In this document: positions 1-57,947 of the stretch, piece after piece
How the letters are laid out: every line of letters begins with the position of its first letter
Numbering within the stretch: the first letter of the stretch is position 1
Assembly (NCBI GenBank): GCA_000934665.2
Contig: KZ538635.1
Span: forward strand, 1-57,947
Source of the DNA: Catajapyx aquilonaris
Lineage: Eukaryota
DNA length: 57,947 nucleotides
Direction: 5' to 3'
Position numbers and translations under genes: made by a program
The notes under the pieces: model-generated
What the model saw: the letters and a program-made list of their open reading frames with translations, nothing else
Databases searched by the model: none
Told to the model about the DNA's origin: nothing

Positions 1-1100
1 GGATATGTCGAACGAAGACGATGAATCCGCACCCGTTTTTCTCCTCGCTTTGCCTGAAAAGTGGCGCGAACGCCAGGTACCCGGCCCTCTTAACAAGGAA
101 AATCTTGCATTAGAGTCTAAGAGATTGAGACCTTTCCAGTACTTAAGTTTGGATTGGCTTATTCAGAGCAAGTCATTACATTTACTTGTGATTTTGAATG
201 GAATGAAGAGACCTAAAATATTAAGAAATATGAAAACCACTTCCTTTTTGTCCACTGCACTGGCTTAGTCACAATCTCATCTTGATAATTTAGTGACTAG
301 CTAACGGTATTTCATGATTGTCATATGCACATGCTTTTTACCTGAATGGTTATGGTATCCTTATAGATGCAGCCATGCAGGCTTGATGCATTTGCATTCC
401 AAGCTGGCCCTTTCATACTAACCACCAAAGAACCAGACATAGCAGCAAGTGCCATGAATTATCATGACATTTTTGGCTGGTAAGGCTTTTGGCTTACACA
501 ACATCATAGGGTGGGTGCATAATGTCAGACTCCTCAATTGATAGCCTGCCAGGTGCATCGAGCTATCTCTTGAACATCATATTCCCATAAATGAAGCACA
601 GCCTGGCTAAACATGCTGTTGCCTGCTGAAGAGATGAAAACATAAATGAATATACAGTACTGTAATATCTGTAGATTTGGGATGAAGAAGAGTGCATACA
701 ATTAATATTGAGGTCAGTATATTACTGAGAGGGTGTTCAGGTTACCAGTCCTTTTCGTCAGGGACATTTCATAGGATATGCAGATATTGTGGTCAATTCT
801 CTTGTCAACAATGATAAATTTATCTAAGGTGTTGTGCTGCAGCTTATTATCTGCAAAATTAGCGCTGCTACTCCAAAGACAGAAAAACTTGCAGACATCT
901 ACAAAGATACAATACACATAGTATGTGTATTCATTTACTCTAACCACTATAAAAAGCTGCTTTTGATGATATATCTTACATATCCCACCAGTCTATTGCT
1001 TGTAACACCCAAGCGGTGGAGTAGTTTTGGAATCTCTCCTCTGGATTCTGTTGTCTCCGTGTCAAAAGGAGAGTTCGGAGTGAGTGAGAGGTTTATGTAA

Positions 1101-2012
1101 CTCACAAGGGAAGGTCACGGGGTGATAATGATGGATCTTGATGAAATTGAACATGCTAATACAGGACAATATATGATACCCAAATATGAAATATTTTGTG
1201 CGGAACCCCATATTTGCAAAAGTTATGACGTCTTAAAGTTTCAAAAATAATACATTTTCATACTCCATGGGATTACATTAGCAACCACATATAATGACAT
1301 TGAAGTGTGTAATCAGTTTCTAGACCTTTTCTCAGATGTCGGAAAAAAGTGATACAGAACGGCTCTGGCCGTCCGTCCGTCCGTCTGTGGACAGGTATAA
1401 AGGCCTAAACCGTAAGAGATAGCGACAAACGGTTTTCATATTCGGATTGAGCATGACCAAAATAGGTTTCATGGTCAACTTCTGGTGACCCGCCACTTCC
1501 GGTCTTCCGGGTTCACTCTATCTGCACAAGTCTACTTTACGGGAGGGGTTATCGTTGGATTTCGAAGTTAGTTTCCGTGTATTCCTGACCGTGTTTTTCG
1601 GGGATTTACTCCGGGTTTTACCTGACTCTCTGGCACAGGGGCTGTGGAATTTATTCCTGACGTTGGACATGTTTGCAATGAGTGTCATCGGCCGCCATGA
1701 TGTTATCGCCCAAGCCGATACTGGATTCGATATGTTGCCTAGGTTACGATACATCGATTCACATGCTCCCTGAAAGAATGAGAAAAGGTCTAGAAACTGG
1801 TTACACACTTCAATGTCATTATATGTGATCGCTAATGTAATCCCATGGAGTATGAAAATGTATTACTTTTGGAACTTTAAGACGTCATAACTTTTGCAAA
1901 TATGGGGTTCTGCACGAATTATTTCATTTTTGGGTATCATATGTTGTCCTGTATTAGCATGTTCAATTTCATCAAGATCCGTCATTATCACCCCGTGACC
2001 TTCCCTTGTCAG
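1101..2012. mobile_element. Non-autonomous long-TIR DNA transposon (MULE/foldback-like)
   Basis: About 234-bp inverted repeats at 1101-1334 and 1779-2012 (CTCACAAGGGAAGGTCACG / CGTGACCTTCCCTTGTCAG). Flanking direct repeat tttatgtaa 1092-1100 / tttatctaa 2013-2021 (9 bp, 1 mismatch; extendable to 11 bp if the ends are shifted). Confidence 0.85.
1355..1530 (+). mobile_element. Interspersed repeat with (CCGT)n, DINE-1/HINE (Helentron)-like; copy 1
   Basis: ccgtccgtccgtccgtctgtggacagg...gagatagcgacaaacg...ttcggatt...aaataggttt...caacttc, shared with the copy at about 18787-18948. Confidence 0.55.
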
Positions 2013-3780
2013 TTTATCTAACCCTTATCTTATAGTAGCTAGAATTAAGAAATGACAGCATCAGCACAAGTGAAACACACTATTTTGGTGGTTTTTAGTT
2101 ATTTACACTAGCTTCCAAGCAGCATTTAAATGCTATTATCGCCGGTTGAAGGGCATTTGGTCCTAATGGTTTATCATGGGCCAACAAGCCATGATTTTCT
2201 GCCTTCTATGAGCATGTTTCAAGCAAGTGCAAGGTCAAACCTCTTTGCCTTTGATTAGCTTGAAACTGGTTATTTAGACTTTGCATGTTTCACTTATATG
2301 AGCTGACTACATTATGCAGTGTGTACTGTGTCGTGAGCAGACATTCAGTAATTTGTCAAAATAATGCATTCATGAAATATGATACAGATTTGTAAATATG
2401 CAAGTCACTTCATAAGATCTTACATTTTGAATCTACACACTGAGTAGATGCTGCAGGTAATGACATCACCAAGAGCATTGGTGCACTTTTTTGCGAAACA
2501 CCCTCACCAGGTGTTGCACTTGCAGAGATTGCCACAGAAGTGACAGCCATGATGATCTGCATCCAGCTAATAAAACAAAGCATAGAACAGTCATAATTAT
2601 AAGAATATTTTAATTTCAACAATACTGTAGCAACAACAACCAACCTTACTGGTTCTTTAGGTATGCAATATATCTCTTCTGCCTCTGATGTTGTCAAGGC
2701 TCTGCGGACTTGCTTCATCACATTCTTCTTGCGCTTCTTCCTTCGAATCAAGCCCAACATCTTCACCACAGTCTGAGGATCAGACCGTCTGTAGTACCCC
2801 ATCCCTGCAGTTTATTACTAATTCCTGTAAAAAATTATCTCTATTAATAAAGGAGAAAGTTTGCACATATATTTATTTATCACGCCTACTTAAGCCACTT
2901 CCCGAGAACCGAGAGCGCTGAAATTTCTCATACCCATGTTTTATGCTTCCCTGAGTCCGGGAAAAGTCCCAAAACCGCACTTTTTTGAGCCTAAGGGCCA
3001 AGGGCGGTTTTCAGCAACCTTTGCAATTGCTTGGCAACCTTCGCTGTCAACAACCAAAAGGAAGGATCTTCCTTTCTCACTCAAGTTCGAAAATAATCAA
3101 CATTGCATATTCAACAATGAGAACAATAGAACGGGCAGATTGGCAAGAATAATTGCTGTGCACATAGGGTATTGTAACAATTAACAGTTGGAGTATTTCG
3201 AGGAGTGCCTAGATCAACAATACCGAACAATACGGTACTGTACAGTACATATCGATGGAACCTGCCACAATGCACCAGGAAAAGCAGGAGAGCACGTATA
3301 CGTTCGTGTGTTTGGTCTCAGAAGTGTTGCAGTGATGAATTCATGTTTAGATTGGGTTATCATCAAATATTTCAAATATCGATGCTAAATTTTCAAATGT
3401 AATTTTAAAACCGAGGTTAATGTGAAGTTGCGTAAAATGGAGCGGCATAAAATGGGTACTATCCGCATAGGAAATCTTTCTCGGCGGTTTCACAACCAGC
3501 ACGCTATCATAATTTTCAATAATTGTTAATTCTGATTTTGTTTATGGATCACGATTTCCGTGCTCTGAATATGTGATAGGAGACATGGCAAAAGCATGTA
3601 ATGAACATGGTAATAATTCTTCCCTGGGTTGCAAATAAAAAGCACAAAATCAGACATTTGCGTTTCCTGGAGTTCTGAAATAGGTCACCTGGTTTTGACA
3701 ATGGCCTACTGACTTATTGCAGTATGATTTACTGTGATCTGTACTTAAGAATAGGGCTCCCAAGGCTCCCCATAATGATA

Positions 3781-4338
3781 CAGGTATAGTACCCGTTTGA
3801 CACTGGTAGGCCTAATTGGTTCCCGCAAAACGCGGCGTAAAATGAAAAGGCGTAAAACGAGACAAAATTATAATGGAAGTAAATAAGATAGGTTCCAAGA
3901 TTTCCAAAAATTTCCCTGATGCAGTGCTTAAATGGCGGTTTTAATGCCGACTATTTGAAACATTTATTATGCACATTAAATGGGAGGTTCAAGATTAAGG
4001 GTAATCTGGTTCTGATCTACCTATTTTCCCTTCTTTTGGCAAGAACTACTGCAGTAGACGTAGGGTATTTAACAGACTGGTGGAGACCAACAATACGGTA
4101 CTGTATTTATCCATAGACCCAGCCACAACGACAGACAAAAAATAGCATTATTTTATGGTTGTGTGTTTGGGCTCAAAATTATTGTTGAAGTGATGTGTTT
4201 ATATGTTCAGAGTGTGTTGTTATCGTCATATTTTTCACAATTTTTCAATTTAATTTTTTTAATAATGTCATTTTCAAACAGGCGTTGCTAATGTGAAACG
4301 GCGCGGCGTAAAATGGAGCGGTGTAAAATGGGTACCTG
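3781..4338. mobile_element. Tc1/mariner-pogo-type non-autonomous element
   Basis: TA|CAGGTA..ACCCGTTTGACAC ... GTGTAAAATGGGTACCTG|TA, with internal repeats of gcgtaaaatg. A related degraded copy lies at about 2929-3460. Confidence 0.6.
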
Positions 4339-4441
4339 TATTTGATAATCGGACGGTGTTATGCAATAATGCGTCAACCCACATGGTAACAGTTTTGAGA
4401 AATAGGGTTTTGAAGGTCATACCTGTGAAATTAATTCAGTG

Positions 4442-4742
4442 TTCTTTTCGGTCATTTGTGGCAGAAGTAGCATCTCCAAATTTTGCCACCTTCATTTTAA
4501 CTGTTTTAAAGTAGGATCCTTTAGGTATAATTATGTTCCTGGCCTTGGCTCAATTTTTACGATTTTGTGGGTTGACAAATATTGCATAACACCGTCTAAG
4601 CACACCATTTATGAGTTAACTTTTCGGTCATGTATGGCAGAAGTATGCAGATTTCACCACCTTGATTTTCACTGAATGAAGTACTATCCTTTGGGTATAT
4701 GTTCCTGGCCTTGGCTCAATTTTTACATTTTTGTGGGTTGAC
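4442..4742 (+). repeat. Diverged direct duplication (~120-135 bp units at 4442-4575 and 4621-4742)
   Basis: Shared ttttcggtcat..tggcagaagta and tatgttcctggccttggctcaatttttac..tttgtgggttgac. Confidence 0.8.
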
Positions 4743-4888
4743 CCATTATTTCATCCCTCCACTTTCAATCACTTCTGGGTACGTTGACTGGCACCAATAA
4801 GTTCAACATAATTATGTACCCGACACTACACACGGGTTTGCTGCTATTAATTAATAAATTAATAACATAGTCGACTGTATATTAAAAA

Positions 4889-4999
4889 TCTACGTATGTA
4901 AGGCAAAGTTTCTTTGCTTTTTTGTTTGCGGCCATGGCAACGAGTTTGTTGGTGATTACCATGGAAACAGGCCGTGCGATGAACGGGCTCCGCTGCTAT
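4889..4999 (+). mobile_element. Mini non-autonomous Helitron-like element; copy 1
   Basis: A|TCTAC 5' end, subterminal hairpin gccgtgcgatgaacgggc, ending ctccgctgCTAT. Homologous to 17007-17210. Confidence 0.55.
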
Positions 5000-5531
5000 T
5001 ATACATAAGAACCAAACATTTCTTGTACCGGTACAGTTCATGCTGCAAATGCCTGTATGTGGGGCTGTGCTTTAAGACAGCAAAGTTCATATGACATTTA
5101 TGCAAAGTAACATGACTACTCCAACCTTGACTCCAACGCACACTGACAAATTTCCTCATCATGAAGCGTCGCTCCCACTTATTATTATTCTAACACTACA
5201 CAGAACTGTGATACTTGGCTTCAAATTACTATATGAACTTACACTCTGGCAGCACTCAGGAGTGCATTGCAGTCTGGTTATTACACTAAGCGAAGTTCTC
5301 TTACGGAGCCCTGGCCCTGGCACACCCTCCTTGGAACACGAGAAAACTGATAAGAACATGCAAATCATCCGGAAGTCAGATGTAGCATAGCAACTTAATC
5401 TGATTGCTACATTCATTCTAATAATAGTTACATTGTGATAAGTTGCTTCTATAAAAAATGGCGAATCTCATCATTTCAATAATTATGGTAATAGTTAATT
5501 AAGTAAACCGTAATTAGAACCGCTCATGAAT

Positions 5532-5712
5532 TCACGTGATTTCGAACCTGGCGGGCTTCAGTTGGGTCCACCAGATGGCAGCAGCATCACCCATCCAGAG
5601 TGTATCGACTACTTCCGCCAGGTGGTCAAGAAAAGGCAGACGGACGGACGTGCGAAAAGCGTGTTTGGTGTACTGGACACAGCTGGACACACACAGCTGG
5701 ACACAGCTGGAC
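5532..5712 (+). promoter_or_regulatory. Putative promoter/5'UTR of PAPSS exon 1a
   Basis: TCACGTGA at 5532-5539, CTCF-like CCACCAGATGGCAGCA at 5568-5583, tandem ctggacacag units at 5673-5712, locally GC-richer sequence just 5' of ATG 5736. Confidence 0.45.
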
Positions 5713-5735
5713 CGGTCAGCACTCAGCCGGAGAAG

Positions 5736-5768
5736 ATGTGCGACGCCTCGAAGAAGAAGCAGAGGACG
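5736..5768 (+). CDS. Papss: PAPSS candidate first coding exon 1a ([11 protein letters not shown], basic NLS-like)
   Basis: ATG at 5736, phase-0 donor ACG|gtgaga at 5769, in frame with the 10196 exon. KKKQRT resembles the basic N-terminus of animal PAPSS. Confidence 0.75.
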
Positions 5769-8700
5769 GTGAGAGAGATTGCACAGAATAATCAGGGGTT
5801 CATTTACCCATTGCCAAGATGAGAGGGGGTCGTTCACACGGGACAGGACCTGGTCCAGAACTGGTTCAGTTTACTGTGTAAATGACCCAGTGCTTTGAGA
5901 TAAGTTGGGAGAGAGCAGAAACTCCGAATTTTGTTCATGTTCGTTACGTACCAGCTGTTGCGATGGATGAGAGCTCACGTTATGAGTACCGGTACTGTAT
6001 TTGATGGGATTTAATTCCCACCCCAAAAATTGCCATGGGTCTTCTATACATGAAAAAAATTAATTGTTGGGAGGTCCGCACTACCCAAAAATTGCCTTGT
6101 GGCTTATTATGCGAAAATACGCTCAAAATATTTTCCCTAAATTATATGATCTGCTGAAATAGCGGTGCGTCTTATATGCTTGGGCGTCTTACATGTCGTC
6201 AAATACAGTAATGTGTATCAGTGTTGAGAACAATATTGCTGGAATGATAACGAGGCAAGCGTTAAGGTCCTACCATTAAGATTCGTGTTGAAAGGGTCCA
6301 ACACGGAAACTGTTGCACACTATGTTTAATGTTCAGTAAGAGATGGGATTATCACGGCATATGCTTTGCACTGATGCGGAGATATTACAGGAATTTTTAA
6401 GGACTGTCTTTGTCTTTTTGTGTGTGATAGGACATCACGAGATATTTAGAGCTGGTTCCGTAATGGCTAGAAAATGAAGTATGGGATTCTTTTCATAAAC
6501 TACCAGTTGTGGGCAATGAAGCCTAAAAGAACTTGTGTCAGAGAGAACTGTATGTGTCGGCGTAAGTAAATTGAAGATATCAAATTTACCTACCTATCTA
6601 TTGCGGTATTACAGAGACACCCAATAAAGCTTCCAAAAGCCATATTCACATATGGAAGACTTTGGAATTTGCCAAGTGACTATCTCATCAGAACTGAACG
6701 AAGTAATTCAAGTGGCTGCTTAGAAGCAATTTAATGAGTATCGCTCAAATAATCAAACACAAACTATTACAATGCTTCAGCGTTAATAAATTCGCTGAAT
6801 TATTTACAGCAATATCCGTCCTGTAAGTGGTTTTGACTCATGACCTTGCCTGTACAGTATATATTGATTGATTTTACATATTCCACTGCATTCTTGGGTC
6901 AGGTTTGTTTGAGTTGTAAGGAGCCGAAGCAACTTTATCTGGCTAGCAGAAGATACACAATTGGAACAGATGGAGATATAATTGAAGAGATAATGTAACC
7001 GTTTGCACAGTTTAATCTAGAAGAATGGGCAAGAACATTATTAAATTCAGTAACATTTTTTCTATTTGCAGTGCATTATACTGTAGGGTACTGTAGGGTT
7101 GTTACATGCGGAATTATGACGGTATTTTTTGAAGGCTGGTATGACGCATCGGCACCGCACAACTTGTAGGAAAAGTAACATCTGTTGTGTTTATCATGCC
7201 ATCATTTTCTAATGCAGCAGCTGCATGTGAAGATTGCAAACGTGCCATGTACTATTGGCACAATATTATTGCAGAGGTTTTCCGTGATGATATTGTTCCA
7301 GTAGTACATACTGGATGTGCTGATGCCTTCTCATATCTATAGTTGAAGTACAATGAAGGATCGGACAGGATGACAAATTGGTTCAAAAATAGTGCATTTA
7401 AATAGTGTCAATTAGTTCAAGTTGTGTAAGATTGCAATGAAGCCAGAATAAAATGTCATTAGCAGCTTCGTTCACCTTGAGATAAGTTATGCAAAGCATC
7501 TGTGTGACAGTTATATGACACGGAATTTCCTGTGGATGGTTGCACACTGTTCAACTAGTCCATTATCAGCTTCCGTTAGTACATCACGGCCACACTAAAA
7601 ATGCCTTTCCATAAGTGGACCCCTCATTGTTTTCAGTGCCACGCAACACTTGAGTCTCTGACGCATTCAGCCCCCATCGGCCCATCCAGCTCCTTGTTAA
7701 AATTATCATAACATTCAGGACGCAGATAGCAATTATCAACTTTTCACATATGGTCCGGATGGGAAGTCTATAATAAAATCAGGGAATTGTTCCACCATAT
7801 TCCTACTGATCACCATAGTAAATTACACGTTGCTTAATGCCATCTGCCAATTATTATGATGCGCATTGTTACTCCAGGTCTGCCACATGGCAAGTGCGTA
7901 CGCCACAATATTGCTGATTTTATGATCACATGTAACCGAACAAAGATCAATACAGCTATAAATGCAGACTTCTGCGTACGTGTATCTCAGGCATTTCAAA
8001 GTCGCTGTCATATCGCTATGATGCATTGCGTTAGTTAACGGCTTGATTGCCATATAGCAGAACTTGTTTATTTATTTACTGCTTTGACCCTTACACAATA
8101 CGTTGTTAAATTAATGGCATTTTGCAGTTAAAGTGCCAATATTTGCTAAGAGTGTAATGTCCACGTGTCAATAATAAACAAAAGCCCATGGCAAACACTG
8201 GACCTTTTCATTAGTCTCTGACCTTGTGTCTGCTCCCTAGAAACAAGTCAACACTGGCCCATTCATTACCCTCCCTCAAAAAAAGCAGAACCGGCCACGT
8301 AGTCTAAAATGATGCCCAGATAACGGCATGTCCTAAATATTGTTGTGTAAACAAATCACACTTTTTTAGGCGCGTGGATTTAAAAGAAACCGCCTTTTTG
8401 TAAAGAGGGACAAAAAAAAAAGAAAGCGGACTTTTTTAGGTGGAAAATATGACCTCGGTTTGCGTGACTGAGAGGTCATCCTCGAAGTCCCGTTGCCCCC
8501 CTTTTGGATGGGGTGGATGGGTGGGGATAATGTAGGAAGAGAGTGTGTGTGTGTGTGTGTATATAGAAACCGGTGTATGGAGAGGGGGTAGATCTCATTT
8601 GTATGGGAGAGCTCTGGTTGGGAGGACGTCTCTTTTTTGAGCTAAAGGGAAATTTTTTTTGTGGGATTTGAAGGGACAATTTTCAAAAGGAGAAAATGCC

Positions 8701-11700
8701 AGGGAGACACACTTTGTGGATTAGGAAGCCGCAACAGGTATGGGTTGAGTGAACTACATTTTTAGAAAAGATTTTTGTGCCAATTTTTTGGCAAAGATGC
8801 ACTTTCAGTACCGTAGTGCAAATTGAAATTGTAACAGGTGGCATGATTTTTCTTTTGATATTCCTGATAAATAAAGCGAACGTGCTGGTTATACTGCAAC
8901 ATTAATTGTAGTATTTAAAAAATAATCCTTAATTTTTAGAACATAAACAAGTTATCTTAGAATATGCGTAACATTATAGTGGAATGAAAAATGTCATCTG
9001 GAATAACCGGTAGGATAATGTTAGATAATTCTTGCTGAGTGTTAATGTCTGCAGATACTGTATTATTGCCCTGTGACCTTTCGCTTGCTGGTGTGACTCA
9101 CGATTAAAACTATACTTTTGAGCACTTGCAAAACTTGTAGTGGAGCGGATCTGCTGAAATGGCAAAGTGACATTGGAATTATTCGCTCAAGTACGAGCAT
9201 TTTACAGGCATTATTAACGCGAAGGTCTTAAAATGATGTGTGCCACAGATGGATACATGTGCATAGTACAAGTAGGTTGCTTTTTAATCACGAGCAGCAT
9301 CTCAGGGTTGAAATGATAAGTTGTATCAGCTTTATAAATTGTGTCGTTCACTAGTGACCTACGGACGAAAGGGGGGAAAAAAGGATTTGATATCAAGAAG
9401 ACAAACATTAATAACAATAACAAAAAAGCAGATATAATTTTCCACAGATTTATTTGAAAAAAAAAAAGTAACAGACACAACATAACATATTAAGGAAGGT
9501 TGAGTTTTTCTTTTCAATAATAGGAAGAAAAACTAGGTGAATGCCTTATTCCTTTGTCAATTTTTAGAAAGGCTGGCCACAAGATATTTGGGGGAAGGTA
9601 CTGTTATGTAAAGCAGCATTGAATTTCAGGAAGTTTTGTCATGGTTTCGTTGCTTTGTAACAGGATGGTCAACAGGCTGCCGATACTGTGAAGAGAAATG
9701 CAGGGTGAATGCCTTCAGCGGTTGAAAAAGTTTGCTCATTGTTTGCAAGATGTACGCTGCATAGCCGTTTTGTTTAGCGCTACAAATGGGGACTTCTAAA
9801 AATATTGTGGATCGTGCTGAAACTGTCCGTCAATAGTCAGGGTAACTGAATTGGATGTGTAAACATGACTTGTGTACATGCGAAAGCGGTGAAAGCATGA
9901 GATATGGAGTAGGTCATGTATGAAGCATTGACCTCAATGTATCCTGGATGATGATGGAAAAAAAAATGGCATCTCCTTGATTTTGGGCAGGACAATATAA
10001 AAGTGTGTAACCCTGAATTCCATAAATGCCGCTTGACCTTCGGCTTTTTTTAAACATGTGGCTTCTGTCACTGGCCATTGCAGCCATATGTGCATCAAGT
10101 ATTCATTAGAAGTTATCCGATGTGACGTGGCATATTGATTATGCCACGTGTGCATATTATCAATAATGAAAATGCTCCCATTGATTATTTCACAGGCTCT
10201 GCAGGTGGCAACAAACGTGACAGAGCAGAAGCATCATGTGTCCAGGGACAAGAGAGGACAAATATTGGGACATCTTCGGGGATTCCGAGGATGCACCGCA
10301 TGGTTTACAGGTAATTATGCAAAGAATATCCAGTACCTTTGGTGTGGTAATATTATGATTGCTATGTTACCAAGCATAATTCAAGGAAAGTAAATTGTGA
10401 ATATGTAGTACCGGTACCGGTACTAGGTTTTGGAAAATTAATTGCTGATATTGACTGTACTGATAATTAATACAATATCATGCAATACAGTCAGTCGTAC
10501 TCGTCGTGATATTTCCATTACAATATTTTAGAAATATGGGACACATGACAAGAATTTTTTTACAATGGATATGTCATCGAGTATTCATTGTGACTGGTGC
10601 ATTGGTATCTAACAAGAAACCATCTTTTCCTAGGGCTATCTGGTGCTGGCAAGACTTCGATATCTTTCGAGCTGGAGGCGTTCTTGGTGTCCCAGGGCAT
10701 CCCTGCATATGGCCTGGATGGGGATAACATCCGGACTGGGCTGAACAAAAACCTGGGCTTCAGTAAAGAGGACAGGGAAGAGAACATTCGAAGAGTGGCG
10801 GAGGTGGCCAAGCTCTTTGCCGACAGTGGCGTTGTGGCTCTCTGCAGCTTCGTATCTCCCTTTTCCAAGGATAGGCAAATGGCGCGGGATATACATCAGG
10901 TGTGTTGATGGTTATGTAAAGTACCAGTAAACTCCGGCATGCAGTACACAAAGTAATAAACTTTCATCTAGTGATATTTCAGAATTTTTATTACTCAACA
11001 CATATTTTGATGCTCTATTTGCTTGCAGGAAGACAATCTCCCATTCTTCGAGGTGTTTGTGGACACGCCGCTGGAAGTGTGTGAAGAACGGGATGTTAAA
11101 GGCCTCTACCGGAAGGCTAGGATGGGCAGCATCAAAGGTTTCACTGGAGTTGATCAAGAGTATGAGAAACCAGAGAATCCAGACCTGGTTGTTAAAACTG
11201 TTGGAGCTACTGTAGTGGAGAGTATGAGCCAGGTCATCGAGCTGTTGCAGGAACATGTAAGCATTACTTGTGTTGCTGTTACATTTTGAAGTCAGTAAGA
11301 CAGAAGTCAGTTGATTCGTAAGTACAGGGTAGCATTTAATTGAAGCTGATTTTTGTAGGGCATAATCCCGCCCAGTTTGCGAGAAGCAGATATGGTAAAG
11401 GAGCTATTCGTGTCTGAGAATCGGATGGCCTCGGCAAAGGAGGAGGCTGAATCGCTTCTTTCCCTGGAGATAACCAAGCTGGATCTGCAGTGGGTACAAG
11501 TACTGGCAGAGGGGTGGGCCACCCCATTGCAGGGATTTCTGCGTGAGCGGGAGTTCCTGCAGGTCCAGCACTTCAATTGCCTGCTGGACGGACATCTTAG
11601 CAACCAGTCCATACCCATTGTGCTGCCGGTCAGTACGGAAGACAAGGAAAGGCTGGAGGGCTTCTCCGCCTTCTCCTTGAGATTCGATGGGAGGTGCGTG

Positions 11701-12786
11701 GCCATTCTCAGAAAACCTGAGTTCTACCTGCACCGCAAGGAGGAGAGATGTGCTAGGCAGTTTGGGACCACCAGCAGTGACCATCCGTATGTCAAGGTAA
11801 GCATTACTGGCTTTATTTTGTGACGAAATGCCCCTCTACGATCGACACTTATTGTTGTTCCCCCCCAGATGGTTTATGAGAGCGGAGACTGGCTGGTTGG
11901 TGGAGATCTGGAGGTTCTTGATCGCATCCGCTGGAACGATGGCCTCGATGACTACCGCCTGACTCCTAACGAACTGCGTGCGAAATTCCGTGAGATGGGA
12001 GCGGACGCTGTGTTTGCCTTCCAGCTGCGCAACCCCATCCACAATGGGCATGCACTGCTGATGAGGGACACGAAACAGAGACTACTGGAGGAAAGGAGCT
12101 TCCAGAACCCAGTCCTCCTGCTTCATCCCCTCGGAGGCTGGACCAAAGATGACGACGTCCCGCTCCATATCAGAATAGAGCAGCACAAGGCGGTACTACA
12201 GGAAGGAATTCTTGATCCGGCATCAACAGTCCTCGCCATCTTTCCCTCGCCCATGATGTACGCAGGGCCTACCGAGGTGAGTGACACAATGGTCGTGTAA
12301 CTGTGGATATAAAACCTGCCTGTTTTAAAAGGTCCAATGGCATGCAAAAGCCCGTCTGAATGCTGGTGCCCAATTTTACATTGTGGGTCGTGACCCAGCT
12401 GGGATGCCCCACCCGGATGATCCCAGCCAGGACCTGTTTGAGCCCACTCATGGGGCCAAGGTCTTGCAGATGGCTCCCGGTCTCACAGGCCTTGAGATCA
12501 TTCCATTCCGAGTAGCTTCCTACAACAAGAGGGAGAGACAAATGACATTTTATGATCCGCAACGTAAAGACGACTTCGAGATGATTTCTGGTACCAAGAT
12601 GAGAGGTGATTATCTTGATTGCTGAAAAATAAAGTAATGAAAATTGTACTTGTTGTACAACAATGCTAATTCTACATTTCAGGATTGGCTCAGGCTGGTG
12701 CGGATCCACCCGACGGCTTCATGGCACCGAAGGCATGGAAAGTATTGGCTGATTATTACCAAGCGCAAACACATCACTTCAATTAA
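5736..12786 (+). CDS. Papss: Bifunctional 3'-phosphoadenosine 5'-phosphosulfate synthase (APS kinase + ATP sulfurylase), spliced gene, ~621-624 aa
   Basis: Exons 5736-5768 (or 8696-8737), 10196-10310, 10634-10899, 11029-11256, 11359-11796, 11869-12276, 12332-12605, 12683-12786. All introns GT..AG with matching phases. Motifs: P-loop [20 protein letters not shown]...[18 protein letters not shown] (HxGH), [32 protein letters not shown]. Confidence 0.97.
5995..6208. mobile_element. TA-flanked MITE (pogo/Tigger-like ends)
   Basis: TA|CTGTATTTGATG ... CGTCAAATACAG|TA, with internal duplicated cccaaaaattgcc and gcgtctta. Confidence 0.6.
8696..8737 (+). CDS. Papss: PAPSS candidate alternative first coding exon 1b ([14 protein letters not shown])
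   Basis: aaaATG, 14 codons, phase-0 donor CAG|gtatgg at 8738, in frame with the 10196 exon. Confidence 0.55.
10196..10310 (+). CDS. Papss: PAPSS exon 2
   Basis: tttcacag|[15 protein letters not shown]...GCTAWFTG|gtaatt, phase 1. Confidence 0.95.
10634..10899 (+). CDS. Papss: PAPSS exon 3 (APS kinase P-loop)
   Basis: tcctag|GLSGAGKT...LDGDNIR...DIHQ|gtgtgt. Confidence 0.96.
11029..11256 (+). CDS. Papss: PAPSS exon 4
   Basis: ttgcag|[15 protein letters not shown]...[11 protein letters not shown]...QEH|gtaagc. Confidence 0.96.
11359..11796 (+). CDS. Papss: PAPSS exon 5
   Basis: ttgtag|GIIPPS...[12 protein letters not shown]...HPYVK|gtaagc. Confidence 0.96.
11869..12276 (+). CDS. Papss: PAPSS exon 6 (ATP sulfurylase HxGH)
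   Basis: ccccag|MVYESGDW...[10 protein letters not shown]...YAGPTE|gtgagt. Confidence 0.96.
12332..12605 (+). CDS. Papss: PAPSS exon 7
   Basis: aaaag|VQWHAKAR...VGRDPAG...ISGTKMR G|gtgatt. Confidence 0.95.
12683..12786 (+). CDS. Papss: PAPSS last exon
   Basis: tttcag|[34 protein letters not shown]. Confidence 0.95.
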
Positions 12787-13851
12787 GGACGGAGGGATAA
12801 AGGGCCAAAAAAAAGTATATCAATGTAACTAACAGTTTATTTTTAAAAATTTGTTTTGTATTACCATGAATCTCTTGTCGCGTCAAGTCATAATTGTTAT
12901 GTTTTTAAAAACTAAAGTATACGCCTAGTTTACAGAGTTCACATCCACAAATGTTTATTTATGATCAGAGGTAAGTTCAGGTTTTTTCCAGACAGTAACT
13001 CGTTTCATTACAATCATTCCCAAGGGTCGTTTGTAAACACCATTGTTGCGTAGTAGTATTTGGCTAATTGAAACCAACGAGTTACAAGCTGGCATGAACC
13101 TTTGGCTTGCTCAGATTTATTATCACTGTCTTGTAACTACAATGTATTCTGGTTTGTATAAATGTGCGATGATAATCAGTGTTACTTGAGGTTTTTAAAT
13201 ATTTTACCCATGGTTAGTTATAGCACTTTTTTATTTTATCTCATTTCCAAGCGTAGAGAGAGGAATAACATCATAAAAAAAAGAAGAACGGAAAGAAACA
13301 TCAGTCAAGTGTAACCACACATAATCAGAAACAAGTTTTATTTTAACATGCTTAAATCTGTCCCCAAATATTTGACCATTTTTTAATGCCGAATAATTTC
13401 AGTCTTACCATTATTTAAACTTTTTTTTTCCTTCCCTAAACTCAACAGGCACCACAAGGAATGTTATATGTACACAAAAAGTTCTGAGGGGGGGACACCA
13501 TCAATTATTTCTTAAATGATGTTACACTTCAAGGCTGCACGTAGACAGTATTACTCTTCAATGAACACATTTAACTTTTTAATATGCATTTAAACAGTCG
13601 TCCACAGAGCTAAACGGGGGGTAGTTTATTCGTTCCCGACAGCTAATGAGCGTAAAGCGAGTTGATTCAGTGGCCAAGATTTTAATGTAAAGAACTCAAA
13701 AAAGTGAGGTGGGGATGGGCTTGGGATGGGGGGGACCAGTTAGTTCCACATTCCAGGGGAAATAGGATGCCAAAAAAACACAACACATACGGCAATGTCG
13801 CCAGGGAAATAAACATCGGGGAGAAAAAAAAACTTTTTTCCGACATTATAT

Positions 13852-14103
13852 CTAACTCCTGGAGGTGTCCATCGGGGACATGGTGCCTGAATTGGAACTA
13901 CGATCATCTGGCGAGGACGGGTTGGCAACTGTGACCATGGGAACCGCACCCTGATTGGATGGGTCAGTCATGGTGGGGATGTTCACAGACTGTGACTGGG
14001 GGGCAGAGCCAGGGTTGGGGCTGGTGGCATTGCCCACTGACACTGTCGGTATAGCTGGCTTTATAAAGCGCTCCTGGGAGCCACGCAGCATCCCTCGCTG
14101 GCC
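13852..14103 (-). CDS. CCDC6: CCDC6 last exon
   Basis: cttctttgtcctccag|[19 protein letters not shown]...MSPMDTSRS*. Confidence 0.85.
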   Translation of the reverse strand, partial: GQRGMLRGSQERFIKPAIPTVSVGNATSPNPGSAPQSQSVNIPTMTDPSNQGAVPMVTVANPSSPDDRSSNSGTMSPMDTSRS

Positions 14104-17100
14104 CTGGAGGACAAAGAAGTCGCATTAGTAAAACAGCACTAACTGCCTTCTGGAGTTTTCACCCCCCGAATATTCGACCCTTGACAATTTTGCCCCCGTT
14201 GAACAGAAATGAGCGGTTGGGACTGGGTGAACTTGCAGTGTTTGGAACGCCGTTGTCAAGGGAGACGTATCCTAGGTGAATCAAAAAAATAGTTCGAAAT
14301 GACGATCAATCGAACTCTCAAGCACAGTTAACTTTAACCACCGCGGCGTTGCCGATACTCCAACAACGAAAAGAGTTAATAAGATACTATCGAGCACTTG
14401 AAATTTGGCAAAGCCGCAATCGCGTTCATTGGCCTGCAGTGCCACAATACGGACAGTTAATGTTGCAGATACAAACCCACACTAACCCTATGTTTCCCGC
14501 TGGATTCTGCACTTTTTGGGTGGGGGTTTAAAAATAGTGCCCTAGGTGAGAACCCCTGGATCTGGCACCATTGATTTCGCTCTCGATTCATGCAAAAGAG
14601 GTGGCTGAACCGTAGGACACATAAAAGCGTACATTTCATCGAGAGAGAGAGAGAGCATGTACTGCTTCATAATATGCTATGCATCGGGGAGACGGAGTGG
14701 CGCCGCGGTAACGCGCGCGCCCACGGAAGTTAAGGTCCCGGGTTCAATCCCCACCCGGGGTTCCCACCTTCTTTCGTGCAGAGTTGGGCCATCTCTGGCT
14801 TCGTTTCGGGTGGCAATTTCCGATAGACTAAGCCACCCGGGGGAGTTCACAAAATGACGATTAGAGACATTGCACTTGCACTTTGCACATCCCCTCCCAC
14901 CCACCCTTGGAGTACACTAATTAAGATTTTCTTAAACTCGCTCCAAAAAATCAAATTCCAATGGTGGTAACCCACCCCCCCTAAGGAGTAGCATAACTCC
15001 CCCCGTGGGGTAATGAAAAAAAAAAAAAAAAAAAAAAAAATGCTATGCATGAGATGGTGATGTTATCCTATTGCGACATATAGGCGGTTTTTTAAGGCGG
15101 TATCCACCCCTCGGAATCATTTAGGGTCGAATGACCAAGATGAAAATATACAAAGGGGGTGAAACTGCGGGGATGAAAATTAATGGCCAGATACTGTATC
15201 AACTATTATGCAACCCTGTTGGAAAAAAATTCTGAATAAGTCTCACCACCATGGAAGGCACTGGTGGCGAAGTGGATGGCACGTAACCCCCAGGTGGAGG
15301 GTTGCAGGACTGTGCAGTGGAGGCAGGTGGATGGAAGACGGGCTGGCCACAAGCGTGGCACCTTCCCAAGGGACTCGGAGGGCTGAATGCGTCCCTGGTC
15401 ATCCCTCCAGGTCCACCTCCTCCACCCAAGGATGCTGCTGCGGCCGCCACAGCAGCATAGTGTAGACCAGGGCTCAGGGGCCGGGAGGAGGTGGGGGATG
15501 GGTTGTAAGGGATGGGAGAAGACACTGTGCGTGTGCGTACTCCCCCGCTGCCCCCTGTGCTGCTGCCGCTTCCTCCAGCCCCACTATTGCCTTGAAGGGC
15601 TAGCTCATTGTAGTGGCGCTCCTCTTCCATCTCCAAGCTGTGGAAAAAAGATGAAATAATCAACATTTTCAAGCAAAGAAAAAAAATGATCATGTCCAAA
15701 AAATACGTAGAGTAGATTAGCATGGTTCGAATTTAGCAAAATGTGTTGAAATGATTGTTCAAGTTCAATAACCGCGTATTTTTTGAAGACTTATATTTTG
15801 TGGGACAAAAGCATGCTTGAGTCGGTTAAATACTGGAAGCAGTCCGTCTAGAATTTTTACTCTAAAAGAGCCCTATGTTCAGAAAAATATGGTCTTGCAA
15901 AAAATCGCAGAGAAATAAACCGTACCTGGACTCAGATTCAGAGAGGTGCCTGCAGAGGGCTTCCCTCCGTTCGACTTCCAACTGAAGTTTGCGCTGGAGG
16001 CGTAGGTTCTCCTCGCGGATGTGCTTCTCCTCCAGGGCATACCGCTGCATCTTCTCCGTGTCTAGTAATAATGACCACCGCAAAAATTAATACAATGTTA
16101 AAGACGAGCAAGTTACGAAGTTCAATCCCATACAGTTAAGTATTGCGTCTACTTTGAAATTCAGTTGCAAAACAAAACGCGACTGGCAAAATTGTAATAT
16201 GAGACCAGCATGCGGCACTCCTTACGTTCTTGTTGGGCAATGGACAGTTGCGTCTTGAGTCGGGTCACTTCCCCCCTGAGGTTCTGCACATGGTTCGTCA
16301 GAGAGGCTGCCACGTCCCCATTGTTTACATCTCGAGGAGATGCAGGATCAGACACAGGCTGGTCCAGCTTTATCTGGAGCATTCTGGAAACAATGGATAA
16401 TTGTTAGAAATTACGCCATGTCATGCTGTCTGGGCAGGTTTGTCAACAAATACAATTATTGTGGCAACTATCCAGAGTGTGGTGTAATACGTTACGGAAT
16501 GTAAGAATTTACAGGTACAGAAACATCATGTTGACGCAAATATTACCAACTCAGCAATGAAAACCTGATGTTTGATCCACATCTGACCTTTTTTCGGCTT
16601 CCAACTTGTCCATCCTCTTCCACAGCTTGTTGACGAGAGCCTCCTGCTCCTGCTCCAGCGTGTTCTCCAGCTCCACCTTCTCCCTCCTGAGCTGCTCCAG
16701 GTTGGTCTGCTTGGCCACAGTCTCCGCCTCCAGCTTCTCAATCTTCCGCATCAGCTTGTTCACCAAGCACTCCTGCTCCTGCTCCAAGGTCTGCTCCAAC
16801 TTGCACTTCTCCTGGCGCAGCTGGTTCAACTTGCGGGACAAATCATTGGTCAAGCACTCCTCCTCCTGCTCGTAGTGGTGAGCCAGCGTCTCCTTCTCCT
16901 TCTTTAGCGCCTGGATCTTCTTCAGAAGCGTGTTGCTGATGTACTCCTCCTCCTGCTCAGCCTTCGCTTGCTGCGAGGAAGCAAATTAAAACATTATTAA
17001 AATGAATCTACATAAAAGGCTAAGTTTGTTGGTTTGTCCACATAGCAAATGGTTCTCCATGGCAACAGCAGTTTGTCCATAGCAACAACAGTTTCTTTCG

Positions 17101-17908
17101 TTCGTTATGACAATGGTTGTTTGTCCATGGCAACAGATTACCATGGAATCAATGTTGCTGATTACATTGCCATGGAAACATGCTGTGCGAAGAACAGGCT
17201 CCGCTGCTAGTGATAAAATAAGAACAACATAAAATAAAAATAATAAAAATCTAAAAATTAGACATTGAATTATTAAAAATACGACGAAAATAAATAAAAT
17301 GTAAATATGACAAAAACGTAAGAAAAATGTAAGTCAAAAAGTAGTTTCTTGAAAAGTATAAATAAAATATGACAACACCACCATCACAACATTTCCCTAT
17401 AAGAGGTAGTCAGTGATGAAGGGAGACGCAAGTTAACTCCATAAAATTACGAACTAAATTAAAACTTGTCAAAATAAAACTATGAACTACCAGTCCCACC
17501 CCCCAACCCTGCCCATCTCAGACAACGGACAGGGTGGCAGGTACCCCGAGCACCATATGACAATGTAAATAATTACATGGGACAAAAAAAATGGCAAAAA
17601 TAAAACGAATAAAGTGATGATAAAATGCATCAAAAAATAAGAAATGTGACAAGCGGCCCAACTGTGTGGTGCGGCGGGCCCCCCGTACTCACAATGGTGA
17701 CAGAGGCCTGCCTGAGCGCCCTGTTCTCCTCCTGCAGAGCCTTGACCCTGAGCTTGTATGTCTCCAGCTCCACTTTCAAGACCCTGTTCTGCTGCTGGAG
17801 TGACTCGATCCTCTTCTGCAGCTGCTCCCTGGAGATGGGCGAAGGGGGCATCATGATGGGAGCCCCGTCTATGGAGCTGGAGTCGCTCTCGCTCGCACTG
17901 TCCGCCAT
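13852..17908 (-). CDS. CCDC6: Coiled-coil domain-containing protein 6 (CCDC6/H4, DUF2046 family), 6 exons, 511 aa
   Basis: Exons 17908-17693, 16970-16588, 16383-16226, 16061-15926, 15637-15247, 14103-13852, with consistent phases (0,2,1,2,0). Signature sequences [73 protein letters not shown]. Confidence 0.96.
14685..15040 (+). mobile_element. Full-length tRNA-derived SINE with poly(A) tail and TSD, antisense in CCDC6 intron 5
   Basis: A-box TGGCGCCGCGGT, B-box GGTTCAATCCC, A25 tail at 15016-15040, TSD TGCTATGCAT at 14675-14684 and 15041-15050. Confidence 0.9.
15247..15637 (-). CDS. CCDC6: CCDC6 exon 5 (Ser/Pro/Gly-rich)
   Basis: ccacag|[12 protein letters not shown]...RTRTVSSP...VPSMV|gtgaga. 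Confidence 0.9.
15926..16061 (-). CDS. CCDC6: CCDC6 exon 4
   Basis: tactag|HTEKMQRY...LSESES S|gtacgg. Confidence 0.94.
16226..16383 (-). CDS. CCDC6: CCDC6 exon 3
   Basis: ttccag|[12 protein letters not shown]...AQQE H|gtaagg. Confidence 0.94.
16588..16970 (-). CDS. CCDC6: CCDC6 exon 2
   Basis: tcgcag|[10 protein letters not shown]...LEAEK R|gtcaga. Confidence 0.95.
17007..17210 (+). mobile_element. Mini non-autonomous Helitron-like element in CCDC6 intron 1; copy 2
   Basis: A|TC...CTAG|T termini, internal ccat(g/a)gcaac repeats, 3' gctgtgcgaagaacaggctccgctgctag. Confidence 0.65.
17693..17908 (-). CDS. CCDC6: CCDC6 exon 1
   Basis: MADSASESD...RQASVTI|gtgagt. Confidence 0.95.
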
Positions 17909-18249
17909 CTCTCTCTCTCTCTCTCTACCAATGCCGCTCAACGGGGACTCTGGGAGGTCACTGCCAGAAGATGTGACGGGGGACGTCCTTTATTCCGTCT
18001 CACAGAAGAAGAGACGACAGCCCTAAGCCTAGTGCACCACACACAGCTCTGGAGTCCTGGTGGGGGAAGGTGCCCAAGGTGGAGTGGTGGAGGGGGAGGA
18101 ATGGGGACCGGTAGCCTAGCTGCTGCCTTTGGGAAGGAGTCGCATAGCTGCTGGAGGAACATGTCGGAATGGAACAGTCCGTGGAACTAAGTTTACTGGG
18201 TTATTAAACCCCTTGGTAAGGTGTAAGAAGATGGGTTATTCACTTAAGG

Positions 18250-18535
18250 TACTTTAATTTGGGGGCTTAACGTCGGCCTATTTCTGCTGCTAAGGCTAAA
18301 CACCGACGCCAGGGGGTGGTCCTCTTGGCCACTCTGGGGATCTTTAACGTGCACTCGCGCAATGTCACAAGCACGCGGGATCGACGGCTTTACTTCTTCT
18401 CCGAAGGAAGGCGCACTCCCACTTTTCTACCACTCGGGGAAAAGTATCACCGACCTCGGCCGCGGGTTCGAACCCACAATAACTTTGGGACTAGGCGAGC
18501 GCGCTAACCACCAGTCCACCGGCGCGCGGCGGCGG
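18250..18535 (-). mobile_element. tRNA-derived SINE with Nin/Deu-domain-like core
   Basis: On -: A-box TGGACTGGTGGT, B-box GGTTCGAACCC, core CCTTCGGAGAAGAAGTAAAGCCG...GTGCACGTTAAAGATCCCCAG. Near-perfect TSD tattcacttaagg 18237-18249 / tattcactaagg 18536-18547. Confidence 0.8.
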
Positions 18536-18786
18536 TATTCACTAAGGCATTGTACACCTTCGACTCTTCGAGGGTTAGTCCGAGGGTAGTCCGGTAGTAC
18601 GTGTACGCAAAAAATGTAACAAGTGAATAACCTCTCGGTGTAAGGCAGCTCCCAGCAGGGTCTGGGTCTGGTATAAAATAATGCATCAAATGACGAGTGA
18701 TCTCAGGTGACACGGCGGATGGCCATCTGGGTGTAGGTGACACCTATAGTTTAATTTGTGTTAATTTGGTTCGCCATAGAACCATT

Positions 18787-18948
18787 AGAACAGCTCTATC
18801 AGTCTTCCCGTCCGTGGACAGGTATCATCGTCTAAACCGCGCAAGAGATATAGCGACAAACGATTTTCGGATTCGGATTCAGCGGACCCTAAATAGGTTT
18901 TATAGCCAACTTCCGGTTTGACAGCTTGACTCTATCCGTCAAGGTCAT
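18787..18948 (+). mobile_element. Same DINE/HINE-like repeat; copy 2
   Basis: ccgtccgtggacaggtat...ctaaaccg...agcgacaaacg...ttcggatt...aaataggttt...caacttccgg matches 1355-1530. Confidence 0.55.
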
Positions 18949-19196
18949 GTCTACTGGCGGGTGTCCTCTTGTGGTTTACTTGGCAACGGAAAATAAGACT
19001 GACACGTCATTCCATGTCGTTTGTTGTCCAATCTGCATTTCTTTGACAACGAGAAAAAGTATTCTCAAATCACGCCCCCATGATTTTCCAATGTTGTTTC
19101 CTGTAAGGTTGAATGTCCCCACGGGTCAGTGACCCTTCCGGCCGCGCTGCACCAGCTGAATAACCCTATGCTTTATTTAATATTGATTACTCTTAC

Positions 19197-19475
19197 CAGG
19201 GAGATATTGTGCTGATGGCATAAGCTTTTCTTTTTCTTAGTTTAGTTGTTGAAATTGTTGAAAGTAACTGTTTCTGTGACGTCAGTTTAACACAATCTGG
19301 CTCAGTGTGATACAGTATTCTAACAGTTACCTGCTATTTGACAGTAGCAAACGCTGCATAAAAAGCGGCTATATTAGTTTATAAGCTGCTTACAGGCATG
19401 TAAACAAGTGACGACGCATTGAAGCCAATTCGGGAGCCGACTGTGGCCGCCATATTGGAACTCCTGGCCAATCAC
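19197..19475. promoter_or_regulatory. Putative CCDC6 (possibly bidirectional) promoter and non-coding first exon
   Basis: Minus-strand donor CTG|GTAAGA at 19196, candidate acceptor gttcctccag at about 18151, TGACGTCA at 19277-19284, YY1-like GCCGCCATATT at 19446-19456, CCAAT at 19468. Confidence 0.4.
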
Positions 19476-20887
19476 GTTAAATGGATGGAGTCACACGACC
19501 ACCTTGTGTCCCAATATGAAGGGGTGTAAGCTAATTTGTATTATTAATTTAGTGAACAAGTTCATTAACAATGTGCACGTATTCAATTTAGAGCTACGTA
19601 TACAGTACAGTCAGTAATAATTAATGGTAATGCTTGCACACGGAACCGGAAATAGACAGTGTGCATCCAAAAATTGCGGCGCGTATATTTTTTTGTAACA
19701 GGTTTTTGATCAGTGCGCATTTAAATACGGTCATTAGGGTTTTATTTTTATCTAATTGCGTTTAATATGTTTCAGGTGCGTATAATGGGTCTAAGGCGTA
19801 ACAAAGGCAGGCTCTTCCATCAGCTTCATAAAGTACAGCCAGTCAACAAAAGGTAAGAATACGTCACTGATTTAAACTGAATTGATTTTTCAAAAAATTC
19901 GGATCAAAAATTTGATACAATTATTATTGAGGTTATAATGCACAGCACTTTGTAAGCATACATCGCATACACACAAGCTCTTGATACACATAAATGAAAA
20001 AAGTAACTGGCGCAGATACTGCAAGCCGCAAGGTAATCTACCTTCTATCGGTTACCGGTATATTTGAAGATTCCAGAAAAGTCGAGGACCTGCCTATAAT
20101 CGATTGTCGACCCTCGCGCATTTTATTACAACTTGAGCAAATTAGGTAATGGATATTACGCCACGTGAAATTTCAAAGGTTATTGAGTGCAGTATTACTG
20201 GAGCACCTGGAGAGCTGGATAAGCAACTTTTTATCAAATATTTCTGAACAACCTACAGTTCAATTAACACCTGACTACGTGTGTTGGTGTCATCTGTATG
20301 GCGATTGAGTGACCGCGTTCCAGCCTTATGGCCCTGCCAGACACGGTCCGTCGCACTGCCCGATGGTGACTCAGATTTCAATGCTTAAAAGTAACGTAGT
20401 ATGATTTGATTCCTATCCCAGTGCATGTTGTTCATATCTAAATTACCCTTTGTGATTAGCAGGCTTAGATGACACTGAATCCTCCGAACTACCCATTAAA
20501 GAAAATCGCATCAGGGTTATCAATCTGTTGATGAGCACCTGATTGACCCCTACCTGATTGCAACGCGCAATTTTCCATTTATTCTCGCAAATGAATTACG
20601 CCTCTACCTGACAATGCCAAACGCAGATGCACATTACATGTTACAGGTTTCCAATGCACTGATACCATATCGTAGTAATGGCACCGGATCATGTTAAGGC
20701 AGATAAAAACCAATCTCACCAGGGTGTAGTTTGAACATTTTTCATAACTGACATTCATCCCATTTGTAATTGTAATGACTTGTCATCCATTTTGCATGGC
20801 GTATTAGTCCATCCCAATGTGCTGTCAAACCCAAATCTGTTTTCTGCTTTGGACTTAGTGGGCTTGTTTCTATTTTATGCTGGACCT

Positions 20888-21077
20888 TGTGAGAGCCCGC
20901 CCCCTTCTGGTCATGTGATGTAGGCGGGGCATGCGCACTGCTTCTGGCTTTGGCCAGGGGAGAGTCAGTTGGTTATCAGAGTCTGGAGGAGTCTGTACTA
21001 AAGTGGCGACCTGGAAGGTCCAATAAACCAGTGTCCATGGAATGTTTTCTTGGTACAGCTAGCCCGGGGTTGTCACA
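20888..21077 (+). mobile_element. Solo LTR (190 bp), gypsy-type 4-bp TSD
   Basis: ACCT|TGTGA...TCACA|ACCT, internal TCAGTT and AATAAA (about 21022), GC-box-rich U3-like part. Confidence 0.75.
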
Positions 21078-24000
21078 ACCTATACTGTATAAACTAAACT
21101 GCAACGACGACGACCCTGTGTGAACCTCTTGTTTTTACTGAACTTCTGGTATCATACGATACCCATAGTCGTAAGATGAGTGTACGAGCGTATCTCCTCT
21201 TTTCACCTTTCCGTAATTAAAGTGGGAAACCCCTCTTATCTCGCCTATGTCATGATAATTAGAACGTAATCCCCCTCTAGAGGTAGAGAAAAGACTAGCT
21301 ATAGGATGAGGGTTTTGGGGTCCCCATTTTCGGTGTTCGTGTCTTCCTGATCGATATGGGATCGAATAGGATTTCCTCCTGGAAAGATGTTGAGAGTCTC
21401 TCACCCCCTCGTCTCATGCTAGGACGGCTTTCCTGTACAGGTTTCCACAGTACAGCCTTCAAAAGCCTTAGCCTCTTTTTTTGTCTAAAATTTTTTCCAT
21501 CAAGCCTAAGGCTGGTAATGGAAAAAAAGGGGGCTGGACCTTGTTCCATTTTTAAGCCCACACCATTTTCTTTTTTGACTCCAAATGGAAAAGGGGTAAT
21601 CTGGATATTGAAATTCATTTGAAGGGATTGCGGGGTGAAAGGGTGAATTTTGAATAGATTTTTTTTTTCGTCGCTGGTTAATCTGGGATGTGATTATCCT
21701 TTTTTGTGATATGTAATAGTGGGTGCATATTTGAATTAAATTAACTGCACGTTTGTCATGAAAATGAGTTTTGTAATGAAAAAAAGGGTGTGGAACTGCA
21801 TGGGGGAATACTCAGTTTTTTATACCAGCCGGGGAGTAATATTAGAACCCTTCTGGAATTTCTCATCAGAAAATTTAATAAAATGACGTACAGGATGGTT
21901 TCGAAAAAGCCAGATCAGCAACATGGCAAGAATTTTGGTGATGAAGGAGCGTGGTAGAGATTAGCAAGTAATTTGCAATCCTGACCGGATTTTGCTTTAG
22001 GGCCTGATGGAGAGACAGGTCTAAAACCGACTTCAAAAATGTACTGATTTTATTAAAATTGCATTTATTTTCAAAATAGGATCATATATTATGATGCGCA
22101 ATTTTCCATATGTTTTCCTTTTATGTGATTGGGATCAAAAATATAACTGATATATTTCCAATTACAGCATCATTATGCAAAGCTTGTTTGTTGGGTTGCA
22201 TCATGCCAGGATGAAACAAAGTATCGTTACTTAATACTGCCATTTTATAGCAATGGACTTATTTACTATAAAATGCTCCTACGAACAAATCAGCGAATAT
22301 AGTTAAGATTGATTCAATCAATATTATTTCAGCCCACGAAAATGCATGATGGGGGCCATACACAGAGCCTGTCCTTTTGTATTTTTCTGAATTCAGCAGC
22401 AACTCCCGGAGTTTCTGGGGAAGCTCGATGTAAACAACTTGAAAGAACCAATAGAATTTAAGGGTTTGAAGCTGAAGATTCCCTGGTGGTCCTTTTGAAG
22501 AGGCTGAACCTGTAATGACTCTCTTCGACAGCTTGCCTTTGACGACCCTCCCTATAGAAAAACCGGATTTGCGACGAGTGTTTACCAAGCGGGGAAGGTT
22601 TTAGAATAGTTAGGTGGCACCACCCACGCTAATGCTGATTCGTTGTCATGTTAATTGGCAAGTGGATCCACCATGTGGCGCTTGTGCCCAAAAATGGATA
22701 AGTTGTGCCCAATTGTACCTAATGAGCCCGGAGGAGACTTGGTACTAACAAAGTTGGTCCGAAAAAAAAGTCGTGGAACCGTAACCAGACGGCCTTTTCA
22801 ACAGGGTGTGCACACACACAAAAGAAGGGTCAATCTAATTAGGATTGATTGTACGGGTTGGGTCAAATTGGGTTTAATTGTATTCCTTCTGTTCGTTAGA
22901 ACGTGATTTACGCTGGAGAGGAAAAATATAGGGGGGGGGGTGTCTTGTGGCACACACAAAAAAATAGTAGACTTTATCTGTCTCTATTCCGGTACGAATC
23001 GATACAGAATTGCAACCTTTTTTGGCTCATGCTTCAATTTCAGACCAACTTTGGACCGTAAAAAAACGAGTGACAGTCAAAGTTATTTAGGCACTAAAAA
23101 AAGACAATTTGGAACTTCGCTTTGGCCGGGCATTTATAACCTCCAATCTCGAGCACATCAGGGGAATTGCGAAGTACGAAAATGTCGGGCTCTTTTTTAT
23201 ATTTTGGCCAAGTGCCACTTCCAACAGTTATACTGTATGGCTGTAATGTTATAAATATTAGTGCTGGTGTATGCAAAAATATTTTTGGCTTTTGAAATAA
23301 TTAGAAGAAAAGGCAAATATATGTTTAGGAGCTTCTAGAAAATTGAGAAGGAAAATAGCCAGAAAATAACAAACTGTTATGACTTTTTCAGACAATTTTT
23401 TTGAAGGATATGCAATATGAATTTTATTGATAACTGTACACACACAATTTACGAAAGTGGAATATTTTGAGACAATCATTTTTTGAAATGACTTTGTCAC
23501 AAATGTTTATTGCAGTTTCCAAAAACCATTCGATTTCAAGCAGGCTTTCCCAGTTGTCTCCTCGAAGGCGTCTGTACCTCAAGGAAATAAAGGGAACCAG
23601 AGTGTATAACATGCAAAATAGGAGGATCCAATCTCAAGTCGAGGAAAAACGCATTGGAAATGGTTCCCACTACGAATTCGTTCTGACCAAAAAAAAGAAA
23701 AAAAGAAAGTAGGATTGTTAGTGTGGTCAATAAACAGACTGTTCCCTTACGTTTCGATTTCCAGAGGTTCTTATTTCGACTTTGACTGAAGTGCCTCCAG
23801 CCTCCTTTTGGTGGCTAGATATTTTTTTTTTCGCTATTTCTTTCTTTTTGCAAGGAAATGAAAAAAAAAAAGAAAATGTGAGAGGAGAGAACTGAGGGAA
23901 AAAGGGTGCTTTTGTGCCATTGACCAGTGGAACAGTAGAAGCGGATGATTTCTAGTTCTCTATTGTCCTTTGACTGACCGTATATAGGAAAAAGGAATGG

Positions 24001-24339
24001 CTGAAAATTGAACATCGGGGATATCATAAAGTTCAATTGCAAGTTGTAATTGTGAGTAATAAAATATGTTCACCATAATTACCACATGTATGAGCTGTGT
24101 TGCATTACTTTACAATTATTAATAAAATTATTAAAGACATTTCCGCATTTCAGCAAGTATACAGGTCGGAATAATAATTATTCAAATGACAACATAAGAC
24201 TGAGTTGACGTAACTTTAGGTTCAAATATATGGAAATGAATTTTTTCCTCCTCAACTCATAATTAAACTGCCATACACCTGCCTTGCTCATGACGTCATA
24301 TGAACTTAGCAACGCGGAAGGTACTGACGCGACATTCAC

Positions 24340-26400
24340 CTTCTGATGGGACCCTTCATCTCACCAAACAGGCTCCCAGGTTTGAATTTCCAAGTCAGTG
24401 CGTCGTTGATAAGATGTGCTATACGAGATAGCAATGTAATAATAATTAGTGCGCAACTTTTGAGTATGTCAGTCAGCATACCTGACGGATTCGAGAACAC
24501 TATACAAGGTATGTGATATTCATTTGAACACTGGATATGACCCCTTCTCACTTGGCCATGAATAAGTTGGACTTTAACTTCATCATTAGTGTACAGTATT
24601 AGACCATGACTTTCACTCAAGTGCGACCTAAAATAATACCAGAGGTTACCACGCCTGGCGAATCATTGTTATTGCATGGGCAGCGCAGGAGGGCCCACCT
24701 GTTGTGGATGACACTTGAATGTCATCTCCTTCATTTTTTATTGGGCATTTCATGAAAGCTGCACCTGACCTCTATTGCTCTGCACTTTTCTTGGCTGTTC
24801 CGGTTTTTTCTAGTGATATCATATTCTGGTATAACTTTGGTGAAGATTAGTATACGACGTGAGTCATTTTCAACAACCTTGACAATCATGCGCTGTGGGT
24901 ATTTTGTGGCATGAACAGTGTTTATTTTTTGCACCTTTTGAGATACTGCGCCATTTCCCATCTGGGTCCTGGAGCTGAAAGGCTGTACATTTCTCTAGTT
25001 TTATATTCTAGTATATTATTAATATGCGAAGTGACTTTCCTTGTACACTAAGATTACGTAGGGGGGGGGGGAGGTGAAATTGTGTCACACTTGCAAGTGT
25101 GTTTTCCCCCTCGTTTCGAGTCATACCCCCATCAATATGTACAGGTAATGCAAAAAAAAAGTTGTTTGGTGACTTCATAAACGGTATTGTATGTCAGTAC
25201 CAGTTATGCAAAGATGTCCTTGAATTCATATAGTAAAAAAAGAAAAGTGGTCAAACAACCTTCGGTCTTTTTTTAAACTCATGCTAATTGAAGCAGCGTA
25301 TATTCAACACGCAGGTTCATACAATGTATGGCTGGAACAGAATGAAAGTAAGTCAGCGGATCATAACAAACTTATCAATTATTTTTCTTAATTTTTGATG
25401 AAATTTAGAAGAATTTCCCCGTGCTATTTCTGGTGGGTTGTATAGCTGAATAATATTGCTTCAATTGTTTTATTTAAAAATTGAATTATTTTAAGTAATT
25501 TTTATTTAAAATTGAATTGTTTCGATTTTCACTAACTGCACTCTCTTTCACCTTCTGTTGAAGCGTCATTCTGTGCAGGATTACCTGCTCTCAGAAAGAG
25601 TTCCATCACGTCCAACAATACCTAGTGACAGTCAGGCGAAGATGAAATGCTGCACAGACTTAGGTATCAGAATTCCATATCCCTGTAAGAGTTACACCAT
25701 TTTTTTCCTCCACCGAATACGTACAACAAAAGCCTGCGCCATCAATCACAGCTCTGGAGGTGTCACCCACAATAATGGCCATATTGCCACTGGTCCAGGT
25801 CGATAACCTTCACTCCTCCGATGATACATCGAGTCCTTAATAATCACTCACAAATACCTTTTCCTATACCACCATCTTGTGTTTCCCCGAGCATAAATTA
25901 CTTTGAAACCCTAGTATTGAGAACTGACGTCAAAAGGAAGTTGGCAGGAACCAGCAGCAATTAAGAAAAGCTGGTTCTCATATTTCTGACATGGAAAATT
26001 AATGTGGATCAGCTCAAAAGACATTGAAAAACTGTATGCACACTTTCGGCTGAATATTCGGTTACGCGGAAGCCTCCTAATGATATTTTCTAGGAGAAAG
26101 TAGATCCATTATGCAACACCCTGTTCCACTCGGGAAACTTGCGATTCTTCTTCTTCGTACTATATACAGTAGTTGGGAGTTTGCCTTCATATGACCAGTT
26201 CATGCGATTTTGAAGTGTCGATTTATTGCACTGGATGTGTCTTTTCAAACGGAAATTAGTAGTAAAAGAACTAGCAAGACAATCCAGCTTTGCCTATTGA
26301 TGGATAAACATTTCCAACAACTGACTGTATTACTCAGAAGACCAAACATTGCCAACTGGGCCATATAGTAATATCGGAATTCCTATCAAGAGTGCGTTGG
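24340..26400 (-). pseudogene. Decayed multi-exon gene or spliced non-coding transcript of unknown family
   Basis: Exon-like blocks with GT/AG borders and short introns at about 26091-25902, 25863-25585, 24974-24699, 24627-24482 and 24418-24340. The last two join in frame (SHLSESHGLILYTNDEVKVQL...NPSAHLINDALTWKFKPGSLFGEMKGPIR). The upstream blocks contain stops or frameshifts. Confidence 0.35.
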
Positions 26401-27311
26401 AAAAGCACGTTTGAAGCGCAGTAGTGGTGGCAAAGGCATTGACCCTTTTCGCTTCAAAATCACTCGCATAGGGCTAGGCGAATGAGATTTTCAATTCCAA
26501 TTTCCCCTTCCATGATTTGACCCAAACTCATCACATGTAAGGGGGTGGGAAGAGATTAAGGCTAGGTATACGACGTTTCTGGCCTGGATGGTGTTATGGC
26601 AAAGGATGTATCTACCCGCATTTTGTATAGGCTATACAGTGTTCTTGATTGGCCATCTTGTATCAGAAAGTGCCACTATCGATCGTACCCTCGAGAAAGA
26701 AACTTGTCTTGGAAAAAAAAGCGAAGAAGAAACATAGGCTGGGAGGCTGGATGTTGAGAAGCCATCTTAGCACACCTTGAGGTCATGTCTGACCCTTAGA
26801 CAAAATGTCAACATGAATCGATTTTGACTGTAGAAACAGTTTTTTGAAGAACCGTGGGACACCTTGAGGCGACAGCACCTATTTAGCACAATAAGTCAGG
26901 GTGATTGTATAGCATGTCTATTGTAGGCTATAATTTGCACGAGGAACAGCACAGGTCAGCCACACGTAATTTCAAGGACAGGTGTAGCAAGATCTGCAAG
27001 ATTCACTCACCCCTCAAGTATAGGACATACGTAGCCGCAGGCAGCACGTGTTCTATTGTATATAGTAAGAGCAAGTTTTCTCCAGGGTTAGTCTATTCTG
27101 AGGGACTAGCAGTAATAGTCCATTGTGCAGCATTTCGAAGCATATTGGATTACAATAAATATATTGGTAAGTTGCATTTTGAGATAATAATCATTCAGGG
27201 GAGTATATTTGCATTTGAACAATCACTCAAAGGATAAGTCATATTTTGTGCAATGCTGGACCATTCGTGATTCAGAGCTGCAAGTTTGGAAGGTTGCGTG
27301 GAGTACACAAC

Positions 27312-27400
27312 ATGTGGCGCCATCTGAGAGAGCCCGTACACCGGATATTGACAGCGTCCAGTCTTCTACGCCACCGACATGTACCGGTACCAAACAATAA
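27312..27400 (+). CDS. FPPS-like exon 1 (Arg/His-rich N-terminal leader)
   Basis: ATG TGG CGC...AAT AA|gtaagg, phase 2, matching the acceptor ttcgcag|C at 27461. Confidence 0.75.
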
Positions 27401-29048
27401 GTAAGGCCTTAATATACAACAGGAAAGGATATTGAGATGTAATTTGCAAACCATTCGCAGCAATTTGCCAACAGCCGCTACCATCCTGGGGGAAGACCGC
27501 GAAGGTTACATGTCTGTGTTTCCCGATGTGGTCCATGACTTGACTCAACTGTACGAGAACGTCAGCTTGAAAGAGACGGCCGCTTGGCATCATAAACTTC
27601 TGAAGTACAATTTGCAGGGAGTCAAATTCAGCGGAAGTATGGTATTTTTGACATCCTACAAAATCCTGGCAGGTAACGACACAGGCGATATGAAGATGGC
27701 GCATCTTATGGGCTGGTGTGCCGATATGGTAAAAAGCATAGTTATATATATTATGTTATATTATATTATATTATATTATATTATATTATATTATATTATA
27801 TTATATTATATATTATATATAATATTATATATATTATAATATAGGCCTTATGGTATTAGCCACATGCCTTAACGCTTAAATGAAGTTGCAGGCGGGCATG
27901 TTGGTTGTGGATGACTTAATGGACGGAAGTGAGATGAGAGGAGGTCAGCCTTGCTGGTACAAATTGGATCAGGTTGGACCAAGGGCTGCGAACGACGCCA
28001 ATTTTCTCAATTCAGCGATCTATGCACTGATGAAGAAACACTATAAAGGACAGTCTTATTACCTCGACTGTCTGGAAGTGATTAATTTGGTAATTGTTCA
28101 GTGCTGGTCATACTTTTCCGATGCGGCAGACGTGCAAATCGAAGTGATAGGGTGCGAGCCGTGCGAGTAAGAAATGGTAGCCCTTGGGTGACGTCACTGG
28201 CTGGGGACAAACATTGCCCACCAGCCGGTGACGTCAGTCAAGGCCTACCTCTTCTTACTCGCACGCCTCACATTCTATCACTTCGATTTGCACTTCTGCC
28301 GCATCGGAAATATCGCAAGCAGTATGACGCGATTAATGTCCAACACTGTTCAAGTAGCACTATAATTAACAAAATTGTGAAACATCTCTTTGCATTCACA
28401 GGCTCAGTTAATGACTAGTGTAGGTCAGACGTTCGACATGCTGTCCATGGGTCCAGACTCGAGGCCCAGACTGGACCTTTTTACAGAGACAAATTACGCC
28501 GTACTGCTAAAGTACAAAACGAGCCATAACTTTTTCATAGCTCCTGTGGCACTTGCCATGTACATGAGAGGAATCAAGGATCCGCATGTTCACTTAAAGA
28601 TGGAAAAAGTTCTGTTGGACATGACTATGCGTTACCAGGCCAGAAATGACTTCATGGACTGCTTCGGAGACTTTAAGTTCACTGGGAAGGAAGGAAGGGA
28701 CATTCAAGAAGGAAAATGTTCCTGGTTGGTAATCAACGCCCTGAAGAAGGCTGATAAGAAACAACTGCAGGTTTTGCATGTCAGTACAGTTCTATTCTGT
28801 ATGTAAGAGTGATAACGCACGAAGTCATGTTTCAGGAATGCTACGGAAGTGACGATCCTGCCAAAGTTGCAAGAGTTAAAGACCTATACGAAAAGTTGGA
28901 ACTGCCTCGCCTTCATTCTAAGTTCCAAGAGGTATCTGGTTTATCTGTACTTCAGGATATTGAGAGACTGCTGCCGTCCTGGGAGTTGCAAGAGGTGTGC
29001 AGAACTGTGATGAACATTATCTACGATGGTGACTGTGCCAGTGTCTAA
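27312..29048 (+). CDS. Divergent farnesyl diphosphate synthase-like (trans-IDS fold) protein, candidate IDS-derived terpene synthase, 5 exons, 383 aa
   Basis: Exons 27312-27400, 27461-27728, 27886-28089, 28402-28779, 28836-29048 (1152 nt, open). FPPS hallmarks: SVFPDVVHDLT, GWC, FARM DDLMD, GQPCWY, NDA, GQTFD, KYKT, SARM-equivalent NDFMD, GKEGRDIQEGKCSW, ECYG, VKDLYEKLEL. The fold call is secure; the enzymatic activity is inferred. Confidence 0.92.
27461..27728 (+). CDS. FPPS-like exon 2
   Basis: NLPTAAT...YMSVFPDVVHDL...GVKFSG...MGWCADM|gtaaaa. Confidence 0.9.
27741..27843. repeat. (TATAT)n AT-rich microsatellite in FPPS-like intron 2
   Basis: Direct reading: tattatattatattata... Confidence 0.95.
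27886..28089 (+). CDS. FPPS-like exon 3 (FARM DDLMD)
   Basis: aag|LQAGMLVVDDLMDGSEMRGGQPCWY...EVINL|gtaatt. An alternative acceptor cag at 27891 is possible. Confidence 0.9.
28099..28348. mobile_element. Palindromic MITE family A, copy 1 (FPPS-like intron 3)
   Basis: CAGTG...CACTG ends, near-complete internal inverted symmetry (gatgcggcagacgtgcaaatcgaagtgatag / ctatcacttcgatttgcacttctgccgcatc), homologous copies at 39217 and 57366. Confidence 0.85.
28402..28779 (+). CDS. FPPS-like exon 4 (GQxxD, KT, NDFMD)
   Basis: tcacag|AQLMTSVGQTFD...KYKT...YQARNDFMD...QVLH|gtcagt. Confidence 0.92.
28836..29048 (+). CDS. FPPS-like last exon
   Basis: tttcag|ECYGSDDPAKVARVKDLYEKLEL...IIYDGDCASV*. Confidence 0.9.
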   Translation, partial: ECYGSDDPAKVARVKDLYEKLELPRLHSKFQEVSGLSVLQDIERLLPSWELQEVCRTVMNIIYDGDCASV

Positions 29049-29052
29049 TAAA
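29047..29052 (+). terminator. Candidate polyadenylation signal AATAAA overlapping the stop codon of the FPPS-like gene
   Basis: GTC TAATAAAAGG followed by a T-rich tract at about 29068-29080. Confidence 0.5.
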
Positions 29053-29211
29053 AGGGCAGAAATCATTGTGATTTTTTATTCACTGTACGTACCGCCCGAA
29101 GATAGTACAGTATTTTATCATGCAAACTGCTGTCCTGATATTGATTCAGTTCGTTATATGTACAGTATATGTAAAAATATATGTACTGCATATTGATTCC
29201 CTGTGTGGAGC

Positions 29212-29213
<2 letters not shown>

Positions 29214-29279
<66 letters not shown>
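29214..29279. repeat. (TAA)22 microsatellite
   Basis: Direct reading. Confidence 0.97.
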
Positions 29280-29280
<1 letters not shown>

Positions 29281-32200
29281 CTTTATGAAGTAATTAAAAC
29301 GCATTTTAAATTTGGAAAATAACCACTTATCACATTAGTATACTGCTTGTCTAGGTAAGACAGTTTCTGACATCAATATGTAGCCTTACTATCGGGTTCA
29401 AATACTTTTGGCCACTTTATCCTGGTCTTGAAGCAACCCTTCACACACACACACACATTGACACGTGGGGTCTGTGCGAAGGGCTGCTTCAAGACCAGGA
29501 TAAAGTAGCCAAAAGTATTTGAGCCGGATAGTACAATTATGCAGATATCGCCACCTACTTACAGCTGAAGCCATATTAAGTACCGTAACGCAAATCAGAG
29601 TGTGAATGTCCTCCGATAAAATTACTCGCATGACCTTTTCCACGACTGAAAAATAAAAAAAGAGGGTGATTTCATTGGTCTGGGCTATTTCACTGCATGG
29701 ATAATGTGGCGGAGTGGCAGGCTTGGGGGGGGGGGGAGGTGGTGGTGGTTTGGAAGGTGGGAGGGAATGCATTTGGGGCAGAAAATGACGGTGTAATTCC
29801 CAGCGTTTTAGAGAGCAGCACAAAAGCCATTAGTTACGTGTCATTACAACGAAAGGAGGTTGTGTCGCGTCTCTTAAGCATCAGAGTTCAGAGGACCTTA
29901 ATGACCTTGTTGATAGAAAAGAGCTGGTCACATAACGAACCACTGGGTGATCATAAGAGCAGACGATTGCTTCGTGATGATGTCTTTTTGTGGTCTAATA
30001 TGAAGTGTCTGTGATTAAGTTGCGTAATATTATTTCAGGAAAAAATATTATTTTAGTATGACCTCGTGCCTCGTGTCAGTGTGTTTTCAAGGTGCTATTC
30101 GAACAAGGAGTTATCAAAAATATTGACTGCTAGGTTGAATGTATTCAGATTTTTCAAATTTGAAACACACTTTAAAACCCTGCATGTTACTGTAAATCCA
30201 TCCCTTTACATTCATTCATCACAACGGAACATATGGGCCCAACACATGAACCAACATGAAAGAAACTGCCGACATGAAAGGGGACCCACATTTTGTTCAT
30301 CACACTAGCCATAATGCATTTGTGGCCCTGATGGCCTCTACTTTTTTAAATAAGAAATACCCTTCTCCGCTGAAGAAAAAAAAAACGGATGCGTGGAAAC
30401 CAGGGTAAAACGTAGTACCTGTTGCGCTCTCTGCATGGCCACCGGAGCCAAGTTGAGTCTGGTTGAGGCTCAGTCTGCCGATACCCGGCTTCCAGTTAGG
30501 TAGGGTTCTGCTCGTGTCTCCTACCAGGGTTAGGCTAATCCGCTAATCAAAGCAAGGTAAGCCCCTAGGTATTTGTTTCATGTTGTGCTGTTTAAAGCCG
30601 AGTGTATCCAGGTATTAGCTAGACCTTTGTTTGTAGGAGTAAGTTTGCCTCGGAGGTACATGAAGTACGTAGCTACATGCAACTACCATTTATGAATACT
30701 GTATGCATGCATATTAAGTGAAAACACACACGTATAAGTGTTGCACTTATCCACAAACGGAATAGCAAAATTGGCATAATCCGATTTCAAACTCATATTA
30801 GCAGACCTATGCTATTGAGTCAATGTATGGATTTGGCATTGTAGTTATTGACTGCTTGGAGTATTATTTGGGCTGTGTGTCGCGTATTGCTCTACCCGCA
30901 ACCCCACCCACCACAGTCGTCAATCTTGTGCAGAGAGAGGCATTGGGATATGGGCCGTGACTAATTTCGGAAATTCAGAACTATTTACAAGTTCTCTCAG
31001 AGTTTCCAATTTCCATTCCAGCTATTTTTAAACAACTCGATGTTGTAACTTACTGCGTCAAATTAACTGTAATATTTAGGTCAGGTTTATGAAGTATTAT
31101 TAGAGTTGTCATATAAGTTTTATCATTAAAGCATGATGCACTGTACGTGTCCCCTCAGGTTTATTAGAAATTTGTAGGGACTGTAGGCAATATGATATGA
31201 CATGTTTGAACGCCGCCTAATATTTATTAGTAGATGATATTAGTATTCCAGTCTGAACTTATCTGTAACTTGTAAGGGTTTTTTTTTTCCTGCCTTATTC
31301 TTCATTGGCGCTATTGCATTATGCACTGGCGCGTGTAAACGACGGGCTGTTTGCATAATGTTGCTTAACGTACAGTGGGCTGCCTGTGAAATATTTAACC
31401 AGCGTCAAATTTTTACACAGCATCGATTTTAGGCCCAGGTGTCTACACTGCTCTGATCAACTGATATCAAAAATGTTCTGAACATGGCACGAAAAAAAAA
31501 GGCTTTTGCTTCATCCCACGGCATGGATAGAATATAAGCCAGCTTCCAGTGGATCAAGCCAAAAGTATGCTTACCGAGAAACTATGCGGCAAACTATTTG
31601 CGGAAACACTAAAGGCTTCGGAAGTTTGTTTTGTTAACGCCAGGGTCGGCTTCATAAAATTGTACTGTTTTTTTATTACATCATACTGTAACCATGAAGT
31701 TAAAGCAAGTATGCGTTTTTTTCCGTCTTGACGTTGTCAAATTCAACAAAGTAATCGAAGGGAAGGCGTTTCCTGTAGACGAGATGCACTTCCACTAAAA
31801 CGTTATCGATTCCCACCACAGGACACTTTCCAGTGGGGACAAATGACACGAGACGAGTCCCCTAGTTGGTGTCGGCCTAATTGAAGCCAAAGCGGGCAGG
31901 TCTGAAATATTGAGCAGGTGGAATTATGGATAACGTAACGTTGGCCCCAGGTCTCGTTGTGCTTTGGGAGGAAAATGAAAATGTTCCATTTTAAGAAAAT
32001 CCATGACGAATTGCATAAATATTTATTTATTTTAGAAACAGTTCCGCTGTACTTTCAGGCACACCTGAATGCACAGAATGGTTAGTGCAAATTAATTAAA
32101 CAATAGGTGAAACAGTGTACAGTGCAAGTTCCTGTTTAACTTAATCGAACCCCCCAAAAAATTCTGGTGCATCGATCTCAGTTTTTGCGTTGGTGCACCA

Positions 32201-35200
32201 CGCAACATTGTTTTAAATTGTTAATTTTTAGTTTAAAATTTAAGATTATTGAGCTGATCCCAGCACTATACCTTTTGTAAACACAAAATTTTTGCCGATT
32301 CCGCTCTATGCATAGTAAGCATTATGCAAACTTTCCCACATCACATTTTCGCAGCATTCTGGCGAATTAACGATGCGTTTCCAAATCCGAAAAGTCAACA
32401 TTTAATCCGCGAGGCTGTGTAGGTGAAACGATCACTACCAATATAACTGCAGAGTTAACATTTACCTCCCACAAAAATAACCAATGGGATACATAGCACT
32501 AGCTGAATTTTCTTCTTTGTGTACGTGTGTGTTTATATGTAACATAACACCTTTAGAACATTTTTTGGTCCAAATCCATACAATAATCAGGGGGTTTTAA
32601 CCCGATTCAGTAGTTCTCAAACCCTGACATATTGGATTCGATCCGTGCTAAAATGAGACGATTTGTACACACATAAACTGGGCGACTCATTCGCTTCCTA
32701 TATTGATCTTGCATCGCAATTAAGGTTGCTGCAGTAGTAGGGATGCAGTGTCGAAGTTGAATCAAATAGAAAACCAATTTAACCTTAGCGAGGTGCCATT
32801 CGGCCTGATTGTGATTCCTGAGTGGGGAGGATTGGAAACAAGGGAGCAATGCAGTGAAGCAATGGTCGCTTGGGATCAAGGAGAATTAGTAGTCCCTGAG
32901 ATAATTGCAGGCACGTGTCATGTTTTAGAAGAAGGTGAAGCTGAAGGAGAGGATGGAAGCAGAATCTTTGACCTTTATTGCAGTATTGAAATTGGAGATT
33001 ATTTTGCTTGGAAAGACACCCTCAGCCTTCAGTCTTTTCAATGAAATATTTGCTTAGAACGTCAAGATGTTTATTTGTTTAAAAAATAACGTTGATTTTT
33101 ACATTTTAAAAAATCACAATGATCAGACACTGTAAACTATACATAAATCCCAAACGCAATATTGGGATGAGTCATGCTGGGTTTGAGTCAGGATTTTGTA
33201 GCACATGTCACACCCTGTTCATCTCAGGGTTTTAAAATTTTTAGATTGAGTTGTCAGCCTGTCGTGGGGCACGTTAAATTGAGGCTTCATTTTCACATGT
33301 GTGTGCACTGTATAAGCATATGAAAGTCACGTAAATTATCAGAGATGTTCCATGCCACTTACCTGCCACTTACGTCCCAAAAAACACGTTTGAGGTGTGT
33401 CGGTTTGGCAGGTTTTGGCGTACATTTTGAGTCGAAGTGACATGTATGACACAACTTTAAATTTAGATACTTCCTCTCAGCTGAAGTAGCCAACTAAAAA
33501 TGACATCACTATTTTTGCATTTTCCCATCTAAATTAGAAGTATGCCAGACCCTTTATTGGGAGCAGTGGTATGCCACTTACAATTTCATCAAAACTATAA
33601 GTTCAAAGCAATAATAAAGCAAACTTTTCGGTTCCATTAAATGCCACAGAGGATATTGGCGATATTACTAGGATTTCATAAGGTGGATATTTCCTCTCGG
33701 AGTTCGGATCAGGCATGTTGGGGCAACATTCCAGAGTTGTAAATTGGATGTGACTGATATAATCGTTTTGGGTCGAGGGGACGTGATCGAGGCTAAATCC
33801 CTCACAATCCTCACCACCAATAACAACGATTCAATAAACCACCAGTTTTGTCAAGTTTTTTTTTTTGTGTGTGTGTCCAAGCCTGATAGTGTTGCCCTAG
33901 ATAAGCTTACTCTACTGTATTTTTCTACCATTATTTTTTTGCCTACGTATAGCTTGGAGGCTGCAATGCGAGTTCACAGATACAGGGTTTTAGAGGAGAA
34001 AAAACTCTGGGGAATCCAGGTGGTATTTATTTTCTAACCTCAGAGACACTCAGAGAACCAAATCATTAAAATCCCTCAGGTCAGTAGGTTTCAAAGTGTC
34101 GGCTTACTTTTGCCAAAAAGAACTTTGTATAAAGCCTATATTTAGCTTGTAAATTGCAAAAAAATGTAGGGGATCAAAATCTTTGATGCTTCTTCTTCCT
34201 AATAACGCGAGGCAGCTAAATTCATCGCTTCTCAATAGTGGAATATGTGCCTTACACGTCCCTTGAGTATCGTTACGCCGGATTAATTTTTCAAACGTAC
34301 CATGTACAGACTTTGAAGTCATTATTAAGCCTAAAAGGAACTTCTCAGCATATTGCAGTTCACTGCTTATGATATAGCCTTCATATATGTTGAATTACTT
34401 TTATATGATGCCGCACCGATTTCTCATTAGTAACTCTGCACTAGGAAGATCAAGCATGATTTCCATGTTTTTGGCCATAATTTTGGCTCCAATTTTGTGC
34501 CTAATAATCTCCATATGTAGGCCGACATGTCCCTGCATTTAGCAGACTAATCAGTGTTCACCGCAATCTACTAATAGTACTAATCCGCTTATGTAGTGTA
34601 GGCACAATTTGCGTAGTTTATGTTAGCAAAACAGAGTGTTTTGCTAGCCTCTGAGGTATACTTATGAGGCAAAATTAAGTTGTAAATCTACTGCAGACTA
34701 AATACTTAAATAAACTAATTAAGAATTAGAGTGATACCACTACATATGTAAACATTACTCACATCCGCATGCACTGGCAAACCGGCTAAGAACATGACTC
34801 AATTTAATATTTCAAACGGTAATATTAATATTCGTTTCCAGTATTTATTTTGCAAACCAACTCTTTTAATGCCCACACTTGTACTGTACCTTGGGATTAC
34901 ACATGGAAAAAACCAGCTCATTTTCCATTTTTGCATTGCACTGTCGTCACCTCTCGAGGGAAGTACATAATCAGAATAAACCGGACTAAGCTCGAGTTAA
35001 ATTCTCCCAAAGTAACATTCCCGAGATTATCTTGACGATTTAGGTAGCAATTCAGTCTGTAACCGACCTCATGGAAATAAACTTGGGGCCTCCTCATTTG
35101 TAGAGGCCCGAGTACCGTTGTTAGCTGGGTGTAATTTTCCCTGGGAGATACTCAGCAGCATCTTGAAGCCTCGCATTTCCTAGAGGGCATGATTTATCGT

Positions 35201-38200
35201 CAGTATATATGTGGTTGGAAGAGACCCCTCAAAATCAAGTTTTGGTTTAGGTCCGTAAATTTCCATTATGTATCTCGAATCATGGCGTGGTGGGATGGGC
35301 ATGTCCTCTTATGAATTTGGCATCTCCCAGAATAATAATTCTCTTCTGGGAATTAAGAAGCAGAGTGGATTTGTGGACTGGAATAATGATGACAGTGAAC
35401 TACTGGTGATATATGATATGGATTGAAGTTAATGATAGACTAAAGTTCAGCCCTACCTTGAACTCTCTTTTTTTAACTTTAAAAGAATGGGTGATGTGAA
35501 TCTAAATTTCTGAACCGTCTTCGTGCCTTGGAGTCGATATCGGCGAACAACTGTAAACCGCAGCGAATTCTGTAGGCTCTGAGGCAATCGGTTCAGACTC
35601 GGAAATGAAGAGGACGCACATCTTTCCCACCTCTTTTCTTCATTTGTTCTCGGAAATACCTGCCGGAGATATATAAGGCGGAGTAAAGTTACCTAACTTT
35701 CCACGAGTGATTCCCCATGGTGGCTTGTTTCAAAGTTACGATACAGAAATTTGGGTGGGCGTATACGAGAACTGTGGAAAGTTTTAGTTTGTTAGGTAAT
35801 TTAAGATGTATAGTTGCGGTTGAGGGGCATGATTATTATATTTTCTAAGTACGTTTTAAGCCTGGGTTATATTAATTGGAAGCTTCGCTGATAATATGGC
35901 TGCTGTGATAACTAATTCAAGCACGGATTGTAATCATGCAGTCAAATGTGGTGGGACAACAAACTAATTGCGGACAATCTGTAGAGCGCCCAAGTTAATT
36001 TTATTATGGCAAATTATCATAGCAAAAGACCGCCGGTAATAACAACTGGGGGGCTCGACAATCCCCCAAAAAATTAATGAGCACTGCTGTACATTCCTTC
36101 TCGTTAAAAATGGTGTGCGTTCCTGCAGGCTTTTAATTTATTGAAACATAATTCGTACTTTGGTTACATGCAGGATATATTTTGATTAAAGAAATTATTA
36201 TTATAATTATTTATTTTTCTGTACCCCTGGGGAATCATACAGCACATGCCTGGCATAGCAAACAATAACATCGCAGCTATGAAATAATAAAATAAAACCA
36301 ACGTCGCCTGCAACTAAAACGCAGCAAATACCTCACCAAAAAACAGGGAATAATAGCACACACCGAAAATATGTAATATAATTAACCTCTTTTCTCCCTC
36401 CGCGTATATAAATGAAACTCGGATCTATGCCGAGAGAGAGAGCCCAGCCCAACTCATATTTACATTAATATGCCCCCTAGAAACCTGCTTCACTAGGCGA
36501 ACACACATGCTCTACATCACGCTACACCGCCCAAGAAACTCAAACATTAATGGCTGCTCCTCAGCAGATCGAACTTCTTTACCCGAAATTTTTCATGAGA
36601 CCCTCTGAAGGCATAAGGACCCTCGATTTTGTTGAATATTCCTATACATTGTAACCCTCTGTTTCAATGCACATAATGTTGATCAGTTGTTCAATGGCAG
36701 TAGGTAAACAAATGGCATTTCCGAGCCTTCCTTTGTCAGCCTGGGACTCCTGCTGGCTGACTCTGTAATCTGTGGGTGACAATCCCGGACGCTGTGACGC
36801 ATTAGTGTGGTGTTAATTGCGTTGCTTGCTTACTTTTGACGGCGGCCGATGGTCAACTTGACCAAAAAAAGGGACAAAGGTGCACTCATGTGTAGGACAA
36901 GGGTGTAATTAGCGATTGAGGATGAATAGCAGTTGCTAATTTTTGGAGAAAAAAAACTATGTAATATAATGTATATTAATATCGTAGTGGGTTATCCTTC
37001 TGGTTGGTCCGCCGCATTACCGCGACGCTTCCGATTGGCTCTGTTCCGCGCATGCGCAATGGGCGGGAGACAGCGCCTCTGGTGGGTGAGGGCGGGAACT
37101 ATCCATTCTTTCACTAACTGTCGGAGGGTCTACGTTAAGCGAGAGGTTTTTCTAGTAATATATTAGTTAATATTAGCAAACTGTTTCATCAGGCTTGTCA
37201 GGCAATGAGCCGACCTTATTAATTATATGCAGACCGTCTCTTTAGTGCCCATAAACAACACCGTAACCTCTCCTTTGTGCTGATTGACGACCCTCATTGT
37301 CATCTCCAATATTCCAGCAGCCTATGCCTTGAAGCGACGCATATATTGACCCCTCTCAGTGAAAACATGTCTATTTCTCAACATCACTCTCCGGAGAAGG
37401 GCTTCCGCCCTTCCGGCCATGATGTCGTCTCTGAAGTTCAATGCGGCGTACTTTAGGGAGAGAGGTAAAGGCAACTAATGAACCGAGGGACCGGTAGCAT
37501 CGGGACAGAACAATCCCAGGGAAAGAGTCCGTCTAGTTATCTCCGGGCCATCATCTCCCAAAATGCTATGGAACAATACCCTTAGCAAGTTGCGTGCCCC
37601 TCCATTATTAGCCTTATCTGCCAATGGATTTTCGGAGAAGTGTTAGGCACTCTAGGGAAGCAGATGAATTTCGGGGAGTCATTGTCGCGAAATATGAGGC
37701 GTTAGGGAATGGCATTGTTTGGGGCTCGTTGCTGGGAAAGTGTGTCGGATTGTTTGGTTGGAAGTTGAGGGGGAATTGCAGCGAAATTAGTTTTCAGGGA
37801 AATAGTGCAGATGAAATGTGAGGTGATGTCGAAATGAAGTTGCTGGGATTGTATGGAGCATATGGAGCTTGCATGCAATGCGCAATGGTAATGAGGATGG
37901 ACACTTGCTTAATGTTACATCCCAGTACATTTGGAGTACATACTGTAACTACATATCCTAACTTCTCAAAAAATAGGCATGTCCAAAATATTGCGACCTC
38001 AGTGGTTCAGCCATACTTGGTAGGGTTTCATAAGAGCATTTCTTTGGTACAGTGCGGTACAAAAGAAATGCTCTTCTGAAGCCCTACCGGGTGTCTGGAG
38101 TGGAGGGGGAGAGGTTGCCTAATCCATTTTTTGAGAAGTTATGCTGTGGGTACTGTATGTTCAATTAGTTTTCCGTTACATTGGAAACGAAATGGGGCAG

Positions 38201-39216
38201 TTTATACGTTTTAAAACAGCCGTACTTTTGTAGTTTGAAAAGAAACATACAATTTTACCGTATGCAAGAGTGAGCTACAGTGTTGTATTCTCCCGGGACT
38301 AGAGCTCGTTGTTTGATGCAAATTACATTAACTAGACTGGACACAATTACGGTGTACCATCAAGATATCTAATTTCAAATCAATCAATCACAATCAACCA
38401 AGATGCAAGGCGGAATAATGAGGATATTGGCACTTCAGCCGATACCAACATTTAAACTTGGTTATATATGCCCATTTGCAGAAGCTCCATATTTACGCGC
38501 AGTTTAAAATGGAAGTTATGAGTAAATATGATAATCATATTATGAAACCAGTTGTGCCAATGGATTTCTGATGACATGTTGATTTATGGCTGTTTGATTC
38601 GGTAATGGATCAGCACAAAATAATCTCCAGACCACGTTAACCATATTGAGCCAGTGGAATGACAGTGGTAATGATTGGTATGCGAGACCGGACTTGATTG
38701 AATATGCATCGCTGGATTTAATTAGAATCAGATCTGGCATAAAACTGACCAATAAAATCGACTCAACTAGATTGTCCATGGCTTATAAGCACCCCCCAAC
38801 AAAGAGGTTCATTTAATAGTTCTGGTGTCTTTTTGCTCATTGTCATCACTATTGAAAATGCGAATATTGTCATGTGACGTCCTGACATGTTCGGGGGGTT
38901 TCAAAAAGGACACGTTGTCAGGTGTGTTGGAAGACACGCTGTCAGGTAGACAATCTATCACGCATGTTCGAAAATAGACTCGGGTAGGGCAATCAAGAGT
39001 TAGGCCTACGTTAAATCAAACTGTCGGGTTATCAGTCTCCGGAAATCTTAGCAGGATTTGTCATGCATCTAAATGTCGCCTGACAAGCTTGAAAAGGAGC
39101 CATGCAGCCATGTGAAGAGATATCCACGCTAAGTGACAACCGTGCCAGGACATGTCAAGAGTCGCTATGCCATGATGTCAGGAATCTTGCCAACAAGCCT
39201 AAAACTAGGTCCTGTG

Positions 39217-39440
39217 CAATGCTGAACATTAATCGCGTCGTACTGCTAGCGACATTTTTCGATGCGGCAGACGTGCAAATCGAGGAGTTCGAGCCGTGCG
39301 AATAAGAAGAGGTAGGCCTTGGGTGACGTCACCCAAGGCCTACCATTCCTGACTCGCATGGCTGTATCACTTCGATTTGCACGTCTGCCTTGGCATCGGA
39401 AAATGTCGCTAGCTTATGACGCGATTAATGTCGAACACTG
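39217..39440. mobile_element. Palindromic MITE family A, copy 2
   Basis: acattaatcgcgtc...gacgcgattaatgtcgaacactg|TA with a central perfect palindrome. Confidence 0.85.
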
Positions 39441-40052
39441 TACCGGTGGCGCCAAGAGCCGATGGTGGTAAAAGAGCACTGTACACATTGTTTTAAATAA
39501 CCTGCATAAGTCTACTCACAACCATTGTTAAATTAATTACGCGTAGTAACCAACCAAAATTGAAGTTCCTGGTTCCAGTACTTGCCCTCTAACTAACCGC
39601 TCGATACACTGGCATATTCCATAACCTCGGTGGGCGTGGACTCTTTCTGTGCTAAAAAAGTGCAAACATTTCCAGGCCATAATGAAGTTACGCCATGATG
39701 GGCTGCAGATCACAAGGAGTGTCACAATATGGCGTGTCCCAACTCGAGGCCACACCTGATCTGAACAAAAAAAAAAAAAAGATGGCAGCTCCTCAGGGGT
39801 GGGGTACGCTTTACAAAATGGTTGCTGGTGACACGAAACGGGTTATCGGTGACGCTGTCCCTGGACTGAATTATGCAAATTACTCGCCGGCAGCACTTGG
39901 GAGATGTGGAGCCCCGTGATGGAGTTTAGGACCGGAGGTTTTTGGGGGAGAAGAAGTGCGGGCTTGGTTGAGGAAGGGCTATCAAACCTGTTCCATATTC
40001 AGCATGTCGATCGTACATTTTTGTGTAAGGGAGGCGGGGGGGGGGGGGGGGG

Positions 40053-40085
40053 NNNNNNNNNNNNNNNNNNNNNNNNNNNNNNNNN
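40053..40085. other. Assembly gap (33 N) flanked by poly-G
   Basis: Direct reading. Confidence 0.99.
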
Positions 40086-43000
40086 GGGGGGGGAGGTGAA
40101 AAATGGGGGGCTATTTTTTGGTGAAGGGGGAGTAAAGATTTTGGGATTGCGGATTTGGGCAATTGATGGTGATAGGCGTGAATAGAGTGCAGTCATAGAT
40201 ACAGAGGGTGTTGAATTTTTAAAGTGTTTATCATGGCGTGGTGAAGGAGTGAAGGATTGCAATACTGATAAAATATTGTGCACTTTACAGTTCAAGAGGG
40301 GATAGGACAATAATAATCTTTCTATTTGAAGGGGATTTGAGAAATGCACGGCCCTTTAATTAGGAGTGTTGTGAATTAAAGCACAGTCACAGACTTGACT
40401 GAATGCATTTGAAAGGACGTTTGAATAATGCAGTGTTTGTGAAAATATAAGGAACAGTAGGCATTGTCCTACTCTTAGTCTCATTAGTATTACCTCGTAA
40501 TAGGTCATTATTTTTATGACAATATGTTTCAAAGGATTTATGCGCGATATTGTGCTGTAGCAAGGCTGTCGTGGGGTTTGGAGAATCCCCTCAAATTTAA
40601 AACTGAATTTTGGTTTTATACCTCTACACGTTTAAACCTACATGTTTCCATTGTAATGTATGCTAAGATAATAAAATAGATTTCATTATTGTGTCATCAT
40701 TAGCATATTTTGCAATGCACTGTTGTTATAGCCAACGTCCACATGAGCTCGAATTGTATTAGAAAATACTTCTAATGCTAACGTACAAAGTATCAGTACA
40801 GTAATTGAAGATGTTTTAATGCGAAGGTCACGAGTCACGACTAACACATTCTCCAATTAATCGAAATGTTCGTTGGTTAATATTTTAATATGAAAATACT
40901 CGTTTCAAGAAAGAGGCAAAGAAGTGGACCAAAAACTAGCAACTTTAACACGTTTATTATTTGCAAAATATGCTGATAGAAGAGCCAGGTGACTGCTGGG
41001 TGATCACATTTGAAGTGCGAGATAGAATATTGAGTGGAAAGGGTGGCAACGAACTGCTTCTATCTTCTTAGCATAAAATGCGATTTCTGCCTCTTGTCAA
41101 GGTGAGAATGGCGGACTTGGAAGATTTCCATTCTCACCGATTCAATAGGATCCCATTCTATAACAGTTCCTCTTAAACAGATTTAAAATTTTGTGTATGA
41201 CCCCATATTAATATCACAAATGTTACAAATTGTCAGTCAATATGATATCAACAACCATCTGTGCATATCAAGCGCCTTTCCCTAAAAAGTCTAATCGCTT
41301 TATCAGCCCTGTTTGATGCTCGATTAATATCCTATTACTCACATTGACGTTCAGTTTCTAATCTGGATGAAAAGACCAAAAAGCGATAACAAACGCCACT
41401 CCAGATAATGAAATGCGGATCGTGCCAAATTCAGAAGACGCATACCCTCTAAGTAATAAATGAGATGCAACGCCTATGTCAAATTTATTTCCGTCCATAT
41501 ATCTCCAAAAGGGTTCTCTGCCTGCAGGCATTCGCAATTCTCCTCTGGGGGGATTTAATTCTAATTCCCTTTTGGTATGGCCATGCCTTGCTGCCTCCCA
41601 TCTCCAACAAAAGAGGCTGTCGGTTCTGTTCATAATACAAGAGCGACGGATGATGATATTCCAAATGGTTTCCTAATTCAAAGGCAGGCAAACAGGGCTG
41701 GTGAGCTTTACGTCTAGAAACCGTGCTGAGTGGAGGAGGGCAGGGAATTCCTTTGTGTTGCGAGCACAAACAAACGTGCAGTCATTTTGTGTCATTGCAA
41801 TTCGCCAATTCCCATCAAAAATGTTGGTTTCTGCAACCTCTCAAGTTACGGTGGGAGGAAAGTCTGATCGGGAGGGTTTTTCGTCAAGTTTCTTTTTAAT
41901 AGTGACGGATAAGAAGTTGAGTGCGATCTAAGATGAGGAGGATTAGTGAGAGAGTGGAAGTCAGCCAGGCGTATGGTATGTTGACAAAAATCGGCTTATT
42001 TTTACTTGAATGTCGCCTTAGGATTCTGTAGCTTCTCGAATGGCTTCTGGGAAAGTTTTTTTCACTCCTAAGATCTTCTTTCAAACAAAAAAGCTATGGA
42101 AGGGTTACAGTGCGATATTGAAGAAACTTGAGAGAAGGGATTTAGGCTCTATTCCTTGCGGCTCCTGCAGCGTGATGTTGAGCTTTATTCCGTAAGTATA
42201 GTGTGTTGCAACTTGTATGATTGTTTGAACCACGTCAATGGATTTCTTGAGGGTAAGCTTTAGATCTTCTTTAGACACTTTTGAAGTAACGAGGTGTAGA
42301 AATTATCAGCTATATTTACTGATACTGACAAGCGTTTTCAAGAATTAAGCTTTAAATTTCATGGCATTAACTGTGATGGACACTACTAATGTCATTACAA
42401 CAAAATCGCAACATGGAGGCTATTACTTAAGAGTTAGCTACGAGAGTTATAATTCCTGGCCTTTAAATTCGCATACTGAACATGCACAGTCGAGTAGGAG
42501 TAGTATAAAATTCATATCGAATTATGAGCGGCTTAAATGATGTAACAAAGCATAAAATTATTTCAATAATCTACACTGCCCTGTTATAACTCAAGTGTAC
42601 TGCTCTCCACAATTTAGCCACCTGACATCATCAAAGATTAACTTTGAGCATTACCACACAATGTAATTTCCATTTAAAATGAATTACGACCCCAAATGCC
42701 ACCACGAATAATATATTTTACAGTCATCACCACGTACTAATTCTCCCACACAGAAGCCCATAGCTGGCACTAATTGTTTCAATTAAATATTCTTCCATCC
42801 GTTGCAAATTGCAGGTAATCAAGCTCTATGTGTGGTTGCGGGGAATTAAACATAATGACTGCAGAACTGCCAGGTTAATTGACGAAGAGGCCATTTTATA
42901 AGCCACGAACCCTAGAATACTTGGAAAGAGGGGGAAAAAAAGCAGGCTGTGATTGGCTGATATCCGCCAGCCCTGCATTACTGTGACGCCACCACCGGAT

Positions 43001-45776
43001 GACAGCACTGGGCCGCTTACACAGCAATACTCAAACCCATTCGAGTGGAGAGAATACATCACTCTGGTGACATCCAGAAACGTAGCGGACAGCACTAGAA
43101 GGGGCCAGAGAGGGATATAGGAAAAAGAAATAATGGCGCATAACGGCCTCCTCTTATCTGCAGAGCACAAAAGGCCCCTTTTTTTCTTTTCCGTCTCATA
43201 TCACCCCCAGACCCGGCTGAGATGTCATTACCGGTGTGCAAAACACCCCGAGCTGGAAAATTCTGCCACAGAAAAAAAAGTAGTGCAGAGAGAGAACATA
43301 GAACCGTAAAATAGCACTTCGCAAATTTCTCTCCCGCAGAGTGCAATATGCTGTTATATCCGAGCGACATACAAAGCCACCAAACTAACCCACCACCCTG
43401 CAGGAGCGATGAGCATTTCGGATATATCTGCTACTTTTCTCCGCGATTGCATAATGCGAGAATGGCTACTGTATATCACGGTTATGGAACATGGAGCAAG
43501 GTTTTGCTCATGAAAACCTCGGGTTTTGCGGATACTTACTGGAGAGGGTTGGGGTTTTTCGGAGAGCGTAATCGTGTGATTAACTGAGCTTGAAAATTTG
43601 GAGCGAATCAGTTTGGATAACGGAAGATGTGGTCACTGGGGAGATGATCGATAGATTCCTATAATGTATGTGTTTACAAACTGTAGAAATTAGACTACTA
43701 AAATATGAATAAGTCAATGTTTTCCGTTGGTTTCCAATTATGTTCTGCATAGATTGATGAAAAAAGTAATTATTAAATGTAATTAAAATTTAATAGACAC
43801 TATCGGTTGTATCTTACCTGCAATATATAGAAACCGCATAAAATTAAACCAATTCAGTACTGATAATAATTAACTCCCTTATTCCCACTGCAAGCATCGT
43901 ACAAGCCACTACCTGATTACATTCCCAAACCTGACCTGCAAATCCAGTGTCGAGGATAGGACTTCCCTAAATATATTCAGGGGACTCCTTTTTGGAGCTG
44001 AGCACGAGTTTTAGAGCAAGCGCTTAGCAGACTGGAAGCAAGGCCTGAGAGCTGATAGATTAGAGGTACAGTGGATGGGACCCGGAGGCTATGCGAATCC
44101 TTACAATCCCTCGTCGTGACTGCAATCGTAATTAAGGTGCCCTAGCTGGAAAATGGCCGCCTCCTGTGCTGCTCTGCTTTCGGGGGAGCTGGACACAATT
44201 CTCCGCCATTTCCACGGATATCCCTCAAGACATGCTGGGGCTGGACACGAGTGGCTCTCGTTAAGGAAAACGGACCTTTTCCTCCATTCATTAGTGGGCC
44301 CTAGGGAGGGAATCCCTTTGCTTCCAGGTTGTGCAAAGGGCTCTTTTGTTGTCTATGGGCCTTTTGTCTGACGGGATCAGGTGTTTGGCTGATCGGATGT
44401 GGTGATCAAAGTGAGTTGCGAAATGATTTGGACAAACTTCCATGGTGGACACAAGATGGCTTCCACAGTATAGGACTAATCAAATATAAAGAACCTTTTT
44501 CTGTAACAGTTATTTAATTGTTAAAATGAGCTGCTAAAATTGATTGAGGGTGCTTGTACCATTTCCTACACAAGTCGTGCTACAATGTGACATTGATGCA
44601 CCATCCAACAGCTAAATTGTTGTTATATGTATATTACACCTTGTAACTGACATGGATGGCAATTATCTGACGCGGCCTTTTCCTGGTGATACCTCAATTA
44701 TGTAACAATGTCAGGGATGCAGTGTAAAGGTGTCAGTCAAAAAAGTCAACGTGGTACTTCATGTTGTTTGCTCAACTGCAGCAGCAGCAGTCACTTTATC
44801 AATGAAGCAACAATTTCGACAGATTCTCTTTGTGTATTTGGATCCCCAGTGAGTACAATAGCTAAAATTGGACATAGTTTTAAACATTACAATAGGCGAA
44901 CACACTGTAGCAGTACCAGTAACGAGAGGTTTTGACTATGTGGCAGTACGCATTGGGCCAACTAATTTGAATCCGGATTAGCACTAGGGAGAGAGCTTAG
45001 GGCGCACGAGCTATAACAGAAAGTAAAACTGAGTTCAACCTCTGTGAGACAAAGTTGGGTTGAACGTTATACTGCACGAGTAATGAGAGCAAATACTGTG
45101 TTCAAATGGGACTGACGTCTCACTGGATCAAACCCATCAAGCATATTCCGCAATACGAATTAACCAACAATTAGAGCGAAAAAGCACTATTCCTGTGCAT
45201 TCAGTTCCATCCCAATAATGTTTTGTGGTTACGTGATTCAATGTACATTCCGCACAAAAAGCTGTAATTACTGGTTTTTCCGGCCACAGCATACTAGTGA
45301 GTGGGGTAGTGGTTCGCCTCAGACCAAAAAAAATCGCGAATTTTCAGCAATTAATTACACCCCAGCCTGAATCGAAACCTCTTTTTTGCACCGTTACTAC
45401 CTTTTTTGTAACCCACCCGAAGGTAGTTGAGCCCCCCCTGCTTTGTTCGGTAATCTAGGACAAGATCATTAATATTCGTTACGTCCTTTCTTCTATTACC
45501 AACGTTGGGTTCTGGCACTACTTTTTTTTTACCACCGTGTAATAAATCGAGCGTATCCTGACCGCATAGCGTTACTGCCTCACAGGTCTGATGCTTACGT
45601 TGCCTTATGCCCAGGATAAAAGTCAACGCCTCAGGCCATTCCTCAAACTTCTTGCATTTTATTATGCGGTTTGGGAGAAGAAAAAACAAAGGGATTTGTG
45701 GTAGAGCCAAAGCGGAGACTTTAATTAAATAATTTCCCGGAGGCGTCTCACTAATTGCTGTTTTCTTTTTCCGCAG

Positions 45777-45820
45777 CCCTGGAGCCTTCTGGATTTGGTG
45801 GATCTTCGTTGTAACGCAAG
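45777..45820 (+). other. Isolated candidate 44-nt internal exon
   Basis: Branch-point-like ctcactaat, pyrimidine tract ttttctttttccgcag|, donor AAG|gtacgt. Confidence 0.5.
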
Positions 45821-48800
45821 GTACGTTTTTTAAAATCAGCTTTAAAGACGAAAACTGGAAGGGGAAAAGTACGATGCATTTTTAATATGGCTGTACAGTA
45901 ACTGCACAGTAGAGCGTGTCAAGTGCACTTATCCGCTCGCCATTTACTTTGACATCATCATAATTTTATGTATGGCAGTCGTGACGTGTGATAAAAGTGG
46001 ATTAAATAGTCATGAAACGTGAGGAAACATTTTGTATATTTAAAATACTTCATTTGATATTCAACTGTGTCGCCGAATTTGAAATGCATTATGAGTAGCA
46101 TGGGTTGTCTCGCAAAATGAAGCGAAGAAGGTTTTCAGGGGGGTGAGAGAGAGAGAGTCCCTGGGATCGATACCCGGCCTTTTGCACTTTGTAAAGGTGG
46201 GGGAGGGCAAGTTGAGGGGGGGAATGTTTTGTGTACCCCCACCTCTCCCCACTCTGTAGTTTCAAACCCCTCTTCAACAGTGGGAAAGCTTCAAATTTCA
46301 TAGGATTAGTGCTGAAATAGCCTGCAACCAGAGGAGTAACCTGCACTATATTGAGGTCGTCACCTTTGCGCACCTGAAAAAAAAGAAGGTCATATTATAC
46401 ATAGGGTCCAGTGCTTTTAAAAAAATCATGGCAATGTCAACACGGAACCGGTGGCGTCATGTCCGGAGGCTGGGCCTGGATTTTTGTTTGGATTCACCCA
46501 CATCAAATATATTCCGCGCTTTGCTTAATCCCCTCGTGACCCTTAAAGGGCGATCTGTTCGAATCAGCATGCGTACAGTGCACCTGAAAATTACATTTCC
46601 AACTCTATTGTTCCATATTATGCAATGGTATATAGCCTTGTATTAAGGACAGTGACACTGCATGTGACGCTCTCACATGTGCTGCAGTATATTTGAATCC
46701 GCTGAGTATCAAACAGTGACAGATGGGAAAATGTTCGACTGCAGAAAACCACGTGTGTGCATCAAGTGGACTTAACCGCTTACGAGTGGATCATGGCGGT
46801 TAATTGCAAATGTTCAGGTGTAATTAGCCTATAATTTCTTCCCAACTCTTCCGAACTACTAGTTAGGAAATAAATAGTTACAGTCCTATATTCAGACAAC
46901 TGGAGATTTTCCCCTCCATCTCTTCTGTAACGTTTGAGTTTTGATGTGATCAATATTAGCGCCCGGTTTGTGTGTTTGCATGTTATAAACCAGCGCATGT
47001 CCGTGTGGCTTGCAGTGGCCCAAGGCGTGTGTCACCAATTCGCAAAGTTGCGATTTTGGAACCTCGGAAGTAAATTAGTGGCTGTTTGGTGGCCACTAAA
47101 ACTGGAAAAGACACTTTTTTTTACACTTAAAAGTACCCAAATGAGAGACAGACAGTTTCCAGATTTGAGCTATTTTTCTCAATAGGCTCCTTCGAGAGAT
47201 ATTTCCACTATATAGACCCAGTAATTATATGACATTTTATGAGCAGAACATTTACCGGACATTAACTCCAATTGGTAGAAAAGATTGGATTTCATTATCA
47301 CAGTCTCTATTGGACCTTTCCTTTTTGAATGATTCACTCGACATTTGAATCCCATTGACTAAATGCCGGTGAATATAATGATCGATCGCGAATGATTTCC
47401 TCTTTCTTTCTGAAGAAAATCGTTTCTCTCAGCACATTTCGAGTTAAAATTGGCATTTAAAAAAATCAGATATTAAATTGGCATAATGCTCTACATGTGA
47501 GTTCATCCATAATGTATCTTGAAACTTAACAAAATGACGCATCATATTGATGCAAATCTGGCGGTACGTAATTATTAGCAATAATTAAAATTCACATTAA
47601 ATATTGCTGAAGCCACAAGGCAACGAAGCCGCTTAATTTCAAAACTTGGATGTGTTCATTAAAAAATTATAGCCAATATCTGTCTCACGATTTCCTATTT
47701 TTTACACAGACAGACTGCTTGGAAGACCACAATATTAAACATTTATTCACTTATAAATATTCTCACTGCGCCTAATAAGATTGTCTGCACTGTAGTCTTC
47801 ACTGTATAAGCCTGGCGTCAAAATGCGCATGAACCACCCTACATTGTACACGTGAAAGGATACCTTTTTAACAATGCTAACACAGTTTGCTACTTTCCCA
47901 CCGTTAATGTTGGCTTTTAACATGCCCCCCTGTCCATGGGATTTGATGTTCAACTGCATGATTGACACTCAATCCCAAATTACAATCCCAGAGTTTGAAA
48001 CCTGCACTATTAGCCAATTAAAGAGGCACGGGAATTAACGTCCATTTGCATCCAAAAAGGGAGCACAAATTGTCCTTTACTTTCAGTGTGATAAATTGTG
48101 TGTAAAAAATTTGTAACCAGCTTTAGTTTTAAATTCGTGACATTTTTCGGTCACCTTGTACGCTTGACCTTTAATTTCTAAACGCATAAAAAAATTATGG
48201 CTCTCTTAACTCAATCTAGAAACGCCATTTCTGGTTGTAATTGAAGCTGGGGTTTCTATTCTGCGCCCCCCCCCCCTCTCTAAAAAAAATGTAATGATCA
48301 AGTGACGCAAGGCAGCACTGCAGCAAAAGCTAGAAGTCAAATTATGAAGGGAAGTTGTGTAATTGGCGTTTTCCGGAAGGTGTGTTCCGGAACCTCCATT
48401 TAAATCACAAAGGGATTAGAAAAGGTGAAGAGGAAATTAAATCCATGCATGACATTTTAATTTCAGAACTTAAGAATTATGCCATTTGCATGAGCATTGT
48501 ACGAGCACTGTTGGAACTACAGTATAATCTATCAAAATGGCTGGTGTCATATTACTGGTGTCATATTACGTGTGCAGCAGACGCTTCAATAGGACTAGAT
48601 TTACGACAAACTTAGGATGCTGCTCCATAATGACATCACTAATAGAGGGCGGTTACTAATTTTTCATAGCGCACAATAATGCCAAATGCACCCTCTACAT
48701 ATTTTTTTTATAGATAATTTGAAACTAATTTTTGGGCGATTCCAACATGGAAGCCTGGTTTTCAAGGGGCTGGTCCTAACGAGCTCCCATTTACTCCCAT

Positions 48801-51800
48801 ACAAAGGCTTGCCATCCCCCATCACCTGGGAAGGAAGCAAGCACACCACGGTGATTTACGATGCCTCTGCTACCTCATTAGGCTTTTTAGGACCGGGGAA
48901 AAGTCCGCAAGATGGCCGACGGAGGAGACAAAGTTGCCTTCCGGGAGTTGCAACAGGGCAACAGGTTATTTAGGAGCACTGGGATTTGGTTGGGGTTGAA
49001 TAGTGAAATATTGAAACCGGTTCTTTCGAAGGAGTTTCATATATTTTAGAAAGTGTCCAGAGTGGTTTTTGTCCACTGTCGAATTTCATGGGTTTTTTGT
49101 CTGCCCAACTTTTAGGGTAGAAACTTCCCACCAACTAACTCCACGGCAGTTAATCACTGTCAAAACATTCCAACTTGCAATCGGTTTTTAATTGCTCCAA
49201 ATTGCTTTCGAAATGTTACATGTCATTTTCAGCAATTGTGCATAAATTTTATTCTTTTACATCCATACATGCAAAACGACCGGGTTCAAGCTACAATCCT
49301 AGAATATTCATGCTATCTCAAGGAAAAAAAAAATTATATTCAAGTCAGCTTTTCCACTCAGCTTTTGTACGAGACGGACCACCATTTCGTCCTGAAATGA
49401 GGGAACATTCGTGTGCGAATTGTCCTCCTTTTTTTCCCCCCCTTCGAATTGCAGACCCCATGAAAATTTTCCAAGGGTTCCTTCAACCCCCTGCTAGGGG
49501 TGTTCATCTCGTCAGGTTTTCCTAGTGAAAATTACCTCCTTGGTGCCCTCAAGCAGCTGCATCTTAGCAAGCGACGCCTTCACCCGGAAACCAATTTAGG
49601 GGATGCTCCAATAACACTACACCTTTGGGTATTGATCTCCCTCTCTCCAATGTATTTAAAACTTGAAAAGATAACCCCCAAGACTTTAAATATCATGACT
49701 TGAACTTTTTTTTTGCAAGGCTTAGTTTAATCTGGGGATGTCTCTTTTCGCGACAAAGAAATTCGATTTGCGACTCAGTTCAGCTTGCAAATCGAATTAC
49801 TTGCTGAGACAGAAAGAATAATTTCTTTAGAAAAAAAAGGATGGGAATTTTCGTTTATTGTCCAGTGTACTGTTCACAAAAATGTGAGAATGATTTCAAG
49901 CCTGGGTGGGGTTTAGGGGGTGGTACAATAAAGAGGAGGTAAAAAAAAAGTTCGGCAGATGGAGTTTGAAATTCAATATCCCGCGGGGCACATGGAAGAT
50001 ATCACCAGAGTTTCCGAGCTATACTGCAAATGGCCGATTTTGTTCAGCTAAAGGCGATGTTGTTCCGTTTTTTTTTTGAGAGGGAACTGATATCGGGCTT
50101 TAATATGAAAAATGCCAAAAAGTTTTGGGGGCATATGAGTAACTGCGACTGATTGGGTGTTTTTAATGTTATTGTATCATTCGGGCCTTTTCGCTTCCCC
50201 GGGGCCATATTTTTTTGTATGAAGGGAATTGGGAAGCTTAATTCTGCTATAATTCAACCTATATAAAAATTATCGAATAAAATCTCAGAACACGATAATA
50301 ATAATCGACTGCAATATCTGGCACGATCTGGCAACACTACACAAAACATCAGTGTAATTTGGGTTGCATCATGCAAGGATGAAAAGTTCTAATCCAAGTG
50401 TTTGTTCGCTTTTCAACTTTTCTAAGCAGCAGTAAATGTACGTTGATTACATTATTTTTTAAATGTCACAAATTGCTCTACATTTTTAAATATCACAAAT
50501 TGCTCTAAATTTTTTCAGCCTACGTTGAATCGGACATGATATAGTGAGAAACTTTTTACGCTGTGATTACGCAGATACAATGCAGATGCCTGGATGCTTC
50601 TCCTAACTTATATTTTTTGCCCACTTGCAGTATGTGTTCTCCACTCTGCGGGACGTAAAATATGGCGCGTATTTCTGTCGGCGTTTTAGTGGAGCCCCTG
50701 CGAGATAGTTTATAAATCTCCGCTCTTAAGGATTAAGACGGATAATGTGCAGCATCCTTCCCTCCCTCCCCCCCACCCCTTCTTTTTACCCCCACCAAGT
50801 TCTGAAACTAAACTCTCTAGACTCGTAGATAATGAGAGCCGACTGCTATTAAATGGGTTCTTGAGAAAGCTCTTTCAAACTGCTCCCTCATATTTTTTCT
50901 CTTCTTCTTCTTCTTCTTTTTCAAACACAAAAAAATTCTAGAGGAAAGTCTTCCACGCCCGGAAATGGATTTTCATTAATGGGTGCGGGTTAATATTTGC
51001 TTCTTTAGCGCAAATGATACCGCACTCTGGCTGTGTTGATCAAGTTTTCGAGCAAAGTTCTCGGCATTAGACTTCTAAATGAGAGCATTAGGAACTAAAC
51101 AAGATGCGGAGGTACACCTTCTCAAAATCCTAGGAAAGCTTCCATCTATATTCATATTGCTCTCTTCCGTGAGAAGAAAGTGGAACCATGTTTGATAGAC
51201 AAGTACTTTGCATGTCTCACAGGAGTTATTATAGATTAACTCGCGATTTATAGAGACACGCTGCCTTTATAGGGGGTACAAAATGGAACAAATCTGGAAA
51301 TTATATTGCTGTGCGATGTATCGAATATTCGGCTTTATCCGTGTTCATTGCAGTGAAAGTTTCCTTATCTTCTGACACTCCATCTGTCGGTAGCGTCCAT
51401 GACACGTCATAAATGACGCATCTGTGTCGCGGTGTCAAGATGTGCACCACAGGGGACATCTACACGTCTGCGTGTGTTTTTAACACATAGCCAGAGAGCA
51501 CCTTGGATGGATGCTACTGCTTGAAATGAGTTATCAAGCTTCTACTATAAACATAGGGCAGCCATTCGTGCCCAGTAAATTTAATCCGGCCTAACCGCGG
51601 AAAAATGTTAATCCTTAGAAGTTTTCGCCTGTAGACCGTAATAAAAAGCGGCTTATGGGTAGGATTCTCTGGAGAATTCTCTTATATATATACGTCTGAG
51701 TGGTAGCAAAAAGGGGAGAAATCCGACTCTCCAAAAGTTCATATTCTGCCTTCTAAGCGACCTGGGGATGCCCACAGGTGATTTTCACTTAAGTAAAAGC

Positions 51801-54800
51801 GATGGTGGTGGTTGCGTGTGCAGTCGGGCATTTTTGTGCGTCATCGGGGAAATAAAAGCGGGAACGTAAATTATAAGTCCCCATGCCTAGGGTTGCATCC
51901 TTTGCAAGAGGACCGTGAATTTTCATTAGAAATTCTCTCACAAGCAGTCGGAACCTGCGTGGGATGAAAGGTTCAACGTCCCAGATATAAGTATGTTTAC
52001 AGGAGGTCAAGAAATTTTGGTCGGCTGCTTTCAGGGAGAGCTATTTTTTGAATTATGCCGCTATAGGATCTTTTAGACGTAAACTCTCCTCTGAATTTAA
52101 TAACATGAAATGAAATTTGTTGGATTTTAATTTTTACATGCATGAATGAAAAACTCAGATATTTAGCCTAATTTTCAGTGCTAAAATAAATATTATGGGC
52201 CAAAACGTGATGTATGACACTAATTAGCTAATAATTTAAATTTAAACTGCAAGGTATAGCTTTTTTATTATTCAAAATGACAGTCGTATCTCATACCTGT
52301 CATACACCTACATTATCTCAGTAACCAGATTCGCACCAAATTTAATGATCTTTGGGAGCCCATAAATTCAGATTTGTCCGAATCACTACAAAACACCCTG
52401 TATGTACCACCGAATAATTAATTATGTGTAACTGTTCAATGGCATTTGCGCCATGTTCTGGAACAAATGAAACGGGTGCACTCTGTAAACATGATGCAAA
52501 ACATAGCCCGCTATATGCTGAATATCACAACGAGGCCATAGGCATCGTACCTTTGACCTTTGTTGTGATTAACCGCCGAAAGAGGACCCTTGGGTACAGC
52601 CAGAGTGCATAATAAATTCTCCAATCGTGAGCTCGTGTTAGCGCGTCCGTTCTCTCTTTTTATCCTTTCGTGGAAGCCTTTTTATTTTTTCAGTTTTTTT
52701 TATCGTGATTAAAGACACCGTTAGCGCCTTTGCATGACCCCTACCAAGCTGATGAACCTGCTAAGATTACATGGAATATAAGTAGGGCAATATCGCTCGC
52801 ACCTGCTGCGAATCTGAACTTAATTTCCCACCTTGTTTCTTGTCATGGCTAGCCCCTGTTGTGATCTATAGACCTGCGTCATAAGCTACGTGCCAAGAAG
52901 CCACTTTGCTTCCTTAAAAATTTATTTGAATGCTCCTTTGTTATGAAATTAAGACTGAGAGTGTTTGCTTACAACTTTGAACGTGTTTTGGTGCAAAAGG
53001 ACTGGCCCATTCCTTAACCGTTTTGGCAAAATTACCAGATGGCACATTGGCAGTATTCCCATTCCTTGCTATTCTGGAAGATACTGCGCATATCATCCTG
53101 CATTAAAATGCTAGGAATTATAATATTGCGTATACTTAGTCCTTAAGAGATTTTTTAATATGGCGCCACTTCATGATTTTTTTTTTTTGAAATTTCTACA
53201 TAGGCCCTAAGACAGAAGCTAACAAGAATCAGTCATTTCACACAAAAGTGTCAGTTAGCAGGTGTGACCCACATTTTTAACAAGGTCATATTTCCAAAAT
53301 TGAAACGTCTCACCGCTCGTGATAAATTCGCAAGATAAATCCAATGCCAATATGAAATCCAAATCCTGGCGGCTTGTAATGAAACCCCTTTTGGCGGACC
53401 AGCTCCATCACGTCCAATCCCCCTTTTCCCTCGAACAACCTCGTTTCGTTACTGCAGAGATAGAGAGGAAAAGGATACAGCCTCTCATAAACGCCACCCA
53501 TACAGACTATATGGCTGCACAGTATCTCGCTTCAAAATTATTATTGGCGAATCTGCAGGCTGCGGCACCTGAGGGTGGCAGGAGTGTGCATGCGCCATCT
53601 ATGTATGAAGAATAGTACTACGTGGTAAATCGGCGAGCCATCTCACTGTCATACTGATTATAAGTGTTTTTTTCCAAATTTTGGCAATGGGTTCGCTAGT
53701 CCACTTACCGAGTTGGTAGTTTTAAATAATGTTCCACAAAGATGTAGTTAGAGCTTGTTAACTAGGCGAGTAGCTTCATTAAAGAGGCGCGAAAGGTGGT
53801 GGGTGAGCGATAAGTGGCGTCCTGCTGAGGTGATATTCAACTATGGGAGAGAGGAAGCCCCCATTGCCCCCCACCCTCTAGATGGGCTCTCTAGTGGGAG
53901 TTACACCGGATAAAGGAAGCCAACAGAAAGGACTTTGGAGTTAGTTGTGCCCGTTCGAGGGTGGAGAGAACGTGTGGAATATTTAGCCTTACCGATGGGA
54001 ATAGCATGGTGTTTAAAAGTGACAAAATGAGGAGTTCTCAGAGCTACAAGGTGTGGAGGAGGTTCTCAGAGCCTGTGTATCCCAAGGTAAAACGTGATTG
54101 TCATCAGAACTGGCTTGGATTGTAATCGTGTTTAACTTGTGGCTTTTTGAGAGGAAGTTGGTTAAGTGGTGACGCACTTTGTGGGGTACGGAACAAGGGG
54201 TGATGACGCTCAAGGCGATGCTCAAGGACGGTCATGTTGACTTTTTTTCCCGCCTGTCTAAGGACGACTTGAAGCCGGCCCATATGGTAGGCCATGCTAC
54301 AATCAATACAGCATGTAGACATTAATAATAGCACATAACATTTGTATTAACAAATTTGTTATAATAGCAATATCTTCAAAATCACCAACAGCATGGCATA
54401 TGGAGTTGCGTAATATCAGTGATAAATTCGAGCATCTGGCTGAACTATTTAATTTGGGTCGCGCTGATACATGTCGCAACTCAATACCGTTGTTGCGGCG
54501 ACCTTATCATCACGGGAATGGTAGAGGAAAAAAAAGTGTAATTGAGAGACCTTTTTCACCCCCTGGAGGTCTCCAAATGTAACGAGTCCTCCCACCCAAT
54601 CCTGGAATATTGTTTTCTCTGGGAATCTTCGCAAGACATTTCTAAAGGCATGGAGAGCCCGGGTTATAAGTAAAAAAGGTCGTCATAAAAGCGGTGGGAG
54701 ATGGTGCTGTCATGATGAAAAGTGCAGGAGCAGCAAATGTCTCCTCTTGGTTTCATTAGTGGAGGGTATGTTTTTTTGTGGAGGTCTTTTTACTATAGAG

Positions 54801-57365
54801 GCTTCGGGCGATGGGTGTCTTTTGCAAGCAATTTTCAAACTGAAACCGAATGCAGCATGGCTTGTAACTTGTCAGGGACTCATTTGCAGATTGCGGAGTC
54901 AGTGGTGCGAATGAGACGCATTTTGTAGTGAGTGAAAAAAGGCAGGGTTTTTTTGCTAAATATCTTTCGAATTGCAGTTTTATACAATGAGGTGCGACGG
55001 TGCTTGAAATATGTGGCGATGGTGAAAAAGTCCGATATTTTAAAGCCAAGAGATGCCCATTACTGCAAATGGAAATCCGCAACATTTTGCACGAGCATTA
55101 TGTGAATTAACTTAACATTTGTTTGTTCCGGTAGAGAAACCTGGTTTACTGCTCCAAAACGAGATTACACACCAACCTGACACATACAAGTGAAAGGCGA
55201 GATTTGCAAAGTGCATCACTTGTCCCAGCTAATCCGAATGGATTCAGTGGTGAACAACACAGTACATCACATGCCCTGAACTGTCACTGGAACCCAGCAG
55301 TTACACCGCGTAATTTCTCTCAAAGACAAACTGCATCGACTATAGAATTTTCCAATTTGTGAAAAAAATAATTATTGCGTTGGCAATGCAGATTAATCTA
55401 TACATACCCCTTGAAGTGCAGCCAATATTGATTACAAGCCAACACTGTGAGGCCGATAAAACGTGATGCTAGAGTGTATTTTGTGGTTCGAGAGAGAAGA
55501 TACGGTTATCGAACAAAACAAGTGCCAGAGTTCTAAGGAAAAGACCACAAGAGGTTGAGGATGGACAATCCAAGAAAGCTGACCCCAAAATTGCCTGCTT
55601 TTGTTCGGGGGGGACTGTGCGATAAAATGTAACTTGGCGGGGATATGGAAGAAAACTCCCCCCCAAAAAAGTGTGGGAGTGGTTCTTTTCAGGACTGGAG
55701 TTATGGAGAAGTTAGAGAGCGAGAAAAACTTGAGTTGTATTGTACCCAGGGAGTGGACGCATTTTGGCAGAGCTGGAGCAAATATTATTTGAGGCGAATC
55801 TGTGGCGTCATGGATATTTTAGACGAGTTTTATTCAAAATTCTGAGTAGTAAACTTCGCAGAAAAACGTGTTCTATGAAGTCGCATATTCATACGATGCA
55901 CAGTCTTTTATGATATATATATATTGGCAAAATCTACAATATTAAAGACCTGTGTACTTTTATGAATATATTATAGGCGAACAAGTTTTTGAATAATCTG
56001 CCGTTGGGCTACATGATTCTTCGTATGAGTTCATGGCTGTAGTGACATCCTGCGCAGATGATAAATTCAAATCGGAATCAAAGGATCAATAGCAGTCGAT
56101 GCTAGATAGCCACATGCTATTTTTAGTAGAAAGGTAATAGACCAGTTCATTTGATTTCACTGTCATAATATGTACTCAACAGATAAAATGCATTCAGCAT
56201 GCGCTTTATAAACAGTGCAGCCTTTAATTATTGTTCCATTGTTGATATATTATTGTCAAATGTGTATGGCTGAATTTGCTGGTTAATGAGATAAAATACT
56301 GTAACCTAGCGTGAGTATCTAAAATCTGATTAGGTCTGAGAAACACTGCATAGCATTTGTTATGGCACTCTCTACAATGTATATGCACTCGAAAATCGTT
56401 AATTACGCTCCAACACTCGCTTTTGAAATTTCAGCTTGATTTTCTCCGGCGTAATTTTTTTTAGCTCGGGTTAAAACCTTTGACATGCTTCACCTTCCCT
56501 TTTTTTAGCTCGAGCTGATGATGAATTGTGGACCCTAGAGAGTGCAACAGATGTTTCGTAGGTCGGGTGACAGTTGGCGACTGTCGCACTTTGGGTCTCT
56601 CTCGGTCCAAGTTTCTGCAAATGACACGTCCCCCGGAAGCTGCGATTGAAATGTAAACCAGTGGTACGGACAGATATCGTCAGCTAAAAGGGAAGCTGCA
56701 ATAAGCAGAAAAGCTTGGAAAATAATTACCCTTCTCAAAAAGTATGGACTGGGTTGGCCCTATACTATGTCAAAAATTTATCCTAAAAAGAACTGCACGG
56801 ACATCATACAGCAATGTGGTTTTTGAGGGATTTATTTCAAAGGTTTTAACGGCCAAACGAGTTTTAATATATTTTGTGGAACGTTTCAATGCACATTTTC
56901 AAGCTTGGAATACTGTAAGGTTGGGTGTACGAGCGTACGTATTATAGGTATAGTATGGAAAATATTAAACAGATCTACACTGCACAGTGTGAACTACTGT
57001 AAGACAGTATGAAACGTTATTACTGTATGATACACGCAGATGTTTGGTCTCTATATACTGTAGTAGGTGCATGAAAATTATGCAGCAGATGTTGAATTCA
57101 CAAAACGTTTGCGATTCTTTCCGTTGTAATGGTTTAGGTTCACACACAAAACAATCGAAAACATCTCTTTTTTGTAAATCCATACTCAGATGCCGTGCAA
57201 ATGAGTACTTTGCGTGTTAAGAGCCAATCTGAACTACTGATTGTTTTCATAATTTTCCCTGTGTTCACGAAGCACTGATATTTCCCCATTTGGCATTTGA
57301 GTTGCTTCATACGCGATGTGATTTTAAACATTCAATTACTTAAATTGTAAACTGATGATGGTGTA

Positions 57366-57612
57366 CAGTGCTGGACATTAATTCCGGCATACTGCTAACG
57401 ACATCTTCCAATGCGGCAGATCGAAGTGATAGAGTGCGAGCCGTGCGAGTAAGAAATGGTATGCCTTGGGTGACGTCACTGGCTGGGGACAAGACTTTTT
57501 TCCATTTGCCCCCCTAGCCGGTGACGTCATTCAAGGCCTACCTCTTCTTACTCGCATGGCTCGCACTTTATCATTGTCGCTAGCAGTACGACGCGATTAA
57601 TGCCCACTACTG
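57366..57612. mobile_element. Palindromic MITE family A, copy 3
   Basis: TA|CAGTGCTGGACATTAAT...ATTAATGCCCACTACTG|TA (Tc1/mariner-type TA TSD). Confidence 0.85.
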
Positions 57613-57651
57613 TACTATAAGTGATATTGAGTACCCAACAAATTCTCTCAG

Positions 57652-57726
57652 ACATCAATTACCGTATTCAATTTGGTCACCATACCGAAACGGTATGGTG
57701 ACCAAATTGAATAAGGTAATTGATGT
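57652..57726. repeat. Near-perfect hairpin (36-bp arms, 3-nt loop)
   Basis: acatcaattaccgtattcaatttggtcaccataccg-aaa-cggtatggtgaccaaattgaataaggtaattgatgt, one mismatch. Confidence 0.92.
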
Positions 57727-57947
57727 TCTGATCTTCAATATCTGAAAAACCTAATATCGCAGGCCTGCATTACTGTAACGTTTCTCCAATATTACTCTAC
57801 AAACTGTACTAAACGTGCGGGCATTTTTTTGTGTGGCAGCAAGCCCTGAAGGGAATTTTGGCAGACCGAGTTGATGAAGTTAGCAGACGTCGAAGGGATT
57901 GTGTACGTGTGTGCAGAGGGGGGGCATATGGGGAGTGTGGAGAGGAG

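Follow-up and report, generated by a model that had tools for sequence, protein, structure and literature searches.

An intact FPPS paralogue with a selectively eroded IPP-binding site as a candidate IDS-type terpene synthase outside the winged insects

Does an intact, FPPS-like gene that has lost much of its IPP-binding site still act as a housekeeping FPPS, or has it been put to another use? This question is raised by a gene in the stretch of DNA analyzed here (57,947 nucleotides, called the window below). The recruitment of IDS genes as terpene synthases (TPSs) is established for several winged-insect orders and is thought to have occurred many times. The initial annotation of the window took the gene to be an intact FPPS paralogue that is probably not a housekeeping FPPS but a terpene synthase for a pheromone or defensive secretion, possibly of independent origin. 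The gene has five exons and an open reading frame, belongs to the polyprenyl synthetase family (PF00348) and lies on the plus strand at 27312-29048. The features of the locus, and two neighboring genes, are as follows.

10190-12765, plus strand: compact PAPS synthase (PAPSS) gene
about 15200-18000, minus strand: CCDC6 exons
27072-27153, plus strand: 5' UTR exon, a transcribed segment found in record 17 of run X5 (a cDNA-like contig)
27312-27400, plus strand: exon 1, ATG and Arg/His-rich N-terminal leader
27401-27460, plus strand: intron 1, 60 nt, GT..AG, excised exactly in X5 record 17
27461-27728, plus strand: exon 2, with the eroded IPP-binding motif 1, GVKFSG, at 27618-27635
27729-27885, plus strand: intron 2, 157 nt, GT..AG, with an AT-rich microsatellite at about 27742-27843; alternative acceptor at 27891|27892
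27886-28089, plus strand: exon 3, with Leu-Gln (the Q96 equivalent), G and M at positions -5/-4, the FARM DDLMD at 27910-27924 and R-G (R113 lost) at 27937-27942
28090-28401, plus strand: intron 3, 312 nt, GT..AG, with a MITE-like inverted repeat inside
28402-28779, plus strand: exon 4, with GQTFD, KT (K200-T201), N-F (Y204N, S205F), YQ (F239Y, Q240), the second motif NDFMD at 28645-28659 and K257
28780-28835, plus strand: intron 4, 56 nt, GT..AG, spanned by X5 record 21
28836-29048, plus strand: exon 5, with the acidic tail IIYDGDCASV at 29016-29045 and the stop codon TAA
29049-29137, plus strand: 3' UTR, minimum extent, X5 record 21 ending at 29137

The frame proved to be open and correctly located, and the 383 amino acids claimed for the product are obtained with the AAG acceptor of intron 2 (27885|27886), while the CAG acceptor 6 nt further 3' (27891|27892) yields 381. 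The CAG acceptor is the more typical by signal alone; the neighboring PAPSS gene seems to use an AAG acceptor. The AAG acceptor adds Leu-Gln, with which the stretch preceding the FARM aligns to FPPS without gaps, and TBLASTN with the nearest relative, P0003, also places the start of exon 3 at 27886. The 381-aa form lacks two residues directly ahead of the FARM, and the site might be crippled as a result. About 45 residues, encoded by exon 1 and the beginning of exon 2, precede the FPPS core, and no in-frame ATG lies upstream of 27312 after the stop at 27216-27218. The leader, which P0003 also has, may serve in targeting and looks mitochondrial rather than plastidial. The four introns rule out a retrogene origin.

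Five public runs contain this stretch, none of them recorded as RNA, and three were compared over the gene: X1 and X2, which are DNA, and X5, whose kind is unrecorded and which we read as cDNA-derived. The two DNA runs cover the gene continuously and retain the introns. X5 record 17 is composed of 27072-27153, 25 other letters, 27248-27400 and 27461-27685; it skips intron 1 exactly, its letters 260|261 joining 27400 to 27461. In X5 record 21, position 28779 is joined to 28836, so that intron 4 is skipped exactly; the shorter side of the junction comprises 255 letters. Since these contigs lack introns 1 and 4 and are read as cDNA, the gene appears to be transcribed and the two introns removed as modeled. 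A third X5 contig stops at the 3' edge of exon 3 and carries 30 unplaced letters; another, of 111 nt (28320-28430), spans the boundary of intron 3 and exon 4 unspliced and adjoins a very high-copy repeat. As the contigs do not reach the junction of exons 2 and 3, both the 383-aa and the 381-aa forms are possible. X5 and the window disagree at four coding positions, two non-synonymous (E7K and S89G, the latter at 27636) and two synonymous (V9 and L339), and this 2:2 ratio is uninformative on selection because the changes are too few.

The lineage of the host was assessed with the PAPSS gene of the same window. The best identities, 85-86% and 73% for two exons, are low enough to indicate that there is no closely related annotated sequence. 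When the PAPSS segments were joined and placed in a tree with 46 named matches, the window fell within the insect clade (SH-aLRT 100), as the sister to all sampled winged insects (SH-aLRT 90), with malacostracans outside. This suggests that the host belongs to a hexapod-allied lineage that branches outside winged insects.

Family membership of the gene product is clear. Exons 3 and 4 match Pfam PF00348 with E-values of 6.9e-13 and 9.8e-25, both over the 27-bit cut-off, and each of exons 2-5 aligns, in collinear order, with FPPS chains of solved structure in the PDB. The libraries searched contain no close relative: the best match in a word-indexed library is 49% identical across exon 4, and a search of the ESM Atlas gave generic FPPS clusters only. 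When 1.84 billion representatives were searched in full with HMMER, the outcome was 1407 matches at E <= 0.001, none of them under 1e-30 and the best with 47-48% identity. The nearest relative, P0003, is a database protein of 387 aa with canonical FPPS motifs throughout and 47% identity to the window protein. No second FPPS copy was found within the window; the weak TBLASTN matches, one at 19266-19490 (E 0.15) and the other at 37256-37474 (E 0.078), are regarded as fortuitous.

The pairing with P0003 was recovered in three trees: a quick tree of 108 rows (SH-aLRT 100), a quick tree of 54 rows under a mixture model (99) and a careful tree of 33 rows, in which the two proteins are sisters with UFBoot 100 and SH-aLRT 99. 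The 108 rows comprised sequences of 290-520 aa and P0004, four near-duplicates and three chimeric-looking rows having been dropped; the 33 rows were chosen by hand, with most of the canonical sequences and seven very long rows taken out. A grouping of the window protein with seven eroded paralogues, which include a beetle sequence, is rejected by the AU test (lnL difference 54.4, p 0.002), this group having been named only after the tree had been seen. Branching apart from this main cluster of eroded paralogues fits an independent origin of the window gene. The suggestion of such an origin made in the initial annotation is thus consistent with the sister relationship with a canonical protein and with the rejected eroded clade, in trees built from database relatives.

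For residue-level comparisons we aligned the spliced window protein with 177 relatives (28 and 149 rows, 178 rows in total). Two numberings are used, that of 1zw5_A and that of human FPPS of 353 aa, D257N in the former being D243N in the latter. Strict published motif patterns over-call, canonical P0003 failing two of five, and contact residues were therefore used instead, namely the 15 IPP-contact positions marked in Table 1 of Rebholz et al. (PMC10108439). Seven of the 15 are altered in the window protein (G70V, R74G, E107D, R127G, Y218N, S219F and D257N in 1zw5 numbering), and 112 of the 178 rows have none altered. The substitutions affect IPP motifs 1, 2, 3 and 4 and the second motif. Arginine occupies the R127 column in 121 of 132 filled rows and the R74 column in 103 of 120.

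Retained, in the same numbering, are the FARM, R126, K214, T215, Q254, D258, D261, K271 and K71, as well as Q110 in the 383-aa form only. Alignment to 1zw5_A bore out the residues that had been claimed as kept (DDLMD, R112, GQxxD as GQTFD, K200-T201, Q240 and K257 in 353-aa numbering) and those claimed as lost: GGKYNR changed to GVKFSG (R60), RRG to RGG (R113), F239Y and the tail IYKRRK to IIYDGDCASV. It also added D243N, F98G/F99M, Y204N/S205F, E93D and G56V to that list. The tail is acidic and three residues over the usual length, whereas the canonical one is basic. With human FPPS (1ZW5), the leaf beetle enzyme PcIDS1 (8A6U) and P0003 the window protein thus shares the collinearity of exons 2-5, the FARM, R112, K200-T201, Q240 and K257; it differs from canonical FPPS in NDFMD, R60, R113, F98/F99, Y204, S205 and the basic tail.

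The consequences for the IPP diphosphate can be read against PcIDS1, where it is held by K133, R136, R189 and R427 with F315, and where the Asp equivalent to D257 binds Mg at site B (PMC10396970). Among the residues that hold this diphosphate, the Lys equivalent alone is retained in the window protein; in the basic clamp of K57, R60, R113 and the tail the arginines have become glycines (R60G, R113G). The FARM DDLMD is the only DDxxD of the window protein, the second motif being NDFMD. In the first column of the second motif 153 of the 177 relatives have D and 21 have N. The substitution D257N tracks the loss of the arginines: both are retained in only three of ten rows with N, as against 95 of 104 rows with D. 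The NDxxD of PMC7839719 was dropped as a comparison, as it belongs to unrelated prenyltransferase folds.

To ask how the changes are distributed, we used 54 columns with a conservation of 90% or more among 72 full-length canonical relatives. Canonical was defined as having no change at the 15 sites, which fixes those columns as conserved and does not bias the state of the window protein. Seven of 14 IPP-contact columns are altered, compared with five of the 40 other conserved columns (Fisher one-sided p 0.0074). The proportion retained among these other columns, 35 of 40, also greatly exceeds the overall identity of 47% to P0003 (binomial p 1.4e-7). The pattern of residue change is non-random and is concentrated on the IPP sub-site.

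Evolution of the window protein has been fast. It carries 61-64 unique changes in Tajima counts, P0003 18-24 (p 1e-5 to 1e-6), and their terminal branches in the 33-row tree are 1.35 and 0.21, respectively, a difference of about 6.5 times. Such strong acceleration would fit a non-catalytic or decaying copy, either a regulatory dimer partner of a canonical FPPS or a transcribed paralogue under relaxed selection. An inactive window protein is conceivable because a flea-beetle paralogue with similar substitutions had neither detectable IDS nor detectable TPS activity (Rebholz et al., PMC10108439). We nevertheless regard this explanation as unlikely, given a frame open across 383 codons, four intact GT..AG introns with splicing, the entire FARM and all but five of the 40 conserved columns outside the IPP contacts, as well as changes that are biased to one sub-site rather than evenly spread.

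What would such a protein do? The gene is best explained, with about an even chance of this being right, as a candidate IDS-type terpene synthase that arose independently of those in beetles and bugs: an apparently lineage-specific FPPS duplicate, expressed and probably under constraint, in which the homoallylic (IPP) site has been dismantled, while the parts that bind and ionize an allylic diphosphate (FARM DDLMD, R112, K200 and K257) are kept. The second motif is kept in part, with Asn in place of the Mg-B ligand. The Phe pair that closes the chain pocket, and that in canonical FPPS limits the product to C15, is replaced by Gly and Met (F98G/F99M, at -5 and -4 from the FARM), and a new Phe would lie on the pocket floor. 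The eroded IPP site, the kept allylic site and the opened pocket together make Mg-dependent ionization of a single prenyl diphosphate (GPP, FPP or longer) the most likely chemistry; elimination, cyclization or capture of water might follow. We infer catalytic activity, substrate, product and biological role alike from the sequence.

The heuristic of Rebholz et al. (PMC10108439), a predictor rather than a proof, treats substitutions at IPP contacts and in the second motif as TPS-like, and the window protein has both. The likeness to insect IDS-type TPSs in the loss of IPP-binding motifs, to which the initial annotation had pointed, is therefore upheld at the level of this published heuristic. 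The part of its claim that holds is that the gene is non-canonical and intact, with an eroded IPP site and the ionization machinery kept; the erosion is selective, and the gene is also transcribed. The terpene synthase itself, and any role in a pheromone or secretion, are predictions. The pocket residues are consistent with it. Insect TPSs replace the aromatic residues at -5/-4, and in the Murgantia histrionica enzyme (MhTPS) non-aromatic residues at these positions are required for activity, which is abolished when Phe is restored (Lancaster et al., PMC6140472).

The pocket change alone proves nothing, however, because the same kind of Phe change turned an FPPS into a GGPP synthase: MhFPPS with its two Phe replaced by Met and Ser made GGPP (PMC6140472). 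The window protein could accordingly be thought of as a chain-elongating prenyltransferase of altered product length or substrate, of GGPP type or longer, or as the only, fast-evolving FPPS orthologue of its lineage. The Gly and Met at -5/-4 would open the pocket in this case too, and some residual IPP binding may be possible through the kept residues K71, R126 and K271 and through Q110, which only the 383-aa form has. Against this stand the loss of R74, R127 and the basic tail, without which no active IDS was found in the cited literature, and the state of P0003, which is unaltered at all 54 conserved columns. We consider chain elongation improbable.

A further alternative is irregular, non-head-to-tail coupling, in which a second allylic diphosphate would occupy the old IPP site and a cyclopropyl or branched diphosphate or alcohol would be formed. 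Plant chrysanthemyl diphosphate synthase (CDS), which like the window gene originated by duplication of FPPS, is distinguished from FDS by four changes, T201G, D243N, F239Y and R351G (Liu et al., PMC3518182). Three of these four replacements (F239Y, D243N and R351G) are present in the window protein, which keeps the alternative alive, and a CDS/FPPS chimera (4kk2) is among the PDB matches of exons 3, 4 and 5. D243N, however, is not specific to irregular coupling, because it recurs in eroded animal paralogues (the 21 of 177 relatives counted above). T201, moreover, is retained rather than replaced, and R60 and R113, the would-be holders of the second diphosphate, are additionally lost, though not listed as changed in CDS. 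The two enzymes are of unrelated origin and come from different kingdoms. On balance there is only a slim chance that the window protein is an irregular coupling enzyme.

The preferred reading as a terpene synthase can be compared with the insect IDS-type TPSs themselves. With Phyllotreta striolata TPS1, Murgantia histrionica TPS and the Ips pini GPPS/myrcene synthase (PMC10108439, PMC6140472, PMC11665903) the window protein shares the FPPS-type alpha fold, the FARM, non-aromatic residues at -5/-4 and substitutions in IPP motifs 1-4 and the second motif. Loss of the aromatic residue at Y218 and the change S219F are found also in predicted TPS-like proteins of the medfly (PMC10108439). The differences are that the insertion in motif 1, a hallmark of beetle TPSs, is absent, and that Gly is found in place of both arginines, rather than R127Y and R74W. 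The window protein groups with a canonical FPPS, apart from the eroded cluster that includes a beetle sequence, and its host lies outside the winged insects.

Among insect sequences in UniProt, 126 IDS-type TPSs have been predicted (PMC10108439). For non-insect arthropods only terpene synthases of microbial type are described in the available text of PMC11665903 and PMC13638087, and the terms 'IDS', 'isoprenyl' and 'prenyltransferase' do not occur in that of the latter. A limited search of the literature found no IDS-type TPS outside winged insects, which is not proof of absence. Tentatively, then, a hexapod of wingless grade may have independently turned an FPPS duplicate to terpene formation, with a set of substitutions (F239Y, D243N and R351G together with the loss of R60 and R113) partly convergent with plant CDS. 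If this is true, no IDS-derived terpene synthase, or irregular terpene enzyme, would have been known beyond the winged insects before the one encoded by the window gene, which would stand alongside the microbial-type terpene synthases reported from non-insect hexapods and add a case of independent IDS recruitment from a lineage outside the winged insects. The gene further offers a natural experiment on which residue losses suffice to switch the fold from elongation to ionization-only chemistry. The gene is a cheap and well-defined target for expression and assay.

Two observations concern the surroundings of the gene. None of the 130 further ORFs in the window that are 70 aa or longer reached a Pfam cut-off, no partner genes of a pathway were seen among them, and a biosynthetic gene cluster is therefore unsupported; a sub-threshold RAMP match among them looks like chance. 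The MITE-like repeat of intron 3 occupies 28115-28310 and has arms of 90 nt that are 88% complementary, with a contig depth of about 16,000-36,000 over the repeat and about 30 in its flanks.

The best match among solved structures in the PDB to exon 4 of the FPPS paralogue (27312-29048, + strand) is the leaf-beetle IDS chain 8a7b_A, whose second motif, as comparison with 8a7r_A shows, begins with Asn; the chain is apparently the engineered D319 variant of that enzyme. The D-to-N change found in the NDFMD motif of the paralogue has therefore already been solved in an insect enzyme, and 8a7b_A is available as a structural comparison for it.

At the 5' end of the gene, the cDNA-like contig from X5, a run of unrecorded kind, has 25 other letters in place of 27154-27247. 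This discrepancy, between 27153 and 27248, has two readings: an intron in the 5' UTR whose ends are fuzzy, or individuals that differ by an indel.

The following repeats lie in the introns of the paralogue and 3' of it:

27742-27843, intron 2: AT-rich pentanucleotide-type microsatellite
28115-28310, intron 3: MITE-like element whose inverted arms, each 90 nt long and spaced by 16 nt, are 88% complementary
29215-29280, beyond the 3' UTR: long (AAT)n run
29387-29533, close downstream of the gene: hairpin-like inverted repeat with 64-nt arms, 91% complementary and spaced by 19 nt

Contig depth in the DNA runs is about 16,000-36,000 over the MITE-like element and about 30 in its flanks; hence this element belongs to a family with a very high copy number in the genome. 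A partial second copy was seen near 57469-57486. The downstream inverted repeat, which has a (CA)n run alongside, is probably another small mobile element. In all three runs whose contigs were placed on the window, contigs were broken at both the microsatellite and the (AAT)n run.

Elsewhere, the window contains:

10190-12765, + strand: compact PAPS synthase gene (ATP sulfurylase and APS kinase), seven segments with short introns
about 15200-18000, - strand: CCDC6-like exons, coiled-coil and Pro-rich
40053-40085: run of 33 Ns (assembly gap)

The host lineage was placed with this PAPS synthase gene, whose product shares 79% identity with a locust protein across 603 columns. The exons on the minus strand resemble those of CCDC6, a likeness recognized by eye from ORF translations. 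The sides of the gap are G-rich and C-rich low-complexity sequence.
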